This document shows, piece after piece, positions 1 to 64,000 of a DNA stretch of 64,000 nt (positions within the stretch are counted from its first letter, which is position 1; the number at the start of each line of letters is the position of its first letter). Both the position numbers and the translations under genes were made by a program. The stretch covers positions 18,004-82,003 of the forward strand of contig DATHNM010000479.1 in the NCBI GenBank assembly GCA_035486095.1. Reading direction: 5' to 3'. The stretch is from Bryobacteraceae bacterium (GTDB lineage Bacteria; Acidobacteriota; Terriglobia; Bryobacterales; Bryobacteraceae). The notes under the pieces are model-generated. The model was not told the origin of the DNA. It worked only from the letters and a program-made list of their open reading frames with translations, and did no database searches.

Positions 1-974
1 CCTATTTCGATCTGCCGTTTTACATCGTTCACAAATGTTTGCGCGGTCTCTGAGACGTTGCTTTTCGCTCGCAGATCTTCGTAGTCCGCGGCCAGGTTGT
101 AATAGGCATTCAGAACCTGCGTCACCACCGAAATTACCTGCGTTTTGAAGTTCAGCTCCGTGGTGTTCAGGTTCATGCGCGACACTGTGATGGTGCGCGC
201 GTTCGCGGCCACTCCAAAACCGCGCAGCAAATTCTGTTGAAGCGAGACGGTGACACTGGGAGCGACCGTGGGATTGAGCAGATCGCTGGAAGCGTTCTCT
301 TCCAGATAATGGTCGCTATAGCTGACCGTGGCGATGCCGCCGGCCAGGAAACCTTGCTGATAGCTGCCCGAATAGACGTGTGTGGTCTGTATCAGGTTGA
401 ACACGCCGCTCTGCACTTCGTCGGGCTGCGGGGAGCTGAGGTGGCTGAAGGTGGTGTTCTCTTGCAGGATAGGATCCAGGTTCTGGGTCACCGGCCCGAT
501 CTGCGAGACCGTGGCGTTGGAGCCGGAACCATTGGAGCGCGCTCCTGGAACGCTGACGCCAGCCGCGGCCTGGCTGCCGGCCACGCCCTGCCCGCTGGCC
601 ACCGATCCGGCTTGCGAAGCGCCGCTGGGCACGCCGGGCAACGCGCCGCCGGCCTGCGAGCGCTCCAGTTGCCACTGCGAGATAAACGGATTGTAGCGGC
701 TGACCTCGATGTCGATGTTGTTTTCGAGCGCCAGGGCGATGGCATCCTGCGCGGTGAGGTAGAGCATTCCGGCGCGCACCAGTTGGTTGAGGCGCGCCGA
801 ATTCGCCAGCCGTATGGGGGGAACGCTGACGGCCAGATAGGGCCGGATGATAACGGGCGCTTGCGGGCGCTGGGGGGCGATATCTTGCGCCCAGGTTAGA
901 GACGCGAGGCAGAGCAGAGCCAGCGCTTGCCGGCGCGCGCGGTTCAGAGCTAACGGAGCAGGTGTGCGGGTCAT
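1..974 (-). CDS. TolC-family outer-membrane efflux protein, 3' end cut by the window edge (absent from supplied ORF track)
   Basis: Manual reverse translation from ATG (974-972) gives MTRTPAPLALNRARRQALALLCLASLTWAQD...IRLANSARLNQLVRAGMLYLTAQDAIALALENNIDIEVSRYNP... The frame stays open to position 1. It is collinear with the neighbouring 633-aa product (IRLSNSPRMNELIRAGNLYLTSQDVVALAIENNIDVEVQRYGP). The start overlaps the upstream stop (ATGA, 971-974). Confidence 0.8.
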   Translation of the reverse strand, partial: MTRTPAPLALNRARRQALALLCLASLTWAQDIAPQRPQAPVIIRPYLAVSVPPIRLANSARLNQLVRAGMLYLTAQDAIALALENNIDIEVSRYNPFISQWQLERSQAGGALPGVPSGASQAGSVASGQGVAGSQAAAGVSVPGARSNGSGSNATVSQIGPVTQNLDPILQENTTFSHLSSPQPDEVQSGVFNLIQTTHVYSGSYQQGFLAGGIATVSYSDHYLEENASSDLLNPTVAPSVTVSLQQNLLRGFGVAANARTITVSRMNLNTTELNFKTQVISVVTQVLNAYYNLAADYEDLRAKSNVSETAQTFVNDVKRQIEI

Positions 975-2872
975 TGTTTGCCTCCGGGAATATTCGAAGG
1001 CAGCACCGAATCGCGCGCGATGCGTCCGTGCAGCGCCTCATCCAGTGAGATGTGATTTACCTCCAGCGTGGTGCCCAGCGCCTGATCGAAAGAAATACGC
1101 GCGTGCGTGTAATTGGCCAGCGCCTGCACTTCCGTACTTTGGCTGGTAGCCAGATCGCGCTGGTCTTGAATCACTTGAAAAACCGTGGCGGCTCCCAGTG
1201 CATTCCGGCGCTGATCGGCCGCCAGCGTCTGTTCCTGAAGCTCGCGCGATTTTAGAGCCGCGTCATAACGGACGCGGGCCTGCTGCAATCCAATCACCGC
1301 ATTCTGCACGTCCACCGTCACCTGGTTGGTGTTCTTGCGCAGATTCAGCTGGTTTTGGCGCAGCTCCAGCAGGCTGGTGGCATAGTCGGATTGCGCGGCG
1401 CGATTGCGCAGTGGAATGTTGAGCGAAATTCCCGCGGAATAGTTCGGAAAATTGCGCCGGGCGATCTGTTCCAGCAGGTTGCCGTAGCCGCCCGCCAGAT
1501 AGTCGAAGCCGGGCTGCGTCGCTCCGAAAGCGGTGAGCTGGCCGCTGAGGCCGTTGTTGGTCAGCTCGGCGAAAGCCTGCAGCGTGGGTTTCAACGAGTT
1601 CTTGATTCCCACCAGGTTCATTTCGTTGCTGTCGATGTTGATGCGCGCGGTGGCAATCTCGGTCCGGTTCGCCAGCGCTTGCGTCACCAGTTCGGGCACC
1701 GGACGGGCATCGTCGCTGGCTGGAATCTCGATCTTATCGAGCGGCACCAGGTGAACATTCTCCAGGCCAGCCGCCGAGATTCCATCGCGGCATAGCGCGT
1801 TCTTCAGAACAATCTCCTGTTGCTGCAAATTGGTTTGTGAAACCACCAGATCCTGCTGGCTGGAGTAAAGCTGGGCTTCGGCGCGCGTCACTTCAATCTC
1901 GGCCAGCGCGCCAATCTGCACTTGCCGCTTGTTGTCGTCCAGCAATTGCTGGGCGGTGGTAACCTCTTGCTGGCGCGCGCGCACATCCTCGTGGAAGCTC
2001 ACCAGGTCCCAATACAAATTGAGCGCCGCCGCTACCGTGGTGATCACCTGCTGTTTAAATTGCAGGTCGCTCACCTTCACGTTGTTCTTTTGAACGCGAA
2101 TATTGCGGCCGTTCACCGCGCTTCCGAATCCCTGCAAAAGATTTTGCGTCACTTGCAGGTCCAGATCGCCGGAGGTGTAGGGATTCAGGCTGAACAACTG
2201 GCTGTTGAGATGGAAATAATTGCTGGCGTAAGTGACCGTGGCGCTTAAACCGAAGACCCAATTCTGCGAATATTGCGCGGTAAGGCTGCGCATGCTCTGA
2301 ATAAGCGCCGTGGTGCCTGTCAGGAATGTGTTGCTTTGCGGGGCGGTGGCGTGCTGAAAATTTACGACGGCGAATAACGAAGGATCAAGCGATGGGATGC
2401 TGGGGCCTAACTGCGTCACAATGCCGCCGCCCGAACTGACGCCGTTGCCGCCGGAAAGTGCCACCGACCCCGAATTGTTGACGCTGACGCCTTGCAGGCT
2501 GACGCTTTCCGGGCCCGCGGCCACGCCCAGCCCCACGCTTCGCAAAGCTCCGCCGCCCTGGGCGCGCCGCAAAACCTGCTGGGCCAGCAGCGGTCCATAG
2601 CGCTGCACTTCCACGTCGATATTGTTTTCGATGGCCAGCGCCACCACGTCCTGCGAGGTCAGATACAGGTTTCCGGCTCGAATCAGTTCGTTCATGCGGG
2701 GCGAGTTGCTCAAACGGATGGCGGGAACACTGGCCGCCTGATAGGGATGCGTCAGCCAGCCCAAGCCTCCCGTGGGCGATTGCACGCTGATTTCCGACTG
2801 GGGGGAAGCCAGCGGCGCAAAGAGCAAAGGAAGGAACAGGGTTAAAACCGCGATTTGCGATCGGCTCGACAT
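971..2872 (-). CDS. TolC-family outer-membrane efflux protein
   Basis: 633-aa ORF with a signal peptide (MSSRSQIAVLTLFLPLLFAPLASPQ). It has a Gly/Ser-rich insert, then two long coiled/helical repeat halves rich in Q/L/A/N, typical of OEP/TolC proteins. The C-terminal half reads ...LRQNQLNLRKNTNQVTVDVQNAVIGLQQARVRYDAA... Confidence 0.85.
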   Translation of the reverse strand: MSSRSQIAVLTLFLPLLFAPLASPQSEISVQSPTGGLGWLTHPYQAASVPAIRLSNSPRMNELIRAGNLYLTSQDVVALAIENNIDVEVQRYGPLLAQQVLRRAQGGGALRSVGLGVAAGPESVSLQGVSVNNSGSVALSGGNGVSSGGGIVTQLGPSIPSLDPSLFAVVNFQHATAPQSNTFLTGTTALIQSMRSLTAQYSQNWVFGLSATVTYASNYFHLNSQLFSLNPYTSGDLDLQVTQNLLQGFGSAVNGRNIRVQKNNVKVSDLQFKQQVITTVAAALNLYWDLVSFHEDVRARQQEVTTAQQLLDDNKRQVQIGALAEIEVTRAEAQLYSSQQDLVVSQTNLQQQEIVLKNALCRDGISAAGLENVHLVPLDKIEIPASDDARPVPELVTQALANRTEIATARINIDSNEMNLVGIKNSLKPTLQAFAELTNNGLSGQLTAFGATQPGFDYLAGGYGNLLEQIARRNFPNYSAGISLNIPLRNRAAQSDYATSLLELRQNQLNLRKNTNQVTVDVQNAVIGLQQARVRYDAALKSRELQEQTLAADQRRNALGAATVFQVIQDQRDLATSQSTEVQALANYTHARISFDQALGTTLEVNHISLDEALHGRIARDSVLPSNIPGGKQ

Positions 2873-2940
2873 AGATTCTTTCAGTATCGCTGGAAGAGAG
2901 GGGTAGGGATCATGGAGTAGCTACGTCCGCGGCCGTCCGC

Positions 2941-2972
2941 TTGTTCCAGCTTTTTCGCGACTGTTATACAAT
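2941..2972 (+). promoter_or_regulatory. Possible sigma70-like promoter for the 3011..5699 operon
   Basis: TTGTTC (2941-2946), 18 nt, then TATACA/TACAAT (2965-2972). It lies about 40 nt upstream of the ATG at 3011, in the divergent spacer. Pattern match only. Confidence 0.3.
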
Positions 2973-3010
2973 ACGCCCCAGAAGAAAGACTCAAGAAGGA
3001 ACCAACGCAC

Positions 3011-3949
3011 ATGCACCCAGTGGCCTCCCGGATTCCGTTGCTTCTCGCCATCGCCGCACTGGCCGGCGCGCCGCTGCTCGGGCAGGGCGGGATGGGATTC
3101 AATCCCACCGGATTATGGCAGGCGATGTATCACGAGGATGAATTGGAGCGCACCGATCCGGGGTCGCCCGCCGGCGATTATCTGGGCATTCCGATCAACG
3201 ACGACGCCCGGCTGCGCGCCGATACATGGGACGGCGATCTTGTTTCGGTGCTGCAGCACCAATGCATCCCGCACTCGGCGATCTATGCCATGCGCGCGCC
3301 CACCGGCTTGAAGATTTCCACGGTCAACGATCCTGAATCGGGCCGGATCGTCGCATTTATTATCGACGGCAGCTATACCGGCCCGCGAACCATCTGGATG
3401 GATGGCCGGGCGCATCCTTCGCAGTTCGCGCCGCACACCTGGGCGGGTTTTTCAACCGGAGAGTGGGAGGGCGACACGCTGCGCATTGAGACCACGCATA
3501 TCAAGTCGGGTTATCTGCGGCGCAACGGCATCGCTTTCTCGGACCAAGCCAGGCTGACGGAATTTCTGGATCTGCATGACAAATACCTGACGCTGCTGAC
3601 CATTGCGGAGGATCCGGTTTACCTGACGGAGCCGTTGGTGCGAACCGAGAGCTGGGTCTGGAATCCCTATCAGGTCTTTTCTCCGATCGCCGGTTACGGT
3701 TCCTGCTTGCCGAGTCCGGAAATTCCCCGGCCATACGGATGGGTGCCGCATCACCTGCCGGGAACCAACACCGTGATCCGGGAATTTTCCCAGGAATACG
3801 GCGTGCCTTTTGAAGCCAGCCGCGGCGGCGCCGAGACCATGTATCCGGAATATCGAAAACAGATCAAGCAAATGACCATTCCTCATCCCAAGGTATTCGA
3901 CGTGCAATTCGAGCAGGAACACAAGAAGCCGGCGGAGACCAAGCCATGA
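3011..3949 (+). CDS. Secreted protein of unknown function, 'type A' member of the window-wide WxGxSxGxW(E/D)GxTL family
   Basis: Signal peptide MHPVASRIPLLLAIAALAGAPLLGQ. Core motif TIWMDGRAHPSQFAPHTWAGFSTGEWEGDTLRIETTHIKSGYLRRNG. Clear paralog of the N-terminal half of 40731..42521. Stop overlaps the next start (ATGA, 3946-3949). Confidence 0.8.
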   Translation: MHPVASRIPLLLAIAALAGAPLLGQGGMGFNPTGLWQAMYHEDELERTDPGSPAGDYLGIPINDDARLRADTWDGDLVSVLQHQCIPHSAIYAMRAPTGLKISTVNDPESGRIVAFIIDGSYTGPRTIWMDGRAHPSQFAPHTWAGFSTGEWEGDTLRIETTHIKSGYLRRNGIAFSDQARLTEFLDLHDKYLTLLTIAEDPVYLTEPLVRTESWVWNPYQVFSPIAGYGSCLPSPEIPRPYGWVPHHLPGTNTVIREFSQEYGVPFEASRGGAETMYPEYRKQIKQMTIPHPKVFDVQFEQEHKKPAETKP

Positions 3950-4887
3950 AGAAGGCCGCATTCCTGTGGGCCGCGGTAAGCGGCTGCGTGGCCATGGCGC
4001 AACCCCTGCAGCAGGCCGATGGAATTCCCTATGAAGTCCGGCACGTGCAGGGCAATGTCTACATGTTTGCCAGCACGCTGGGAAATGTGACCATTCAGAT
4101 CGGCAAAGACGCGGGGCATGACGGCGTGCTGCTGGTGGATACCGGCGCGCCGCGGCTGCGGGAAGCGCTGCTGGCCGAGATTCACAAACTATCCGCTGAG
4201 CCGGTCCGGTTCATCATCAACACCAGTATGGATGCCGATCATACCGGCTCCAATGAAGTGCTGCTGAAGCCTCCGCGAACCTATCAGCTGCAGGCCGAAG
4301 TGGCGCTGTTCGCGCAGGACAATGTGCTGCAGCGCGAGAGCCGGGACGGATCGGGCGTCCCGTCCAGCGTATGGCCGACCCTTACGTATCTGGAGGGGAA
4401 AAGCCTGGCGTTCAACGGCGAGGCTATTCAGATGTTCTACGAGAAAGCGGCGCACACCGATGGCGACAGCATCGTGCTTTTTCGAGGTTCCAACGTCCTG
4501 AGCGCGGGCGATATTTTCCTTACCACCGGCTACCCCATGATCGATCTGCAGCGCGGCGGAAGCATTCAGGGCGAGATCCGGGCCTTGAATCACATTCTCG
4601 ATCTCACGGTGCCGCGCTCCATGCAGGAAGGCGGCACCATGGTGATTCCCGGGCACGGGCGGCTGTGCGACGAATCCGAAGTGAGCGACTATCGCGATAT
4701 GGTCACCATCATCCGGGATCGCGTGCAAGACCTGCTGCACAAAGGCAAGACGGTCGAAGAAGTGAAAGCGGCGCACCTGAGCCGGGACTATGACCGGCGG
4801 TACAGCACTCCTGCCTGGACTGGGGAAATGTTCATCGAGGCTATTTACAAGAGCCTGGGCCACGACGGAACGGGAGGTTCGAAATGA
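3946..4887 (+). CDS. Secreted metallo-beta-lactamase-fold protein with an atypical motif 2
   Basis: Signal peptide MKKAAFLWAAVSGCVAMAQ. MBL-fold landmarks are VLLVDTG, AHTDGDS and VIPGHGR. The canonical HxHxDH is replaced by SMDADH (4225-4242). Confidence 0.8.
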   Translation: MKKAAFLWAAVSGCVAMAQPLQQADGIPYEVRHVQGNVYMFASTLGNVTIQIGKDAGHDGVLLVDTGAPRLREALLAEIHKLSAEPVRFIINTSMDADHTGSNEVLLKPPRTYQLQAEVALFAQDNVLQRESRDGSGVPSSVWPTLTYLEGKSLAFNGEAIQMFYEKAAHTDGDSIVLFRGSNVLSAGDIFLTTGYPMIDLQRGGSIQGEIRALNHILDLTVPRSMQEGGTMVIPGHGRLCDESEVSDYRDMVTIIRDRVQDLLHKGKTVEEVKAAHLSRDYDRRYSTPAWTGEMFIEAIYKSLGHDGTGGSK

Positions 4888-5699
4888 AGCGCGGCTGGAT
4901 CGCGATCGGACTTATCCTGGCTGGTTTCGTTCTCAAAGGGCAGCCGCCCCCGAGCGCCCCCATCGATATCACCGGTTACTGGGTCTCGCTGGTCACCGAG
5001 GACTGGCGCTATCGCATGCTGAACGCGCCCAAAGGCGACTATTACAGTATCCCGTTGAATGCCGAAGGCAAGCGAGTGGCGGATACCTGGGATGCGGCTA
5101 AGGACATCGCGGGGGGAAAACAGTGCCTGAGTTACGGCGCGCCCAACATTATGCGCCAGCCCGCGCGGCTGCACATTACCTGGCTGCACGAGGGGGCCAA
5201 CGACAGCGCGCTCAAGATCGAAATCGACGCGGGGAAACAGACCCGGACGTTTTTCTTTTCGCCGCCTGCCGTGCCGGGTGAGCCGTCCATGCAGGGAACG
5301 TCAGTGGCTGTGTGGGAGACGCCGCAATCAATTCGCGCTTATACGTCGAAGATTTCCGCGCAGGATCCGAACACCCCCGGATTCGCCAACGCCAGCATGG
5401 CTTCGCCGCCCGCGCCGCCGGATACGCGCCGGTTGGGAGGCACGCTGAAGGTGGTTACCACGCATATCAAACCCGGATACCTGCGCAACAATGGCGTGCC
5501 TTTCAGCGCCAGCGCGGTTATGACGGAGTATTACGACCTTCACCAGCGCGGCAACGATAAATACTTGGTGCAGACCCAAATTGTGGAAGATCCAAAATAT
5601 CTGAACGCCCCCTGGGTGGTTAGCAACCACTACCGGAGCGAGCCGGATGGCTCGAAATGGGATCCCCAGCCATGCGAGCTGCTGTTGCCCTCGAAGTAA
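4884..5699 (+). CDS. Secreted protein of unknown function, 'type C' member of the same family
   Basis: Signal peptide MKRGWIAIGLILAGFVLKG. Motifs IDITGYWVSLVTEDWRYRML and GGTLKVVTTHIKPGYLRNNGVPFS. Paralog of 42518..43291 and distantly of 3011..3949. ATGA overlap with the upstream gene. Confidence 0.8.
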   Translation: MKRGWIAIGLILAGFVLKGQPPPSAPIDITGYWVSLVTEDWRYRMLNAPKGDYYSIPLNAEGKRVADTWDAAKDIAGGKQCLSYGAPNIMRQPARLHITWLHEGANDSALKIEIDAGKQTRTFFFSPPAVPGEPSMQGTSVAVWETPQSIRAYTSKISAQDPNTPGFANASMASPPAPPDTRRLGGTLKVVTTHIKPGYLRNNGVPFSASAVMTEYYDLHQRGNDKYLVQTQIVEDPKYLNAPWVVSNHYRSEPDGSKWDPQPCELLLPSK

Positions 5700-5823
5700 T
5701 ACTCGGAATAAACCTCTATAGGATTCACCCGCTTGGCTTTTGAAAGTTTCGGAAAGCCCTGAAACCAAAGCCTAATGGAGCGGCGCAGAACGGACGATGG
5801 AATGCTGACAGGGCAACACCACC

Positions 5824-6882
5824 ATGCAAAGGTCCGCAGCGACCATCTCCGAAAGTTTGAAGAAGGTTCCTCCGTTTCCGCCCGTGGCGGCCAAGTTGTT
5901 GAGCTTGCTTGCCAACCCCGCGGTGGATACGAATGAAGTGGCCGATCTTATCGGCAGCGACGCCACGTTTACCGCGCGCTTGCTCCAGCGCGTGAATTCC
6001 GCCGAATTCGGATTCATGTCCGATATCACCAATGTGCGGCGGGCCGTGGCATTGCTGGGGCTCGACACCACCCGCCAAATCACGCTGGCGCACGCCACCG
6101 CGGCCTACGCGCAGGGCGGCCTGAAAACCGAAGCCATGCGCCGCTGCTGGCAGCATACGGTTGCTACCGCCGTTCTGGCCGAAGAAATTGCGATAGCCTG
6201 TGACGCCTATGTGAGCGTCGCGTTCACCGCCGGTATCATGCACGATATTGGCCGCCTGGGGTTACTGGTCGCCTATCCGGAAGAGTATGAACGGGTGATC
6301 CGCAACGCCGCCACGCGCAGCCTGGACGTGCTGGATTTTGAGGAAGAGGAATTCGGCGCCCATCATGCCGAAGCGGGCCGTTTACTCGGCGAGCGCTGGG
6401 GATTGCCTTCCGACATGGCCCTGATTGCCGGACGGCATCACGACCCTTGCGAGGGCAGGGAACTGGATTTGTTGCGTATCGTCCATGTGGCCTGCCGGCT
6501 GGCCGATGTTTTGGGCTATGACGTAGTGAAACCGCTGGTCGAGCATACCGCCGTCGAAGTGCTCGAGGACCTGCCGGCGCAGGCGCGTGCGCGTCTGCTT
6601 CGCACGCCGGAAGAGTTTTGCGAGCGCATCGAACAACGGATTCAGGAATTCGGGTCCGAGCCGGCTGACGCGGCGCCTGAAGACACGCTGGCGTTGCTCG
6701 CGGCTGCAGGCGCTGCCACTGAGGCGGAACCGCCGGCGGACGCCTCTGCGGGCGAGCCGGATTCGGCGCCTCTGGAATCCACAGGGCAGAAAACTTTCTG
6801 GAGCCGGCACTCCAGCGTGATTCTATGGGTCTTGGCTTTGCTGACCGCCGGCATCGCGGTAACGCTTTGGGTTTTGCGTTAG
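5824..6882 (+). CDS. HDOD-domain signalling protein with a C-terminal TM helix
   Basis: N-terminus LKKVPPFPPVAAKLLSLLANPAVDTNEVADLIGSDATFTARLLQRVNSAEFGF...VRRAVALLGLD, followed by MHDIGRLGL and GAHHAEAG, as in HDOD domains. The C-terminal hydrophobic segment is VILWVLALLTAGIAVTLWVL. Confidence 0.85.
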   Translation: MQRSAATISESLKKVPPFPPVAAKLLSLLANPAVDTNEVADLIGSDATFTARLLQRVNSAEFGFMSDITNVRRAVALLGLDTTRQITLAHATAAYAQGGLKTEAMRRCWQHTVATAVLAEEIAIACDAYVSVAFTAGIMHDIGRLGLLVAYPEEYERVIRNAATRSLDVLDFEEEEFGAHHAEAGRLLGERWGLPSDMALIAGRHHDPCEGRELDLLRIVHVACRLADVLGYDVVKPLVEHTAVEVLEDLPAQARARLLRTPEEFCERIEQRIQEFGSEPADAAPEDTLALLAAAGAATEAEPPADASAGEPDSAPLESTGQKTFWSRHSSVILWVLALLTAGIAVTLWVLR

Positions 6883-6886
6883 CCCG

Positions 6887-9511
6887 TCATGAACTGGCGA
6901 GCGCGGCTGCCGATTCGCTGACGAAACAGTGCAGCGCCTCTAATTGTTCCGCGATGCGGTTGGGGTCCGCCTGCTGGGCCGCCCGCTCGATCTCTTTTCC
7001 CATTTCTTCAATCGGAGGAAATCCGTAGCCGCGTCCCGTGCCTTTCAGATTGTGCCCGAAGCGCCGGATGGGTCCGAAGTCGCGAGTGGCCAGGGCGGCG
7101 CGCGCCTCTTCGATCTGTTTCTCTTTCGAAGCGAGGTACTGTGGCACCAGCGCCCGCACTTCGTCTGAGACAGGGATGGTCCGGACAGGGCCCGGGCTGG
7201 CCAGCGCGGGCGCAGGCGCATAGCGGTGGATGGTTTTCAAAAGCGTCTCCCGGTCAATCGGTTTGGCGACATGGGCCACACATCCGGCTTCCAGGCTGGC
7301 GCGCACGGCTTCTCGCATGGCATCCGCCGATAAAGCGATAATGGGCGTCGCCGGACCGGGCGATTGTAATGTTTGCGACTGCTGCCACACCCGGATCTGC
7401 CGGGTTGCCACGTAACCATCCATCACGGGCATATCGATATCCATGAGGATAAGATCGAACTTTTCACCGTGTTCCACCGCGTCCACCGCCGCTTGGCCGT
7501 TTACCGCGAAACGCAGCTTCACCGGTTCGTCGCGCAGATAATGCTCCAGCAGCAGCCGGTTATCTTCGGTGTCCTCGGCCACCAGGATGCGGATCGCTTC
7601 ACTGTTGCGCAACTGCGCCGGGCCGTTGGCGGCCGTAGCCGGAGCGCTGAGCACGGGATCCACAGCCTGTAGGGGCAGGCTGAAATGAAAGGTGCTTCCG
7701 CTGCCCTCCCGGCTGACCAGTCCGATTTCCCCTTCCATTAGTTCCACCAGATCGCGGCAGATGGTGAGTCCCAACCCGGTGCCGCGCTGTCCATTGGTCT
7801 GATTGGGCAACTGCACAAAGCGAGCAAAAATTTTGTCTTGGTCCTCCAGCCTTATACCCGGGCCGGTGTCCGATACCTCGAAGCGAAGCTTCTCGCTGCT
7901 GCCGCCCGCGCCGGTCACCTTCACGATTACATCCACCCGTCCGGTGCTGGTGAACTTCAAGGCGTTGCTCAGAAGGTTTACCAGCACCTGCTGGATGCGC
8001 AAGGGATCCCCCAGAGCCCAGGCGGGTGCCGCGGGATCGATTTCCACTCCCAACGCAATGCCTTTTCGCGCGGCCGATTCGCGGAACGTGGCCACCGCGT
8101 CGTCCACCGTCTCCCGGATGTAAACCGGAGCTTTTTCAACCCGCACAGCCCCGGCTTCGATGCGCGAGAAATCCAGAAAGTCGTTGATGAGCGCCACCAG
8201 CCGCCGGCAATTGCGCTGGAACATGTTGACGTATTCGCCCTGATCGAAGCTGAGCGGGGTCTGCGACAGCAGATCCGCCGAACCCAGGATGGCGTTGAGC
8301 GGAGTCCGGATGTCGTGGCTGATCTTGGCCAGAAATTCGGTCTTGGCCCGGTTGGCAGCCTCGGCCGCATCCTTGGCCCGTACCAACCCAGCATCGGCTT
8401 TCTTGCCCGCACCGATATCCCGCAGGAAGACATAGAAGCTGGAGTCCGGATCCTGGGCCGGGGCTAGAAATGTGATTCCGACATCCGCTACCGCGCCTTG
8501 CGGCCGTTCGATCCGGGCCGCCATTTCCGCGTGCCCCTCGGCTCGCATGCGGGCCATGGCTTCCAAAACTTTGGGCCGGTCTTCGGGCTCCAGGGTGGAA
8601 TCCAACGTCAGGGGCCGGTCCACCCGGGAGCCGCTCGCGATGGCCCCGTAGGCCTTGTTCATCCACAGATAACTCCCGCCGGAGCCGACTTCGGCGATGC
8701 CGTCGAGCGCGTTTTCAAGCGCCACTTCTTTGCGCCGCATGGCTTCGGCCAGCTGGATCAACCCCTCGTTCAAAGCTCCAATTTCGTCGTGCCCGGATAG
8801 CGGTTCCGGGGGCACGCCGTCCGGAAGCCGCGCCAGATTGCGCTGCAGCCGGTCTATGCGGCGGGTGATGCCGCGTGCGAACAGTAGCGTCATGGCTATC
8901 CCGCCCAGCAGTCCGAAACACAGACAGATGCCCGTGGCAGCCGCCTGCTGGGCCTCTAGCGACGCCCGGCTGCGGTAGGCGCTTTCAAGCTGCCGCGCAT
9001 TGTCTTGTTCCATCAACCCGAGCAGGTCTTCCATGCCCAGACGCTGGGTTTCCAGCAGGTTTAAATCGGCGCGCAATTCATCCCCAGGCAGAGCGCCCAA
9101 ACGGAAGCGCGCCGTGGCGCTGAACAAACACTCCTCACTCCCGTGTTCGAGCACCGCGATGGCGGCCAGGCGCTGTTGCTGCACCGGACTACCGGCGGTG
9201 AGATTCATAAGCTGTTGGCGCGCCGACTCGAATGTCGAGAGGGAGGTGCGGGCACGGCTGGCCAGGGACTTCTGGGCGCCGATGAAATAGGCCCGGGCGT
9301 CCGAGCTGGTTTCAGTTTCGGCGACGCGCAGACGCTGGATCTCCCCCGTGGTTGCCAGAGCACGGTTGACCAGGTCTCCGGCGGCCGAATTACGCGCCGC
9401 CAGGATATTCGCCACCCCGAACATCAGCACCGTGGCCGATGCGGGGAGGGAGATCAGCAGCAGGCACTTGGTCCGCAGGGAAAGGTCCGGCCATTTTTGC
9501 AACCAGCGCAT
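6887..9511 (-). CDS. Hybrid sensor histidine kinase (CHASE3-like, HAMP, PAS-like, HisKA, HATPase_c, REC, HPt)
   Basis: H-box [20 protein letters not shown] boxes [17 protein letters not shown] and [21 protein letters not shown]: [13 protein letters not shown]...[15 protein letters not shown]...ALSADA. C-terminal HPt-like [12 protein letters not shown]. Confidence 0.9.
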
Positions 9512-9514
9512 TGG

Positions 9515-9931
9515 CTAACGGTCCAGAACCACGTGTAAAAGAGGGCACAGTGCGCTGACGCGCGCCTTTGCGAGCGAAGCGTCGGCGCCCAGATGCGCGG
9601 AGACCGACAGATAGAGCCCGCCCTGTTCGGCTCCCGATACGGCCACGATTGGTATTTCGGGAAACAGCTGCTTCAGTTCACGCACCGCCTCGATGCCATC
9701 GCGGCCGGGCATCACCATATCCAGAATGACCGCATCCACGGGCTGGCTGCGCAATTGCAACATACACTGCTGCATATCCTCCGATTCAATGACCTCGAAT
9801 CCGGCAGGTTCCAGGATGGCGCGCGCCAGCACGCGAAAGTGCTGGTCGTCATCCACCACCAGCACTTTTCCGTGCAGACTTCGAATGGCGTCCGGATGCC
9901 GCAATGCTTTTTCAGAGACCTTTTGGGCCAT
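9515..9931 (-). CDS. Single-domain response regulator (REC)
   Basis: KVLVVDDDQHFRVLA...DAVILDMVMPGRDGIEAV...PIVAVSG. I prefer the ATG at 9931 (MAQKV...) or 9943 (MSPIMAQ...) over the 9515..10240 track ORF, whose N-terminal 100 aa look non-coding. The stop lies 3 nt before the kinase start, so the two are probably co-transcribed. Confidence 0.8.
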   Translation of the reverse strand: MAQKVSEKALRHPDAIRSLHGKVLVVDDDQHFRVLARAILEPAGFEVIESEDMQQCMLQLRSQPVDAVILDMVMPGRDGIEAVRELKQLFPEIPIVAVSGAEQGGLYLSVSAHLGADASLAKARVSALCPLLHVVLDR

Positions 9932-10171
9932 GATTGGGCTCATCGGCAAGGGGGAGTGAAGCTTGAGAACGCCGCCACAGCTCTTGTTCCCGGAAGTTGC
10001 GGCCGATAAGGCCTGCGTGTGGATAGACGTAAAACTTCTTAACTCGCGGCGTGGGGCGACTCGGACAGGCCGCTCCGGGTCCACGGCGGATTGCAGAGCC
10101 GTAACTATTGTGAGCGGAAAAACCCGTGGCCTTTTTCCACGAACCGCGGGATATTTACCGGGGAGGCAGCC

Positions 10172-11332
10172 GTGATCCTGGCCACAGTCTCCTCGGATCT
10201 GGATTTTCACAAGGACGTGCGGGCTTCCCTCGACGGTCACCTGCGGTTTGAAGCCACCTGGGATTTGAGTTATGAGGACGCCAACCGGCTACGAGCCATC
10301 GGCCCGGAGCAGCAGTGCATCCTGATTGTGGACTTCGCCGACCTGTCGCGCGCCATGCCGGTGGCGCGCGCGGTGGACGGGCGCCCGCAGATCGTAATTA
10401 TCGCGGTGAAAGGCGGAGGCAGCCGGGATGATCTTCTCCAGTTGATGCAAGCGGGGGTGCGTGAAGTGCTTCCCAATTTTACGGACCGCGAAATCCGGCA
10501 GGCGGCGGTGCGCGCCGCATCTACGTTGTCAACGGCCGGCGAGGTCCTGGCGGACTTGTATACCTTCATGCCGGCCAAACCGGGCTGCGGAGGGACCACC
10601 GTCGCCACCTATGCCACGGCCATGGCAGCGCAGTTGAGTACCGAACCCACCCTGCTGCTGGATTTCGATATCCGGTTAGGCGTCACGTCTTTCCTGCTGA
10701 AGGCCGAAGGCGCGCACACTATTGTGGACGCCCTGCTGCAGAGCGACCGTCTGGATTTGGACATCTGGTCGAGCCTGGTGTCTCAGATCAAGAACCTGCA
10801 TTTGCTGGGCTCCGGCCCGATGGATTTTTCGCGCCATGTTTCCACGGAGCGCTATATGGAATTGCTGGACTTCGCCATGCGCCGCTATTCGCTGGTAGCG
10901 GTGGACCTGCCGGGCACCATGGAGGATCAGGAATGCGAGACCCTGCTGCGCTCCAAGCGGATCTATCTGGTCTGCACGCCGGATATCGGGGCGCTGCACG
11001 TGGCGCGGCGCAAAGCCATCTGGCTGCAAGACCTTCGCCTGACGGACAAGATTTCAGTGGTGCTGAACTGCGTGGAGCGCAGGAACACGCTTTCGGTGGA
11101 TGATATCCAGCGCATTATTCAACTTCCGGTTCGCTATATGCTGCCGGCCAGTGCCAGCGAGATCTCGCGCGCGGCTCAGAAAGGAGCGGTGCTCGATTCC
11201 TCTTCGGGTCTTGGCAAGCAAGTCGCTCGTATCGCCGAAGAGATGGCGGCCACCAGGCAGTCCACCAAGAAACCCAGCGCGGTGCGGCGCTTCGTCGAAT
11301 ATTTCTCAATCAGCGCGGCGCGCGACGCATAG
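10172..11332 (+). CDS. CpaE/TadZ-like protein: REC-like N-domain plus ParA/MinD-like domain with a degenerate Walker A
   Basis: GTG at 10172 is preceded by GGGAGG (10161-10166). The N-terminal receiver-like fold reads ILIVDFADL...VIIAVKGGG...LLQLMQAGVREVLP. Then comes FMPAKPGCGGTTVATYATAMA at the position where MinD/ParA proteins have KGGVGKTT, followed by ...VAVDLPG...IYLVCTPD. Confidence 0.6.
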   Translation: MILATVSSDLDFHKDVRASLDGHLRFEATWDLSYEDANRLRAIGPEQQCILIVDFADLSRAMPVARAVDGRPQIVIIAVKGGGSRDDLLQLMQAGVREVLPNFTDREIRQAAVRAASTLSTAGEVLADLYTFMPAKPGCGGTTVATYATAMAAQLSTEPTLLLDFDIRLGVTSFLLKAEGAHTIVDALLQSDRLDLDIWSSLVSQIKNLHLLGSGPMDFSRHVSTERYMELLDFAMRRYSLVAVDLPGTMEDQECETLLRSKRIYLVCTPDIGALHVARRKAIWLQDLRLTDKISVVLNCVERRNTLSVDDIQRIIQLPVRYMLPASASEISRAAQKGAVLDSSSGLGKQVARIAEEMAATRQSTKKPSAVRRFVEYFSISAARDA

Positions 11333-11382
11333 AGCCGCCTCGGGATTAAACCAGAAACTCCGGATTTTCGTATGGAAACGAT

Positions 11383-12498
11383 ATGACGAACCAAACTATC
11401 CTTAGCCTTTTGAATTACATTTGCAACGAAGCCCGGAATTCCGTCCAAGCCAGCTTCGGCCTCATGGCGCTGTGTCCCACCCTGGCGCCCGACCCAGCCT
11501 GGCAGAACTGCATCGAGGGCAGCAAAGTCGGCGCGGACAGGCTGCTGCGGTGCATCGACGATATACGGGAGTTGCTGTCTAGCGAAGCACCGCTGCTCGA
11601 CCCCGCCGAAGAGTTCGATGTCACGTTGAGCCTGGGGGAAACGATCGAAGTGCTGAACCTGGCATCGGGCGACCGGGCCAGCCGTCTGGTGTTGAAATCG
11701 GCCACCCGGCCGATTATTGGGCGGCAGCGCCGGCGGGCTGTGGAGCAGGCGCTCATGCGTGTGCTGGACGCCGTCTCGAAGCTGGGCCGCAAGGGCGACG
11801 CGCTGGTCACCGCTCGGCCGTCCGACGATGGCGAGGGCATTCAGTTCGAGATCATTCCCGCCAACTCCAGCATCGCCTTGCGGGTGGCGGATTGGTTGAA
11901 TAGCGATGCCGATCACGTAAACTTCGAGGACTCTGACGAGGTGCTGTATGGCGTGGCGACTCTGGTGGCTGGCAAGCGCATCCGTGCGCTGGGGGGAACC
12001 GCTGAATTCGTCAGCGACGCCCGTGCGCCCATGTCGTTAGTGGTGACCCTTCCCTGGCAAGCCGACGTGCAGGCTGCCGGCCAGCCCGAACCATCCCGCC
12101 AGACGGATACGGGTCTCAATGTTCTGGTGGCTGAGGACTCCGATGAAAGCTTTGTGCTCACTGGAATCCTGCTGCAGAACGAAGCGGTGTGGCGTGCGCG
12201 GGATGGCCTGGAGGCGCTGGATATGATGAAGGCTCGCCGCTTCGATGTTGTGTTGATGGATATTCACATGCCCGGCCTGGACGGTTACAAAGCTATTCGC
12301 TCAATGCGGGATTGGGAAACCCTGACTGGCAATGCGAGAACGCCCATTGTGGTTCTGTCTTCCGACGATATCGATACGCAGATGCGCTCGGCGGCTCAAT
12401 CGGGTTGCTCCGGTTTCCTGCGCAAGCCGCTGGATCATCACGATCTCATCGATTTGATGGATCGGTTGAAGGCAGTGCGAACCGTATCGGCGGCCTGA
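11383..12498 (+). CDS. Histidine-kinase-like (degenerate, His-less) domain fused to an intact REC domain
   Basis: DHp-like LLNYICNEARNSVQASFG occupies the place of the xSHExRTPL H-box, with Asn codon 11425-11427 at the His position. The N-box is degenerate (LMRVLDAVSK). The REC domain is intact: NVLVAEDSDES...DVVLMDIHMPGLDGY...VVLSSDD...FLRKPL. Confidence 0.75.
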   Translation: MTNQTILSLLNYICNEARNSVQASFGLMALCPTLAPDPAWQNCIEGSKVGADRLLRCIDDIRELLSSEAPLLDPAEEFDVTLSLGETIEVLNLASGDRASRLVLKSATRPIIGRQRRRAVEQALMRVLDAVSKLGRKGDALVTARPSDDGEGIQFEIIPANSSIALRVADWLNSDADHVNFEDSDEVLYGVATLVAGKRIRALGGTAEFVSDARAPMSLVVTLPWQADVQAAGQPEPSRQTDTGLNVLVAEDSDESFVLTGILLQNEAVWRARDGLEALDMMKARRFDVVLMDIHMPGLDGYKAIRSMRDWETLTGNARTPIVVLSSDDIDTQMRSAAQSGCSGFLRKPLDHHDLIDLMDRLKAVRTVSAA

Positions 12499-12512
12499 GA
12501 CGCCGCGGCCCT

Positions 12513-14123
12513 CTAATGCCCGAGCGCGAACGTGAACAGCGCCGTGCCGGCCGACACCGCGATGTACTGCCGTCCGTTGAGAGCGTAACTCATGGGGCCG
12601 CTGTTGATCTGGCCGCCCAACGATACCTTCCATAGCAGTTTGCCGGTACGGTCATCCAACGCGTAGAAGTAGCCTTCGCGGCCGCCGCTGAACAACAAAT
12701 CGGACTCAGTGGTCAGCACGCCGGCCCAGGTGATGTCGTTCATCTTGAACTCCCACTTCACGTCTCCGGTCTTGGGATCGAAAGCACGTACCGCACCGTA
12801 ACCTTCCTCTTCCAACTTGGTGTTGGTCTGCAAAGTGGCCGCACCCATGGGAGTGTTGCCGGTGGCTTTGGGACGTCCACCTTCCACTGCGATGGTTCCC
12901 GAATTTTCCCAGAGCGGAATGTAGAACCAGCCGGTGCGCGGGCTGTAGGAAGGCGGATACCAATTGGTGCCGCCCAGAACAGTGGGCATGATGGTGCTGC
13001 CGGAGGGCGTGGGCACTTTACCCGGCACGCGCATGGGCCGGCCTTTTTCGTCGAACCCGCTCATCCAGTTCACCTTGGTGAACGGCTTGCCCATCAGGAA
13101 CTGCCCGGTGTTGCGATCCAGCACGTACATCAAACCGTTGCGATTGGCCCACAACATTACCTTGCGCGGCGCGCCTTTCCAATCGATATCCGCCAGCACG
13201 GGGACTTGGGTGGAATCGTAATCCAGTTCGTCGTGGGGCGTAAATTGATAAAACCATTTCAGCTTGCCCGTGTCGGCATCCAACGCGACCACCGAATCAC
13301 TGTAAAGATTGTCGCCGGCGCGCTGGCGCCCATCCCAATCCGGTGCGGGGTTTCCGGTGCCCCAAAACGTGAGATTGGTTTCCGGATCGTAGGAGCCGGT
13401 ATTCCAGATCGCCGCTCCGCCGTGTTTCCAGGAATCGCCGGCCCAGGTTTCATGACCGGGTTCGCCGGGCTGCGGGATGGTATGAAAGCGCCACACCTCT
13501 TTACCGGTGCGGACGTCGAACGCGGCCAGGATGCCGCCAATCCCGATGTCGCCGCCGGCGGTTCCAACGATGACCTTGTCCTTGACCACCAGCGGAGCGT
13601 GGGTGATGGAATAGAACTCATTGACGTCGGCTACGGTGGTGTTCCAAAGGGGCAGGCCGGTCTTGGCGTCCAGCGCGATCAGATGAGCGTCGATGGTTCC
13701 CATAAATAGTGTGTCGCCCAGAATAGCCAAGCCGCGATTCACGCGCCCGCAGCAGGTCCGCGACTTGGGCGACGGGTTGTACGCATACGTCCAGAAAATG
13801 CGCCCGGTGGCGGCGTCCAACGCGTATACGTCGTTGGGAGCCTGCACTGTGTACATTACGCCGTTCACCACCAGCGGAGTGGCTTCAAATTTTTCGAGCG
13901 ATCTGGCCTGAAACACCCACTGCAGCTCGAGTTTATTCGCATTCTCGGGGGTGATCTCGGTGAGCAGGCTATGCCGCTGGCCTAAGGTGGTTCCCGAGTA
14001 AGTGAGCCAGTTCTGCGGTTCGTTAGGAGCGTGCAGGATACGCTCGAACGAGACGGAGTTCGGGGTTTGTTGCGCCGGGAGCAAGCCCGCCGCGAGCAGA
14101 AGCAAAAACGCACATGTCTTCAT
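12513..14123 (-). CDS. PQQ-dependent alcohol/methanol-family dehydrogenase (type I quinoprotein) with a lanthanide-type D-Y-D motif
   Basis: Signal peptide, then NWLTYSGTTLGQRHSLL...LELQWVF. Vicinal Cys pair in TCCGRVNRG (13749-13754). PHDELDYDS with D-Y-D at 13215-13223. Eight-bladed W-motif pattern throughout. Confidence 0.9.
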   Translation of the reverse strand: MKTCAFLLLLAAGLLPAQQTPNSVSFERILHAPNEPQNWLTYSGTTLGQRHSLLTEITPENANKLELQWVFQARSLEKFEATPLVVNGVMYTVQAPNDVYALDAATGRIFWTYAYNPSPKSRTCCGRVNRGLAILGDTLFMGTIDAHLIALDAKTGLPLWNTTVADVNEFYSITHAPLVVKDKVIVGTAGGDIGIGGILAAFDVRTGKEVWRFHTIPQPGEPGHETWAGDSWKHGGAAIWNTGSYDPETNLTFWGTGNPAPDWDGRQRAGDNLYSDSVVALDADTGKLKWFYQFTPHDELDYDSTQVPVLADIDWKGAPRKVMLWANRNGLMYVLDRNTGQFLMGKPFTKVNWMSGFDEKGRPMRVPGKVPTPSGSTIMPTVLGGTNWYPPSYSPRTGWFYIPLWENSGTIAVEGGRPKATGNTPMGAATLQTNTKLEEEGYGAVRAFDPKTGDVKWEFKMNDITWAGVLTTESDLLFSGGREGYFYALDDRTGKLLWKVSLGGQINSGPMSYALNGRQYIAVSAGTALFTFALGH

Positions 14124-14136
14124 TTGTGATTGAACC

Positions 14137-16272
14137 TTAACGCTTGTCGGGCAGCGCGAACACGTACAATGCGTTGCCGTTTGACGGATGATGAATGTCG
14201 GGCGCGATCAGCCCCGGCACTTGCCGCGGACTGCCGCCGCCCAGGCCGGCGGGCACCGCGACGTACTGCTTGCCGTCCACGCTGAACGAAATCGGGAAGC
14301 CCTGTACTGACGTTCCCAGCCGCGTTTGCCACAGAATTTTGCCGGTGTTCACATCCACGGCTTTAAACTGGCGGTTCAGATCGCCGGCGAACACCACTCC
14401 GCCCGCCGTAGAGAGCGCGGAGGTGAGAAACGGCGCGCGTTGTTCGATGGACCATAGCTGCTTCATGGTGTTCACGTCGAACGCGGCCAGTTTGCCGATG
14501 TTGCCGTTGCTGCCGGGCATCTCATAGAAGCGCCGGCCCGCGCCGCCTCCGCTTCCACCGCCCTCTTTCAGATCAATCTTCTGCCCGTTCATCGACAGGC
14601 AGCTCTGGCTGAGCGGAATGATCAGACGATTGGCGCCGGGATTGTAACTCATGGCCTGCCAGTTGTGGCCGCCTTCGGTGCTGGGGCAGGAGTCGATCCA
14701 TTCACCGAGCTGCTGCTCGACGATATCGTTGCGGTAGTGAGGCTCGCCGGTTTTCGCATCGAACGAATCAAACACGTTTTGAAACACGGTCTCTTTGTGC
14801 CCGATGTATTTGCCGGTTTTGCGATCCAGCTTCCACAGGATGCCCGGCTTTCCGGCGGAGAAAACAAATTTCTGGCCGCCCGAATCCACCAGCACGCGTT
14901 CGAATACTTCGTCCAGGTCGAGCGATTCGCCGGGCGAGTGCTGGTAATACCAGGCCAGCTTGCCGGTGTCCACGTCCAGCGCCAGGGTGGAGCTGCTGTA
15001 GAGCGCCGCCCCTCCGCCGGATTGACGGCTCGCCCGCATCCACGGCTTGGCCTGCGCGGTGCCCCAGTAGGTAAGGTTCAGATCCGGATCGTAGCTGCCT
15101 GTGATCCAAGTCTCCCCGCCCGCGCGAAAAAGGTCTGGAAGCTTGCCCCAGGTGTCGCCGCCCGGCTCGCCATCGCGCGCGATGGTGTTGAAGCGCCAAA
15201 CCTGCTTGCCGGTGTTCGCGTCATAGGCGCTGATGAAACATTTCTCTTCACGATAGCGCTCGCAGCCGCCCAGACCTTGCAGCACTTTACCCTTGATCAC
15301 GATGGGACCGCTCGAGGTGGCGTAGTTGCCTTTCGAGCGGTCGCCAATTACGGTTTCCCACACCTTCTTGCCGTTGCGCGCGTCGAAGGCGATCAAGCGG
15401 GCATCGCTGGTGGAGACGTAAACCTTGTCCTGGTAAATGGCCATGCCGCGCATGGAACTGGCGTTGGCCAATCCGCCGTAGCGGTTCTCCCAGATCAGCT
15501 CGCCGGTGCGCGCGTCCAGCGCCTGCAGGGTGCTGCTGGGATTATTCAGATAAAGAACGCCGTTATGCACGATGGGCGCGGCCTGGTTATTTCCCGCGTC
15601 GCTCATCGACCACACCCATTGGAGCTGCAGCTCATGCACGTTGTCACGCGTAATCTGGTTGAGCGCGCTGTAATCCCAGGCTTGATAATTGCCGCGAATC
15701 ATCAGCCAATCGGCCGGATCGGGATGGCGTAGCATGGCGTCGGTGACAGGCTGATAATTCTTCACCTCGCCCTCCACCGTGAGGCCGGTGGCTTTCAGCG
15801 GCTCCAGTCGAGCGCTGGCCGGCGGGGCCTCTTCGGGGGGAGGATGGCGAACTTCATCCGGCACCTCCCCGCTGGCCACCGAACGAATTTGTACTTTCGC
15901 GCCGGCGGTTAAGGGCTGATTGCCCGGATGCGCGCCGTTTGCATTCAGAATAAAGGCCGCGATGCTGACGTACGCATCTTCACCCAATCCATGAGGATTG
16001 TTGGGCGGCATGGTGGATTGCATGAAAGCCACCAGTTCGCTGGTGTTCCGGTCACCCCATTGGCCCATAAAATTAGAACCGGCTAGTTGCGGCGCTTCAT
16101 TGCGGCCGCCCAGATCGGCCACGTGACAGATAGCGCAGTTGGATTGATAGATGGTGCGGCCCGAAGCCGCCTGTTGGGCGGTGTACGGCCCAGCGGCGCG
16201 TTCCTGAGCGACGGCTATCGCAAAACAGGCCAAGCCGGTCAATGCCGCCGTGAGTTTCCTGAGTCTGAACAC
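14137..16272 (-). CDS. Quinohemoprotein: N-terminal c-type cytochrome domain plus PQQ beta-propeller dehydrogenase
   Basis: Heme motif CAICH (16123-16137) inside [31 protein letters not shown]. The propeller part begins [21 protein letters not shown]...LQLQWVW. I place the start at GTG 16272, 7 nt after AGGAGG (complement of 16280-16285). The track start at 16305 would overlap the upstream gene. Confidence 0.85.
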
Positions 16273-16283
16273 GCGTGCCCCTC

Positions 16284-16712
16284 CTAGCGCAAGAACCAGC
16301 CCCACAGGTTACCATCCGGGGCCCTTTCGCTATCAATTTGAATATAGAGCTTACCTTTTTTCAGGCTCTCGATTTGTTGCGGCGTCAGATCGAGCGAGGC
16401 GCTCAGCATACCGCTGGTGGCGTGGGCCACCTTAATATCGAGAATGGCAGGGCCATGTACGCCGGTGACCGGCCCCTGGTGTACCTTGGCGTCCACGGCG
16501 GCCGAAGGCAATCCTTCGAACGTTCCCGTGATAGAAAGCTTGCTGCCGGAAAGAGTGGCGGTGGCCGCGCCGATGCCCGCAATGTCGGCACGAGTTTTCG
16601 CTTCCACGGGCACCGGCGACAAACGTACTTTGTATGTTTCAGGCGCCTGTGCGGCCAGCGACAGGGCGAATCCAATGGACATGACGAGGCGAACTGGTGA
16701 CATAAGCTTCAA
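16284..16712 (-). CDS. Small periplasmic protein, CHRD-domain-like
   Basis: Signal peptide [23 protein letters not shown]. The pattern ...[44 protein letters not shown]...GKLYIQIDS resembles the CHRD 'aHIHxGxxGxxGpv' pattern. The assignment is from memory of the family. Confidence 0.5.
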
Positions 16713-17201
16713 TTATTGCTTGGGAACTATTTTCACAATCGTGGCTGAGAATTCCTTGCCGGGTTCGACTAAAAACTGATGGGGCATGTTGGCGGGAATA
16801 TAGATGTTGTCGCCAGTCTTGAGAGGATACCTGGTTCCACCCTCGATCGACTTGCCGCGCAGTTCATCGGGTCCGCTGGCTTTTCCGTCGACGATGCTGC
16901 CGCCCGCCAAGACCGTACCTTCGCCGGCTTCAACCACAATGAAATCCGCTTCCTTGGTATGTACCTCAGCCTCCGACGGTCCTATGCGATGAACCATGAT
17001 TGCGGAGTCCATCAATCGCTCCACGCCGACATGCGTCTGGGGGTTGACGTTGGCCGCCAGCTTCTGATCGATGCTTTTGATTTGGGCCGTGTTCCAAAGA
17101 ACAACCCCATTTGGATTCGCCGCCCAGAGCGAGGAAGTGCATGCCAGGACCAGGAACGACATTGTTCTCATGATGGGCCAGTATACTACCGTAAGCCGCA
17201 T
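16713..17201 (-). CDS. Secreted cupin-domain protein
   Basis: Signal peptide (MRTMSFLVLACTSSLWA). Beta-rich, with HTKEADFIVVEAGEGTVLAGG and GDNIYIPANMPHQFLVEPG, as in cupin motifs. There is no gap to the downstream CHRD-like gene. Confidence 0.7.
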   Translation of the reverse strand: MRLTVVYWPIMRTMSFLVLACTSSLWAANPNGVVLWNTAQIKSIDQKLAANVNPQTHVGVERLMDSAIMVHRIGPSEAEVHTKEADFIVVEAGEGTVLAGGSIVDGKASGPDELRGKSIEGGTRYPLKTGDNIYIPANMPHQFLVEPGKEFSATIVKIVPKQ

Positions 17202-17272
17202 GATTGCGCCAATCCTAGCGGGTGGTCACTGCGATATTCTATTACTGGACATCGGGCAATCAGGAGGCAAGC

Positions 17273-18079
17273 ATGGAAATCGACCGGCGGTTATTTATCG
17301 CGGGACTCGGTGGTGCGGCGGCGGTTGCCGCCATGGCCGACGAGGCTAAGGCCGAGGCTCTGGAGCATCACATGATGCTGCAGCTGAATGTTGCAAATCA
17401 GGCGGCGAAGTTTCCCACTGCCGCTGAAGTCCAGGCGCAGATTGAGACGCAGCCCTCCCGCCGCGGTACGGGGAATTTGTTTGTCTCCCATACCGGCAAT
17501 GTGAAAAGGCTGCCGCCATTGCCGGAGCAGCCCACACTGGTGGATTACTACAAACTGCGATTCATGGCCACTTCCAATCACTGCCTGCAAAGCGCCAATC
17601 GCGCCGTGCAGAATGGCATGTCGGAGGAAATCGTGCTGGCCTGCCTGCTCCACGATACGGTGCAGGATCTGATCAAGGTGGATCACGGCTGGTGGGGCGC
17701 GCAGATGTATGAGCCGTATGTTTCGGAGAAGGTCACGTTCGCCATCCGCTATCATCAGGCGCTGCGTTTCTACGAAGACAAGGAACACGGCTACGAATAT
17801 CCCGATCTGTACCGGCGCATGTTCGGTTCCGATTACAAGCCTGAGCCATACATCGAAGAGACCTACAAGATGGTTCGCAATCACAAGTGGTATCTGGAAC
17901 CCCGCATGGTGACGGTGAACGACCTGTATGCCTTCGATCCGAAGGTGAACCCGACGCTGGATCAGTTTGTCGACATCATCGGGCGTAATTTCAAGCAACC
18001 CAAGGAAGGGCTGGGATTCGATAACAGCCCGGTGGCGCATATGTGGCGCAGCATCTCGCGTCCGGACTCGCCGCTGTAG
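17273..18079 (+). CDS. Tat-signal HD-domain metalloprotein (MIOX/PhnZ-like HD superfamily)
   Basis: ATG 17273 is preceded by AGGAGG (17263-17268). Twin-arginine leader MEIDRRLFIAGLGGAAAVAAMADEAKA. HD signature ...EEIVLACLLHDTVQDL... with downstream His/Asp-rich helices (IRYHQALRF). Confidence 0.6.
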   Translation: MEIDRRLFIAGLGGAAAVAAMADEAKAEALEHHMMLQLNVANQAAKFPTAAEVQAQIETQPSRRGTGNLFVSHTGNVKRLPPLPEQPTLVDYYKLRFMATSNHCLQSANRAVQNGMSEEIVLACLLHDTVQDLIKVDHGWWGAQMYEPYVSEKVTFAIRYHQALRFYEDKEHGYEYPDLYRRMFGSDYKPEPYIEETYKMVRNHKWYLEPRMVTVNDLYAFDPKVNPTLDQFVDIIGRNFKQPKEGLGFDNSPVAHMWRSISRPDSPL

Positions 18080-18082
18080 GAA

Positions 18083-18859
18083 CTACTGCAGCCGCGCGAT
18101 GGCGCCAATCACTTCAGCCGGTTTCTCGAAGGGTGCCACGTGGCCGGCTTCGGGAATCATTACCAGCTGCGCACCCGCGATAGCGCGCTGAAACGCCTGC
18201 GCGTACACGGGCGGGATCAGCTTATCGCCCTCGCCCCAGATCAGCATCGTTTTGGCCTTGATGCGATATAGGCGCGACGAAAGACCGCGCTCTGGAATCG
18301 GGAACAATATCTTGCCGGCCGCGCCCAGCTGCCGCGCGTTCTGCACCAGGAACGCCTGCAGGAATTTCGGATCGGTCATGTCGGTGCCCGCGCTCATCAG
18401 CTTGGCGCCCGCCTCCGCATCGTAGAACAAATAGGGGGGCAATTGGTAGGGAAGCATGGCGAAAATATCCGGAATGGGATGCTCATCCATCCACAAGCCC
18501 GCCGGGGCAATCAACGCCAGGCGCGAAACATCGTTGGGCGCGATGGCCGCCATTTCGCCGGCGATCATCCCGCCCATTGAATGGCCCGCGAGTATCGGAT
18601 CTTTCAAGCCCAGCCGCTCCACCACGTCCCAGGTGTGCAGGGTGAAATCCAGCATGTCGCGCAATTCGCCGCACTCTTCGCTATCGCCATAGCCCGGCAC
18701 CAGCGGCGCATACACGTGAAACTGCCGCGCCAGAGAGTCTAGAAAACCAAGGTCCATGTCCAGGCCGCCCGCGCCATGCAGGAACACCAGCGGCCGGCCG
18801 GCCCCGCCTTCGTAGTAACGCACGGGGATGCGTTCGGTTTGAACTGTTTTCAATTCCAT
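18083..18859 (-). CDS. Alpha/beta-fold hydrolase
   Basis: LVFLHGAGG oxyanion region, nucleophile elbow GHSMGGMIAG, and C-terminal IPEAGHVAPFEKP. Confidence 0.85.
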   Translation of the reverse strand: MELKTVQTERIPVRYYEGGAGRPLVFLHGAGGLDMDLGFLDSLARQFHVYAPLVPGYGDSEECGELRDMLDFTLHTWDVVERLGLKDPILAGHSMGGMIAGEMAAIAPNDVSRLALIAPAGLWMDEHPIPDIFAMLPYQLPPYLFYDAEAGAKLMSAGTDMTDPKFLQAFLVQNARQLGAAGKILFPIPERGLSSRLYRIKAKTMLIWGEGDKLIPPVYAQAFQRAIAGAQLVMIPEAGHVAPFEKPAEVIGAIARLQ

Positions 18860-18862
18860 GCG

Positions 18863-20128
18863 CTAGCGCTCCACGCCCACAGGCGATTCCTGATTCCATT
18901 CTTGCGGCAGTGCGCCAGGCACGGCACGCTGGTTGAGCGGTTTGCACCAGAAGCGCTGGTCATCGGCGTATTCGGGGAACAGATGCCGCAGCCTGGGCAT
19001 CACCTTTTCGGCGAACAGCCGGGTGGAATGCATACATTTGTCTTGCGGCATGTCGCCGATTTGCATCAGGCAAAAAATGTTTCCCACGCGCAACTTCTTG
19101 ATCAGATCCTCCATGCGATGCGTCACCGTTTCGGGACTTCCCGCGATCACGCTGCCGTTGTCCACCAGTTCCTTCCAGGGCAGCTGCTGGAACATGGTTT
19201 GCGGCGCGTACTGCGAAAGGATGCCCTTCTGTATGGTTTTGATGGTGCGATAGCCGGGGGCGTCCGCGAAACCTGGATACACGTGCAGACAGCGATTGTA
19301 GAAATAGCTGACGTGCTGGGCGTAAAGCTGTTCGGCCTCTGCATCCGTTTCTCCCACGCAAATGGTCTGAGCGAAACCGGCGCGGTACGGGGAATCATCG
19401 GGAGCGTTGCGTTCGGCCACCCGATCCCAGTAGCCCTGCATCAGGGCCTGCCCGCGAATGTAGCCGCCGAAGCTCAAGTACGAATACGAATAAGTATTGT
19501 CGATGCAGAAATCGAACGTCTCGAGCGAGCCGCCCCCGGGAATGTGGATGGGAGGATGCGGCTGCTGGATGGGACGCGGCCACGGGTTCACGTAGCGCAG
19601 TTTGGTGTAGCGGCCATTGAATGCGAATGGCTCCCGCGACGCCCACGCGCGCTTGATCAATTCATGGGCTTCTTTGTAGCGTTCGCGTGTCAACCCGGGA
19701 ATGGTGCCGTAGCAGTAGTTGGTGTCCATGGAGGTACCCACGGGAAAGCCCGCCACCAAACGCCCGCCCGAGATGCAGTCCAGCATGGCGAACTCTTCGG
19801 CTACCCGCAGCGGCGGATTGTACAGTGCGATGGATGCGCCCAAAACCACCAGTGCGACATCGTCGGTGCGGCGCGCCAGGCTGGCTGCGATCAAGTTCGG
19901 CGAAGGCATCAGGCCGTAAGCGTTTTGATGGTGTTCATTCACGCCGATGCCATCGAAGCCAAGTTTTCCGGCGTATTCCAGCAGATCCAGATAGTTGTTG
20001 TAGACCTGGTGGCCCTTCGCGGGATCAAAGAGGTTCGAATCGATATCCACCCACACGGAACGATTCTTCTCGCGAAAGTCGTCGGGCAGATACGGCCACG
20101 GCATCAGATTGAACCAGGTGAATCGCAT
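18863..20128 (-). CDS. LLM-class (luciferase-like) flavin-dependent oxidoreductase
   Basis: MRFTWFNLMPWPYLP...LGFDGIGVNEHHQNAYGLMPSPNLIAASLARRT...LGASIALYNPPLRVAEEFAMLDCISGGRLVAGF is typical of LLM monooxygenases. It lies 3 nt upstream of the hydrolase gene. Confidence 0.85.
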   Translation of the reverse strand: MRFTWFNLMPWPYLPDDFREKNRSVWVDIDSNLFDPAKGHQVYNNYLDLLEYAGKLGFDGIGVNEHHQNAYGLMPSPNLIAASLARRTDDVALVVLGASIALYNPPLRVAEEFAMLDCISGGRLVAGFPVGTSMDTNYCYGTIPGLTRERYKEAHELIKRAWASREPFAFNGRYTKLRYVNPWPRPIQQPHPPIHIPGGGSLETFDFCIDNTYSYSYLSFGGYIRGQALMQGYWDRVAERNAPDDSPYRAGFAQTICVGETDAEAEQLYAQHVSYFYNRCLHVYPGFADAPGYRTIKTIQKGILSQYAPQTMFQQLPWKELVDNGSVIAGSPETVTHRMEDLIKKLRVGNIFCLMQIGDMPQDKCMHSTRLFAEKVMPRLRHLFPEYADDQRFWCKPLNQRAVPGALPQEWNQESPVGVER

Positions 20129-20206
20129 AATTTTCCTCTCGCTGGGCAGACGTCCGCCTGAGTTGAAGAGCCGGCGGGGAAGCCGGCCGCAGTCTGGGGA
20201 TGCCCG

Positions 20207-20638
20207 TTATTTGTCTTGCTTGTCGGGAGCCTGCCCTTGGCCTGCCGATCCTACAAAAAGCTTGCGCCCGTCCGGGAACGTGATGTCACGGCCGTTGGCC
20301 TTGTTGGACTCGTCCTTGGATTGATAGCCGTCCACGACGATCTCGGTACCCGGCGGCAGGGAAGCTTTCGTAAAACCATTTCGCAGCAAAGTGTTCGGGC
20401 TTCCGCCTTCGATCATCCAACTGGTGACCGTGCCATCGGCGTTCTTTACGTCCATGTGGATCCAGGCGTGTGGATTGATCCATTCCATTTTGGTGACTGT
20501 TCCATGCAGCTTAATCGGCTTCGAGGAATCAAACTCAGCCGCAAACGCGTGATGCGCCCAAACCGGCGCCGCGCTCACCAACAAACCCAAACCTGCCATT
20601 GCCATCGCTAATTGCGTTCGCATCGGATGTCTCTCCAT
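20207..20638 (-). CDS. Small secreted protein (DUF6152-like by memory)
   Basis: Signal peptide ending ...APVWA, followed by HHAFAAEFDSSKPIKLHGTVTKMEWINPHAWIHMDV. The family name is recalled, not verified. Confidence 0.55.
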   Translation of the reverse strand: MERHPMRTQLAMAMAGLGLLVSAAPVWAHHAFAAEFDSSKPIKLHGTVTKMEWINPHAWIHMDVKNADGTVTSWMIEGGSPNTLLRNGFTKASLPPGTEIVVDGYQSKDESNKANGRDITFPDGRKLFVGSAGQGQAPDKQDK

Positions 20639-20762
20639 TCCTGAATTATCTTGCGGAACTCATTGCAGCCGCCGGCGTAATTCCCATCGTGACAAGCGTA
20701 CTCGAAGACCGGGTCCTGTGTCTTGGCCATGGGAGCCGGCTGAACCATCCAGAGCCTAAGCA

Positions 20763-21689
20763 TTATTTCTTCTTCTCAGCCGCTCGCGCGCCCGCCAGGA
20801 TATCTGTCATCGCGTAGTTCCCTTCATGGCAGGCATATTCGAAGATTGGTCCCTTGCTCCGGGTAACGGCAATCTGCGCCGTCCAGGGCTTGCTGAACGC
20901 CGTGGGATCGTCCACCGTGAATTCGTACAGCAATGCATCTGGCGAGACGCGTGTGAAGCGCTCGGTTAAATGCAAATTGCTATCGGACCCGCGAAAGGAG
21001 TATTCGTCAGAGAAATTCGTGGTATCGACCACCAGCGTATTGCCGTCCCAATGGCCGCGCGAATCGCCCATCCATTGCCGGATGTTGCCGGCCAGATGCG
21101 GGCTGCCATCCAGCGGAATAATGCGGGCGTTGTGGATCATTTCGTTCAGGATCACAACCTGGTTGCGCGTCTGTATAATCTGGAAATTGTTGTTGTAGGG
21201 GCCGGGCAACATCGGCGGACCCGCCGTGGCCCACAAAATACAACGTTCGCCCAGCGAGCGGCCCTCCGGACCATCAGTGGCGTGTTCTTGCATCCAGGCC
21301 CGCTTCTCGTCTACACGTTTCTGCGCTTGTGGCGTCAACGCGGGCATGCGGCCATCTGCAGGATCGACAATCAACGACGTTCGCCGTGTACCGACGGCCT
21401 TAGTCCCGCGATCGTACCAAAACTGGTTATACGCGCTGGCCACGTCCGCCTCTGCGTTGGCTGAACGATGATCCACGTTGCTGCGTTCCACTGCCTGCTT
21501 TTCGTAAGCCGCCGCTTCTTCTGCCGTAAAAGTCTGCTTCCCGGCCAGATCGTTCGGCCGTTCCAGGGGCGTGATAGTCGCGTTGCTCCAGATGCCCTGC
21601 AGATCGGGTTGTCCGTCTGGGGTGCGCGGTACGTTCTGGGCGCTGGCCGCAATCGCGATGCTTGCCGTTAAAACCAATCCACGAAACAT
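20763..21689 (-). CDS. Secreted protein of unknown function, 'type D' family member (tandem copy 1)
   Basis: Signal peptide MFRGLVLTASIAIAASAQ. Motifs RTPDGQPDLQGIWSN, WMGDSRGHWDGNTLVVDTTNF, FTVDDPTAFSKPWT and YACHEGNYAMTDILAGARAAEKKK. The ATG at 21689 is preferred over the GTG at 21692. Confidence 0.8.
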   Translation of the reverse strand: MFRGLVLTASIAIAASAQNVPRTPDGQPDLQGIWSNATITPLERPNDLAGKQTFTAEEAAAYEKQAVERSNVDHRSANAEADVASAYNQFWYDRGTKAVGTRRTSLIVDPADGRMPALTPQAQKRVDEKRAWMQEHATDGPEGRSLGERCILWATAGPPMLPGPYNNNFQIIQTRNQVVILNEMIHNARIIPLDGSPHLAGNIRQWMGDSRGHWDGNTLVVDTTNFSDEYSFRGSDSNLHLTERFTRVSPDALLYEFTVDDPTAFSKPWTAQIAVTRSKGPIFEYACHEGNYAMTDILAGARAAEKKK

Positions 21690-21693
21690 CACG

Positions 21694-22707
21694 TTATTTC
21701 TTCTTCTCGGCTGACCGGGCGCCGGCCAGGATGTCCGTCATAGCGTAGTTTCCCTCTTGACAGGCATATTCATACACCCGCTCCGAGGTTTTGTTGAAAG
21801 GAACACGCGCGGTCCAGGGTTTGGTGAACGCGGTGGGATCGTCAACAGTGAACTCGTATTGCATCACTTCTGGCGACAGGCGCGTGAAGCGCTCGGTTAA
21901 ATGCATGTTCGCGTCCGACCCGCGAAAGCTATATTCATCGATGAAATTGGTGGTGTCCACCACCAGCGTATTGCCATCCCAATGGCCGCGCGAATCTCCC
22001 AGCCAGCCGCGAATTTCCTGGGCCGCATGCGGACGCCCATCCAGAGGAATCATGCGCGCGTCATGGATCATTTCATTCAGGATCACAACGTAGCCGGGCC
22101 CTTGCACGATCTGCATCTCGTTGTTGTAAGGTCCGGGAAGCATGGGCGGCCCGGCGGTGGTCCATGCGATGCAGCGCTCAGCCAGAGAGCGGCCTTCCGG
22201 ACCATCGGTGGCGTGCTCCCGCATCCACGCGCGGGTTTCATCCAGGCGCTTCTGCGCGGCGGGCGTGAGCGCCGGTATTTTGCCATCGGGCGGATCCACG
22301 ATGAGCGAACTGCGGCGGTCCGCCACCAGGTTGTTCCCGCGATCGCGCCAAAATTCGTTGTACGAGCGGCCGACGTCCACCTGCGCGCCACCATCGCGCC
22401 GATCGGTGTTCACCTGTTGCAGCAAGCGCTTCACGTAATCGGCGGCTTCCTGTTCGGTAAGGACTTCTTTGCCGGCCAATTCAGCGGGCCGCTCCAAAGG
22501 AGTGAGCGTGGAGTTGCTCCACACGCCTTCGAGATCGGGTTGCCCGTCAGCGGTTCGCGCCGGCGCCCCGCTCTTGGCACCCGAGGCCGGCGCCTTCGCG
22601 GCTTTTGCCGGCACGGACAAGCCCTGGCTGCGAAGATGAGCTGGGACGAGCAATGCCACGCACATCGCAATCGTCGCGAGGTGACGCGCACCAAAGTGAC
22701 GCCGCAT
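21694..22707 (-). CDS. Secreted protein of unknown function, 'type D' family member (tandem copy 2)
   Basis: RTADGQPDLEGVWSN, WLGDSRGHWDGNTLVVDTTNF and YACQEGNYAMTDILAGARSAEKKK. GGAGG lies 6 nt upstream of the ATG at 22707. It is visibly similar at nucleotide level to copy 1 (by eye). Confidence 0.8.
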   Translation of the reverse strand: MRRHFGARHLATIAMCVALLVPAHLRSQGLSVPAKAAKAPASGAKSGAPARTADGQPDLEGVWSNSTLTPLERPAELAGKEVLTEQEAADYVKRLLQQVNTDRRDGGAQVDVGRSYNEFWRDRGNNLVADRRSSLIVDPPDGKIPALTPAAQKRLDETRAWMREHATDGPEGRSLAERCIAWTTAGPPMLPGPYNNEMQIVQGPGYVVILNEMIHDARMIPLDGRPHAAQEIRGWLGDSRGHWDGNTLVVDTTNFIDEYSFRGSDANMHLTERFTRLSPEVMQYEFTVDDPTAFTKPWTARVPFNKTSERVYEYACQEGNYAMTDILAGARSAEKKK

Positions 22708-22724
22708 GGGAAACCTCCGCTCGA

Positions 22725-23537
22725 CTACTTACTGGGCTGTTTGCGGAGATGTCCGTACAGCAACTCCTCCACAAACTCCACGCACTTGAATTCTAACAGT
22801 TGGGCATTCTTTTCCAGGTGCTTGTAGAGCGGCATGCTGATCTTCCAGGGCTTTGAAAACACCTGCGGATCTTCAATAGTCGCCTCGTAGTTCAAGACAC
22901 CGGCCGAAACGGGTGTGAACCGCTCCACCACGTGCAGCATGTCGCTGTGAAAATCGCCGGCGCGATCGAACCAGGTGGAGTCATTAAAGCCGGTGACGTC
23001 CACCACCAGCGTGTCACCGTCCCAATGCCCGGCCGACCAGCCCATCCAACTGTCCACCGGTGCCGGTCCCGGGTTATCCATATAGATGGTTCGCACCGCT
23101 CCGTCATATTCATAAGAGATCAGGATCACCTTGCCGGTTTGGACAATCTGAAACGGATACGGCATGTAGGTGGCGCGCGGCACGCCTGGCAGGTAGCATT
23201 TCACTTCCGGATCCAGCTTCAGACGGTTCGCGTAGTTTTCCTTTTTCTTCTGCGCGGCCGCCGGGAGATAGGGGATCGCGCCGCCTTCCACCACTCCGAT
23301 ACCAGGAGGCTCGGCGCCGGTCGCGCCCAGCGCCACTACTTGACCAGCTTGGGCCGAGTGGCCCTCCAAGTCCCAATTGGCCGTGTTCATAGCCTGCCAG
23401 ATGCCGTTCAGATTCGGCTTGCCGTCGGCAGTCCGGGGGGCCTTATATGATGGGGTCTGGGCGATGACGGGAACGGCGGCAACAGAGACCGCGGCGAGAA
23501 TCGCATTCAACACGGAAGCTCGAAACTGTTTTGGCAT
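22725..23537 (-). CDS. Secreted protein of unknown function, 'type D' family member (tandem copy 3, shorter)
   Basis: RTADGKPNLNGIWQA, WMGWSAGHWDGDTLVVDVTGF and ATIEDPQVFSKPWK, with a signal peptide. Confidence 0.8.
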   Translation of the reverse strand: MPKQFRASVLNAILAAVSVAAVPVIAQTPSYKAPRTADGKPNLNGIWQAMNTANWDLEGHSAQAGQVVALGATGAEPPGIGVVEGGAIPYLPAAAQKKKENYANRLKLDPEVKCYLPGVPRATYMPYPFQIVQTGKVILISYEYDGAVRTIYMDNPGPAPVDSWMGWSAGHWDGDTLVVDVTGFNDSTWFDRAGDFHSDMLHVVERFTPVSAGVLNYEATIEDPQVFSKPWKISMPLYKHLEKNAQLLEFKCVEFVEELLYGHLRKQPSK

Positions 23538-23780
23538 CGGGGCGCTCTTTTCAAATTGGCTAGATGAACGGTGATTTCGATCCTACATTCCACAGACAGC
23601 GGTGTCAACTGCGGCGCCACGGCCGCAGGGAATCGTACTACAAGTCCTGAACCGAATACGCTAAATCATTGTTATAACGCGCATTTCCGCTAATTGAATC
23701 GCAATCCTGCGCATTGACGGTGGAAAGATTCCATCGTACTCTGAACTGTCCCTAAAACTTCAGCCTTTGCAGGTGAACCA

Positions 23781-26700
23781 GTGACCTGTCCGCGAACGCT
23801 TGTTGTAAGATCTTTTTCCTGGCTTGTTCCGCTCATTTTCTGCGGTCTGGCGCTCGGCCAGAATGGCGCGCTTCGTATTACTGAACCGGCACCGTCGAAG
23901 GACGGGACGCTGGTCACCGATGAGCCTGCTATCGCTCTGCGGGGAACCCTCGCTTGGACCGGCGGAGACCGGCGGGTGTTGTGGGAGAGCAGCAGGGGGT
24001 TCAGCGATCTGGCGATAGTCACCGAAGGTCATGATGGCAGAGCCATTTTTTGGAGCACATCGTCACCTGTCCCGTTGCGTCCGGGAAGCAACCAGGTTCG
24101 GATCAGGGCGCTTGGCCAGCCCGGCGCGGCCACGCTGCTGAACGTCTTCTATGCGCCGCGCACCCCGCTGTCTCCGCCTGTATTCAAAACGGCGCTCCTG
24201 CATGGAAAGCAGATCAGCTACGAAGTGAAGAATGGCCTCGCGATTTATCAGGGCGATATGATTCTGGGCACCGCCGCCGACGTGGCCTCGGCGGCATCCA
24301 CGGGCCCCGCGGCCGCCGGCAGCCTAAAGGAAATGCGTCCCAAGTCGCTGACGTTCGCGCCAAACTTCTTCGCCTCCACCGGATTGTGGCCGGTGGTGAA
24401 TGGCGTGGCCCGGGTGCCTTACACCATTACGAATGTCACCACGGCGAACACGAACAATATCAATGCGGCCATCGCGGAGGCCAATACCCAGCTTGCAGGC
24501 GTACTTCAATGGGAGCCGGCCAATGCCAGCGACGTGAACCTGGTGAATTTCGATTTCGATCCTTCTAACCTGACGGGCGCTTGCGAGGCCTTTGTGGGAA
24601 TGGTGGGAATGACCCAAACCATTGGCGGATCCATCAACTGCACCACCACGACGATCCTGCACGAAATGGGACATGCCATGGGTCTGTACCATGAGCAGTC
24701 GCGCGCCGATCGCGACACGTACGTGAATTTCATGGAGCAGAACATCGACAAGCCGAATCACCTCGATTTCGATATCGTGGGCTCAGGTAGCGTCGATTCC
24801 GGTCTCTACAATTACGCTTCGATCATGGAGTACGGTCCGTTCTCATTTAATAAAGATGGTGTTTCGCCCACCCTGGAAACAATTCCGGCCGGAATGGTGC
24901 TGGGCACCAGCCTGCCTCAATACACCACCGGCGACCTGGATGGAATCAAGCGGCTCTATGCGCACGCGCCCAGTGCTATTACGGTGGACACGAATCCCAG
25001 TGGATTGCAGGTGGTTGTGGACAGCACTCCCTGTACCGCGCCGTGCGTCTTCACCACCTGGAGCATCGGTTCCCAGCACACGTTGAGCGTTCCGCTGGAT
25101 GCTCATAGCCAAACCCTGCAAGCGCTGAGCGGGCAGAACTATATTTTCGGACGATGGAACGCCGGGGCCGCGAACGTCCAAACGGTTATGGTCACGAACT
25201 CGGCTGGCGACGGCACTCTGCTGAGCCCCTCCAGCATGCCCGGGATCACCAACTATCTCGCCAGTTTTATTCCGGTTCACCCGTACAATCCAGTGATCGC
25301 GCCAGCCGGGCACGGCGCCATCGTGGCTATGCCGGCTCCCAGTAGCCTGGTCATTAACGGAACGCCCACTAACTATTTTCAGGACCGTCAGTTGGTTACT
25401 CTGACGGTGACCCCGAATGCCGGGTTCTCTTTTTACGACTGGTTCCCTTCGCCGTTTTTTAGCATTTACTCGAACCCTTACACGTTCTATGTAACAGCCG
25501 ATTTCAATTCGGCGACGGCCAATCTGGTTACCGATGCAGTGACCACCATCACGGCGGCTTCGCCGGATATCAGCGCAGCTGGAACGTTCCCCGGATTCGC
25601 AATCGGCGTTGTGGATGGAGTGGGCAACGTTTCCACCGCGTTCACCCCCGCGAATTTCGACGCCAGCATCAATGGCAGCGGGTTTGCTTCCGGGCAGAAA
25701 ATCACTTTCTCCAGCGTGCCGGCTCAATCGCCCGTAACCACCAACATCAGCTACTTGTTCGGAAATTGGTCTGGAGCCGGCACGCCCAGTGGCGACAGTC
25801 TCAGTGTGACCGTGCCTGCTTCCGGCCACAGCACATCTACCGCGAACTTCACGCCCAGCTTCCGTGCCCTGGTCTCCACCTATTTGTTCTGCCCGGATAA
25901 TTCAAACAATAACGAGCTTACAGTGACATCGTCGCCCGCCGGAACGAACGTGGATCCGCTGGACCCCAACGATGGAGATCTGGATGCTTTTTTCACCATC
26001 GGCAACGTGACTTTCACCGCCGGAACCGGGAGCAGTGGACTGAGTCTTGCCGGATGGTCTGTGGATTTGTCTGCCGGTGGGACTACTAACCCATATTCGT
26101 ATGCGCTGTCGGGGCAGGTGCTGGGAACCGCGAATTTCAATATCCCAGGTGCCGCTCCACTTACAATTTCCAGCATATCCCCGGCCAGTGTCACAAGTGC
26201 GGCCATGGACATCACCGTTACCGGTACGGGATTCTCCACCAATGCCTCGAACTTGTTCACTTACTATGTCGACCCCGTCACCGGCTTTTATCAGTACCGG
26301 GGCAACACGCCCACGCCGGTGGGAAGTTCCACCACAACAGTGGTGCATCTGAATCCAGGTGACATTGCAACCGCCGGCTATTACCAGATTGCGGTGCTGA
26401 ACGCCGTTCCTTCAGGCTGCAATCCCAGCGTTGTAGGCACGTTCCCGGTTGCCAACGCGGGCGGGCCGCCGGTGCTGGGCATCACCAAGTCGCACGTTGG
26501 GAACTTCAGCCAGAACCAGCAGAATGCGCAGTACACGATTTCGGTTAGTAACACGGGGACCGGTCCCACCGTCGATCCGGTGACGTTGACCGAAACTGTT
26601 CCGGCTGGTGAAACCCTGGTTTCGATGTCGGGATCGGGATGGAATTGCAGCGTGAGCCCCACTTGTACGCGAACGGATGCTTTGGGTGCCGGGCTGAGTT

Positions 26701-28331
26701 ACGGGGCCATCACGGTGACGGTGAATGTGGCGGCCAATGCCAGCTCGCCCCAGGTGAATACGGCGATGGTAAGTGGCGGCGGAGCAGCGTCGGCCACTGC
26801 GACCGATTCCACCACGATAGTTAGTCCAGTGGCGGTCCCGAATGTGGTGGGTGACATGCAAGCCGCGGCCACCACGGCGATCACGGGCGCGGGCCTGGTG
26901 GTGGGCACTGTGACAATGGCTTCCAGCGGCACCGTTCCAGCGGGGGATGTGATCAGCGAAAGCCCGGTGGCGGGCACGCTGGTGGCTTCCGGCTCAGCGG
27001 TGAATCTGGTGGTGTCCAGTGGAGCGGGGGCGGGAACGCCGTCGGTGGTTTCGGTAACCCCGAATCCTGCAACCGGGCTCTCGAACACCTTCGCGCTGGT
27101 GTATTCCGATACGGCAGGCAACGCCGGTCTGAATCATGTGGGAGTGATCTTCAGTGCGGCGGCTAGTAGTGTGAACTCCTGCTACGTGTTGTATTATCCA
27201 GCCGCGAATCAGATTTACCTGCTGAACAATGCGGGCACCGCATCGACCAAGATAACCCCGGGGTCCGGGACGCTTTCCAATAGTCAATGCACTATCAGCG
27301 GAAGCGGAACGTCGGTGGTGAAATCGGGCAATAATCTGACGCTGAATCTGGCGGTAACGGCCAGCGCGACTTACACGGGCAAACAGAGCATCTTTATGTA
27401 CGCCGATGACAGCAGTTCGGCAAACACGGGCTGGGTGAATAAAGGGAGTTGGACGCCCGCCGCCAATCAAGCTCCCACGCTGGTTTCGGTGACCCCGAAT
27501 CCAGCCACGGGTCTCACCAATACGTTTGTGCTTAAATACTCGGATGCCAATGGGGTTGGAGATCTGAACACGGTGGGCGTGGACTTCGGTCCGGTGCTAG
27601 GCACCCCAAACTCCTGCTATGTTTTGTACACCGTAGCCACCAATCAACTGGCGTTGTTCAAGGATGGGGGCGGCACGTCGCTCAAGATCACACCGGGTTC
27701 GGGAACGCTATCCAACAGTCAGTGCAGCATCAATGGAAGCGGCACAACGGTGGTAAAGTCGGGCGATAATCTGACGCTGAATCTGGCAGTAACGGCCAGC
27801 TCCACTTACACCGGCAAGCAAAACATCTTCCTGTACGCCGCTGACAACAGTGCGGCGAACACAGGCTGGGTGAACAAAGGAACGTGGGCGCCCGCGGCCA
27901 ACCAGGCGCCGGCGGTAGTTTCGGTGACCCCGACTGCGGCCACTGGCCTCAGCAATACTTTCGCATTGACTTACTCGGACCCGAACGGCTTTACCGACCT
28001 GGATGTGGTGGAAGTGGATTTCGGGACTGCGGTGAGTGCGTCGAATTCCTGTTTCGTGTTGTATTATCCCGCCACCAATCTGCTGTACCTGGAGAACAAC
28101 GCGGGCAACGCAACCACGAAGATCACTCCCGGGGCTGGGACTCTTTCCAACAGCCAATGCACCATCAGCGGCAGCGGCACAACGGTGGTGAAATCGGGCG
28201 ACACGGTCACGCTGAACCTGGCGGTGACGGCGAGTTCCACTTACACAGCGAAGGTAAGCATTTTCATGTTGGCCGAAGACAATAGCCTGCTGAAAACGGC
28301 TTGGACAAATAAGGGGAAATGGACGCCCTAA
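23781..28331 (+). CDS. Giant secreted multidomain astacin-type (M12A-like) zinc metalloprotease
   Basis: Signal peptide. Full astacin signature HEMGHAMGLYHEQSRADRD (24660-24716). An IPT/TIG-like segment (LTISSISPASVTSAAMDITVTGTGF). A DUF11-type repeat (ITKSHVGNFSQNQQNAQYTISVSNTGTGPT...TLTETVPAG). One PASTA-like unit. Three ~145-aa C-terminal modules. Confidence 0.85.
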   Translation: MTCPRTLVVRSFSWLVPLIFCGLALGQNGALRITEPAPSKDGTLVTDEPAIALRGTLAWTGGDRRVLWESSRGFSDLAIVTEGHDGRAIFWSTSSPVPLRPGSNQVRIRALGQPGAATLLNVFYAPRTPLSPPVFKTALLHGKQISYEVKNGLAIYQGDMILGTAADVASAASTGPAAAGSLKEMRPKSLTFAPNFFASTGLWPVVNGVARVPYTITNVTTANTNNINAAIAEANTQLAGVLQWEPANASDVNLVNFDFDPSNLTGACEAFVGMVGMTQTIGGSINCTTTTILHEMGHAMGLYHEQSRADRDTYVNFMEQNIDKPNHLDFDIVGSGSVDSGLYNYASIMEYGPFSFNKDGVSPTLETIPAGMVLGTSLPQYTTGDLDGIKRLYAHAPSAITVDTNPSGLQVVVDSTPCTAPCVFTTWSIGSQHTLSVPLDAHSQTLQALSGQNYIFGRWNAGAANVQTVMVTNSAGDGTLLSPSSMPGITNYLASFIPVHPYNPVIAPAGHGAIVAMPAPSSLVINGTPTNYFQDRQLVTLTVTPNAGFSFYDWFPSPFFSIYSNPYTFYVTADFNSATANLVTDAVTTITAASPDISAAGTFPGFAIGVVDGVGNVSTAFTPANFDASINGSGFASGQKITFSSVPAQSPVTTNISYLFGNWSGAGTPSGDSLSVTVPASGHSTSTANFTPSFRALVSTYLFCPDNSNNNELTVTSSPAGTNVDPLDPNDGDLDAFFTIGNVTFTAGTGSSGLSLAGWSVDLSAGGTTNPYSYALSGQVLGTANFNIPGAAPLTISSISPASVTSAAMDITVTGTGFSTNASNLFTYYVDPVTGFYQYRGNTPTPVGSSTTTVVHLNPGDIATAGYYQIAVLNAVPSGCNPSVVGTFPVANAGGPPVLGITKSHVGNFSQNQQNAQYTISVSNTGTGPTVDPVTLTETVPAGETLVSMSGSGWNCSVSPTCTRTDALGAGLSYGAITVTVNVAANASSPQVNTAMVSGGGAASATATDSTTIVSPVAVPNVVGDMQAAATTAITGAGLVVGTVTMASSGTVPAGDVISESPVAGTLVASGSAVNLVVSSGAGAGTPSVVSVTPNPATGLSNTFALVYSDTAGNAGLNHVGVIFSAAASSVNSCYVLYYPAANQIYLLNNAGTASTKITPGSGTLSNSQCTISGSGTSVVKSGNNLTLNLAVTASATYTGKQSIFMYADDSSSANTGWVNKGSWTPAANQAPTLVSVTPNPATGLTNTFVLKYSDANGVGDLNTVGVDFGPVLGTPNSCYVLYTVATNQLALFKDGGGTSLKITPGSGTLSNSQCSINGSGTTVVKSGDNLTLNLAVTASSTYTGKQNIFLYAADNSAANTGWVNKGTWAPAANQAPAVVSVTPTAATGLSNTFALTYSDPNGFTDLDVVEVDFGTAVSASNSCFVLYYPATNLLYLENNAGNATTKITPGAGTLSNSQCTISGSGTTVVKSGDTVTLNLAVTASSTYTAKVSIFMLAEDNSLLKTAWTNKGKWTP
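26827..27020 (+). other. PASTA-like domain inside the astacin protein
   Basis: VAVPNVVGDMQAAATTAITGAGLVVGTVTMASSGTVPAGDVISESPVAGTLVASGSAVNLVVSSG matches the PASTA pattern (vPdvvG.....A...L...Gl.......s..v..G.vi.q.P..G..v..gs.v.l..s.G). Confidence 0.7.
27039..28328 (+). repeat. 3 tandem in-frame coding repeats (period 435 bp, ~145 aa), uncharacterised two-Cys module
   Basis: Unit starts are at 27039, 27474 and 27909. The consensus is P.(V/L)VSVTP..ATGL(S/T)NTF.L.YSD..G..DL..V.V.F......NSC(Y/F)VLY.....L.L....G.....ITPG.GTLSNSQC.I.GSGT.VVKSG(D/N).(L/V)TLNLAVTAS.TYTGKQ.IF.YA.D.S.ANTGWVNKG.W.P. The protein ends exactly after the third unit. Confidence 0.9.
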
Positions 28332-28547
28332 CCGGGACCTGATGCTACTAGTACGATGCGGCCCCTATAAACATAGAAATGCGATCAAAATTCGGGCCGC
28401 ATGGATGTATACTATCTGCCCAGGACTCCAAAACGGAAAACTTGGCCGATCGCTCTGTGGAGCGGGCATAGCGAGTTCATCTGACGATGGCAGGATGAAC
28501 CTGATCGGTGGGTTCGTTTTGGCAGCGGGGTAACTCGGGGGGGATAA

Positions 28548-31500
28548 ATGACTTGGCGAACGGCCCTGATACTGTCGGTGTGGCTTGCCACTTGGGTGCC
28601 GGCATGCGCGCAGCAGCCCGGTTCCTGCAAGACGATCACGTATGAGGGACTCGCCGAAAAAGTGCCGATCCCAACATTCGCCGGCATCAGTTCGCCAGGT
28701 TGGGTGGCGGGTATCTCAGTGGTGGCCTATGGACTTCCACTGGGCGATCCCACAGGCGGCCATGCGCAATTCATCAATGAACCTTCTCCGGTAACCGCCG
28801 CCGTCTTCCTGAATGGAAGTAACGATATTACGTTCGCCACTCCGGTTTCGAGCGTTCAATATTATTACGCCACGGCCTACAGCACTACAGTGACGGCCTA
28901 CGACGCGAGCAATAACGTACTGGCGCAGGAAGTGGTTCCCGCGAATTGGTCCGGCAATCCAAATGGCTACGACGTGTGGACCCAAATCACTCCGGTGCAG
29001 GCGCCCGGCGCGAAGATATCGAGAATCAATATCTTGTCGTCGGGCCCGGCACTGAACAATTTCCTGGGCATCGACAATCTGAAAGTCTGCACCGCCATCG
29101 CTATCGATAGCGTGGAAATGACGCAGGCTATTCAGCAGATCCAACCGCTGGCCGATCTGGAAGCGAGCCTGGCAAGCACCAACGAGCCGCCAGTCCCCCA
29201 CATTTCTGGAAAACCGGGTGTGATGCGCGTCTATCTGCAGTCTGTCGCGCAGACTGCATTGGTGAATGTGCAGCTGGATATACCGGGGCTTCCCGAACAG
29301 ATCAAGACCGCGACCGCCATGCCGGGCTGCACGCCCACCCAGCAGAGATATGGGTCGAACGGGTGTCTATCCACGGACTTCTATTTCACACCGCCAAGCG
29401 GCGCCTGGACCGCGACACTGCAACTGATCGACGTTCTCAGCGCCACGACAATTGAGCAGGAGGTTCTGAATTTCAAGAGTCGTGATACGCAGGCTTTGCG
29501 CCTGGAAGCCGTATCGACATGCGATACGGTGGATGAAACGGGGCAGTGGCTTTGCGCGGACGCATCCGATCTGCAAGGTAAAGAAGCCCTGTTAGCGAAA
29601 ATTGCGCCGACGAATTCGGTAACCGTCGACATCACGGACCAGGTCATACGTCGCGATGTCAACCAGCTTGTGCCGCCGTTCCCGCCGGGAGATGACGTCA
29701 ACGATTACTGGTGGGATCTGGTGACGGCCGATCTCGGGCGAATGTATGGGTTCATAGATTCCGGACAGGATCTGTTTTTCAACCGGCATAGCACGTACCA
29801 TGGAATGGTTCGGCCCGACCTTCCTGGCAGTACCGGCGGACAGGCGGACGCAATACCCGGTCGCGGAGCAGCCAGCCGGACCAGCGCGCTCCGGTTTGCC
29901 TCGAATACCGAAACCAGTGTCGAGGTTGTGGCACACGAGACAGGGCATGCCTTAGGGTTGAAGCACACCAATGAAGGCAACCCGGCAAACCAGGTGGCTC
30001 CCCCTGGCTGCTATAGCTTCGCGGCCGATTCCTCGACGGACTGGCCTTTCCCTAACAACAATATTCAGAGCAACGACAATTTGGAAGTCGGTTTTGACGT
30101 AGCCTTAAGAACACCCATCGATCCGAACGTGACGTTCGACGTGATGAGCTATTGCAGCCCCCGCTGGATCTCGCCGCAACGCTACAAGACCATGATCACT
30201 ACGCTCGGCGGCGGCTCGGGATTTCAGCCCTCTGCGCGCCAACCCATGAGCGTTGTCACCGAAGCGTTCTGGATGGTTTCGGGCACCCTTCCGGGAACCG
30301 GCGCGCCTCAATTCGATCCAATTTTCACGCAGACCGTGCAAGGCGACACCAGCGGCGGCTCAGGCACGTATTCGTTGGAAGTGCAGAATTCCGGGGGCGC
30401 CGCGCTTTTCACGCAGCATTTCACGCCGGGAACGCCGGGCACCGAAACCAGCGGCACCGATACACAGGGCTATCCGGGTTTTGCGCAATTGATTCCGGTA
30501 ACCGCCGGCGCAGTTCGGATTGTTCTGAAAGATCCCACCAGCGCGGTGCTCGGAACCATTGCCCTGGGCGGCGTTGCTCCCACGGTCCACATTACCAACC
30601 CGACGGCCAGCTTCACCGGAGTGGGAAACATTTCGTGGACGATTACCGATCCCGATTCGTCCTCCTTCGATTCCAGGGTTTTCTATTCGCCTGATAACGG
30701 AGCGCACTATTCTGAAATCGGCGAAGTGCGAAACAGCGGCACCACGCTGCTTGCGGACTTTACTAAGCTGGCCGGATCGAACGGGCAGGGGCTGATCAAG
30801 GTGCTGGTTTCAGACGGTGTCAACACTGGCAGGGCGACTTCGGCCAACTTCAGCATTGCGAAGAAACTGCCCACCGCGGTACTGATCACCGCACCGGCCG
30901 CTAACGCCAGCCAGCCGGCCGTGGACCCGGTGCTTTTCAGCGGCGCCGCGTTCGATCCCGACGACGGCGCACTCACCGGTGCGGCTCTTAAGTGGAGTTC
31001 CAATTTGCAGGGCGCGCTGGGCACTGGCTCGCCGTTATCGGCGGCCCTTCAGCCGGGAATTCACACCATCACGCTAACCGCGACGGATTCGGACGGGAAT
31101 TCAATTAGCGCGAACGAGACAATTACGATAGGCGGGCAACCTCCCGCGTTGAGCCTGAACATCAAGAATCTGGCCGGGCCGCCCGCATCTTCGACAACTT
31201 GCATCCAGGCGACCATTGGCGCAGCGCCGGGCACCAATGGCGCACCACTTTCCTCTGTGCAATACAGTCTGAACGCAGGCGGCAACTACACAACTGTTAG
31301 TTTGAGCGCCCTCCCGTTTACTTTCACGGTGCCGGGCAGCGGCTTCATTGACATGCTGGCTCGCGCTTTTGACACCTCCAACCAATCGAACGCGCAGGCC
31401 GGTTCGTTCTTTGTCAGTAATGCCTGCCAGGCGGCGACAGTGCCCAACGTAGTGGGCGCAACGCTAACGGCGGCTCAAGCGGCGATTGCGGCGGCCCAAC

Positions 31501-33341
31501 TGGTGATCGGCAACATTACCACTGCTTCCAGCGGCAGCGTGCCGGCGGGCAACATCATCAGCGAGAGTCCGATCGCGGGCACGGTTGTGTCTCCGGGTAA
31601 TTCAGCGTCGGTGAATCTGGTTTTCTCGACGGGTTCGGGAGCGGTGAAAGTCCCGAACGTTGTAGGCGCGACCGAAGCGGCGGCAACAATGGCGATTCAA
31701 GCCGCCGGCCTGGCGGTCGGAACCGTTACCACCGCCTCCAGCAGCACCGTGGCATCCGGAAGTGTGATCAGCGAGAGCCCTGTGGCCGGGACTTCGGTAA
31801 GCGTCGGTTCGGCAGTGAATCTGAAAATCTCCACCGGCCCCGCGCAGGTGTCTGTTCCAAATGTTGTGGGGTCAACGCAAGCGGCTGCCACGACGGCCAT
31901 TACCGGCGTTGGATTAACGGTTGGAACTGTTACCACAGCGTCTAGCAGCACGGTACCATCCGGCAATGTGATCAGCGAAAGCCCGGTTGCGGGCACTCAA
32001 GTGAATGTTGGTTCAGCGGTAAATTTGGTCGTGTCTTCCGGCGCCGGAGGCACGCCGGCAGTGGTGTCCGTAACTCCGAATGCCGGCACGGGACTGTCCA
32101 ATACTTTCGCGCTGGTTTATTCCGATACCGGCGGCAATGCGAGTCTCAATCATGTGGGGGTGATCTTTAATCCGGTCGCGACTGGTGTGGGTTCCTGCTA
32201 TGTCCTCTATTACCCAGGCGCGAATCTTGTCTACCTGCTGAATAACGCAGGCAGCGCGTCCACTAAGCTAACTCCTGGTTCCGGGACGCTTTCCAACAGC
32301 CAGTGCAGCATCAGCGGCAGCGGTACATCGGTAGTGAAATCGGGCAACAGCCTTACGCTTCACCTGGCGGTTACCGCCAGCTCCACTTACACCGGCAAAC
32401 AGACCATTTTCATGTACGCCGATGACAATACCGCGGTGAACACTGGTTGGGTGAGCGAAGGAACCTGGACTCCTGCCACCAATCAGCCCCCCACGCTGGT
32501 TTCAGTGACTCCGACTCCGGCTACCGGCCTCACCAATACCTTTTCGCTGACTTACTCCGATCCCAACGGCGCTTCGGATCTGAATGTCGTTAAAGTCGTG
32601 TTCGGGCCCACCGCAAGTATCGCCAGGTCCTGTTATGTATTGTATTTTCCCGATACCAATCTCCTCTACCTGGAGAACACGGCCGGCACTGGAACTGTTA
32701 ATCCTGTCTCTGGAATACTTTCCAACAGTCAGTGCAGTATCAATGGCAACACGTCGACTGTGGGGAAATCGGGCGATAGCGTCACCATAAACCTGGTTAT
32801 GACCGCGAGTTCCACCTACACCGGTTTGCAAAACATCTTTATGTACGCTGCTGACAACAGTTCAGCGAACACCGGTTTTGTGAACAAAGGAACGTGGACG
32901 CCAGCCACCAACCAGGCGCCCGCGGCGGTATCGGTGACTCCCACGCCGGCTACGGGCCTCACAAATACTTTCGTGTTGACTTACTCAGATCCTAACGGCG
33001 CGTCTGATCTGAGCGCTATTAAAGTGGACTTCGGCGCAGCGGTCAGCACTTCCAATTCCTGCTACGTCGTGTATAGTCCGGCCACCAATCAGCTGTCGCT
33101 TGAGAACAATGCGGGAACGGCAACTACGAAGATAACTCCTGGTTCGGGGACGCTTTCGAATAATCAATGTACTATAAGCGGGAGCGGCACAACGGTAGTC
33201 AGATCGGGAGATAACATTACGCTGAACCTGGCGCTAACCGCCAGCGCCACCTACACCGCCAAGATTAGCGTCTTCATGAATGCCCAGGACAACAGCTCGG
33301 CAACATCGGGGTGGCTGAAGAAAGGAACTTGGACGCCTTAA
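28548..33341 (+). CDS. Giant secreted multidomain metzincin-type zinc metalloprotease (non-astacin head)
   Basis: Signal peptide MTWRTALILSVWLATWVPACAQ. HExxHxxGxxH in VVAHETGHALGLKHTNEG (29934-29966). Ig/PKD-like segments (GIHTITLTATDSDGNSISANETITI). Three PASTA-like units. Three ~145-aa modules collinear with those of the preceding gene. Confidence 0.85.
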   Translation: MTWRTALILSVWLATWVPACAQQPGSCKTITYEGLAEKVPIPTFAGISSPGWVAGISVVAYGLPLGDPTGGHAQFINEPSPVTAAVFLNGSNDITFATPVSSVQYYYATAYSTTVTAYDASNNVLAQEVVPANWSGNPNGYDVWTQITPVQAPGAKISRINILSSGPALNNFLGIDNLKVCTAIAIDSVEMTQAIQQIQPLADLEASLASTNEPPVPHISGKPGVMRVYLQSVAQTALVNVQLDIPGLPEQIKTATAMPGCTPTQQRYGSNGCLSTDFYFTPPSGAWTATLQLIDVLSATTIEQEVLNFKSRDTQALRLEAVSTCDTVDETGQWLCADASDLQGKEALLAKIAPTNSVTVDITDQVIRRDVNQLVPPFPPGDDVNDYWWDLVTADLGRMYGFIDSGQDLFFNRHSTYHGMVRPDLPGSTGGQADAIPGRGAASRTSALRFASNTETSVEVVAHETGHALGLKHTNEGNPANQVAPPGCYSFAADSSTDWPFPNNNIQSNDNLEVGFDVALRTPIDPNVTFDVMSYCSPRWISPQRYKTMITTLGGGSGFQPSARQPMSVVTEAFWMVSGTLPGTGAPQFDPIFTQTVQGDTSGGSGTYSLEVQNSGGAALFTQHFTPGTPGTETSGTDTQGYPGFAQLIPVTAGAVRIVLKDPTSAVLGTIALGGVAPTVHITNPTASFTGVGNISWTITDPDSSSFDSRVFYSPDNGAHYSEIGEVRNSGTTLLADFTKLAGSNGQGLIKVLVSDGVNTGRATSANFSIAKKLPTAVLITAPAANASQPAVDPVLFSGAAFDPDDGALTGAALKWSSNLQGALGTGSPLSAALQPGIHTITLTATDSDGNSISANETITIGGQPPALSLNIKNLAGPPASSTTCIQATIGAAPGTNGAPLSSVQYSLNAGGNYTTVSLSALPFTFTVPGSGFIDMLARAFDTSNQSNAQAGSFFVSNACQAATVPNVVGATLTAAQAAIAAAQLVIGNITTASSGSVPAGNIISESPIAGTVVSPGNSASVNLVFSTGSGAVKVPNVVGATEAAATMAIQAAGLAVGTVTTASSSTVASGSVISESPVAGTSVSVGSAVNLKISTGPAQVSVPNVVGSTQAAATTAITGVGLTVGTVTTASSSTVPSGNVISESPVAGTQVNVGSAVNLVVSSGAGGTPAVVSVTPNAGTGLSNTFALVYSDTGGNASLNHVGVIFNPVATGVGSCYVLYYPGANLVYLLNNAGSASTKLTPGSGTLSNSQCSISGSGTSVVKSGNSLTLHLAVTASSTYTGKQTIFMYADDNTAVNTGWVSEGTWTPATNQPPTLVSVTPTPATGLTNTFSLTYSDPNGASDLNVVKVVFGPTASIARSCYVLYFPDTNLLYLENTAGTGTVNPVSGILSNSQCSINGNTSTVGKSGDSVTINLVMTASSTYTGLQNIFMYAADNSSANTGFVNKGTWTPATNQAPAAVSVTPTPATGLTNTFVLTYSDPNGASDLSAIKVDFGAAVSTSNSCYVVYSPATNQLSLENNAGTATTKITPGSGTLSNNQCTISGSGTTVVRSGDNITLNLALTASATYTAKISVFMNAQDNSSATSGWLKKGTWTP
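31435..32040 (+). repeat. 3 tandem PASTA-like units (coding)
   Basis: VPNVVGATLTAAQAAIAAAQLVIGNITTASSGSVPAGNIISESPIAGTVV...; VPNVVGATEAAATMAIQAAGLAVGTVTTASSSTVASGSVISESPVAGTSV...; VPNVVGSTQAAATTAITGVGLTVGTVTTASSSTVPSGNVISESPVAGTQV... Confidence 0.75.
32055..33338 (+). repeat. 3 tandem in-frame coding repeats (~143-145 aa) of the same two-Cys module as 27039..28328
   Basis: Unit starts are at 32055, 32490 and 32919. Unit i here is most similar to unit i of the upstream protein. For example, unit 1 of both reads ALVYSDT.GNA.LNHVGVIF...SCYVLYYP.AN..YLLNNAG.AST. Confidence 0.9.
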
Positions 33342-33348
33342 ACGTCCT

Positions 33349-33382
33349 CTGGGAGGCTGCGGTTTCATTCGCAGCCTCCCAG
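33349..33382. terminator. Perfect 13-bp stem / 8-nt loop hairpin between convergent genes (likely bidirectional terminator)
   Basis: CTGGGAGGCTGCG (33349-33361), loop GTTTCATT, then CGCAGCCTCCCAG (33370-33382). It lies 8 nt after the stop at 33341 and 24 nt from the convergent stop at 33406. There is no U-tract. Confidence 0.6.
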
Positions 33383-33405
33383 GATATACATCATCTACCG
33401 AAGTT

Positions 33406-33960
33406 TTACCGGGCGACCGATTCTACCCCGTGAGTGCTGACGCTCTTTTCACCAGCCGATGAGATGTCTTCCGCGCCGGTTGCTTTCAACAGATCCTTGG
33501 CGCGCGAAATTTCATCGGACGTATCGCAATGAACGGAAAGCAGTACGCCGCCTTCCTTCACCCGGCCTTCATAGCGCTTGGCTTCGTATTCGGGAATTCC
33601 CATGCCCACCAGCGCGCCAATGAATCCACCCACTGCGCCGCCAACACCCAACCCGGCCAGCGCGCCCATGATCGGACCGGCCGCGATGAACGGACCGACC
33701 CCTGGAATCGCCAAGGCCCCGATTCCAGCCAGCAGACCTAGGGCTCCGCCAACCACGCCACCGGTAGTGACGCCGGTTGTTGTACCTTCCGGAGCCTTGG
33801 TGTTCTTTTCGTGAGCGAATTCCTTCGAGCTTTGGCTATCCGGCATCAACACCGAAATGTCGTTGTTGGAGAAGCCTGCTCCGATGATGCGATCGACGGC
33901 CCGCTCGGCTAGCGAACTGTTTTTATAAATACCAAAAACGGCTGTATTCTTGCCTGCCAT
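33406..33960 (-). CDS. General-stress-type membrane protein (YflT/GSP17M-like N-domain plus glycine-zipper TM region)
   Basis: AVFGIYKNSSLAERAVDRIIGAGFSNNDISVLM. A Gly-zipper GGVVGGALGLLAGIGALAIPGVGPFIAAGPIMGALAGLGVGGAVGGFIGALVGMG. A C-terminal EYEAKRYEGRVKEGGVLLSVH. The family name is from memory. Confidence 0.6.
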   Translation of the reverse strand: MAGKNTAVFGIYKNSSLAERAVDRIIGAGFSNNDISVLMPDSQSSKEFAHEKNTKAPEGTTTGVTTGGVVGGALGLLAGIGALAIPGVGPFIAAGPIMGALAGLGVGGAVGGFIGALVGMGIPEYEAKRYEGRVKEGGVLLSVHCDTSDEISRAKDLLKATGAEDISSAGEKSVSTHGVESVAR

Positions 33961-34010
33961 ATATAAAGTCTCCTTTTGAACTGCGAGTTAGAATGAAGCT
34001 GAACTAGAAA

Positions 34011-34400
34011 TTAGTGCTTGACCGAAACCTGATCGGTCACCTTGTCGGGGCTGCCCACCACGGCTACCGCCTTGGCGATAACCGCGCTCTTCTCGTCTTC
34101 CGATTTGACCGGCCCCTTCAATGTGACGGTTCCGTTCTGGCTGATGATCTTAATGTTGTGCGCGTAGCTCGACAGGGATTTGTCGGCCATGATCGATTGG
34201 CGGATGCTCTTCGTCAATCCACGATCGGTCTGATTGTCCTTTTGTTGATCGGCGGTTGGCTGACCCGCGTCGCGATCGCGCTTGTTTACGCTGGTGTTGT
34301 CCGGCTTTGCCGCGGAATCGGGCGTTTGGGCCCCGGCGGACGTAGTAATCATGGAAGCCGCACAGAACGCGGCCATTATAAGAGTGCGTTGGATTTTCAT
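34011..34400 (-). CDS. Secreted BON-domain protein (OsmY-like)
   Basis: Signal peptide MKIQRTLIMAAFCAASMITTSAGAQ. A low-complexity linker. BON pattern IRQSIMADKSLSSYAHNIKIISQNGTVTLKGPVKSEDEKSAVIAKAV. Confidence 0.75.
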   Translation of the reverse strand: MKIQRTLIMAAFCAASMITTSAGAQTPDSAAKPDNTSVNKRDRDAGQPTADQQKDNQTDRGLTKSIRQSIMADKSLSSYAHNIKIISQNGTVTLKGPVKSEDEKSAVIAKAVAVVGSPDKVTDQVSVKH

Positions 34401-34416
34401 CTGTGAACCTTTCCTG

Positions 34417-34575
34417 CTAGGTGGCGTTCTTCAAGCGCTTGCCGCCGCGCTCCAGTTTTTCGCCGGCGTCGTGCGCCACTTCCTTCGCTTTGTCGACCAC
34501 TTGGCTTGCGGCCTTCTTGGTGGCGTCGGCCGCATCGTCGATTTTGTCTTTCACTTTATCTTTGAAATCGCTCAT
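34417..34575 (-). CDS. 52-aa CsbD-like small stress protein (below the ORF-track size cutoff)
   Basis: Manual translation gives MSDFKDKVKDKIDDAADATKKAASQVVDKAKEVAHDAGEKLERGGKRLKNAT*. It is Lys/Asp/Ala-rich and helical like the CsbD/LEA-type proteins. A purine-rich GGAAAGGA lies upstream. It sits 16 nt upstream of the BON gene on the same strand. Confidence 0.55.
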   Translation of the reverse strand: MSDFKDKVKDKIDDAADATKKAASQVVDKAKEVAHDAGEKLERGGKRLKNAT

Positions 34576-34732
34576 CGTTTTTGTTGTCCTTTCCCGTCAG
34601 CGAAGTCTCTCGATAGATCCGCCCGTTAGAGTCGCGGGCGTGAGGAATGTTACAAATTTCGCTTGAGAAAACAACTATCGATGGCGTTTGCGGCCTGCGC
34701 GAATGTGGGTGATAGATTAGTTACTGCGTACG

Positions 34733-36505
34733 CTAGCGCGCCGGAGTAGTAGCTGTAACTTGGTTGCTCGGCCCCGACGTGACGCCTCTGGGATTATAAG
34801 ACTCAACTTCGAAATAATACGTAGTCGAAGCACGCACCGTGGCCGTGTAGGGTGGCCCCGATACGTTGGCGTGAATGGACAGCGACGTGGGCGAGGTGCC
34901 CTCTAGAATTCGGTATCCGCCTACGCCCCCGATCCCCGTGGAAGGTGTCCAACTGAGCGACACAGTGCCGGAGGTAACGGCGGTGACTTTCAGATTCGTG
35001 GGCACCGAAGGCGGCGTGATATCGATAGTTTCGATCACGAGTGGAGCCGACATGGCCGAGACATTTCCCGAGGCGTCCGTCGCGGAGAGAGTATAACTGT
35101 ACGTTTCCCCGGACACCAGTCCTTTATCGTTATAGCCCAGCAAGCTGGTGGTGCTCAAAAGAGTACCGTCACGATATAGGTTGTAGGCCGAGACGCCGAC
35201 ATTATCCGAGTCCGGCGTCCAGACCAGGTTGAATCCCGTGGTTCCAATCACGGGTGCCGTCGGGGGAGCCGGCGTAGAAGGAAGCGTGGTGTCGGCTGGG
35301 ATGTTGTCGGTTTCCCAGGCAAGTCCGGTGGGAGTAAACGCGCCCACCAGAACAGCGTTCGTCGCGGCAGAATCGGAGTCCTTCAAGATGGTGGCTTCCG
35401 CCAGCAAACCGTAGACGCTGTAATCCAGATACGCGAAAAAGTAGTGCACCGAAAAGGGCGATAGGAATGCCAGCTGCTTGTAATTGGCGAAATTTACCAC
35501 CGCTTGCAAAAATGAAGCGTCAATCGGTTGCCAGAAGCTGAAGGGGTCGCGGCCTTCGATCACGGCGTAGCCCACCTTGCCTACCTCAGAGTCTCGAATC
35601 TTCCAATCCCAGCACTCACTCATACCAACTTCCTTTCCGGCTGCGTGGATGGTGTCCGCCGCCGTGAGCGCGTTGGTGAAATAGGTCTTATTGATTGGAT
35701 ATATGTGCATGTCGACGAAGTCCATCTGCAGCGCCGCAAGAGCCGTGACATATTGCATGTAATTCGTGGTCCAAGTGCCGACACCTGCTCCGACCTTGAC
35801 GTTCTGCACCCCGGCCGTCTGCAAGGTTGTCAAAACCTGCTGGACCAGTTGAATCACCCCGGCCACCGTGTTGAGATTGGTCTGGCCGCTTACCGAAGCT
35901 TCGCTGTTTGATTCAGTCAGTACGGTCATGTAATCCGGGCTCAGTAATTGCGCCACGGCAAGGGCGTTGGCCGCGCGCCCTGCTACGTAATCAGTCCAAG
36001 ACAGGGTCTTGGCGTAAGCCTGAAAAACGGAAGCCTGGTTTCCAGTTAGCGGCAACCCGAGCGATGCTTCCACTACGATCTTCATGCCCCGGGCGCGAAT
36101 ATCCTGAAACAGCTGTTGATAAAAGCTGACAAACTGCTGGTATTGCGCGGGGTTGCCGCTATAGGTGTAAAAAGGCTGATAAAAAATCGGGAAGTTCAGG
36201 TGGATGGTGACCGCATTGGCTCCCAGGGCCTGCATCTCCTGCAGTTGCGTTGTCACTGTTCTGGTGTAGTAACTCGCCCCCAGCAGCGAAGTGTATTGAT
36301 CTGAGTTGGCGGTTGACAGTTGGGGAGCATCTAGATAGGGATACTTGCTTCCATTCCAGCCGGAGTTCACGGTGGCATCGAATGCGGCAATCTGCGTGGT
36401 CAAAGTGCTATAGACGTCTTGATACAGGGCCGGTACAGGTGGGGTTTGGGCGGCCAAAGACCCGGCTGTCAAGAACACTACGGACGCACAGATTTGTAAG
36501 CGCAT
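34733..36505 (-). CDS. Secreted TIM-barrel glycoside-hydrolase-like protein with two C-terminal FN3 domains (tandem paralog 1)
   Basis: Signal peptide. An alternating beta/alpha N-domain with candidate acid/base (MTVLTESNSE) and nucleophile (GMSECWDW) Glu residues. Two FN3 units (FNLVWTPDSDNVGVSAYNLYRDG...ETYSYTLSATDASGNVS; PTNLKVTAVTSGTVSLSWTP...YYFEVESYN). The GH call is weak; the FN3 call is strong. Confidence 0.5.
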   Translation of the reverse strand: MRLQICASVVFLTAGSLAAQTPPVPALYQDVYSTLTTQIAAFDATVNSGWNGSKYPYLDAPQLSTANSDQYTSLLGASYYTRTVTTQLQEMQALGANAVTIHLNFPIFYQPFYTYSGNPAQYQQFVSFYQQLFQDIRARGMKIVVEASLGLPLTGNQASVFQAYAKTLSWTDYVAGRAANALAVAQLLSPDYMTVLTESNSEASVSGQTNLNTVAGVIQLVQQVLTTLQTAGVQNVKVGAGVGTWTTNYMQYVTALAALQMDFVDMHIYPINKTYFTNALTAADTIHAAGKEVGMSECWDWKIRDSEVGKVGYAVIEGRDPFSFWQPIDASFLQAVVNFANYKQLAFLSPFSVHYFFAYLDYSVYGLLAEATILKDSDSAATNAVLVGAFTPTGLAWETDNIPADTTLPSTPAPPTAPVIGTTGFNLVWTPDSDNVGVSAYNLYRDGTLLSTTSLLGYNDKGLVSGETYSYTLSATDASGNVSAMSAPLVIETIDITPPSVPTNLKVTAVTSGTVSLSWTPSTGIGGVGGYRILEGTSPTSLSIHANVSGPPYTATVRASTTYYFEVESYNPRGVTSGPSNQVTATTPAR

Positions 36506-36673
36506 GCAATCTTTTCCTATTGTGGTTTAACGTTATGTAGCATTGCCCCAGCTAATGTGTCAACTAATAAAAGCGCGGTCGCGGTCTTTTTACGGGGAAC
36601 TCAGGATTATATGTAAGATGTAATTCGTTCGCGCATCCGTTCCGGCAGTTCTAGTCGGGTGAGCCGTACTGGT

Positions 36674-38452
36674 TTATTCCGCGGGAGTAGTGACCGTGAT
36701 TTCGTTGCTTGGTCCGGACGTGACTCCGATTGGGTTGTATGACTCCACTTGGTAATAGTAAGTTGTCGAGGGACGGGCATAGGGATCGGTGTAAGGCGGG
36801 GCCGTGACGTCGGCGTGGATGGACATGGACCCCGGCGCGGTGCCTCGTAAAACCCGATATCCTCCCACACCTCCAATTCCCGTGGAGAGGTTCCACTTCA
36901 ATGTGACGGAGGTGGATGTGTCGGCGGTCTTTACCAGATTAGTGGGAACCGAAGGCGCGGTAGTGTCGATGGTTTCCACTACCAAGGGAGCAGATCTGGC
37001 TGATACATTCCCGGAGGCGTCCACCGCCGATAGTTTATAGGTGTAGGTTTCCCCGGGGACCAGGCCGTTATCGTAATAGACCAGCCCGCTGGTGGTGCCT
37101 ATCATGGTCCCGTCGCGAATTACTCGATAGGAAGAGACGCCGACATTGTCGGTGTCCGCCGTCCATGCCAGATTGAAACCAGTGCTTCCGATCACAGGCG
37201 CCGTGGGCGCGGCCGGGGTGGCAGGGGGAGTGGTGTCTGTCGGGATGTTCTGACGTTCCCAGGCGTGTCCGGTGGGCGTAATGTCACCGGCTTGAACGGC
37301 GGTGCTCGAAATCGAGCTGGCATCCGACAAGATGGTGTCGAGGGGCAGCAACCCGTAGGTGTTGTAGTCCAGATAAGAGAAAAAGTAGCGCGTCCAGAAT
37401 GGTGATACGAAGGCGAGCTGTTTGTAATTCGCGAAATTCACGATGGCCCGAAGAAATGCGACATCCACCGGTTCCCAGAAGCTGAAGGGATCGCGGCTCA
37501 TGATGGTCGCGTAATCAATCACGCCCAGCTCGTTGTCTCGAATTTTGAAATCCCAGCACTCGCTCATCCCCACTTGCTTGCCAGCGGCATGAATCGTGTC
37601 CGCCGCAGTGAGTGCGGCGGTGAAGAAGCCCTTGTTTATCGGATAGATGTGCATGTCGACGAAGTTTAGTTCCGGCATGCTGGCATAGGCCTGCACGTAT
37701 TGCATATAGTTCTTGGTCCAGGTTCCTGCGCCCGCTCCGATCTGGATGTTTTTCACCTTAGCCTGTTGCAGCGCGTTGAGAATCTGCTGCACTAGCTGCG
37801 TTGTGCCTGTGACGGTGTCCAGGTTGGTCTGGCCGCTCGCTGTCGCCTCGGTGTCCGGCTCGCCCATCACCACCAGGTAATCCGGTTCAATAAGCTGCGC
37901 CACTGCCAAGACGTTGGCCACGCGTCCGGCCATGTACTGAGACCAGGAGAGGGTCTTTAAGTAAGGCTGATACACCGGGAACTGATTTCCGGTTAACGGC
38001 ATTCCGAGCGCCGCTTCAATCACCAGTTTCATTCCCCGGGCCCGAATATCCTGAGCCAGTTGCTGGTAGAAGCTCACGAACTGTTGGTACTCCGCCTGTT
38101 CGCCTAAATAGGTGTAGAAGGGTTGATAGAACGTCGGGAAGTTGATATGAACGGTCACCGCATTAGCCCCCAGGGCCTGCAGTTCGCTCAGCTGTTCCGT
38201 CACCGCGCCGGAGTAGTAGTTGGCTGACAACAGCTGGGTGTATTGGTCAGAACCCGCGGCCAGCAATTGCGGCGCGTCCAGATAGGGGTACTTACTTCCG
38301 TTCCAGCCTGAATTCATTTGCGTCTCGAAGCCCGTGATCTGCGTGTTCAAGGTGTTATAGAGATCCTGAAACACAACGGGTACGGGTGGGGCCTGGGCCG
38401 CCAACGAATGGGCAGTAAGCAATACGGCAAAGGTAAGAATATTAAAACGCAT
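36674..38452 (-). CDS. Secreted TIM-barrel glycoside-hydrolase-like protein with two FN3 domains (tandem paralog 2)
   Basis: Collinear with 34733..36505 over the full length (VVMGEPDTE, GMSECWDF, FNLAWTADTDNVGVSSYRVIRDG, YYYQVESYN). The start is moved to ATG 38452 (MRFNILTFAVLLTAHSLAAQ) by analogy with the paralog. Confidence 0.5.
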   Translation of the reverse strand: MRFNILTFAVLLTAHSLAAQAPPVPVVFQDLYNTLNTQITGFETQMNSGWNGSKYPYLDAPQLLAAGSDQYTQLLSANYYSGAVTEQLSELQALGANAVTVHINFPTFYQPFYTYLGEQAEYQQFVSFYQQLAQDIRARGMKLVIEAALGMPLTGNQFPVYQPYLKTLSWSQYMAGRVANVLAVAQLIEPDYLVVMGEPDTEATASGQTNLDTVTGTTQLVQQILNALQQAKVKNIQIGAGAGTWTKNYMQYVQAYASMPELNFVDMHIYPINKGFFTAALTAADTIHAAGKQVGMSECWDFKIRDNELGVIDYATIMSRDPFSFWEPVDVAFLRAIVNFANYKQLAFVSPFWTRYFFSYLDYNTYGLLPLDTILSDASSISSTAVQAGDITPTGHAWERQNIPTDTTPPATPAAPTAPVIGSTGFNLAWTADTDNVGVSSYRVIRDGTMIGTTSGLVYYDNGLVPGETYTYKLSAVDASGNVSARSAPLVVETIDTTAPSVPTNLVKTADTSTSVTLKWNLSTGIGGVGGYRVLRGTAPGSMSIHADVTAPPYTDPYARPSTTYYYQVESYNPIGVTSGPSNEITVTTPAE

Positions 38453-38815
38453 TGTAGATCCTGGTGTGATTTTTCTAGGCACGCTCTCGGGTCAAAACTG
38501 GCGCTGTCAGGCGGCGCGTTGCCGGCCAAGTGCGAATACAACACCACCGACCTTCCGGACCGTCTTGACAGGACCTGCCAAGCCTTAGGCCGGTGAATCG
38601 GCAGAAAAACGACTAGACTTCAGTACCGAACTAATAGGAGTACTGGTATTGTACCGCACACTCACTGGGAGATGCCTGGAAAGCTTTGCGCACTGGGTAT
38701 TCGCTCTTGGCAATGAACGCTGTAAATCGTTGAGTATAGAGCGAAAGTACTGGTACGTTATGCCTGGTACGGGTGCAAAAGTTTTCCGTATACTAGGTGA
38801 ACCTCTTCTTTTTTA

Positions 38816-40519
38816 ATGGCCTCTATCAGCCGTTCCAACGGTCGTAGAGGGAGTCGGAGTGATATGAGATCTGAGCTCAAACGGAGCCTCGGGCCGGCGT
38901 TGCTGTGCTCATTGACGCTCCTCTGCGCCATGTCGACGAAGGTATCGGCGCAAACCCTGCTTACCCATCATTTGCGCAAAGAAGTAGCCAGCGGCGAAGC
39001 ATCCTTCGTACATCTTCTGCCGGTCAATCAGACTCTGCGATTGGATATCGCTCTTCCGCTGCGTAACCGGGACGAACTGGAGGATCTGGCGCAGCAGATT
39101 TACGATCCCCAAAGCCCGTTGTTCCACCAATACCTCAGCGTGGCGGAGTTCACGGAACGGTTCGGTCCCACCGAGGAAGATTACGCCGCAGTGATGCGGT
39201 TCGCGGAACGGAATGGATTGACGGTCACCAGCACATCCCGCAATCGAGTACTCCTGAGCGTCAGGGGCTCGGTGCGGAATATCGAAAGAGCCTTCCAGGT
39301 GACCATGGCTTCTTATCGGCACCCTACGGAATCGCGCGTATTTTATGCGCCAGACCGGGAACCTTCTCCGGCGGGCCTGGCAGTGCCGCTGTGGCACGTT
39401 GCCGGCCTGGATAATTTCTCCATCCCGCGCCCCGCCAGTCTGCGGAGAAATACGGAAGTGACCAGCGACGCCCTCACCGGTTCAGCGCCGGGCGGAAATT
39501 TTTGGGGCAGCGATATCCGCGCGGCCTACTATGGCGGCGTTCAGCTTACCGGGGCCAGCCAGGTGGTGGGGTTGCTGGAATTCGGCGGCTACAATATGTC
39601 GGACGTGCAGGCCTATTTCACCAAAGCAGGCCAGCCATTAAACGTGCCCGTGAAAGCCGTCTCAACGGATGGATCGCCGGTAACCTGCACGGGAACTTGC
39701 GACGATTCCGAACAGGCGTTGGATATTGAACAGGCCATCTCCATGGCGCCGGGCTTAATCCAGGTACGCGTTTATGTCGCGCGGGCCAGCGACCTCAGCG
39801 TCTTTAACCAGATGGCTACCGAGAACTACGCCAAGTCATTGAGTTGCTCCTGGGGCTGGAGTCCGCCCGATCCAACTGTCGATGACCCCATATTCCTTGA
39901 ATTCGCGGTACAGGGTCAGACGCTATTTGTTTCTTCTGGCGACAAGGGCGCCTACGGCTCTGGCGCCCTGGGGACCTTGAATCTGTATCCGGCCTTCGAT
40001 TGGTACGTGACAGCGGTGGGCGGCACGGTTCTCACCACCCACGGCCCTGGCGGCGCCTGGAAATCGGAAACTGCGTGGAGTGAAAGCGGCGGCGGGATTG
40101 CTCCAGACATCACGCTTCCCAAGTATCAGAAACTCACCGGCGTGATCACGCAGGCAAATCAGGGCTCGCTGACCATGCGGAATTGCCCGGACGTGGCCAT
40201 GGAAGCGAACACCGACAATTACATCTGCTACAACGGCATTTGCACCGGCGGGTGGGGCGGTACCAGTTTCGCGGCGCCGCGCTGGGCGGCTTTCCTGGCG
40301 TTGCTCAATGAACAGAGAACCGTAAACGGCAAGCAGCCCATCGGGTTCATCAACAATCGCATTTATGCCATTGGCACCGGGTCAGGCTACAGCAGCTTCT
40401 TTCACGACATCACCAGCGGCACTAACGGCAAGTTTTCGGCGGAGACCGGCTACGACTTGGTAACTGGCTGGGGCAGTCCGAATAGCGCCGGTGTGTTCGA
40501 AACGTCCCTGTCAAAATAG
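38816..40519 (+). CDS. S53-family serine peptidase (sedolisin/kumamolisin-like) with pro-domain
   Basis: Pro-kumamolisin-type activation domain (LEDLAQQIYDPQSPLFHQYLSVAEFTERFGPTEEDYAAVMRFAERNGLTV). Catalytic region with DIEQAISMAPG, SSGDKGAYG and the Ser motif GGTSFAAPRWAAF (Ser codon 40265-40267). Confidence 0.85.
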   Translation: MASISRSNGRRGSRSDMRSELKRSLGPALLCSLTLLCAMSTKVSAQTLLTHHLRKEVASGEASFVHLLPVNQTLRLDIALPLRNRDELEDLAQQIYDPQSPLFHQYLSVAEFTERFGPTEEDYAAVMRFAERNGLTVTSTSRNRVLLSVRGSVRNIERAFQVTMASYRHPTESRVFYAPDREPSPAGLAVPLWHVAGLDNFSIPRPASLRRNTEVTSDALTGSAPGGNFWGSDIRAAYYGGVQLTGASQVVGLLEFGGYNMSDVQAYFTKAGQPLNVPVKAVSTDGSPVTCTGTCDDSEQALDIEQAISMAPGLIQVRVYVARASDLSVFNQMATENYAKSLSCSWGWSPPDPTVDDPIFLEFAVQGQTLFVSSGDKGAYGSGALGTLNLYPAFDWYVTAVGGTVLTTHGPGGAWKSETAWSESGGGIAPDITLPKYQKLTGVITQANQGSLTMRNCPDVAMEANTDNYICYNGICTGGWGGTSFAAPRWAAFLALLNEQRTVNGKQPIGFINNRIYAIGTGSGYSSFFHDITSGTNGKFSAETGYDLVTGWGSPNSAGVFETSLSK

Positions 40520-40730
40520 CCGCAGCGGTGGGACCATCGGTAGCGATGAAACTCACGCTGCAATCTGGCTTGCTGCTGCCGGCCGGCGCCGGGACCAGCG
40601 CAGACCGCTTCGTCCGCATGGTTTATTCGCAACCGCAGGCCGGCAAGTAAGGACTCGACCTGCGTATCTCGCAAGATGCCGGGCTGGATTACCGCCAGAC
40701 TTCTTTTGCGATAGACTCGGTTGCTTACTC

Positions 40731-42521
40731 ATGTCTATTTCCGCGGCGCAAAGATTCGGGGCCATCATCCTGCTGACGGCGGGCTCCGCCTGGCCCCAGA
40801 TCGATTTGGGCGGCGAGTGGGCCGCCACCTTCCATGAAGACCTGCAGCATCGCGGGGGCGTAAGGTTGGGCGACTATACCGGGCTGCCGCTCAACGAATC
40901 GGGTTGGCGCAAGGCGCAGAGCTGGGACGAATCGGCTCGCTCTACTTTCGAGCGCCAATGCATCCCCCACGTGGTCACCTACGCGATGCGTGGTCCGGCG
41001 AACATTCGCTTCTCGAAGGTCGTCGACCCGGTGTCGGGAGAGCTGCAGGCTTACAGCTTACTAGGCAGTTATGGACGGCCCCGCACCATCTGGATGGACG
41101 GCCGCGAGCATCCTTCTCCACTTGCGCCGCACACCTGGGCCGGTTTCTCTACCGGACACTGGGAACGAAACATGCTCGTAGTGGAAACCACGCATATCAA
41201 GACGGGCTGGCTGCTGCGCAACGGCGCGCCTACCAGCGACCTGGCAACGATGACCGAATATTACACGCGCTACGGCAACTATCTGATGCTGGCCAGCTTC
41301 GTGAACGATCCCGTCTACCTGGATGAGCCCTTCATCCGGACTTCGAACTTTGTGCTGAGCCAGACCACCAGTGCCGACGCCTGGGGAAACTGCGGGCCGG
41401 CGCAGATCATCGACGAACTGGGCGGCCGTCCCAAAGGCTGGGTGGCGCATTACCTTCCCGGCCAGACGGCGCACGTCCAGGAGTTCCTTACCAAGAGCGG
41501 AGTTCCAGCAGAAGGGGCGCGAGGCGGTGGGGCCACTACCTATCCCGAATACATCGCGAAATTGGAAAAGAACGATTTGGACAACCGCATCTTCCCTCCG
41601 CCCACGCCGGGCAAAAGCTTTCCTCGCGTGATTTCTCCCGAAACCACCGATCCGCAAGGCGAGATCAGCGTGCTGCCGGTTCAGGGAAACCTGTACATGC
41701 TCTCGGGCGCGGGCGCCAACATGGCCGTCCAGGTGGGCGAAGACGGAGTCCTGCTGGTGGACACGGGCGATGGCAAAGCCAGCGACAAGGTGATCGCGGC
41801 CATCCGGAAATTGTCCAACAAACCAATTCGCTTCATTGTGGACACCAGCGTAGATGCGGATCACATGGGGGGCAACGAACGTCTGGCCGCACTCGGGAAA
41901 GCCCCTGGTGGCGGACGGGCCAGTGACAGTGGGGGCCCCGGCGCGATGGTGTTTGCGCAGGAAGCAGTGCTGGCCGCGGTGAGCGCGCCCAGCGGCCAGA
42001 AGGCGCCCTTGCCCGTTGGCGCGTGGCCCACCGAATCCTATCCGGATTGGAAGGAACTATCGCTGAACAACGAAGCGATTCAGATTTTCCACGTGCCCGC
42101 CGCACATACCGATGGCGACAGCCTGGTGTTCTTCCGGCGTTCCGATGTCATTGTCACCGGCGACATATTCGGGACCAATACTTTTCCGGTGATCAACAAA
42201 GGCGGCAGCATCAACGGCGTAATTGACGGCTTGAACCGCATAATCGAGATCACCATCCCGAAGGACTGGCAGGAAGGCGGGACCATGGTTATCCCCGGAC
42301 ACGGGCGCATCTGCGACGAGGCCGACGTAGTGGAATACCGGGACATGGTCACTATCATCCGCGATCGGATTCAGGACTCCATCAAGAAGGGCATGACACT
42401 CGATCAGGTGAAGACTTCGCGGCCCACGCTAGAGTACGACTCGCGTTACGGATCAGACAGCGGGCCCTGGACCACGTCGATGTTTATCGAGGCCGTGTAT
42501 CGTAGCCTGGCGGGGAAATGA
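40731..42521 (+). CDS. Fusion protein: 'type A' unknown domain plus atypical MBL-fold domain (single ORF equivalent to 3011..3949 plus 3946..4887)
   Basis: Start at ATG 40731 (MSISAAQRFGAIILLTAGSAWPQ, a signal peptide). N-half: TIWMDGREHPSPLAPHTWAGFSTGHWERNMLVVETTHIKTGWLLRNG. Pro-rich linker: NRIFPPPTPGKSFPRVISPETTDPQ. C-half: VLLVDTG, TSVDADH (41847-41864), AHTDGDS, VIPGHGR. Confidence 0.85.
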   Translation: MSISAAQRFGAIILLTAGSAWPQIDLGGEWAATFHEDLQHRGGVRLGDYTGLPLNESGWRKAQSWDESARSTFERQCIPHVVTYAMRGPANIRFSKVVDPVSGELQAYSLLGSYGRPRTIWMDGREHPSPLAPHTWAGFSTGHWERNMLVVETTHIKTGWLLRNGAPTSDLATMTEYYTRYGNYLMLASFVNDPVYLDEPFIRTSNFVLSQTTSADAWGNCGPAQIIDELGGRPKGWVAHYLPGQTAHVQEFLTKSGVPAEGARGGGATTYPEYIAKLEKNDLDNRIFPPPTPGKSFPRVISPETTDPQGEISVLPVQGNLYMLSGAGANMAVQVGEDGVLLVDTGDGKASDKVIAAIRKLSNKPIRFIVDTSVDADHMGGNERLAALGKAPGGGRASDSGGPGAMVFAQEAVLAAVSAPSGQKAPLPVGAWPTESYPDWKELSLNNEAIQIFHVPAAHTDGDSLVFFRRSDVIVTGDIFGTNTFPVINKGGSINGVIDGLNRIIEITIPKDWQEGGTMVIPGHGRICDEADVVEYRDMVTIIRDRIQDSIKKGMTLDQVKTSRPTLEYDSRYGSDSGPWTTSMFIEAVYRSLAGK

Positions 42522-43291
42522 GTATGCGAATGGCGCTTGCGGCATTACTCATGTTGGCGCTGGGAGCACCGGCTACTCCGCAAACACCGGCGGCGGCGCC
42601 GGCTCCTAAAACTCCGAAGGATGCCGCTCCCATCGATCTGACGGGCAATTGGGTTTCAGTGGTCACGGAAGACTGGCGCTGGCGCATGCTGATCCCGAAG
42701 AAAGGCGACTATACCAGCGTCCCGGTGAGTGCCGAGGGACGCAAGCTGGCGGATGCATGGGACCCCTCCCAGTTGGCAACCGATGGCTGCAAGGCCTATG
42801 GCGCGGCGGCGCTGATGCGCGTGCCGGGGCGGCTGCAGATTACCTGGGAGAACGAGAGCACCCTGCGAATCGATACCGATGCGGGCCAGCAAACGCGGCG
42901 GCTCTATTTTAATAAGGCGCAAAAGCCGCAGTCCCAACGGACGTGGCAGGGGAATTCGGCGGCCGAATGGGACCGCATAACGCAGCCCGGCGGCCTGGGC
43001 GTGAGTCTGCAACAAGGACTGGGCAAGCCCGGTGCGCTCAAAGTGATCACTACGAATCTCAAGGCCGGATATCTGCGTAAGAACGGCGTCCCTTACAGCG
43101 AAGATACCGTGATGACGGAATACTTCGATCGGCTGTCGGCCTATGGAACAGACTGGTTGACGGTGTTCACCATCGTGGAAGATCCGCACTACTTGAACCA
43201 GCCGTTCATCACCAGCACGCATTTCAAGCGCGAGCCCGACCGGTCAAAGTGGGCGCCCTCGCCCTGTGAGCAGGGCGCGAGCAGCAAGTAA
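42518..43291 (+). CDS. Secreted 'type C' family member (paralog of 4884..5699)
   Basis: IDLTGNWVSVVTEDWRWRML, ALKVITTNLKAGYLRKNGVPYS and IVEDPHYLNQPFITSTHFKREPDRSKWAPSPC. ATGA overlap with the upstream gene. Confidence 0.8.
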   Translation: MSMRMALAALLMLALGAPATPQTPAAAPAPKTPKDAAPIDLTGNWVSVVTEDWRWRMLIPKKGDYTSVPVSAEGRKLADAWDPSQLATDGCKAYGAAALMRVPGRLQITWENESTLRIDTDAGQQTRRLYFNKAQKPQSQRTWQGNSAAEWDRITQPGGLGVSLQQGLGKPGALKVITTNLKAGYLRKNGVPYSEDTVMTEYFDRLSAYGTDWLTVFTIVEDPHYLNQPFITSTHFKREPDRSKWAPSPCEQGASSK

Positions 43292-43347
43292 CTCTTGAGA
43301 ATCCCCGTATCGGTGGGCCGCTGCACGACGAGGAATGAGGAGGTTTC

Positions 43348-44661
43348 ATGCAACGAATTTGGATTATTTTTCCCGGCATCCTGCTACTTGCGTCGCTTGG
43401 GAACGCAGCTTCACCCGACGGTCCGACTGTCAAACGATTCTTGACCAAACCGCTGGTAATTGAAGACCAGGGCAGCTTCTTCATTGGCGGCGTGCCGAAA
43501 GTAACTCAATACGCCACTGTGCCCGCTCCGGGCGCAGCCAGTCAAGAGCTGGTCACCGACCAGATCACGATCGGCCAGATGTACGTGCAGTTCGAGATAC
43601 CGCAAAACAAGAAGCGGCGTATGCCGCCGGTGATTATGGTGCACGGGTCCAGCCATACGGCAGCCTGTCTGGAATCGACGCCGGACGGGCGCGAAGGCTG
43701 GTATCCCTACTTTGTGCGCAAGGGCATTTCCACCTACCTGGTGGATCAGGCGGGACGCGGGCGCTCCGGATTCGATGAATCGGTCATCCATGAGGCCGCG
43801 GCCATGATCAAGAGTGGAGATGTTCAGAGCGGCTTGCGCACCATTCCCTCCTTTGGAAGGATTACCGACAATGGCGCCTGGACCAGATGGTTCGGCCACC
43901 TGATCCCGGACGGTTCCACCATTCTCACTGGCAAGCTGATCCAGCATGGCGATCCAGGCGACCCTCCCAGCGATGACGCGCTGCACACCGACGACTATCG
44001 TCCGGCGTATCCCTTTACGGCGGTGGACGCGAACATAGCCGCGCGCACCGGAGCCATCGCTCAGTCGCCCGCGGGCCCGAACAATTACTACGCTCTCGAA
44101 TACTACAAGCAGTTGGTCCCTAATTCAGAGGTGACGCTTCCCAGTTCGGTGTGCGCCACTTGCGATCCCAAAGAGATTATTCCAGCCAATACCTGGACGC
44201 CGCAGGATCTTGCGCTACTGGTCGAAAAGCTGGGTGGAGCAATCGTGGTGACGCATTCTCAATCCGGAATCATGGGGCACCACATGGCGCGAATTCTGAA
44301 GGAAAGGGGCCATCTGGATCTGCTGAAGGGTTTGATCACCATCGAAGGCTCCTGCTCATTTCCCAACAGCGGACTGAAAGCCGAAGATTTCGACACCATC
44401 CCTTACTTGGCCTTGAAGGGAGACTACACCGCCACCAGCGAGGTTTGCCAGACGTCGGTGAACGAAATCAATGCTCGGCGTAAGAGCGGCCACGGAGCGG
44501 CGAAAGCGGACTACATTAAGCTGGACGAATTGGGCAATCCGGTGTTCAAGGGCACCACCCACATGATGATGCTGGGCACCAACAATCTGGAAGTGGCGGA
44601 CGTGCTGCTGAATTGGGTGGACGAAAACATCGGGCCCAAGAACGCAAAGCACGGGAAATAA
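43348..44661 (+). CDS. Secreted alpha/beta-hydrolase-fold esterase-like protein
   Basis: Signal peptide MQRIWIIFPGILLLASLGNA. PPVIMVHGSSHTAA. Nucleophile elbow VTHSQSGIMG. Confidence 0.7.
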   Translation: MQRIWIIFPGILLLASLGNAASPDGPTVKRFLTKPLVIEDQGSFFIGGVPKVTQYATVPAPGAASQELVTDQITIGQMYVQFEIPQNKKRRMPPVIMVHGSSHTAACLESTPDGREGWYPYFVRKGISTYLVDQAGRGRSGFDESVIHEAAAMIKSGDVQSGLRTIPSFGRITDNGAWTRWFGHLIPDGSTILTGKLIQHGDPGDPPSDDALHTDDYRPAYPFTAVDANIAARTGAIAQSPAGPNNYYALEYYKQLVPNSEVTLPSSVCATCDPKEIIPANTWTPQDLALLVEKLGGAIVVTHSQSGIMGHHMARILKERGHLDLLKGLITIEGSCSFPNSGLKAEDFDTIPYLALKGDYTATSEVCQTSVNEINARRKSGHGAAKADYIKLDELGNPVFKGTTHMMMLGTNNLEVADVLLNWVDENIGPKNAKHGK

Positions 44662-44679
44662 TCGGCGGAAGAATTAAAC

Positions 44680-45888
44680 TCACGCCGGCAGCCGTTTGCC
44701 GGCAACAACCACGGCGTAGGGGAAGAGTTTCTGGTGACCGGTACGCTTGGTGTCCGCGTTATCGACGAACTCGAAATCTCCTTCCTTCAAGTCGAGCACT
44801 GTTACGTCGGCAACCGCGCCGGTTCGAAGCGATCCATAGGCCTTGAATTCGGGGATGGCGCGGGCCGCGTTGGCCGTCACCCGCGCGACCACCTGATCCA
44901 CCGGCATGCCCAGCATGATGAACTTCGACATGACGTTCGGAAGAGTGAACACCTGATAGGTTCGCGCGGCGGCGGTCATGTCGGACGAGATGGTGTCCGG
45001 CAGAAAATCCTGCTGCAGGGCGCGCTCGGCTACCTCCCAGGTGATGTGCCCGACGCGCCCGTTTCCCACGTCGAAAAGAATTCCGCGCTGTCTTGCCTCG
45101 CGGACCTGCGGCAGCACCCGCCCGTTATCATCCAGGATTCCGTGCGGCGCCGGTGAATAGAGGTGAGTAACAATGTCGCCGGGCCTGAGCAATGAAAGAA
45201 TCTCGGGAAGGGTCGACACGGTTTGGCCTATGTGCACCATGATGGGCACCTTCAACGGATCGGCCACTTGACGCGCGCGCCGCACGGCTTCCAGATCGTT
45301 GTCGCCGGCCACGGTGCGCGAAAGCCGCGCCTTGATACCCACAATCCACTGACGATTCTGTTCGATCACGCGGCGTGTTGCATCCACCTTTGCGTTCTCG
45401 ATATGGATGAGTTCGCCGTCCGGCTCCACTCCCAGATGCCCTATATTCAGAAGTATCCGCACCCGGTTCGGCGCGGTTTTAGCGATGGCGAGCAGGTCGT
45501 CGGGATTGTCAGAGCCGCGGGAACCGGCATCCACTAGCGAGGTGACCCCATCGGCCAGGCAAGTTGCCGGTGGCATCAGCTTGTCGGCCAGATGCGTGTG
45601 AATATCGATCAGGCCGGGCGTTACTAACTTTCCTGTTGCATCCAGCACCTCCTTGGCTGAGGAAGCGGGGATATTCGGCCGGATGGCTGAGATACGGCCG
45701 TCGCGAATAGCCACATCCGCCATCAGATCCATGCGCTGGGCAGCGTCCAGCACGCGGCCGCCTCGAATAACCAAGTCGTATTGGGCCGCGAACATGCGCG
45801 CGGGATCAGCAAGAATCAGGGGCGCCAGAGCACCGGCGCGAAGAAACTGCCGGCGGATCATCTTGGAAGTTTCGGCGGCGCTGAGCAT
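44680..45888 (-). CDS. Amidohydrolase/deacetylase-family metallohydrolase with a Tat-like leader
   Basis: MIRRQFLRAGALAPLILA leader. GGRVLD...PGLIDIHTHL (HxH metal site). Later VPIMVHIG and ILFDVGNG, typical of dihydroorotase-like amidohydrolases. Confidence 0.75.
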   Translation of the reverse strand: MLSAAETSKMIRRQFLRAGALAPLILADPARMFAAQYDLVIRGGRVLDAAQRMDLMADVAIRDGRISAIRPNIPASSAKEVLDATGKLVTPGLIDIHTHLADKLMPPATCLADGVTSLVDAGSRGSDNPDDLLAIAKTAPNRVRILLNIGHLGVEPDGELIHIENAKVDATRRVIEQNRQWIVGIKARLSRTVAGDNDLEAVRRARQVADPLKVPIMVHIGQTVSTLPEILSLLRPGDIVTHLYSPAPHGILDDNGRVLPQVREARQRGILFDVGNGRVGHITWEVAERALQQDFLPDTISSDMTAAARTYQVFTLPNVMSKFIMLGMPVDQVVARVTANAARAIPEFKAYGSLRTGAVADVTVLDLKEGDFEFVDNADTKRTGHQKLFPYAVVVAGKRLPA

Positions 45889-46062
45889 AAAAATGTTTCC
45901 TCTCGACGAGTGAGTATATCAACGAACGTTAGGCAACATTTCTATGCGCGTTAGAGCGGGGTATGGAGGTACTAGACCCCTTGTGAAAAACTTGGAGCAT
46001 AAATCGACGTAACACCAAGCACACGGATGCATCTTACAGACGAGTTCAGGTCCTCTTAGGTC

Positions 46063-46109
46063 AGAAGCCGGGCTGTGGAATGGTGGCTAGAGCCACCATC
46101 CCGGCTTCT
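46063..46109 (-). terminator. Long imperfect hairpin downstream of the exonuclease gene
   Basis: AGAAGCCGGG (46063-46072) plus ATGGTGGCT (46080-46088) pair with AGCCACCAT (46091-46099) plus CCCGGCTTCT (46100-46109). There is a 7-nt bulge. It lies 14 nt past the stop at 46123. Confidence 0.5.
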
Positions 46110-46122
46110 ACTCTCTTCAGGT

Positions 46123-47034
46123 TCAGCGGCTCTTAGGCCGTTTGCTCTCTGTCTTGGCCGCGTCAAAGCGCGCCGCCAGTTCCGCGAAGCTATCCGTGGG
46201 CCCGTTCCATCGAAGTTGTTCCACATCATCAAAAAGCGCAATGTCGGTTCGCAGCGTAGCTAGCGTGCGAAAGAGCATGGCCTGTTCGCGCTGTTGTAAA
46301 AGCGTGCGTGCCAGGGCGCTTGCGCTGGCGGCGTTGACGTGCCACTCCTGCCAGTCCGTGGGGATGGATTCCAGATGGCCGAACTTTGCCAGAACCGCGG
46401 CCGTGGATTTCGCTCCCCAACCCGGCAAGCCCGGATAACCGTCGGCTGCGTCGCCCACCAGCGCGAGATAATCCGGGATCGATGCCGGCGGGACGCCGAA
46501 CTTCTGGACCACTCCGGCCTCATCCAGCGTCACGCGTGTTCTGCGATTCAGTTGGACAATGCGGGTTCCGCTTACGCACTGCGCCAGGTCTTTATCCGGG
46601 GTGCAGATAATCACGCGCTCGACGCGGACGTCCCTGGCCGCGGCTGCCGCGCCGGCGGCAAGTGCATCGTCCGCTTCAAATTCAACCATCGGCCACAGCA
46701 CGATGCCGGCTGCGGCAAGCGTTTGTTCGAGCAGAGGAAACTGCGCCCACAGGTCTGGGTCGATGCCCTCGCCGGTTTTGTATCCCGGCCAAAGCGCGTT
46801 GCGGAACGACTCAATGACTTGGTCTGTAGCAACCGCCACGTGCGTTGCGCCGCCGCTGATCATGCCCAGCACGGATGCAAGCACTGCGCGCACCGCGCCC
46901 ACCTCAAAACCGTCCCGATCGCGAGCCGAGGGCACAGCGTAGTAGTGCCTGAATAATTCGTAAGTGCCGTCGATCAGGTAAACGTCCAGGAGCGCACCTC
47001 CACGCACAACCCTATATGACTTGCGGCCTGCCAA
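46123..47034 (-). CDS. Stand-alone 5'-3' exonuclease / flap endonuclease (PIN-like plus H3TH)
   Basis: YLIDGTYELFRHYYA, EADDALAA, TPDKDLAQ and H3TH IPDYLALVGDAADGYPGLPGWGAKSTAAVLAKFGHLESI. Confidence 0.85.
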   Translation of the reverse strand: MAGRKSYRVVRGGALLDVYLIDGTYELFRHYYAVPSARDRDGFEVGAVRAVLASVLGMISGGATHVAVATDQVIESFRNALWPGYKTGEGIDPDLWAQFPLLEQTLAAAGIVLWPMVEFEADDALAAGAAAAARDVRVERVIICTPDKDLAQCVSGTRIVQLNRRTRVTLDEAGVVQKFGVPPASIPDYLALVGDAADGYPGLPGWGAKSTAAVLAKFGHLESIPTDWQEWHVNAASASALARTLLQQREQAMLFRTLATLRTDIALFDDVEQLRWNGPTDSFAELAARFDAAKTESKRPKSR

Positions 47035-47090
47035 TCAACCCGTCTACGGTAGCGGCGGCCACGCCTTCGTTATAATGCAATCGGTTTGAC

Positions 47091-47546
47091 ATGCCACCCA
47101 GGTTCACGCGGTCATCTAGCCGCTTCGCAATGTTGTGCAGCGTGGAGATCAATATCCAGGCAAGTGCTCAAAGTATATGGAGCCTGCTGACCGATGCGCA
47201 GGGCTTTCCGCGCTGGAATTCTACCGTCACCGGCATCGAGGGTGAGATACGCGAAGGCCAGCGGCTTCGCGTGCACGTTCCCGGCACCAGCCGGGCCTTC
47301 GCTCCCAAGGTGTCGGGCGTTGTGGCCAACCAACGCATGATTTGGACCGGCGGATTTTCGCCCATGTTCAAGGGCGTGCGCATCTTTGAGTTGCGGCCCG
47401 GCAAAGACGGCTCAACCGATTTCTCGATGCAGGAGCGCTTCTCCGGTCTCATGCTGCCTTTCGTTCAGGGCTCCCTGCCCGACTTCGGACCGATATTCGA
47501 GCGCTACGCCAGCGACTTGAAACGCGCCGCGGAACAGACCGCCTAA
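47091..47546 (+). CDS. SRPBCC (START/polyketide-cyclase-like) domain protein
   Basis: VEINIQASAQSIWSLLTDAQGFPRWNSTVTGIEGEIREGQRLRVHV... The start may be the internal ATG at 47130 (MLCSVEINIQ). Confidence 0.7.
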   Translation: MPPRFTRSSSRFAMLCSVEINIQASAQSIWSLLTDAQGFPRWNSTVTGIEGEIREGQRLRVHVPGTSRAFAPKVSGVVANQRMIWTGGFSPMFKGVRIFELRPGKDGSTDFSMQERFSGLMLPFVQGSLPDFGPIFERYASDLKRAAEQTA

Positions 47547-47556
47547 GCGGACGCGC

Positions 47557-48762
47557 CTATCTGGCTGGACGCACACGCGATGGTTGGCGTAAGCGAGGAG
47601 GCGGCATGGATCCGCCGAGCCGCATGCGCAGATACGCGCGGCAGCGCGCCGCCACCAGCCCGGCAGTGGATGTCACCAGCTCCGAAAAGGAACGGCAATC
47701 GAACGTGGCTTGCAAATAGCGGCTGAAGCCGAAGCAGCGTTTAAGCGCTGGCTGGCCTTCCGTCAGCCTGAGATAATCGAACGCCAGAACCGGCAAAGTT
47801 CCCACCAGCGGCCGCGGTCGAATCTTTACGCGATGTTCCACGCGCTCCCGGAAAGATACCTGGATTCGGCTCAGCGAATGTAAAGCGCTCACAGGTATAT
47901 CGACACCCATTCGAGCCTTCAGATATTCCAATGCATCGCTCACCGGAGCAGCCAACCGGCGCGAGCTTACCTGTTCGACAAAGCGGTTCCAATCCAGGCT
48001 TGCCCCCGCAGCCCGAATCAATACGGTGGCATCCGCAATCCAGCTCACTGGTTGCACCAGGCTCCAGCGAGCGCCATGCACTATCACATGCAGCAGTTGA
48101 TCCGCCGCGCACAGGGACTTGCACGGGGCGCCGTAAATGTCGCAGGCAATCGCCTGGCGCCAGAAATCGTTATTCGATCCGGGCGCGCAGCATTCCTGAA
48201 GCACGTTCCAATGCAGGTCCACGCGTTGGCCATCGGCCCGCACGAACTCATCGCCGTGCCGGATGTCCATCAGCAGTTCCGGATTATCCAGTGAAGACTT
48301 CCATTCCCAGGCGCGCAGCCAGTGGATTGCCTGCTGTGCTGCTTCGCGTCTCACAAGTAGATCCAGATCCGTCATGGGCCGCACTCCGAAGTCGCGATAG
48401 GCCAGTACGCTGAGCGCGCCTCCTTTCAGCACCATGGGCTCAATTCCCTGGTCGTGGAATCGCGACAAGAGATCTGCCAGCGTGCGGAAGCGAAGTTGGT
48501 TTTGCGACCAGGTTTTCCGGTAAACCCCCTGCAGACCGGCGAGCGGCCGGTCTTCGCGCCAGTGGCTGGCAAGGTTGCGATACACCAGCGGCAAAATGCG
48601 GTTTACGCCGGAATCCAGCTGGCCGCCGCCGGTCTGTTGCCGCCAGAGCTGCCAGGCGCGATGTCCCGCTTCTGGATCCTGCAACGCCGCCTGCAGCAGC
48701 AGTTCCTGCGTCACGCTGGGAAACTGCCAGCCCGCGAAACGAACATTTTTCGCCGGCCTCAC
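47557..48762 (-). CDS. Uncharacterised nucleotidyltransferase family protein (NTP_transf_5-like), copy 1
   Basis: VLKGGALSVLAYRDFGVRPMTDLDLLVRRE and ...DLHWNVL... match the family hallmark (KG...Y......R...DlDlLv). GTG start with a GTGA overlap onto the upstream gene's stop (48759-48762). Confidence 0.7.
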   Translation of the reverse strand: MRPAKNVRFAGWQFPSVTQELLLQAALQDPEAGHRAWQLWRQQTGGGQLDSGVNRILPLVYRNLASHWREDRPLAGLQGVYRKTWSQNQLRFRTLADLLSRFHDQGIEPMVLKGGALSVLAYRDFGVRPMTDLDLLVRREAAQQAIHWLRAWEWKSSLDNPELLMDIRHGDEFVRADGQRVDLHWNVLQECCAPGSNNDFWRQAIACDIYGAPCKSLCAADQLLHVIVHGARWSLVQPVSWIADATVLIRAAGASLDWNRFVEQVSSRRLAAPVSDALEYLKARMGVDIPVSALHSLSRIQVSFRERVEHRVKIRPRPLVGTLPVLAFDYLRLTEGQPALKRCFGFSRYLQATFDCRSFSELVTSTAGLVAARCRAYLRMRLGGSMPPPRLRQPSRVRPAR

Positions 48763-50123
48763 GACGCTGCCATCGGATCGGGAAAGCGAACCAGATTCGT
48801 CTCTTCGATCGCTCCATGCAGTTGAGGCACTTGTACGGCGCGCCGCACTTTCAGCAAATCTCGGGTGCGTGCGTCGGAACTATTGGCGGGCAGCTCGATC
48901 CAGGCAACCGTATAAACATTTCCTCCCGACGCAAGCAGGCTTTGCGCCTGGGTTACATAACGGCCGTCCGTCATTCGAACCAGACCGTGGCAGCGCAGCG
49001 CAGCGGAAGGAATGTGATAGGTGAAGTAGCTCACCGTGCTGCGGACCCGCTGCCCGTCTGCAAGGATTGCGCCCGGCCCGGTGGCCAGGTAGCGGATGGT
49101 GTCTCCGTCATCGGACAGATGGAACGCTAGCGTCGCCTGCGGCTTCACCTGCCACCACGCAGCACGGCTCCACTCCGCCGGGCGAAGCGCAGCCAGGGGT
49201 TCCACGCGCCCATTCGCCGGATCAAAACGGAACAACTGGGATGTTCTGGACAGAATGCCGTAGAAGGCATTCTGCTTGCGGTTCCACAATACCTTTCGCC
49301 ACATGGATGGCTCGCCGTCGAACCAAAGCGCCTGGGACGCCACGAGTTCAATCTTATTCGAAACTCTTCGAAAAACAAAAATACGGCCTTGCGAGTCTGA
49401 CCAGTAGACATCGCCGCTTCGCGGGTCCAGTCCCATGCTTCGGCAGATTCGCGACCAGCTTCCATCCCGCGTCGCTCCCCGTTCGCCAAGGCCGAACACC
49501 GAGGGGAAAGATTGCGCCTGGCACGGTTCCATAGAGGACATCAGAAATAACCCGGACGGCCAGGTCAGACCATACAGACATCCGCGCGCCGCGTCGGCCG
49601 CCATCGCGATGATGCCCTCTTCCTCTGGCGCCTTCGAAAGCCGCGTGAATGCGCAAGTTCCCGTATCGAACCCCAAGAAAAAGCCACCCTGGTACGGACG
49701 CCGTCCGGCGATTCTGCCCGGCGTTTCGATCCCGTTCCGGGTGTCGTAAAAACCGATGTGCGTGGCCGTGTACAATTGGCGATTCCATTCCGCGAATTCG
49801 ACGTGCACCTTGCCGTGCGGGATGGCTTGCGGGTCTGTCGCGACGGCGGCATCAAAGCCGGCCAACGCGGAAACTTCGTTCGAACTTTCGTCAAACAAGA
49901 ACAGCCGCGCCGAGGTGTCGCTCCGCCAGCTGCCAATGGCAAAATAGATCTTCCTGTTGGCCGCCTGGTGGAGCGCGTTGTAGCAGGAGTCGCCATGCGT
50001 GAAACCGGTGTCCAACAGCTCTGCGGGAAGAACGCCGTGTCTGGAGCAGAGCTGCTCGGGAAGACTGAGCTGTCTGCTCTGCCAGGCGAACGAACGGGCT
50101 TTTCCTACCAGCATTGTTCCCAA
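48759..50123 (-). CDS. Cytoplasmic protein of unknown function (repetitive beta-rich, possibly propeller-like)
   Basis: 454-aa ORF with no signal peptide and no motif I recognise. It has recurring hydrophobic-Gly/Asp strand patterns (KIYFAIGSW, QLYTATHIGFYD, CLYGLTWPSG, DVYWSDSQGRIFVF, AFYGILSRTSQLFRFD). The start is TTG 50123 or ATG 50114. Confidence 0.6.
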   Translation of the reverse strand: MGTMLVGKARSFAWQSRQLSLPEQLCSRHGVLPAELLDTGFTHGDSCYNALHQAANRKIYFAIGSWRSDTSARLFLFDESSNEVSALAGFDAAVATDPQAIPHGKVHVEFAEWNRQLYTATHIGFYDTRNGIETPGRIAGRRPYQGGFFLGFDTGTCAFTRLSKAPEEEGIIAMAADAARGCLYGLTWPSGLFLMSSMEPCQAQSFPSVFGLGERGATRDGSWSRICRSMGLDPRSGDVYWSDSQGRIFVFRRVSNKIELVASQALWFDGEPSMWRKVLWNRKQNAFYGILSRTSQLFRFDPANGRVEPLAALRPAEWSRAAWWQVKPQATLAFHLSDDGDTIRYLATGPGAILADGQRVRSTVSYFTYHIPSAALRCHGLVRMTDGRYVTQAQSLLASGGNVYTVAWIELPANSSDARTRDLLKVRRAVQVPQLHGAIEETNLVRFPDPMAAS

Positions 50124-50186
50124 CGTCGGACGCCACCCCGTTGCAGCGAACGGGTTATCATAACTAGCATCTTAGCGGCTCGGACA

Positions 50187-51317
50187 ATGAAAGTGCTCTT
50201 CTGGTCGGAACTGTTCTGGCCCTACATCGGCGGTGCCGAGGTGTTTGGGGCGAAGTTGTTGAGCGCCCTTGCGAAGCACGAAAATCAATTCGCGGTCATC
50301 ACCTCGCATGACAACTTGGATCTGCCGGATCGCGATGTTTACGAAGGCATCCCGGTCTATCGATTCCCGTTTCGCGCCGTGCTTTCCGGCCGCGCCCTCA
50401 GCCGGTTCCCGGAAGTGATTCGCGGAGTTGCGCGCGTGAAAGCTGAATTTCAACCAGACCTGGTGCATGTGAACGCGTTGGGGCCCAGCGCCACATTTCA
50501 TATGCGCGGCTCGGGCCAAGGTGCTGTCCCCACCTTGTTCACGCTGCAGCAAGAGGTTTTGCCGAGCCAAACCGGTTCGGGCAATCTGTTGTATCAACTT
50601 CTCACTGCCGCCTCGCACGTGGTGGGAGTTTCGAACAGCGTGCTGGATCAAGTAAGGAATCTGGCGCCGCAGATTTCAGCGAAGACGTCCTGCATCTACA
50701 ACGGAGTGGATCCGCCGCCGCTGGCTCCTTCACCGCTGCCGTTTCACCCTCCCAGCCTGCTCTGTCTGGGCCGCCTGGTTCCCGCGAAACGAGTGGACTG
50801 GGCCATCGAAGCCATTGCGCGTTTGCGCGATCAGTTTAAAGGAATAGAGCTGGTCATCGCGGGCGATGGTCCGCTGCGCCACGCTCTGGAGGCACGCGCA
50901 CTGCAGCTCGGGGTGCAGGATTGCGTGCGCTTCCTGGGCTGGGTGGAACCGGAACAAGTGTATGAAAAAATCAATGCAGCCACCTGCGTGCTAATGCCGT
51001 CCCAGCGGGAAGGTCTGCCGGTGTCGGGCGTGCAGGCGGCCATGATGGGCCGGCCCATCGTGGGCACGGCCGTTGGAGGATTGGTGGAAGTGGTGCGGCA
51101 CGCGGAGACGGGATGGCTGGTGGCATCAAACGATCTGGAAGGTTTCATCAGCGGCCTGGGTCAACTGCTGGAAAATCCCGAGCGCGCCGCAGGCATGGGC
51201 GCCGCAGCCCGGGTTCACGCCCTTCGCACCTTCGAGTGGCAGTCAACCGTGGAAAGATATCAACAGCTTTACTCTGACGTTGCAGCACATCAGGAGACGA
51301 TACTTGAATCTCGATAG
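50187..51317 (+). CDS. Glycosyltransferase, GT-B fold (GT4/GT1-like)
   Basis: MKVLFWSELFWPYIGGAEVFGAKLLSAL...; C-terminal LMPSQREGLPVSGVQAAMMGRPIVGTAVGGLVEVV (E-x7-E-type region). The start is trimmed from the track ORF 49758, which overlaps the divergent gene. Confidence 0.8.
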   Translation: MKVLFWSELFWPYIGGAEVFGAKLLSALAKHENQFAVITSHDNLDLPDRDVYEGIPVYRFPFRAVLSGRALSRFPEVIRGVARVKAEFQPDLVHVNALGPSATFHMRGSGQGAVPTLFTLQQEVLPSQTGSGNLLYQLLTAASHVVGVSNSVLDQVRNLAPQISAKTSCIYNGVDPPPLAPSPLPFHPPSLLCLGRLVPAKRVDWAIEAIARLRDQFKGIELVIAGDGPLRHALEARALQLGVQDCVRFLGWVEPEQVYEKINAATCVLMPSQREGLPVSGVQAAMMGRPIVGTAVGGLVEVVRHAETGWLVASNDLEGFISGLGQLLENPERAAGMGAAARVHALRTFEWQSTVERYQQLYSDVAAHQETILESR

Positions 51318-51756
51318 CGCGTATGCGCCCCGTGAGGAAGTAGCCAGCGAGCTTATAGACGGGGAAGCCATTATTATCGACCTCAGCACCGGCATGTACT
51401 TCAGCCTGGATCGAGTGGGTGGACGCATCTGGGCCTTGCTGGCCAATCAGGCATCGCTGGGCGAAATTCGCGCGTGCCTGGTGAATGAATACCAGGTGGA
51501 TGAGCAAGTGGCGGGCGAAGATCTGGAAAATCTGGCGCAGCAACTGCTTGCTGAGAATCTTATTGTGCCCGCCAAGGAGCCGCGGCCCTTGGACCACGCG
51601 GCTGACGAAACAACCGCCGCAAAGGCTCCCTATCAACCGGCGCGCCTGGTTGCCTACCGCGATATGGGCGACCTGCTGGCTCTGGATCCGCCGGCTCCCG
51701 GCCTGTCCGAAATAGTTTGGCGCGATGGCCCGGCAAACGAGCGCGACGAACGTTAA
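51304..51756 (+). CDS. PqqD-family (RRE-type) peptide-chaperone-like protein with a ~60-aa C-terminal extension
   Basis: TTG 51304 lies 6 nt after AGGAGA (51292-51297). EVASELIDGEAIIIDLSTGMYFSLDRVGGRIWALLANQASLGEIRACLVNEYQVDEQVAGEDLENLAQQLLAENLIV matches the PqqD fold pattern. The tail is ...APYQPARLVAYRDMGDLLALDPPAPGLSEIVWRDGPANERDER. Confidence 0.7.
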   Translation: MNLDSAYAPREEVASELIDGEAIIIDLSTGMYFSLDRVGGRIWALLANQASLGEIRACLVNEYQVDEQVAGEDLENLAQQLLAENLIVPAKEPRPLDHAADETTAAKAPYQPARLVAYRDMGDLLALDPPAPGLSEIVWRDGPANERDER

Positions 51757-51759
51757 GCG

Positions 51760-52800
51760 ATGCGCGCACCGGCAAACCAAGAGCTGGACGAACCGGGTTT
51801 AGAGAGCTATGCCGAACTGCGCGCGGAGTTCGAAACCTCGGCACGTGCCCGCGCGGTTCTGGAGAGAAGCATTGAGATCGCCGGCCGGCAGGTGCAAATG
51901 CGATTGGTGGGAGAGCCGATTGCCGCCTGGATCGATCCCGCGCTTGGCCATCTTGCATCGAAATCCGTCGGTTCATCGCCAAGACTGACAGTCGATCTGT
52001 TTCCCGGCGCTTCCGGGCAGCCTGGTTCCGACGGTGCGGGCCGCATTTCGACGTCGGCCGACGGACGCTTTCTGAGCCAGAGCGTGGGTGGCTGCTATTA
52101 CCTGCTGGATCGAACGGAACGGCGGCTGGTAGGTTCCATTTGCTCGCTGGAGGAAATTCCTTCCTGGGAGCGGGTCAAACCGCTCTCGGTGCCGGTGACC
52201 ACATGGCTGAACGACGATGGGCTTAGCGTGATTCACGCCGGGCTGGTTTCGCTGGGCGGCCAGGGAGTGCTGTTCGCCGGGCCCAGCGGGACCGGAAAAT
52301 CCACCTGCGCCCTGGCGTGCGCGGTCGCTGGATTCGATTTTTTGGGGGACGATTGTATTATTCTCGACGTCCAACACGGCACGGGTTCGGCAAACAATTG
52401 CATCGGTTACAGCCTCTATTCAACCGGCGCGCTGGATGCCGCCCATCTCGAAAAATTTGCTTCGCCGCTGGTCCACACCAATGGCGCCACGGCATCGCGA
52501 GGAAAACAGTTGATCGCCCTGCATGTTGCGCAGCACATTCAAACCGTTCCTCAGTCGAAAATCCGCGCCATTATGCTGCCCCGGCTCACGCAAGAAGAAC
52601 GCAGCGTGATCCGTCCGGCGGCTAAGAGCGATGCGCTGCGGTTGCTGGCGCCCAGCTCGATCATCAAGCGCGCGGTCCCGGCCGGGCGCACACTCGCCAG
52701 ACTTGCGGCGCTGGTCAACCTGGTGCCCAGCTACTGGCTGGACATGAGCCACAATCCCACCGATATTTCAAAAGCCATCGCGCCGCTCATCACGCCATGA
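51760..52800 (+). CDS. HPr-kinase-related (HprK C-terminal-domain-like) kinase
   Basis: P-loop plus downstream acidic motif LFAGPSGTGKSTCALACAVAGFDFLGDDCIIL (P-loop 52279-52302), as in HprK GxSGxGKSexAL...G..lvaDD. There is no HPr/PTS context. Confidence 0.75.
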   Translation: MRAPANQELDEPGLESYAELRAEFETSARARAVLERSIEIAGRQVQMRLVGEPIAAWIDPALGHLASKSVGSSPRLTVDLFPGASGQPGSDGAGRISTSADGRFLSQSVGGCYYLLDRTERRLVGSICSLEEIPSWERVKPLSVPVTTWLNDDGLSVIHAGLVSLGGQGVLFAGPSGTGKSTCALACAVAGFDFLGDDCIILDVQHGTGSANNCIGYSLYSTGALDAAHLEKFASPLVHTNGATASRGKQLIALHVAQHIQTVPQSKIRAIMLPRLTQEERSVIRPAAKSDALRLLAPSSIIKRAVPAGRTLARLAALVNLVPSYWLDMSHNPTDISKAIAPLITP

Positions 52801-53531
52801 CACCGCTTGTCAGTTGCATCATCCCGGTTTTCAACAGCGAGCGCTTCATAGCGGCGGCAGTGGAGAGCATTCTGGGACAGACCCACCGGCCAATCGAAAC
52901 CATCGTCGTTGACGACGGCTCTACCGATGGCACGGGCGCAATGCTGCAACAGTTCTCAGGCGTCCTTAAAGTGATCACTCAAGCCAACGCAGGGCATGCC
53001 GCTGCCAGGAACGCGGGCATCCGCGCGGCGGCCGGCGAATATATCGCTTTTCTGGATGCGGACGATCTTTGGCATCGCGACAAGCTGGCGCGCCAATTAC
53101 AGCGTCTGGCCGAAAATCCGGCGCTGGGCGTCACCTTTTCACATCTGCTGAATTTCAGCGGAAATCCGCCGCCGGCCGAGATCGATGTTTCCCCGGCCAC
53201 GGCCGGCGCCGTCCCCGGCTACACCAGTGTCACCATGCTGGCGCGGCGCACGCTCTTCCACACCATCGGGCTCTTCGACGAAACGCTGCGCCACGGCAAC
53301 GATCGCGATTGGCTGCTGCGTGCCGCCGAGCAAGGCGTCCACGTGGACTTGCTGCCCGAAGTTCTGGTTTACAGGCGGCTGCACGATGCCAACCGCAGCG
53401 CGGCGCTGGGTGGGTCCAGCCGCGCCGAATATCTCCGCATCATCAAGGCGTCGCTCGATCGGCGGCGTGCCAAAGATGGTCACGCCACTGAGTTGGATCT
53501 GGGAGGTGCCCGCCGGCAGGAGGAGCCTTGA
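52797..53531 (+). CDS. Family-2 glycosyltransferase (GT-A fold)
   Basis: VSCIIPVFNSERFIAAAVESILGQTHRPIETIVVDDGSTDGT and the DxD region IAFLDADDLW. ATGA overlap upstream. Confidence 0.85.
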   Translation: MTPLVSCIIPVFNSERFIAAAVESILGQTHRPIETIVVDDGSTDGTGAMLQQFSGVLKVITQANAGHAAARNAGIRAAAGEYIAFLDADDLWHRDKLARQLQRLAENPALGVTFSHLLNFSGNPPPAEIDVSPATAGAVPGYTSVTMLARRTLFHTIGLFDETLRHGNDRDWLLRAAEQGVHVDLLPEVLVYRRLHDANRSAALGGSSRAEYLRIIKASLDRRRAKDGHATELDLGGARRQEEP

Positions 53532-54619
53532 GCGCGGGAAGCCTCCGGGTGTCCCTCTGGCGTGCGCTATCGGGAACTCTGCCGAATGCGGAACAGACAC
53601 TTCTGCTGCGCGCGTGCTTGCTCGCAGGCGGCGACAGCAGCACTGCCTGGGAAGATTGGCGCGCTGGGGTGGCCGATCCGTTTCTGGCGCTCTCCGATAC
53701 CAATCGCTGGGCGCGCTCGTTGCTACCCCTCTTGATGAGCGCGGTCAGCCGTTCGGGCGCCGAGTTGAACGCCTCGACGCTCTCCTACTTGCGCGCCGCG
53801 TTTGTGCGTGAGAAATTGCGGATGGAGACTTACCGCAATGTGCGCAGGTTGGTCTTGTCGTCGCTAGAGGCTCAAGGCCTGCGGCCCATCGTGATGAAGG
53901 GAGCTGCCTTTGCAGAGACGCTCTATGACACGGCGGAACACCGGCATTGCCATGACATCGATCTGCTGATCCGCCACAGTGAGGCGCGGCTAGTCCTCCC
54001 GATTATCGAAAAGATCGGCCTCTCCGCCGTATCCTCGCCGGAGGGAACGGCCCACGCGCTTTTTATTCATTCGTCGGGATTGCCGCTGCGCGCGCACACG
54101 CGGCCCTTTCTCGCCAACGTCTACAATCCGCGCGTGGAAGAACTGTTTGAGCGCGCGAAAGATTGCATGCTGGACGGTGTGGCGGCCCGCATTCTCTGCC
54201 CGGTGGATGCGCTGGTGCACCTCTGCGGACATGCTTCCAGCGTTCCAGGGGTTGATGCACTGCGTTGGGTCTGCGATGCTTTCCTCCTCATCGGCCGTGC
54301 CCCGGACCTGGATTGGGATCAGCTGCTGGAACGTGCCAGCGCGATGAACGTGGTTGTCCCGCTCGCGCTGCGGCTGGACTATCTTGCAGCGGAATTCCAC
54401 GCGCAGGTGCCGGCGCGTGTCAGCCAACGTCTGCAGAATGCGGCCGGCGACGCGCCTTTCAGCACTATGCGGGCCGCATTCCAGGGCACGCTGTTGAGCG
54501 GACGCCAGGGGCTGAAGCGCTTAACGGACGCTGCGGCAGACCGGCGCGCATCCGCAGTGCTGGCCGTTTGGGCTGCCGATACAATTGCCCGCAGAACACT
54601 GCGGAACTTGAAGCGCTGA
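53528..54619 (+). CDS. Uncharacterised nucleotidyltransferase family protein (NTP_transf_5-like), copy 2
   Basis: VMKGAAFAETLYDTAEHRHCHDIDLLIRHSE parallels copy 1. TTG start overlapping the GT2 stop (TTGA); the true start is uncertain. Confidence 0.65.
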   Translation: MSAGSLRVSLWRALSGTLPNAEQTLLLRACLLAGGDSSTAWEDWRAGVADPFLALSDTNRWARSLLPLLMSAVSRSGAELNASTLSYLRAAFVREKLRMETYRNVRRLVLSSLEAQGLRPIVMKGAAFAETLYDTAEHRHCHDIDLLIRHSEARLVLPIIEKIGLSAVSSPEGTAHALFIHSSGLPLRAHTRPFLANVYNPRVEELFERAKDCMLDGVAARILCPVDALVHLCGHASSVPGVDALRWVCDAFLLIGRAPDLDWDQLLERASAMNVVVPLALRLDYLAAEFHAQVPARVSQRLQNAAGDAPFSTMRAAFQGTLLSGRQGLKRLTDAAADRRASAVLAVWAADTIARRTLRNLKR

Positions 54620-54655
54620 CCAGCCGCGATAGACTGGCATTGAAGCTATTTTCGT

Positions 54656-56383
54656 ATGCCCACCGCCGCCACTGCGTTCCTGAGCGCTCTCGAAGAAGCG
54701 GGAGTTTCCTACATTTTCGCGAACCTGGGCACCGATCATCCTCCCATCCTCGAGAGCCTGGCCGAAGCGCACGCAACCGGACAGCGGGTCCCTGAAGTGA
54801 TCACTTGTCCGCACGAAATGGTTGCGCTGAGCGCGGCGCATGGTTATGCACAAGCCACCGGCCGGGCGCAGGTGGTTCTGGTGCACGTGGATTGCGGCAC
54901 TCAATCGCTGGGTGGGGCGGTGCATAACGCAGCCAAGGCGCGCGTGCCGGTGCTGTTGTTTGCCGGAACGTCTCCCTTCACCCAGGAAGGCGAGCTGGCC
55001 GGCAGCCGCAACGAGTGGGTTCATTGGGTGCAGGACGTGCTGGATCAGCGCGGCATCCTTCGCGGCTACGTCAAGTACGAAAACGAAATCCGGACCGGCA
55101 GGAATGTCAAACAGCTGGTTCATCGCGCCATGCAGATCGCTCAAAGCGATCCCAAAGGGCCGGTTTATCTGACTGCCGCGCGCGAGGTGCTGGAAGCGGA
55201 AGTCCCGCCGGTTGCCGCACACGATTCGAAACTGTGGCGCCCCGTGGCGCCGTGCGCCATTGACCCGTCGGCTGTGGCGCTCATCGCCGAGGATCTGATC
55301 GCGTCGCGCCGTCCCCTGGTAATCAGCAGTTACCTCGGAAGAAATCCCGAGGCCGTGGGTGAATTGGTGAAGCTGTGCAACGCCCTGGGCATCGGCGCCT
55401 GGACATCCATTCCAACCTATCTGGACTTTCCCGCGGACCATCCGTTGTATCTGGGCAATCAGGTAAACGCTCCCGTACAAAACGCCGCACTCGAAGCAGG
55501 CGACGTGGTTCTGGTGCTGGACAGCGATGTGCCGTGGATCCCTACCGTGACGAAGCCGAACGGCGCCGCCAAGATTTATCACATCGATGTCGATCCACTT
55601 AAGGAGCAGATGCCGCTGTGGTATTTTCCGATGCAACACTCGTTTCGGGCGGATGCAGCCACCGCGCTCCGGCAAATTAACGCGTATGTGGCTAGCGCTC
55701 AGGCAAACGGAAAAATCGATGAAAATCTGGTGCAGCAGCGGCGGGCGCACTATACCGCGCTGCATGAAGTGCGCATGCAGGAACTGGCGGCGCGCGAGAC
55801 TCCCCGCCAGGATGTCATCACGCCCGAGTATCTGACGGCGCGTGTGCGTGCGCACCTGCCGGCGGATGCGCTGGTTCTGAATGAAGGCATCACCAGTCAC
55901 AACACCATCGCCGACCACATCCGAGCCAACCGAGCGGGAAGTTTTTTCACCTGCGGCGGCGGATCCATTGGATGGAATACGGGCGCCGCGGTGGGAATCA
56001 AGCTCGCCAATCCGGATAAAACCGTGGTCGCCCTCACCGGCGACGGGTGTTTCATGGCCTCCATTCCCTCGGCCGCGCATTGGATCGCGGGGCGGTACAA
56101 AACGCCGTTTGTTCAAGTGGTGTATAACAACCGCGGCTGGAAGGCTCCTAAGATGTCGACGCTTGCCATTCATCCGGATGGGTTCGTGAGTAAGTCGAAC
56201 GATATCGCTGCGGCCTTCGATCCGCCGCCGGATTATTCGGGAATCGCCAAGGCAGCAGGCGGTGCGTTTGCGGCCATCGTACACCAACCCGGCGAACTGG
56301 ATGGTGCACTGAGCGAAGCGTTCCGCGTGGTTCGCGAGGAGCGGCGCTGCGCCGTTCTGGATGTGTGGCTGCCCGGATTTTAG
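54656..56383 (+). CDS. Thiamine-diphosphate-dependent enzyme (acetolactate-synthase/sulfoacetaldehyde-acetyltransferase-like)
   Basis: N-terminal PYR domain AFLSALEEAGVSYIFANLGTDHPPILESL...PHEMVALSAAHGYAQATG. TPP-binding motif VVALTGDGCFMAS...YNNRGW. Confidence 0.85.
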   Translation: MPTAATAFLSALEEAGVSYIFANLGTDHPPILESLAEAHATGQRVPEVITCPHEMVALSAAHGYAQATGRAQVVLVHVDCGTQSLGGAVHNAAKARVPVLLFAGTSPFTQEGELAGSRNEWVHWVQDVLDQRGILRGYVKYENEIRTGRNVKQLVHRAMQIAQSDPKGPVYLTAAREVLEAEVPPVAAHDSKLWRPVAPCAIDPSAVALIAEDLIASRRPLVISSYLGRNPEAVGELVKLCNALGIGAWTSIPTYLDFPADHPLYLGNQVNAPVQNAALEAGDVVLVLDSDVPWIPTVTKPNGAAKIYHIDVDPLKEQMPLWYFPMQHSFRADAATALRQINAYVASAQANGKIDENLVQQRRAHYTALHEVRMQELAARETPRQDVITPEYLTARVRAHLPADALVLNEGITSHNTIADHIRANRAGSFFTCGGGSIGWNTGAAVGIKLANPDKTVVALTGDGCFMASIPSAAHWIAGRYKTPFVQVVYNNRGWKAPKMSTLAIHPDGFVSKSNDIAAAFDPPPDYSGIAKAAGGAFAAIVHQPGELDGALSEAFRVVREERRCAVLDVWLPGF

Positions 56384-56385
56384 GA

Positions 56386-57132
56386 CTAGCGCGCGGATTT
56401 TGCGAGCGCCACCGTAGTGACCGGTTTGAGTTCCACCCGGTATGCCTGATAAGGAACACTGCCGAGGTTTTCCACTGAGTGCAGCGGCTGGCTGGCGGGG
56501 TCATAGGTCACTTGCAATTCCTTCAACTCCGGACGGGCTGTTTTCGTGCCGTCCTTTAAGAAACGCTGGGAAGGAGGCAAGCTGAAGTACACCACCACAG
56601 CCGGCCAGGTGTGCGTGTGCCACGGTTCCTTAGCGCCGGGTGGGATGCGCACGCTGAGCACGCGTACGTAATCGTTTTCCAGGACCACGGTCAGATTGGG
56701 GTCATGGATCTTTACTGCATCGGTGTCTGGCAATGGCGCGGCGGCCGCTGGCTGGCAATCGACGCTTTTGATCTCGATCAGCAGATTATGCCGGTCGCGA
56801 TCGCTGCTTTCGAACCCCTTGCTGGGTCCTCCCTGGGACCATCTGATGTTGACGGTTTTCCAAGGCTCGTCGCGGCCCGAGGTCTGTTCGAAGAATACGC
56901 TGGGCCAAGGGTGCGTGTGCGGCGGCTCTTTGCTATGTAGCGGAACCCGCGCTTCCAGCACGCGCACCGCGTCGTTCTCCAGAATTACTTTGTGATGGTC
57001 GGGCGCAAAGGCAACCGCGTCGGTAGCGTCGGGCTTGATTAGCCCACAGCCGGCGGAGGCTTGCAGGCCAGCCGGCAGGAGCAGTGCCACGATGGCCCAA
57101 ACGCCCTGCATGGCGAGAGATCTTATGGTCAT
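56386..57132 (-). CDS. Secreted protein with an internally duplicated cupin-like half-domain
   Basis: There are two collinear units: HHKVILENDAVRVLEARVPLHSKEPPHTHPWPSVFF and NLTVVLENDYVRVLSVRIPPGAKEPWHTHTWPAVVVYF. Signal peptide. ATGA overlap with the upstream gene. Confidence 0.65.
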   Translation of the reverse strand: MTIRSLAMQGVWAIVALLLPAGLQASAGCGLIKPDATDAVAFAPDHHKVILENDAVRVLEARVPLHSKEPPHTHPWPSVFFEQTSGRDEPWKTVNIRWSQGGPSKGFESSDRDRHNLLIEIKSVDCQPAAAAPLPDTDAVKIHDPNLTVVLENDYVRVLSVRIPPGAKEPWHTHTWPAVVVYFSLPPSQRFLKDGTKTARPELKELQVTYDPASQPLHSVENLGSVPYQAYRVELKPVTTVALAKSAR

Positions 57133-57542
57133 GGTTTTGTTTCTCCGTTGTACTCAACCTGGGTAACTGCGTCCAGCCATTTCGTCTTGCCGTCGCTCAT
57201 ATCCACGGAAAATAGCGTGGCGGGCTGGCCCGCCGCTGCGCCATGCCAGTGCGGAACGCCGCCCGGCACATAAGCGGTTTCGCCGGGATGCAGTTCCTGA
57301 ACCGGATGCCCTTTCACCTGTGTGCGAGCGACGCCTTCCTGGCAAAGCAGAATCTGGCCGCGTTCGTGAACGTGCCACTTGGTGCGCGCGCCGGGTTCAA
57401 AATGAATGCGCGCGGCCCGCACACGAATGTTGCTCTCAAGCCGGGTGGCGGTTCCGGTGAAGTTGGCATTGGGGTCCGGTTGCTCCTGAGCGAACAACGT
57501 CGACAGAAGCGCGGCGAATATCAGCGGGGATAACCGGCTCAT
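57129..57542 (-). CDS. Secreted cupin_2-type protein
   Basis: ARIHFEPGARTKWHVHERGQILLCQEGVARTQV...GETAYVPGGVPHWHGA. Signal peptide MSRLSPLIFAALLSTLFAQ. Confidence 0.75.
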   Translation of the reverse strand: MSRLSPLIFAALLSTLFAQEQPDPNANFTGTATRLESNIRVRAARIHFEPGARTKWHVHERGQILLCQEGVARTQVKGHPVQELHPGETAYVPGGVPHWHGAAAGQPATLFSVDMSDGKTKWLDAVTQVEYNGETKP

Positions 57543-59386
57543 TTGCGCGGCTCCGTATCCAGGCCGAACGCCAGCAGGACGTTGCCCGGCAGGCCGCCGC
57601 GCGCCGGATAGCCGGAAATAGCGAACATCATTCCGCCGGCTATCACAGGCCCCGCCACGTCAATGGCCCCGCCGCGGCCGGGAACGCCGTTCACCGTTTG
57701 ATATTCGTGGGACGTATCGTAGTCCCAGATGATTTTTCCCTCGGATGTGGAATAGCCGCGCAGGTGTCCGTCTTCCGCGCCGGACCATACCACTCCCGGG
57801 ATCGCGGTCACGGCCGCCGATTGAGCCGGACTGCACGGCCGCCGATCGCCGCAGCCAGGTGGCGGAGTCTGCCACATACGTTCGCCATTGTCTACACGAA
57901 ATGCGAATAATCCGCCGCCTTTGGCCGGGTCCAGATTGTACGAGCGATCGTTGCTCGCCGGTTTGCGGTCCACTGCGAAACGGATATCGGAAAGAGCCAC
58001 GTAGACATTGCGGCCGTCGGTGGCCGAGCCCCACTCGATGCCGCCCACGGTGCCGCCTTCGCCGATGCGCGCCTGCCATAAGATCTCGCCGCGCCGGTCC
58101 GGGTCCACCGCATAGATGGCCGCCGATTTTTGTCCCAGCAGAAGCGCGCGGCGGCCGTTGGGGAGTGAAACCAATATGGCCGATGACGCGAAATCGAAAT
58201 CGGGTCCGTCTGAATCGGGGCAATTCACTTTGCCGGCCAGCTGGCAGGAGCTGTTCCAGGCGTCCTTCGCGGTAAATTGCTTGGACCACTGAATCTCGCC
58301 CGAGGACATGCGCAAAGACAGCAGGGCGTCGCTGAGCGCGGTGGGCGGATCGGAATAATTGTCGCCTGTGGTTACGTACATCGTGTCGCGTTCAGGGTCC
58401 AGCACCGGCGCGGTCCAGACGCCGACACCGGAGGGGCCAAAGGCCGCTGAACCGTGCCGGGTCTTTGCTCGTTCCTTGGCCACATCGCGAATTGTGTAGG
58501 TCTTCCACAATACTTTTCCTGTAACAGCGTCTAGCGCGGACTCGCTGCCGCGAAACGTGCAGCACACGTAGCCCGGAGAAACCGAGAGAGCCTCCTCGCG
58601 AGAAGCCACGCCGACATACAAACGATCCTTGTAAAACACCGGCGTCGCCGTCACGGTAGAGGCCGCATGTTCGTCCGCACGCGTCTTCCACAACTGCTTG
58701 CCGGACGTGGCATCCAACGCATAGACGAACCCGGCGGAATCGCCAAAGAACACCACGGGATTACCGTTCACCTCGCCGATGGTAATGGCCGTCCGCACCT
58801 GGGACTGCACGGTGGTGGCCCAATGCACGCAGCCGGTTTGCATGTCGAGAGCGTACACGCTGCCGTCCTGCCCGCCTGCGAATACTCTGCCGCGATAAAC
58901 CGCCGGCTGGGAGCGCATGGTGGAAGTGTCCGGGAACGCAAATGCCCACTTCAGTTTCAAGCGGGGCAGGTCTTGCACGCTCAGGCCCGCGTCTTTTTCC
59001 GATTGGAACCTGGTATTGGCCAGGCCGCCTCCCCAACTGGCCCAGGCAGGTCCCTCGTTCCATGGCGCGCCTGCCGGACACAGATTCGCAATTTCCTCGC
59101 GCTTTCGTTCCAGGGTTACCGCTGTTCCCAAGAAGCTCGCGATTCTCTGGCGTTCATCCGCCGAAAGCGCCGATGCCTGCTGTTTCATGATGCCGCTGTC
59201 AATGGTCTTCTGAATGGCCGCCGGCGTCATGGATTTCAGCGCGGATATTTGTGGAACCCGTCCACTGGCTCCCGCCTCCGAGTTATGGCAGGAGGCGCAA
59301 TGTTTCTGAAAGAGCTGGGCGGCGTAAGGATCGTCGGCCGCCAGAGAAGTGATGGCGGCGATTACAAAAAACAGGCAGAGTCTCAT
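57539..59386 (-). CDS. PQQ-propeller quinohemoprotein with N-terminal cytochrome c (polyvinyl-alcohol-dehydrogenase-like architecture)
   Basis: Heme motif CASCH (59285-59299) in LFQKHCASCHNSEAGASGRVPQ. Repeated propeller blades follow (GRVFAGGQDGSVYALDMQTGCVHW, FFGDSAGFVYALDATSGKQLW, GAEDGHLRGYSTSEGKIIW). Confidence 0.8.
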   Translation of the reverse strand: MRLCLFFVIAAITSLAADDPYAAQLFQKHCASCHNSEAGASGRVPQISALKSMTPAAIQKTIDSGIMKQQASALSADERQRIASFLGTAVTLERKREEIANLCPAGAPWNEGPAWASWGGGLANTRFQSEKDAGLSVQDLPRLKLKWAFAFPDTSTMRSQPAVYRGRVFAGGQDGSVYALDMQTGCVHWATTVQSQVRTAITIGEVNGNPVVFFGDSAGFVYALDATSGKQLWKTRADEHAASTVTATPVFYKDRLYVGVASREEALSVSPGYVCCTFRGSESALDAVTGKVLWKTYTIRDVAKERAKTRHGSAAFGPSGVGVWTAPVLDPERDTMYVTTGDNYSDPPTALSDALLSLRMSSGEIQWSKQFTAKDAWNSSCQLAGKVNCPDSDGPDFDFASSAILVSLPNGRRALLLGQKSAAIYAVDPDRRGEILWQARIGEGGTVGGIEWGSATDGRNVYVALSDIRFAVDRKPASNDRSYNLDPAKGGGLFAFRVDNGERMWQTPPPGCGDRRPCSPAQSAAVTAIPGVVWSGAEDGHLRGYSTSEGKIIWDYDTSHEYQTVNGVPGRGGAIDVAGPVIAGGMMFAISGYPARGGLPGNVLLAFGLDTEPRK

Positions 59387-59495
59387 CCCGTACCCCGATC
59401 TGGCGCCTGGTTGGCTGCGCCCCGGAGTATATCAACAAACATCCGTCGCGCGGGCCGATTGAGAACACACGTTGAGAACGCGCGCTACGCCGTGC

Positions 59496-60503
59496 TTATT
59501 TCCCTACCATGTGTTCCACGTCCTTGTTGTTCTCGTTGCAGACATACTCTCCGATGTCGTCGTTGGCATCCAGCTCCGAGGCTCGCAGGATTTTCCAGGG
59601 CTTGGCGTAAGCTTCCGGATCGTCGATGGTGAACTCGATCTCCAGATGTCCCAGATCAGGCCGGCGAAAGCGCTCGGTCACGCGCAGCATTTCGGTGTGC
59701 GCATGACCCTGGGTATCGAGCCACGACCGGTCGTCGAAACCCACCGTGTCGACCACCAGCGTGTCTCCTTCCCAACGACCGATGGAATGCCCCATCCACA
59801 TAGGATTGGGATCTTTCGGATGGCTGCGCCCGTCCAAAAAGACCTGGCGGTGGCTGGGGATGTCATCTTCAAACAGCATCACCAGCAGGGTGGGTGTCTG
59901 AACCAGTTTGTAAGGAAACAGCGCTCCGGCACTGGTGATGCCGCGCGGCAGGCAGTGTGCCCCAGGCGCATCCTTGGAGTTGTTAGCGGCCCGCTCCCTC
60001 AGCAACGCTTCCACCCAGGGCCGAGGTTCTGGCGTGCCCGCATCCACCGTTCGCTGTGCGAACCAGACGCCGGAGAGGTCGGGTTTGCCATCCGCGGTTC
60101 GAGGCGCGGGTCCGGATGGCGCGGCATGCGGACTTGTCAGCTGCACCCTGAACTCCCGCCCGTCGCCCAGGGTGCCCAACTGGTATTCGAGCAGGCGAAC
60201 GTCCAGGCGCAGCGGTTCTGCCGGGCCCAGCGCGACGTTTTCTCGATTGGTTGGGTAAAACCCCGGAGCGCTCACAGCGACGTCATAAGTTCCTGGCGGC
60301 AGCTTCGATAACGTGTAGCGGCCTTGGTCGGTAGCCGCAGTCTTGTAAATTGCTTTGGTGCTCCGGTTGGTTGCTTGGACCTGGGCGTTTGCCACCGCCT
60401 CGCCGTCCGAGTCCCACACGGCGCCGGCGATTGTTCCCCCGCCCTGTGCATACGACGCGATGGCTATCCAGCACAACAGGCCCAGCCGTAGAATCCCGCG
60501 CAT
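59496..60503 (-). CDS. Fusion of a CarboxypepD_reg-like Ig domain with a 'type D' unknown-family domain
   Basis: Start ATG 60503 (MRGILRLGLLCWIAIASYAQ). GTIAGAVWDSDGEAVANAQVQATNRSTKAIYKTAATDQGRYTLSKLPPGTYDVAVSAPGF. Then RTADGKPDLSGVWFA, WMGHSIGRWEGDTLVVDTVGF and FTIDDPEAYAKPWK. Confidence 0.8.
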   Translation of the reverse strand: MRGILRLGLLCWIAIASYAQGGGTIAGAVWDSDGEAVANAQVQATNRSTKAIYKTAATDQGRYTLSKLPPGTYDVAVSAPGFYPTNRENVALGPAEPLRLDVRLLEYQLGTLGDGREFRVQLTSPHAAPSGPAPRTADGKPDLSGVWFAQRTVDAGTPEPRPWVEALLRERAANNSKDAPGAHCLPRGITSAGALFPYKLVQTPTLLVMLFEDDIPSHRQVFLDGRSHPKDPNPMWMGHSIGRWEGDTLVVDTVGFDDRSWLDTQGHAHTEMLRVTERFRRPDLGHLEIEFTIDDPEAYAKPWKILRASELDANDDIGEYVCNENNKDVEHMVGK

Positions 60504-60591
60504 GATGTCAAGAGTATAAACCACTCCAAGCGGGATCGAAAAATTCAAGTCGCGAAAGGGTTGGCCGATATGATAGCGTAATTCAAACTAC

Positions 60592-63500
60592 ATGTTTTCC
60601 GCAAAGTTCTGGCTCTTCCTCCCGATTAGTGTGTTTGCGGCCCTCTGGCCATCGCAAGCGGCGGCTGACTGCACCAGTCTTCCACCCATCGATCCCACTA
60701 AAGGATTCATTGCAAACTTTCAGAATCCCTGTTACATGTTGTCGCTGCGCAACGGAAACTCGCATTTCGCCGGTGACCTGAATGCGATCTATACGAGTTT
60801 TTTCTATCAGGTTACGCCTGGTTATGAACTCATCATCGTGGGGGTCTATCCGAATGCCCGCTTCATGTCGGCGACGGTTTACGACGATCATCTGGTCGCC
60901 GTGGGCACGCTGCTGGACACCGACATTGTCCCGTTAACCAGCGCCATGACGAACCCTCTGGCGCCGGGAGAGACGTTCACTCCCAACCAAAGGTATGGCA
61001 TGATCGTCTCCTTCGGGCAGCCGACGGCCACTACTGAGAGTCCGGGCTGTAGCATCGGCAGCACCAACATCAGCCAGAATGTGCTGGACGCCTCCCAACT
61101 CCACAGCGGAATCACCTGGGCTGGTAGTCCGTCCCTCCCACCTGGATTTCCCGCTCACGAGACCGGGCCCAACGTATCCGGGATGGTGACGCTGCGGAAA
61201 TATGTGGACATTGACGCCTCGCCCGTTCCCGAATACGTTATCGTGCGCAGCCTGGCCAATGGCTGCGCCATGCCCATCCAGCAGGCCATTCAGGCCAATA
61301 TCGTGGGCGTGCAGCAAACCGTTACCAGTCCGCTGCTTCATCAGGATCAGATCAGCGCTCATTTGCAATATGCTTCGGCCATCCAACCCTGGCTGGATTT
61401 TCCGCCCGATCCGCTGAACAATGTGGTCTGGCAGCGCCCTTCCGAATACATCCCGGTCAACGATACCGTGGCGGGCTATCTGGGCGGCGCCCTTTCGAAT
61501 CTGCAAATCAAAAGTCTCTTAGCGGGTCAAACGTACTTGCGCATCCAATTTCAAATGCCCAGCACGCCGTCCACGCCTTGCACCACGGGGAATTGCAGCC
61601 TGCGGGGCGATGAACAAGTGCGCTTCGTTGGATTGACCTTCCAGACGGCGGCTATCAATTGCGCCGGGCACAGCAGCATCCTCTCGATCGACGACCAGAG
61701 TCTGGTGAAGGACGTGAATGGCAATGTCAACATCGTGGCCGGTTTTGGCGCTCCCCAGCCACCGAACGCGACGGCTGCCAATGGCTATACCTGGATCGAT
61801 GTGAGCAGCATGCCAAACTACACCAGCTTTAGCGGCATGATCATCCGCGAGCTTGGTCCGAGTTCATCCTTTCAGTGTTCGACCTTGAATGTGCCGTTCA
61901 AGACTTCCGCGTATAACCCCGAGGGCGGTTACATGGGAGCATTCGCGCCCACCGTGGACTTTCCCACCGCGTCCCAGATTCCGGCAACCCCGATACCGGT
62001 AGTGAGGCCCAATAGTTGTGCGCTGGTGCCCACCCAGGCTCCGCAACAAATAGCCGGCACTACTCCTTTCCAGAGTTGCACCACGAACAACACTTTAAAT
62101 TCCTATGCATCTATCGTGGGAAGTAGCGCCGGCAGCGGCACCTTGACGCTGACCGCCACCGGCGCCTGGACCGCCAGCAGCAACGCCGGATGGTTGCAGT
62201 TATCGGCTGGCAGCACCAGCGGCACCGGGAATGCGACAATTCAGTTCACTTACCCTGCCAACACGAACGCCGCTGCCCAGTCTGGAGTTCTTACCATAGG
62301 GGGCTTGACATTCACACTTACTCAAGTGGGCGTGAACTTTGTGCCAATCGCCCCGCCGGTCCCGCTGGAATCCATCGGATTGAGCCATCCTCAGGGCCTG
62401 GCGGTGGATGGATCGAACAATGTGTATATCGCCGACACGGCCAACAACGCCATTAAGCAGTGGAGCCCTGTCACGCAGGCCACCGCGACCTTGTCGTCGG
62501 CGCAAAGCAGCCCCGCCGCAGTGGCAGTGGACGGGACGGGAAACGTGTTTATCGCCGACAGTGGCAACCACGCCATAGAAGAGTTAAGCGCCGCCAATCA
62601 ACAGCTGTCCACGTTAGTTTCGGGGCTGGGCAATCCATCCGGAGTGGCGGTGGACACACAGGGAAATATCTATTTTTCCGACGCCGGCAACAATACGGTC
62701 AACCAATGGAACACCGCCTTGCAGCAGCTAACTACATTGGCCGGCTCGGGGTTGAACCATCCTGCCGGCGTGGCGGTGGATGCGTTCGGCAATGTGTACT
62801 TTGCCGACAGCGGCAGCAACAGCATCAAGGAATGGACCGCGGCCAATGGCTTGGTTACGCCGCTGGTAGCGACGGGTTTGAACAATCCAACGGGGTTAGC
62901 CATGGATGCGCAGGGCAATTTGTATGTGGCCGACACGGGCGACAATGCCATCAAGGAATGGAATGCCACAACCCAACAGTTGACCTCGCTGGTGACCACG
63001 GGTCTGAATAACCCGCTGGGAGTGGCGGTGGATGGCACAGGCAATATCTATGCCGCGGACAGTAACGATAGCGAGATCGATGAATACACGCCAGGTTTTC
63101 TGGCCTTGAGCACCGGCAGCCTCACCGAAGCCGCCGTGGCTGGTACGGATTCGCTGACCGCGCAAGTGTTGCCCGCCAGCATCCCGCTCACCGCCACCAG
63201 CAACCAGCCATGGCTGAGCATCACGGGCATCAGCGGCGGTGTGATCAATTTTTCGTTCACCGCCAATACCGGAGCCACCAGCCGCATAGCGCAGATCATG
63301 GTGCTGGGACAGACCGTGACCGTTACGCAAAATGCCGATGTTCCGGCTACCATCACCAAGATCGTGGGCCGGAGCCAAAGCACGCCGGAAGGCCAGCCTT
63401 TTCCTTCCCGCCTGTCAGTGCGGGTGACGGATGCGGCTGGAAACAACGTTCAAGGGGTCAGCGTGATGTTTCAGGTGGTGGCGGCGCCCAACGGCGCGGC

Positions 63501-63663
63501 GGGAACATTTGCTGCGTCTCCGGCCCTGCCGGTTTTGAGCAACGCAAACGGAGTGGCAACCGCGCCGTTGCTGACTGCCAATGGCGTGCCTGGACTATTT
63601 GGCGTGAGAGTCACCGTGGGAAGCTTGACAGCAATTTTTGGCGCCACAATAACCTCCAATTGA
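60592..63663 (+). CDS. Large secreted NHL-repeat protein with an unknown ~480-aa N-domain, a BACON-like module and C-terminal Ig-like domains
   Basis: Signal peptide MFSAKFWLFLPISVFAALWPSQAAA. BACON-like GSGTLTLTATGAWTASSNAGWLQLSAGSTSGTGNATIQFTYPANTNAAAQSGVLTIGGLTFTLTQ. At least 7 NHL-type units (P.G(L/V)AVD..GN(V/I)Y(I/F)AD.G.N.I.(E/Q)W). A second BACON-like unit (SNQPWLSITGISGGVINFSFTANTGATSRIAQIMVLGQTVTVTQ). A Big-like tail. Confidence 0.8.
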   Translation: MFSAKFWLFLPISVFAALWPSQAAADCTSLPPIDPTKGFIANFQNPCYMLSLRNGNSHFAGDLNAIYTSFFYQVTPGYELIIVGVYPNARFMSATVYDDHLVAVGTLLDTDIVPLTSAMTNPLAPGETFTPNQRYGMIVSFGQPTATTESPGCSIGSTNISQNVLDASQLHSGITWAGSPSLPPGFPAHETGPNVSGMVTLRKYVDIDASPVPEYVIVRSLANGCAMPIQQAIQANIVGVQQTVTSPLLHQDQISAHLQYASAIQPWLDFPPDPLNNVVWQRPSEYIPVNDTVAGYLGGALSNLQIKSLLAGQTYLRIQFQMPSTPSTPCTTGNCSLRGDEQVRFVGLTFQTAAINCAGHSSILSIDDQSLVKDVNGNVNIVAGFGAPQPPNATAANGYTWIDVSSMPNYTSFSGMIIRELGPSSSFQCSTLNVPFKTSAYNPEGGYMGAFAPTVDFPTASQIPATPIPVVRPNSCALVPTQAPQQIAGTTPFQSCTTNNTLNSYASIVGSSAGSGTLTLTATGAWTASSNAGWLQLSAGSTSGTGNATIQFTYPANTNAAAQSGVLTIGGLTFTLTQVGVNFVPIAPPVPLESIGLSHPQGLAVDGSNNVYIADTANNAIKQWSPVTQATATLSSAQSSPAAVAVDGTGNVFIADSGNHAIEELSAANQQLSTLVSGLGNPSGVAVDTQGNIYFSDAGNNTVNQWNTALQQLTTLAGSGLNHPAGVAVDAFGNVYFADSGSNSIKEWTAANGLVTPLVATGLNNPTGLAMDAQGNLYVADTGDNAIKEWNATTQQLTSLVTTGLNNPLGVAVDGTGNIYAADSNDSEIDEYTPGFLALSTGSLTEAAVAGTDSLTAQVLPASIPLTATSNQPWLSITGISGGVINFSFTANTGATSRIAQIMVLGQTVTVTQNADVPATITKIVGRSQSTPEGQPFPSRLSVRVTDAAGNNVQGVSVMFQVVAAPNGAAGTFAASPALPVLSNANGVATAPLLTANGVPGLFGVRVTVGSLTAIFGATITSN

Positions 63664-63690
63664 CGCACAATCTATCCAGGGAGGGGACTC

Positions 63691-64000
63691 ATGATAACCC
63701 GCCGCTGGATGCTTGGATGGAGCACCAGGTTCCTGGGTGCAACTGTCGCCACCGCCAAGGCCTTCGCTTTGCGTTTACCGCGCCTGGGGTTCGCAGCGCA
63801 AGCCGCGCGGCCCGGCGGAATACCGAAAGGCAAGATCTACTACAAGGGTGACGCGGGCTACGAAGTTTATCGCCGGGGCGCCACCTGGAACGCACGCAAG
63901 CCCAATCGGTTCCCGAATGCGATTGTGCTGGCAGAGGATGTGAACGATGTGATCGCCGCCGTAAAACTGGCCAAGGAGCGCGGCTGGCAGGTGAGCGCAC
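63691..64000 (+). CDS. Tat-signal FAD-binding (PCMH/FAD_binding_4-type) oxidoreductase, 3' end cut by the window edge (not in ORF track)
   Basis: Manual translation from ATG 63691, preceded by GGAGGGG, gives MITRRWMLGWSTRFLGATVATAKAFA...PNAIVLAEDVNDVIAAVKLAKERGWQVSA. The 'P..iv.....DV..aV..A.e.g' N-terminus is typical of FAD-linked oxidases. The frame is open to the window end. Confidence 0.65.
   Translation, partial: MITRRWMLGWSTRFLGATVATAKAFALRLPRLGFAAQAARPGGIPKGKIYYKGDAGYEVYRRGATWNARKPNRFPNAIVLAEDVNDVIAAVKLAKERGWQVSA

Follow-up and report, generated by a model that had tools for sequence, protein, structure and literature searches.

The window analyzed here, a 64,000-nucleotide stretch of DNA from a soil acidobacterium of the Bryobacteraceae to which all positions refer, contains two copies of a set of genes for secreted proteins (Table 1). 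In the first copy (3011 to 5699), genes for a protein that we call A, an MBL-fold protein, and a protein that we call C are separate, and ATGA overlaps are present at 3946-3949 and 4884-4887; in the second (40731 to 43291), A and the MBL form a single open reading frame, whose frame is open from 40491 and which is joined to the downstream gene C' by a further ATGA at 42518-42521. BLASTP aligned A with residues 28 to 280 of the fused protein (48% identity; E = 9e-78), the standalone MBL with residues 314 to 593 (49% identity; E = 4e-88), and C with C' (46% identity; E = 4e-70). The original prediction, made from the sequence, had described this recurrence of the A-MBL-C order, the single 596-amino-acid (aa) reading frame, and the overlap with C', and each of these descriptions was borne out. 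The ATG start codon at 40731 is backed by 596-aa homologues that span 100% of the query as well as by the NCBI call, HTB20304.1, which is annotated there as "MBL fold metallo-hydrolase." The exact start of C' is absent from the protein collection, so its start codon may be called differently elsewhere. A promoter and terminator scan of 40300-44900 returned sites no more commonly than in shuffled sequence.

Table 1. Features of the fused and split gene copies in the window
Feature	Position	Strand	Description
Standalone A gene	3011..3949	+	312 aa; HTB20277.1, "hypothetical protein"; without Pfam or NCBIfam match
Standalone MBL gene	3946..4887	+	313 aa; HTB20278.1; signal peptide 3946-3999; TSMDADH 4222-4242
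Standalone C gene	4884..5699	+	271 aa; HTB20279.1, "hypothetical protein"
Fused A-MBL gene	40731..42521	+	596 aa; NCBI HTB20304.1 is the exact protein; PF00753 at residues 330-490
Predicted signal peptide of fused protein, MSISAAQRFGAIILLTAGSAWPQ	40731..40799	+	Hydrophobic N-terminus in translation; model helix 5-20
A domain of fused protein	40800..41585	+	GxW strand, beta-rich core, helical tail ending GGATTYPEY...
Pro-rich interdomain linker RIFPPPTPGKSFPRVISPETTDPQGE	41586..41663	+	Residues 286-311
MBL-fold domain of fused protein	41664..42518	+	49% identity to standalone MBL; Foldseek MBL structures
Variant motif 1 TSVDADH (for THxHxDH)	41844..41864	+	Fused gene
Ligand motif AAHTDGDS	42099-42122	+	Fused gene
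Ligand motif VTGDIF	42153-42170	+	Fused gene
Ligand motif IPGHGR	42291-42308	+	Fused gene
C' gene	42518..43291	+	257 aa; secreted A-barrel paralogue; ATGA overlap with fused gene

The junction between the two domains shows how the fused and split forms differ. The signal peptide of the fused protein was read from the translation, its cleavage site carrying no tool prediction. A Pro-rich linker had been placed at about 41560-41670, where it was said to replace both the stop codon of A and the signal peptide of the MBL; it was located at 41586-41663. As had also been proposed, the MBL part, which begins ISVLPVQGNLYML, aligned with the separate MBL at its mature N-terminus. The span from YPEY to VQGN measures 42 residues in the fused protein; in the split pair, the A tail contributes 31 residues and the mature N-terminus of the MBL 15. 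These lengths fit a fusion in which a stop codon and a signal peptide were lost. Homologues from other genomes follow the same pattern: 33 of 38 separate MBLs have a hydrophobic signal segment of their own, and none was found in the fused linkers, which are Pro/Ser/Thr rich, nonhydrophobic, and 27 to 39 aa long in 12 listed examples. The median maximal 11-residue hydropathy was 0.48 for the linkers of 71 fused homologues, whereas separate MBLs reached 2.45 at their N-termini.

The 596-aa frame represents a real gene fusion. The same architecture was found in at least 113 database clusters (585 to 620 aa; 62 to 100% identity) from NCBI, JGI, ENA, and Logan assemblies, more than 20 of which are exactly 596 aa long, share 82 to 92% identity, and come from independent projects. 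An uninterrupted orthologous frame is also present in five of the surveyed loci (L001 to L004 and L010). Across 41460-41760, GC3 stays at 0.65 to 0.88 in the frame of the gene, and the open reading frame listing contains no signal-peptide-like sequence in the other frames over the junction.

The original prediction had proposed a count of fused and split forms across genomes, and such a survey was made from stop-to-stop reading frames with home-made HMMs. In 79 other related loci, sampled with a bias towards the fused query, we counted 76 fused A-MBL genes and 35 pairs of split genes; a representative library held 31 fused and 116 A-only proteins. In all 35 split pairs, the separate A gene lies directly upstream of the MBL gene. 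On a tree of the MBL domain, built by neighbor joining only, the fused or split state changes 10 to 12 times, versus 29 times with shuffled labels, which indicates that, among related bacteria, the A-MBL fusion has repeatedly arisen or been undone. The constant gene order and these repeated changes of state support the Rosetta-stone inference that A and the MBL act as one unit; both states occur within the window, their homologous parts being arranged in one order, and neither annotation nor sequencing error accounts for them. Matching stretches in species-representative genomes numbered 591 and came mostly from Acidobacteriota and in a few cases from Gammaproteobacteria, where A, the MBL, and C alone are conserved and their neighbors are not.

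The link between A and the MBL is supported, but C is a paralogue of A that adjoins 17% of fused MBLs and 58% of split MBLs. C is an optional component of the module, and "triad" overstates its role. A fusion of A to C that lacks an internal signal peptide does exist (P0126). An apparent fusion of the MBL to C (L037) was discounted as read-through or error, since the start codon and signal peptide of C are retained.

Two downstream genes had been described as a secreted alpha/beta hydrolase and a convergent Tat-type amidohydrolase. The second description is sound: the product of 44680-45888 on the minus strand is assigned to the amidohydrolases (NF006689, 375 bits; cutoff, 371) and bears an RRQFLR twin-arginine motif. 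For the first the match is weak, the product of 43348-44661 matching Abhydrolase_6 at 22.7 bits, under the cutoff of 26.3. Neither gene is conserved beside orthologous pairs of fused gene and C, and nor are the other neighbors in the window (sedolisin, TolC, and HDOD). Genes that do recur beside family loci encode an A-like paralogue with DUF3471, SDR, PQQ-cytochrome c dehydrogenase (near eight family loci, with two in the window at 12513-16305), CMD, MFS, MacB, DUF763, TonB-type receptors, and phospholipase C. They were set aside as a functional clue, since they track synteny blocks of the Bryobacterales and are not common across phyla.

A and C are themselves paralogues (hhalign E = 8.6e-42), the helical tail of A being missing from C. 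Pfam and NCBIfam gave no match to A, C, or C' at an E value of ≤0.01, a profile of 52 A sequences had no match among PDB sequences at an E value of ≤10, and a Foldseek search of the PDB with the C model returned nothing below an E value of 0.01 (best E = 0.01; query TM, ≤0.28). When the fused model was used for Foldseek, MBL matches swamped the A part. Models of the barrels are moderately confident (pLDDT, 74 to 78) and contain an all-beta core of approximately eight to nine antiparallel strands, the first of which carries a GxW motif that is invariant in both proteins (G28/W30 in A; G31/W33 in C). The G-x-W motif is a lipocalin signature. The best calycin matches, obtained with the C model (pLDDT, 74), had E values of 0.13 to 0.3 and probabilities of 0.5 to 0.63, and those to FABPs and avidins were faint (probability, 0.5 to 0.6; TM on target, 0.43 to 0.47). 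The fold is probably a calycin- or lipocalin-like barrel, although this assignment is weak. A and C resemble the calycins (lipocalins, FABPs, avidins, and bacterial lipocalin-like domains) in the G-x-W strand, the beta core, secretion, and a conserved Cys pair; however, they have no significant sequence or structure match, exceed a lipocalin twofold in size, and, in the case of A, have a conserved helical C-terminal extension of approximately 75 aa. In the model of the fused protein, the A part comprises strands between residues 32 and 209 and helices between 247 and 279, and many of its residues are invariant in 82 homologues, among them C77, H80, H134, H155, K157, R163, N164, and C221.

The MBL assignment is secure as regards fold. 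Both proteins score above the PF00753 (Lactamase_B) cutoff of 22.7 bits (fused, 38.5 bits; split, 41.1 bits), and most of residues 312 to 596 of the fused protein are modeled with a pLDDT of >90. In place of the H-x-H-x-D-H signature of catalytic members of the superfamily, however, both carry S-x-D-x-D-H (TSVDADH and TSMDADH), with the later H, D, and H residues kept. The top NCBIfam matches of both are the SoxH-related quinoprotein relay metallohydrolase models TIGR04559 (84.0 and 63.8 bits; cutoff, 280) and TIGR04558 (50.3 and 46.0 bits; cutoff, 300), far under the cutoffs. SoxH-type MBLs, which include PP_2678 of Pseudomonas putida, are likewise exported MBL-fold proteins of approximately 290 aa, and the recurrence of PQQ/cytochrome c dehydrogenase genes near some family loci is a further point of likeness, but SoxH-type proteins have no A or C partner, and the module in the window has no SoxYZ-like or rhodanese partner. 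SoxH-like proteins are themselves uncharacterized (PMC12997753). The MBL appears to be a periplasmic protein that is distantly related to the SoxH type.

Among solved structures, an MBL-superfamily protein of Burkholderia cenocepacia from structural genomics (8d2z) is the closest both in fold (E = 4e-15) and in sequence (E = 1.6e-6), and it too departs from HxHxDH, with SHYHAVR in the alignment. The chlorothalonil dehalogenase Chd (6uxu) is a further fold match (E = 1e-12), although it has a canonical zinc site and is a dehalogenase; both it and 8d2z are single-domain proteins with 18 to 19% identity. Alkylsulfatases of the SdsA1 type ranked third to fifth on the MBL part (E = 4e-13 to 1e-11; 13 to 17% identity). 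Like the fused protein, SdsA1, Pisa1, and YjcS, which also have a dimerization domain, combine an MBL core with an accessory domain thought to recruit substrate; unlike in it, their accessory domain is C-terminal and SCP2-like and not an N-terminal beta-barrel, their HxHxDH motif is canonical, and they have no paralogous third protein. The Foldseek matches of the MBL domain also include B1 MBLs, but all matches to class B models (B1, B2, and B3) scored 15 to 39 bits against cutoffs of 100 to 750, and nothing gives grounds to expect beta-lactamase activity. In B2 mono-zinc enzymes such as CphA and Sfh-I, the first site 1 ligand is likewise replaced (by N116, as compared with S/N here), and these enzymes rely on the second metal site; however, in the window MBLs H118 is also replaced, by D, the B2 models score 19 to 28 bits (cutoffs, 240 to 575), and B2 enzymes have no partner domains. 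Membership in the SoxH/TIGR04559, class B beta-lactamase, and alkylsulfatase families was rejected on scores, motifs, and architecture. Soil MBL phytases (PMC6584368) are members of PF12706 and lack an A or C partner.

We consider it fairly probable that this recurrent fusion marks a secreted barrel, A, and a periplasmic MBL that form one functional unit, in which the barrel feeds a ligand to the MBL. In the split form, A and the MBL would be exported separately from overlapping or abutting genes, each with one signal peptide; once fused, both domains would be exported by means of a single signal peptide and tethered by the flexible Pro-rich linker. It can be envisioned that the barrel captures a small ligand via its conserved loops (TTHxK-G-x-L-R-x-N-G, GDY-x-x-P-x-N, and the Cys pair) and delivers it to the metal center of the MBL. 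Ligand capture is suggested by the GxW strand, by the modeled beta core of approximately nine strands, and by the faint FABP and avidin matches. A and the MBL are presumed to be in physical contact. Of its metal positions, the variant center S-x-D-x-D-H...H...D...H of both window copies probably relies chiefly on the second, like the mono-zinc B2 enzymes, and by analogy with SdsA1 the hand-over of the ligand may resemble that from the SCP2 domain to the MBL core of alkylsulfatases. C, as a paralogue of the A barrel without the helical tail, could serve as a second carrier of ligand or as a third subunit that is not always present. For the fused protein, the AlphaFold model (pTM, 0.82) indirectly suggests a defined two-domain arrangement.

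It is possible, although we think it rather unlikely, that the MBL of the fused clade is instead a noncatalytic platform for the A barrel, function residing in the binding, carrying, or sensing properties of the A and C barrels. Precedents for a noncatalytic MBL fold include CPSF-100 and IntS9, as well as the noncatalytic role of PqsE, and PqsE bound to RhlR was ranked 20th in the Foldseek list. Among 82 close relatives of the fused copy, all seven canonical ligands are present in 14 (17%) and the second site is broken in 46 (56%); the metal-ligand columns fall below the average conservation of the MBL columns, with substitutions to R, Q, N, S, A, T, and Y. In the locus sample, the ligand pattern is noncanonical in 44 of 76 fused MBLs versus 8 of 37 separate MBLs. 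Such drift is unlike what a metal-dependent hydrolase family normally shows. Invariant residues are also more common in the A domain than in the MBL domain, and the conserved loops of A coincide with low-pLDDT segments of the model. Against this reading, the ligand pattern is fully canonical in 62 of 114 family members, and the fused copy in the window keeps the SDDHHDH pattern of the split clade, so it may well bind metal; that pattern occurs in 95 of 120 split-MBL relatives, in which the ligand columns are at least as conserved as average. The MBL domain is strongly conserved outside the ligands, including the motifs GGN and GRxxDExDxxEYRD, a conservation that fits either a catalytic or a scaffolding role. 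The designation "MBL" thus holds for the fold but does not guarantee a hydrolase, the metal site being noncanonical in both copies and unconserved in the fused clade. The two MBL clades offer a natural experiment on whether an MBL fold can be kept for a noncatalytic role.

A bolder proposal, which we regard as unlikely, is that A and C represent a new and very large family of secreted calycin-like barrels (>3,000 clusters at 50% identity) that assembles on the MBL, the latter being a dead scaffold in the fused lineage and the chemistry or ligand binding lying in the barrel loops (TTHxK...RxNG, QCxPH, and the Cys pair). If this were true, the module would count as a novel type of binding or catalytic unit in the periplasm, as opposed to an MBL hydrolase equipped with an accessory domain.

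More improbable still is co-regulation with no physical association, in which A, the MBL, and C carry out consecutive steps or independent tasks and the fusions reflect no more than close operon coupling and an in-frame stop codon that is easily lost. Rosetta-stone fusions can also join sequential enzymes, and 13 of the 35 split pairs are a single in-frame stop codon away from fusion, which makes fusion mutationally cheap. Overall, 16 of the 35 junctions are in frame; the idea that an excess of same-frame, single-stop junctions points to read-through was dropped, because this proportion is not clearly above the one-third expected. However, the loss of the signal peptide, the Pro-rich linker, and the persistence of the architecture down to 62% identity argue for selection and not accident. 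The many changes between fused and split states, the packed two-domain arrangement suggested by the model, and the lack of a recognizable catalytic family for A and C likewise speak against co-regulation alone. Finally, although the window derives from a metagenome-assembled genome and a few apparent splits in other such genomes resemble frameshifted fusions (e.g., L062 and L035), the chance that a missed stop codon or a frameshift created the 596-aa frame is negligible, and a sequencing artefact, which the original prediction had named as one threat to its reading, is effectively refuted by the homologous clusters, the orthologous loci, and the continuous in-frame GC3.

The unit formed by A and the MBL, which we favor, appears to be a self-contained module, and its multiplication in Bryobacterales genomes suggests that its periplasmic scavenging or detoxifying activities have diversified. 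Databases already list the proteins, as "MBL fold metallo-hydrolase" or "hypothetical protein," and no long-standing open question is at stake. The A/C family, however, has no family model, solved structure, or literature, a literature search on the A/C-MBL family having returned nothing, and the repeated fusion to the MBL is the sole functional handle on it. The fusion indicates which proteins to co-express and copurify, and it gives structural and biochemical studies a naturally occurring single-chain construct. The JGI product name "cyclase" was rejected; it looks like an automatic transfer, and no supporting evidence for it was found. Searches with A retrieved 3,203 representative clusters at an E value of ≤1e-3, and 7,611 of 8,000 scored candidates matched C at an E value of ≤1e-5. 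The family is abundant in the Acidobacteriota of soil and peat, and more distant relatives of A and C are encoded elsewhere in the 64-kb window.

The order A (a small secreted beta-barrel protein), MBL (a metallo-beta-lactamase-fold protein), and C (a third secreted protein) occurs twice in the window, once as three separate genes and once with A and the MBL joined in a single gene (AM) followed by C'. The ORF listing and BLASTP comparisons bear out this part of the original prediction: A aligned with fused residues 28 to 280 (48% identity; E value, 9e-78), the MBL aligned with fused residues 314 to 593 (49%; 4e-88), and C aligned with C' (46%; 4e-70). Every gene junction in both sets is an ATGA overlap, including the one claimed for the start of C'. 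A linker was likewise found in place of the A stop codon and the MBL signal peptide; YPEY to VQGN spans 42 residues in the fusion, compared with 31 (A tail) plus 15 (mature MBL N terminus) in the split pair, so that the fusion resembles a split pair from which the stop codon and the MBL signal peptide have been removed. Within its signal peptide, the separately encoded MBL has VSGC, which resembles a lipobox and makes this copy a possible lipoprotein; other split MBLs do not conserve this feature. C' read from its listed ATG was absent from a 15-billion-protein collection that has its neighbors; its N terminus, MSMRM, has three Met codons, and the start was probably placed differently in other annotations.

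Features of the window and, where named, of related genome loci
Feature	Position	Strand	Length (aa)	Basis or content
A, first set	3011-3949	+	312	ORF listing
MBL, first set	3946-4887	+	313	ORF listing
Signal peptide of this MBL	3946-3999	+		ends ...AAVSGCVAMA
C, first set	4884-5699	+	271	ORF listing
PQQ-dependent dehydrogenase	12513-14123	-		adjacent to the next
PQQ-dependent dehydrogenase	14137-16305	-		N-terminal cytochrome c domain
Distant barrel-core relatives, three tandem genes	20763-21692, 21694-22707, 22725-23537	-		A profile, 27-37 bits, central region
Metallopeptidase-PASTA proteins	23781-28331, 28548-33341	+	1516, 1597	astacin/M12-type plus PASTA domains
Adjacent proteins with the same Pfam matches	34733-36505, 36674-38482	-	~600 each	C-terminal fibronectin type III, weak Rha78A-like Ig
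Fused A-MBL	ATG 40731 to 42521	+	596	ORF listing
Interdomain linker, residues 286-311	41586-41663	+		RIFPPPTPGKSFPRVISPETTDPQGE, fused ORF
C'	42518-43291	+	257	ORF listing
CarboxypepD_reg plus A-like barrel core	59496-60548	-		N-terminal, 75 bits; C-terminal, 38 bits
A-like paralogue, locus L033	1873-3498			near-threshold C-terminal DUF3471
MBL ORF continuing into C, locus L037	10407-12398	+		...KSLSTMKFKLPILILAAAAGLCAQ...
A-M-C run, locus L076	7263-13592			Gammaproteobacteria MAG

Scanning a single genome for each species gave at least 591 matching stretches, and the loci analyzed are the best 79 of these, a sample biased towards the fused query; their stop-to-stop ORFs were classified with custom-built HMMs for A, M (the MBL), and C, and signal peptides were judged by hydropathy. 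Nearly all of these 79 loci belong to Acidobacteriota (Bryobacterales, Vicinamibacterales, and Terriglobia), with a minority from Gammaproteobacteria, Ca. Rariloculus among them. AM alone was the commonest arrangement, the others being AM-C, A-M-C, AM beside A-M-C, A-M-C-C, and A-A-A-M, and multiple copies per genome were frequent. The survey of fused and split forms upheld the pairing: A was directly upstream of M in all 35 split pairs, with a single in-frame stop codon dividing them in 13, and split A as the query returned 31 A-MBL fusions versus 116 A-only proteins from a representative library. Separate MBLs, with locus-edge copies excluded, had a hydrophobic signal-like N terminus in 33 of 38 cases (median maximal 11-residue hydropathy, 2.45), the other 5 being mostly frameshifted or fragmentary in appearance; the corresponding median for fused linkers was 0.48 (n = 71), and the linker examples are 27 to 39 aa, rich in Pro, Ser, Thr, and Ala, and variable in sequence. 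On a neighbor-joining tree of 110 MBL domains, the fused or split state changed 12 times (10 to 12 in six bootstrap replicates), compared with a mean of 29 for shuffled labels, which indicates that the state is inherited, yet has switched many times. The A-MBL link holds by every count made: A and the MBL form an obligate genetic pair, exported as judged by hydropathy, whose members have repeatedly fused and split.

A and C are paralogues, with 33% identity (E value, 3e-26) and a profile match covering the whole barrel (probability, 100%; E value, 8.6e-42). Both carry DL(S/T)GxW...ED, GDYxx(I/L)PxN, WD...QC, TTHxKxGYLRxNGxPxS, TEY, DPxYLxxP, and a C-terminal PC; A has an additional conserved tail of ~75 residues, terminating in GGAETMYPEY, that C lacks. 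Neither matched Pfam or NCBIfam at an E value of ≤0.01, a 52-sequence A profile retrieved no PDB sequence at ≤10, and every source name returned was "hypothetical protein"; by these searches, A and C belong to no described family. The family that they form is nevertheless large: the A query matched 3203 representative clusters (50% identity) at ≤1e-3 and 251 at ≤1e-30, and 7611 of 8000 scored candidates reached ≤1e-5 with C. The fusion is a useful handle on this unannotated group. The AlphaFold model of C is beta rich (pLDDT, 74), the A domain in the fused model has a pLDDT of 50 to 85, and each has about nine strands, with an invariant GxW on strand one. Foldseek against the PDB gave a best E value of 0.01, with faint matches to FABP and avidin barrels (probability, 0.5 to 0.6). 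Taken together, these features point to a probable (unproven) calycin-like barrel. The three tandem relatives in the window, for which Pfam gave no match, carry W-G-x-S-x-G-H-W-D-G-N/D-T-L-V-V-D and suggest a wider secreted superfamily, and the CarboxypepD_reg protein shows the barrel in a different architecture; the core motif of all these distant relatives is W-G-x-S-x-G-x-W-E/D-G-D/N-T-L-V-V-D/E-T-T.

The MBL domain exceeds the Pfam PF00753 threshold, and the fused protein is placed by profile within the MBL superfamily, outside each specific subfamily tested. The domain scored 84 bits against a cutoff of 280 for the SoxH-related MBL model (NCBIfam) and fell far under all beta-lactamase subclass cutoffs; its SoxH-like relatives are themselves uncharacterized (PMC12997753). 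The nearest structures (13 to 19% identity) are 8d2z, a Burkholderia protein of unassigned function, the alkylsulfatases SdsA1 and Pisa1, and chlorothalonil dehalogenase. Neither window MBL has the canonical metal motif, H-x-H-x-D-H being replaced by TSVDADH and TSMDADH; both retain the His, Asp, and His ligands that come further along the domain. With the seven ligands written in order (canonical, HHDHHDH), 62 of 114 family MBL domains from the genome loci were canonical, and an S/N-D-D-H-H-D-H variant recurred. SDDHHDH was present in 95 of the 120 closest split-MBL relatives (all ~300 aa), with ligand columns conserved at 0.93 to 1.00 (mean column, 0.92); the variant in this clade is therefore a conserved alternative site, presumably functional.

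The active-site drift in the fused clade is notable. Of the 82 proteins most closely related to the fused one, 14 were canonical and 46 had a disrupted second metal site; the ligand columns (0.50 to 0.95) were conserved below the average column (0.77), with R, Q, N, S, A, T, or Y at ligand positions. In the locus sample, the pattern was noncanonical in 44 of 76 fused versus 8 of 37 separate MBLs, a ratio that is descriptive rather than statistical because these proteins are phylogenetically nonindependent. Such drift is the ground for the main rival explanation, that the fused-lineage MBL is a dead scaffold and function lies in the barrels, which we consider unlikely but worth serious attention. 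Besides the ligands, the MBLs keep the invariant motifs GGN (after motif 1), HTDGD, RRSD, DWQEGGT, and GRxxDExDxxEYRD. Loose coregulation of A and the MBL without contact is a distinctly poorer explanation. The pTM of 0.82 that AlphaFold gives the fused protein is an indirect sign that its two domains pack in a defined way.

On balance, we favor the reading that A and the MBL work as a unit, as was originally proposed from the two forms in one genome. With less confidence, we postulate that conserved barrel loops capture a ligand and would hand it to the MBL center, by analogy with the SCP2 domain of alkylsulfatases. The S-x-D-x-D-H center may rely chiefly on the second metal position, as do the mono-zinc B2 enzymes. 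The literature searched contained nothing on an A/MBL/C module; what is new here is an MBL-fold protein whose N-terminal barrel partner had not been described before and which has a third subunit paralogous to that barrel. The finding is sound, but it overturns nothing and opens no long-standing question.

It is scarcely credible that a frameshift or assembly error made the fused ORF. NCBI has precisely this protein as HTB20304.1, encoded in a metagenome-assembled genome of Bryobacteraceae. Among the matches listed from a 5.8-billion-protein search, 113 of 120 clusters are 585 to 620 aa (62 to 100% identity), and the sources are Bryobacteraceae, Terriglobia, and Vicinamibacterales assemblies from NCBI, JGI, ENA, and Logan. 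Five orthologous loci (L001 to L004 and L010) have the same unbroken ORF followed by C, and GC3 is 0.65 to 0.88 in frame throughout the junction. No signal-peptide-like segment was found in the other frames across it.

C, the barrel paralogue, occurs in some loci only and is bound less tightly than the A-MBL pair: it adjoins 12 of 69 fused genes versus 22 of 38 separate MBLs, and 32 fused genes have no C in the available locus sequence (≤8 kb per side). P0126 (501 aa), a representative-library protein, fuses A to C without an internal signal peptide or an MBL, suggesting an association between these two proteins as well. In one related locus, L037, the MBL ORF continues in frame into C, whose start codon and signal peptide are kept; this fusion is doubtful and may reflect recent stop loss or assembly error.

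The first set is flanked by TolC-like and HDOD genes and the second by a sedolisin, an amidohydrolase with a Tat signal, and a gene that matches alpha/beta hydrolases weakly; domain matches agree with the neighbors originally described downstream of the second set. None of these was conserved beside orthologous AM-C pairs, recurrent Bryobacterales neighbors track synteny blocks, and A-M-C is the sole common content of four proteobacterial loci; the module is self-contained. A promoter and terminator scan around the fused gene gave nothing informative.

The commonest recurrent neighbor is a further A-like paralogue, with 24 genes in 19 loci (L002, L022, L031 to L033, L036, L040, L042, L045, L046, L051, L057, L058, L061 to L063, L066, L068, and L078); the single representative scanned, from L033, scored 28.7 bits against the Pfam cutoff of 29.3 for DUF3471. 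Similar quinohemoprotein genes occur near A/M/C, no more than a few genes away, in 8 loci besides the window, with its adjacent PQQ-dependent dehydrogenases, and the top NCBIfam match of the MBL, below threshold, is a "quinoprotein relay" MBL; a tie between these dehydrogenases and the module is possible. The A-M-C genes of L076 form a same-strand run together with a weak BIM1-like (copper acquisition) gene upstream of them; another MBL, a SnoaL-like protein, and a protein of 518 aa that contains an MBL are encoded downstream. Elsewhere in the window, the remainder of the two adjacent fibronectin type III proteins has no Pfam match at ≤0.01, and two large proteins combine metallopeptidase and PASTA domains, an unusual pairing.

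Follow-up and report, generated by a model that had tools for sequence, protein, structure and literature searches.

A widespread relative of phosphorylated lasso-peptide pathways with a leader-like peptide at the C-terminus of its PqqD-type protein

The seven-gene cluster at positions 47557-54619 of the window (the whole 64-kb stretch of Bryobacteraceae DNA that was analysed) represents a widespread and so far undescribed system related to the phosphorylated lasso-peptide pathways. The original prediction described a RiPP-tailoring-like gene set with no visible precursor, but it overlooked a highly conserved, lasso-leader-like peptide at the C-terminus of the PqqD ORF; from its sequence, the missing precursor probably lies inside the PqqD gene as this peptide. 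The YxxPxL motif-bearing peptide is the best candidate for a substrate or presentation element of the system. The features of the locus are as follows.

47557..48762, minus strand: NT5a, NTP_transf_5 nucleotidyltransferase, 401 aa
48759..50123, minus strand: U454, predicted accessory beta-propeller protein, 454 aa
50124..50186, no strand: intergenic region from which the two operons diverge, 63 bp
50187..51317, plus strand: GT4 (GT-B fold) glycosyltransferase, 376 aa
51304..51756, plus strand: RRE-with-tail (PqqD) protein, 150 aa
51625..51681, plus strand: leader-like segment of the PqqD protein, residues 108-126 (APYQPARLVAYRDMGDLLA), with YxxPxL as Y110, P113 and L115
51682..51720, plus strand: conserved post-leader segment, residues 127-139 (LDPPAPGLSEIVW), predicted disordered
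51760..52800, plus strand: HprK-like/ScmC-like P-loop kinase, 346 aa
52797..53531, plus strand: GT2 (GT-A fold) glycosyltransferase, 244 aa, soluble as judged from sequence
53528..54619, plus strand: NT5b, NTP_transf_5 paralogue, 363 aa

The cluster is real: all seven predicted ORFs and their overlaps are present, and the domain assignments (PqqD, NTP_transf_5, glycosyltransferases, HprK-like) hold by profile search or catalytic motif. U454 and NT5a share a 4-nt GTGA overlap and are translationally coupled; on the other strand the likeliest PqqD start is a TTG at 51304 with AGGAG upstream, which overlaps GT4 by 14 nt and is also the site chosen by the gene call of a 99% identical contig (L001). 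PqqD and kinase genes are 3 nt apart, and the kinase/GT2 and GT2/NT5b overlaps are 4 nt each. The divergent region, read directly, would grow to 72 bp with an alternative U454 ATG start at 50114; no sigma-70-like site was found in 50124-50186, a consensus that is uninformative for the phylum of the Bryobacteraceae (Acidobacteriota). The gene arrangement is far beyond chance. The same set recurs in dozens of loci across several phyla; it is conserved at 25-50% identity in Acidobacteriota, Methylomirabilota, Gemmatimonadota, Bipolaricaulota, Bacillota, and others.

Residues 1-90 of the PqqD protein form a lasso-B1-type PqqD/RRE domain, followed by a variable linker, the leader-like peptide, the conserved post-leader segment, and a variable, acidic, often Ser-rich distal tail. 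The protein matches Pfam PqqD (2.6e-14), its best NCBIfam match is lasso_PqqD_Bac, and profile search of the PDB with the RRE returns TbiB1 (2.7e-17, the best), PbaB1 (4e-14), and LppB (9x8z, 9e-9). The AF2 model resembles TbiB1:leader complexes (Foldseek, TMt 0.92). The RRE retains D73, Y63, and L86, equivalent to the residues with which LppB binds the leader Tyr; conservation of the Tyr-binding Asp was mapped from the PDB profile search and the description in PMC13381572. Tailed RRE homologues form at least 549 clusters at 90% identity.

The C-terminal peptide has the consensus PYxxPxLxxYRDMGDLLALDPPxPG..W, and its mean pairwise identity (0.76 for the leader-like and 0.69 for the post-leader segment) exceeds that of the RRE (0.56), with L127, D128, P129, P130, P132, and W139 invariant across 37 sequences; the tail is under strong purifying selection. 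YxxPxL is the RRE-binding motif of lasso and LPP systems (PMC10368454, PMC13381572). A profile of the tail matched no leader chain in the PDB at E<=10, so what speaks for a leader is the motif of three residues with its context, together with the AF2 model. That model predicts a strand at 115-118, right after YxxPxL (pLDDT about 89), which matches the crystal register of PbaA residues -9 to -7 (per PMC13381572), and gives residues 127-139 a pLDDT below 60. Counted from the Tyr, D128/P129 align with the phospho-Ser3 position of LppA/BsfA, and, as lasso cores do, the tail has an acidic residue about 8-10 residues beyond the point where the leader would end. There is exactly one copy of the motif per locus, always fused to the RRE and never standalone. 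Ser135 is the sole Ser/Thr after LDP in the window's protein; no Ser/Thr of the tail is invariant in the 37-sequence alignment or among 120 homologues, and 9 of the 120 have none after LDP, one of which (L022) still has a kinase. The tail motif is identical in kinase-bearing and kinase-less loci, so the constraint on it does not come from the kinase. Residues 127-139 are a candidate modification or enzyme-docking site.

The kinase scores 27.7 bits against Pfam Hpr_kinase_C, under the gathering score of 33.3, and matches HPrK/P in a profile search of the PDB (2.7e-7). Judged from sequence, it has the complete catalytic motif of lasso kinases (H159-G174-G177-G179-K180-S181-D197-D198), with spacing identical to that of BsfK (H148...D187). 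P0001, the 99%-identical kinase on L001, has a precomputed match to Pfam's new ScmC family, PF27840, which covers the homologues of the window kinase. Acceleration of phosphorylation by the RRE has been shown experimentally for such HprK-like kinases (PMC10368454, PMC13381572).

Both nucleotidyltransferases match NTP_transf_5 (PF14907; NT5a 3.5e-40, NT5b 1.8e-33). In the paralogue alignment NT5a retains a complete carboxylate triad (DLD plus the D of DLHW), whereas NT5b has an RHCHDID motif with the third carboxylate replaced; the NT5b-type subfamily alignment likewise lacks the Asp of DLHW and conserves RHCHD. Such a pair, one paralogue with a complete triad and one degenerate, is usual in related loci, most of which have an NT5a orthologue. 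In three loci (L007, L012, and L018) the two are fused, the NT5b-type as N-terminal and the NT5a-type as C-terminal half. PsmN-type NTP_transf_5 proteins are needed for addition of hexose to phospho-Ser (PMC6993621).

GT4 matches Pfam Glycos_transf_1 (7.7e-36) and Glyco_transf_4 (1.2e-16) and falls below every NCBIfam equivalog cut-off; GT2 matches Glycos_transf_2 (3.5e-35). The cluster had been described as a known system extended by two glycosyltransferases, but in a census of 26 related loci, each 7 kb or longer, GT2 accompanies the tailed RRE in 26 and GT4 in 25, compared with 21 each for NTP_transf_5 and the HprK-like kinase (the latter in 7/12 loci of an unbiased subset). No other partner of the PqqD protein, the kinase included, is as constant as GT2 and GT4, which are therefore core genes rather than add-ons. 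GT4 occurs in one to three copies in the long loci, and directly after the RRE gene comes GT2 in 22 and the kinase in 19 of 60 loci with enough downstream DNA. Fusions in related loci join kinase::GT2 (L019), NT5b::NT5a, NT5::ABC, and B2::kinase. In variants that lack the kinase, its place is taken by a SPASM radical-SAM enzyme together with an AsnB-like enzyme. Exporters are rare, with an NT5::ABC fusion or a Wzx-like protein in a few lineages.

Absence of a cyclase, protease, radical-SAM, or YcaO enzyme from the window, as first reported, is borne out by Pfam scans of selected ORFs. Neither Asn_synthase nor Transglut_core3 was found in the ten ORFs scanned in 1-40000 (nine of at least 420 aa, one of 371 aa) or in the genes of the cluster itself and the three that directly adjoin it; for the ORFs in 38816-64000 shared with L001, the Pfam annotation of L001 contains no cyclase or protease, and the remaining long ORFs there were assessed by reading their translations rather than by profile scan. 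There is indeed no room between the genes for a separate precursor ORF, and searches of the 64-kb window and of about 100 loci turned up neither a candidate precursor ORF nor a further copy of the motif.

The suggested kinship with lasso-peptide tailoring genes is upheld by the HprK-like kinase, NTP_transf_5, and B1-type PqqD proteins, and two kinds of known system come closest: the linear polyphosphorylated peptide (LPP) clusters found in Bacillota (Popov et al., Nat Commun 2026, PMC13381572) and the tailoring sets for paeninodin, Bsf, and pseudomycoidin. LPP clusters share with the window a discrete B1-like RRE (the LppB match above), an HprK-like kinase, an uncharacterised NTP_transf_5-type transferase, a YxxP-type RRE-binding motif, glycosyltransferase-rich surrounding DNA, and the lack of a macrolactam cyclase. 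They differ in that their leader motif is N-terminal in a precursor of its own (35-200 aa) rather than fused to the RRE C-terminus, and in the downstream motif (VLxHQxIxFETxxS, compared with YRDMGDLLALDPPxPG here, which has Asp/Pro where Ser3 sits). The window has no SpI-like leader peptidase or MsbA-like exporter; it has GT2 and GT4 as core genes and two NT5 paralogues, and whereas LppN requires an unknown partner, the NT5s have fixed partners in GT2, GT4, and a second NT5. LPP clusters are reported to be restricted to Bacillota (PMC13381572), in contrast to the range of phyla here. The paeninodin/BsfA/pseudomycoidin set (the kinases PadeK/BsfK/PsmK plus PsmN) is alike in kinase motif spacing, in its lasso B1-type RRE, in PsmN, of the same NTP_transf_5 family, whose DxD is needed for hexose addition, and in the hydrophobic residue reported at leader position -2 of kinase-type lasso clusters (here L125); unlike that set, the window has fixed glycosyltransferases and no Asn-synthetase-like cyclase, B2 protease, or separate precursor. 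Mycofactocin (MftA/B/C/F) is comparable in its logic only, combining a PqqD-type RRE with a highly conserved peptide and an oligosaccharide-adding GT2; sister loci of the family described here also have a SPASM radical-SAM enzyme and methyltransferase. The window has no rSAM, peptidase, or MftD-like enzyme, and its GT2 scores 82 bits against the MftF cut-off of 280.

We favour, if tentatively, a reading in which phosphorylation and glycosylation fall on the tail of the RRE protein itself or on something that this protein presents. The cluster would then be a cyclase-less, peptidase-less offshoot of phosphorylated lasso-peptide/LPP-type RiPP machinery, with a lasso-B1-type RRE and its leader-like peptide in cis at the centre. 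The YxxPxL segment would dock on RRE beta4, in cis or between molecules, offering the cluster's enzymes both the conserved, disordered LDPPxPG..W stretch and the C-terminal tail; a hydroxyl there would be phosphorylated by the kinase, the NT5a/NT5b pair might activate or derivatise the phosphate, like PsmN on pseudomycoidin, and GT2 and GT4 could then build a short glycan. The end product would be either the phospho-glycosylated tail of the protein or a glycopeptide freed from that tail, exported in those few lineages via the NT5::ABC fusion or Wzx-like protein. The SPASM radical-SAM enzymes of sister variants, which are peptide/protein modifiers, argue for tail modification, as does the finding of no initiating polyprenyl-phosphate glycosyltransferase in the annotated loci; the lack of a peptidase to free a peptide, the rarity of exporters, the absence of an invariant tail Ser/Thr, and the polysaccharide-like loci (Wzx-like, ManC, epimerase, AsnB-like amidotransferase) count against it.

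The same RRE-guided enzymology could instead serve a substrate encoded elsewhere in the genome, which we consider doubtful. The tail would be a pseudo-leader that either auto-inhibits the RRE until displaced by the true substrate or holds it "leader-bound" to recruit and activate enzymes, with LDPPxPG..W as a docking motif. PPxP-type motifs are typical docking elements, and no hydroxyl residue of the tail is invariant. BsfB1 still stimulates BsfK when YxxPxL is mutated, hinting at direct RRE-enzyme contacts, and the LPP leader is believed to use its C-terminal half for contacts with enzymes rather than with the RRE (PMC13381572); however, the precursor search was negative, a trans substrate would have to compete for an RRE groove already filled in cis, and the clusters are compact and otherwise self-contained. 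It is fairly unlikely that GT2 and GT4 make or decorate a non-peptide glycoconjugate (exopolysaccharide, glycolipid, or phosphoglycan), with the kinase and NT5s phosphorylating or nucleotidylating sugars and the tailed RRE as only an assembly scaffold. The near-universal glycosyltransferases would fit this, as would the Wzx-like Polysacc_synt_3 in L013 and L020, ManC in L021, the epimerase, PIG-L deacetylase, methyltransferases, and full-length glutamine-dependent AsnB-like amidotransferase of sister loci, the best (sub-threshold) NCBIfam matches of both glycosyltransferases to EPS or teichuronic-acid enzymes, and the location of LPP and paeninodin clusters in capsule loci (PMC13381572). Yet no initiating phosphoglycosyl (polyprenyl-phosphate glycosyl) transferase, polymerase, chain-length regulator, or outer-membrane export gene was found in the window or annotated loci, all seven proteins appear from sequence to match soluble-type families only or none, each characterised HprK-like kinase of the clade acts on a peptide/protein Ser, and retention of the leader-binding residues with a tail more conserved than any enzyme would be odd for a pure scaffold. 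Membership of the curated HPr-rel-A system (HprK-related kinase A, PqqD, and nucleotidyltransferase), as originally proposed, is very improbable: the three protein types are present, the HPr-rel-A/SynChlorMet cassettes (TIGR04352, TIGR04249/TIGR04248) also pair an HprK-like P-loop kinase with a PqqD-family protein, and TIGR04352 is the top NCBIfam match of the kinase (6.1e-9), but at 35.4 bits against a cut-off of 200, with HprK_rel_B, HPr kinase proper, and ScmC scoring almost equally. Scores against the cassette models are 35, 23, and 14.7 for cut-offs of 200, 125, and 100, the radical-SAM partners are missing, the HPr-rel-A PqqD models do not match the PqqD protein at E<=10, and NT5a and NT5b match no NCBIfam model, including the HPr-rel-A nucleotidyltransferase at E<=10. 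Hardly credible is a lasso-peptide cluster in decay, now functionless after loss of its cyclase and protease; the lasso-type RRE, kinase, NT5, and lasso-core-like acidic residue would suit such a remnant, but the genes are intact, overlapping, and translationally coupled, the set is conserved across many phyla, and purifying selection on the tail is strong, with catalytic motifs intact.

U454 has no Pfam, NCBIfam, or PDB sequence match; its AF2 model is all-beta (pLDDT 89) and in Foldseek resembles only generic propellers (TM about 0.5), which points to an accessory beta-propeller outside the invariant core. Its homologues form only 17 clusters, of which the close ones lie on contigs carrying the module and the distant ones adjoin ceramidase genes, with the module absent.

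The cluster consists of seven divergently arranged genes, and the ORF map reproduces the layout described in the original prediction.

Features of the cluster
47557-48762, leftward: NT5a, an NTP_transf_5 protein; GTGA overlap with the 454-aa ORF
48759-50123, leftward: 454-aa ORF
50124-50186: divergent gap of 63 bp
50187-51317, rightward: GT4, a glycosyltransferase
51304 (likeliest start, a TTG behind AGGAG), rightward: PqqD gene; 14-nt overlap with GT4
51760-52800, rightward: kinase
52797-53531, rightward: GT2, a glycosyltransferase
53528-54619, rightward: NT5b, a second NTP_transf_5 protein

Past the PqqD gene, rightward neighbors lie 3 nt apart or share 4 nt. The TTG at 51304 is most likely the PqqD start, in agreement with the gene call on L001, a 99%-identical metagenome contig. 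Pfam scores well over threshold uphold the predicted assignments of GT4, PqqD, GT2, and both NTP_transf_5 copies (PF14907; 138.6 and 116.6 bits versus a gathering score of 31.2). The cluster is flanked by genes for a TPP enzyme, an SRPBCC protein, and a 5'-3' exonuclease; none of these is seen beside the module in annotated related loci, except the TPP enzyme on the near-identical L001, which argues that the boundaries at 47557 and 54619 are right. None of the seven proteins matches a defense system (PADLOC).

The 150-aa PqqD protein (the tailed RRE) comprises an RRE domain (residues 1-90), a linker, and a leader-like C-terminal peptide. Its best NCBIfam match is lasso_PqqD_Bac (53.5 bits), followed by lasso_PqqD_Strm, GeoRSP, WgkC, PqqD, and ScmD; in the PDB, the RRE family profile retrieves TbiB1 (2.7e-17), PbaB1 (4e-14), and LppB (9e-9), and also TfuB1. 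The AlphaFold model has pLDDT >90 over residues 1-90 and superposes on TbiB1:leader complexes (TMt 0.92). The modeled strands (β1 6-9, β2 13-18, β3 21-26, β4 31-35, three helices, β5 87-89) come in the same order as in the wHTH reported for LppB and PbaB1. D70 of LppB hydrogen-bonds the leader Tyr (PMC13381572); in a residue-by-residue HMM alignment used with that paper's residue list, D70, Y60, and L83 of LppB correspond to D73, Y63, and L86, all three at least 90% conserved across the tailed-RRE family.

Relatives of the PqqD protein are all 140-155 aa long, versus ~90 aa, and thus carry ~60 extra residues. Identity is 0.56 in the RRE and 0.18 in the linker, rises to 0.76 over residues 108-126 and 0.69 over residues 127-139, and falls to 0.21 in the acidic end. 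The conserved block after the variable linker reads PYExPxLNIYRDMGDLLALDPPxPGLxDIPW, is followed by the variable acidic end, and has Y110-x-x-P113-x-L115 at its start. Lasso leaders bind the RRE through a conserved YxxPxL at positions -17 to -12 (PMC10368454), and YxxPxL has the same role in the leaders of linear polyphosphorylated peptide (LPP) clusters (PMC13381572). Judged by sequence and model, the window RRE is of the lasso B1 type with leader-binding features and carries YxxPxL in cis; binding between the two is putative. In crystal structures, the residues right after the Leu of the leader motif extend the sheet on β4 (PMC13381572); in the AF2 model the corresponding residues, 115-118, form a strand (pLDDT ~89) and residues 127-150 are disordered. 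DSSP, pLDDT, and the register known from that paper make it a well-motivated inference that the tail would dock in cis on β4 of the RRE. The tail profile found no crystallized leader peptide among PDB chains, so homology to the crystallized leaders is without statistical support. Counted from the Tyr as in the LPP and Bsf systems, L125/A126 would close the leader, whose -2 residue is then hydrophobic, a feature reported for kinase-type clusters; the invariant D128/P129 stand at the position of the phosphorylated Ser3 of LppA and BsfA.

The HprK-like assignment of the kinase stands on its catalytic motif and not on Pfam Hpr_kinase_C (PF07475), for which the score of 27.7 bits is below the gathering score of 33.3. 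H159, the Walker A sequence G174-x-x-G-x-G-K-S/T, and LGDD197-198 are common to 20 homologues, among which H159, G174, G179, K180, and D198 are invariant and G177, S181, and D197 are at least 90% conserved. The spacing of H...GxxGxGKS...DD is that of H148...D187 in BsfK, whose motif H148-G163-G166-G168-K169-S170-D186-D187 was validated by mutation (Duan et al.; PMC10368454). The kinase family profile matches HPr kinase/phosphorylase structures (2.7e-7), and in precomputed Pfam annotation the homologues fall into PF27840 "ScmC", a new family. Together, the BsfK-like spacing, the profile match, and the PF27840 placement identify the protein as a predicted HprK-like peptide-kinase relative. Membership of HprK_rel_B or ScmC was considered and rejected, as scores are below the NCBIfam cut-offs (ScmC, 23 bits versus 125).

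Both NT5 copies have a metal-site DxD (DLD/DID), and a third carboxylate is present in NT5a alone: the NT5a type combines DxD with the Asp of DLHW, whereas RHCHD[IL]D marks the NT5b type, which has lost that Asp. In three loci the paralogues are fused in the order b then a, suggesting that NT5a and NT5b may form a heterodimer. Other fusions join the kinase to GT2 (L019), NT5 to an ABC exporter (L004), and B2 to the kinase (L009, a lasso-like locus). The L004 fusion (L004:3496-6576, 1026 aa) unites NTP_transf_5 with a complete ABC exporter (ABC_membrane and ABC_tran) at the head of the module, which suggests export of the product in that lineage. The kinase::GT2 protein (L019:3711-5459, 582 aa) comes from a Bryobacteraceae MAG and has as neighbors a radical-SAM gene and an ORF of ~770 aa that contains TPR; no PqqD gene was found in this 14.7-kb locus.

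Related loci were seeded in two ways, from the kinase (a genome scan with an alignment of 9 sequences as query) and from the tailed RRE (at least 397 relatives in JGI metagenomes). Co-occurrence of the genes in other genomes, on which the original prediction hung, is borne out by loci of at least 7 kb (n = 26), in which GT2 is found in 26, GT4 in 25, and NTP_transf_5 and the kinase in 21 each. The tailed RRE is present in 94 loci; in the unbiased subset seeded with it, the kinase occurs in 7 of 12 long loci. Gene order is shuffled among loci, and a Wzx-like protein or ManC accompanies the module in a few. Host MAGs belong to Acidobacteriota, Rokubacteria, Gemmatimonadota, Bipolaricaulota, a "Thermotogae" bin, and Eubacteriales; a further homologue bears the name Binatia. 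The tailed-RRE family is large (at least 549 clusters at 90% identity; at least 397 metagenome loci), extends over several mostly uncultured phyla, and is annotated as "PqqD family protein", nothing more.

Kinase-less loci have the same tailed RRE, GT2, GT4, and NT5, with the tail motif unchanged, next to genes for a SPASM radical-SAM protein, a full-length AsnB-like amidotransferase, methyltransferases, an epimerase, and a PIG-L deacetylase. This sister variant is represented by L075, L077, L085, and L093 (e.g., L093:4650-8447); among its radical-SAM proteins, the SPASM domain was detected in the L075 copy only. The AsnB-like amidotransferases are glutamine-dependent proteins of 632-634 aa, and their strong GATase domains led us to reject them as lasso cyclases. 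At L023:1017-1170, GT2 persists 3' of the tailed-RRE gene as frameshifted fragments only, with a GNAT-like gene after them; here the module has decayed or been replaced locally. The module at L007:1-20373 contains two kinases, an NT5b::NT5a fusion, GT4, the tailed RRE, and GT2; the contig also encodes eIF-1A and zf_Tbcl proteins, so its host may be archaeal.

The original prediction placed the cluster in the HPr-rel-A system, and this placement fails: the kinase scores 35.4 bits (E 6.1e-9) against a TIGR04352 (HprK_rel_A) cut-off of 200, the PqqD protein matches no model labeled HPr-rel-A (E<=10), and neither NT5 protein matches any NCBIfam model, HPr-rel-A or otherwise. The NCBIfam library presumably includes HPr-rel-A PqqD and nucleotidyltransferase models. 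SynChlorMet also differs, with ScmC at 23 bits versus 125, ScmD at 14.7 versus 100, and its two PqqE-like radical-SAM/SPASM proteins not present in the window. The absences noted in the original prediction hold up: no radical-SAM gene occurs in the window, and no lasso cyclase or B2 protease is found among the ORFs scanned there or in the L001 annotation. For the Asn-synthetase-like cyclase this covers ten ORFs scanned (window 1-40000), the cluster genes and three neighbors, the L001 annotation (~50187-63000), and the annotated kinase-type loci; for the B2 leader peptidase (PF13471) it covers the window and related loci, with the exception of the distinct locus L009. That locus (L009:9499-11889) is a lasso-like mini-cluster with a 34-aa ORF (MEKKRTYEKPEVHKLGLLRQLTKMSGWQFGQGPR, a YxxPxV leader), a short PqqD protein of 91 aa, a 450-aa fusion of Transglut_core3 (B2) to an HprK-like kinase, and a short NTP_transf_5; a cyclase is absent within 10 kb on either side. 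In all, the observation behind the original prediction is confirmed and its interpretation is partly supported.

The nearest described system is the LPP clusters (PMC13381572), followed by the phosphorylated-lasso tailoring set. The cluster shares with LPP a stand-alone RRE together with an HprK-like kinase and an NTP transferase, and with lasso systems a B1-type RRE (TbiB1, 2.7e-17; TMt 0.92) and the [Y/W]xxPx[L/V] motif. It lacks, however, their defining traits, namely an SpI or B2 peptidase, a cyclase, a separate precursor, and an MsbA-like exporter. No SpI-like (SipW-type) peptidase domain occurs in the seven genes or annotated related loci, and the MsbA-like ABC exporter is absent from the window, its only counterpart being the NT5::ABC fusion in L004. 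LPP leaders read YxxPxVLxHQxIxFETxxS, with Ser3 as phospho-acceptor; the cluster has no separate precursor ORF, its sequence after YxxPxL differs, and Asp or Pro occupies position 3. Bacillota are stated to be the only hosts of LPP and paeninodins (PMC13381572), and no paper was found that describes the tailed RRE or this gene set.

We tentatively propose, as a reading that is possible but short of probable, that the tailed RRE is a natural, self-presenting chaperone-leader-core fusion whose C-terminal peptide would prime a phospho-oligosaccharide built by the kinase, NT5a/b, GT2, and GT4. HprK-like kinases phosphorylate, and often polyphosphorylate, the precursor Ser, a reaction that the B1 RRE accelerates (PMC10368454; PMC13381572). 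The NTP_transf_5 protein PsmN is required for addition of 1-2 hexoses to phospho-Ser, although it may act only by feeding a host glycosyltransferase (PMC6993621); LppN is inactive and is believed to need a further partner (PMC13381572). In the mechanism that seems likeliest for the cluster, the tailed RRE would present its own downstream peptide, the kinase would phosphorylate the tail, in which Ser135 is the sole Ser/Thr after LDP in the window protein, NT5a and NT5b would act on the tail phosphate, and GT2 and GT4 would build the glycan.

About half of the homologues have Ser-Ser 2-3 residues from the C-terminus. A universal tail Ser/Thr is rejected, since 9 of 120 homologues have none after LDP and one such locus, L022, still keeps the kinase; no specific acceptor residue is therefore claimed. 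Because of these nine homologues, and because the tail has no invariant hydroxyl residue, two rivals are kept open: the substrate may be supplied in trans, with the tail as pseudo-leader or docking element, or the product may be a non-peptide glycoconjugate for which the RRE protein is a scaffold. As to a separate precursor, the window and 21 loci were translated in six frames and searched with the tail HMM, which finds the motif a single time in each locus, in every case joined to the RRE, and no second copy. A phmmer search with the tail against 1.84 billion representatives returned 85 matches, all of which are either tailed RREs of full length or fragments that retain RRE or linker residues, start at a non-ATG codon, or contain an adaptor artifact; none qualified as a stand-alone precursor. 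The earlier claim that the genes leave no room for a short precursor ORF extends to the related loci, where they are tightly packed despite the shuffled order. P0200 and P0239, proteins of ~2000-2100 aa, match the tail segment DMGDLLALDPP..W at 3-5 repeated sites, which represent either reuse of the motif in giant proteins or chance proline-rich matches.

If the tailed RRE is a self-presenting fusion, the cluster would represent a new class, of glycosylated RiPP or of protein-primed glycan, widespread in uncultured soil phyla, and would reveal the function of NTP_transf_5 as priming a phospho-peptide for dedicated glycosyltransferases. In RiPP logic the RRE is assumed to capture a precursor that is a peptide of its own; an RRE-leader fusion that is natural and deeply conserved would add a new architecture and would explain why genome-mining tools based on small ORFs see such clusters as "orphan". 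The role of NTP_transf_5 proteins (PsmN, LppN, BsfN) has been open since 2016-2019, and the cluster fixes their partners genetically (GT2, GT4, and a second, degenerate NT5), sometimes as fusions, in a compact seven-gene set for work on the family.

The 454-aa protein is modeled as an all-β propeller (pLDDT 89) with generic structural neighbors only, and no family was found in Pfam, NCBIfam, or PDB sequences. Its 17 homologue clusters include close ones on module contigs and distant ones beside ceramidase genes without the module; in L025:9001-11679 and L026:4041-7717, which are unrelated contigs, homologues of ~30% identity adjoin a neutral/alkaline ceramidase (PF04734), and this adjacency hints at a lipid-related role for the propeller family. 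The protein was considered both as a substrate and as a core member; rarity, the generic fold, and the ceramidase-linked distant homologues led us to reject it as core, and it is treated as an accessory gene.

Elsewhere, the window (12513-16305 and 57539-59386) has three PQQ-dependent dehydrogenase-type β-propeller genes that have no relation to the PqqD-like RRE; two of them encode a cytochrome c domain, and no pqq biosynthesis genes were seen within the window. Two adjacent giant ORFs at 23781-33341 (1516 and 1597 aa) both encode PASTA domains, joined in the first by an astacin (M12A) metalloprotease domain, an unusual combination.
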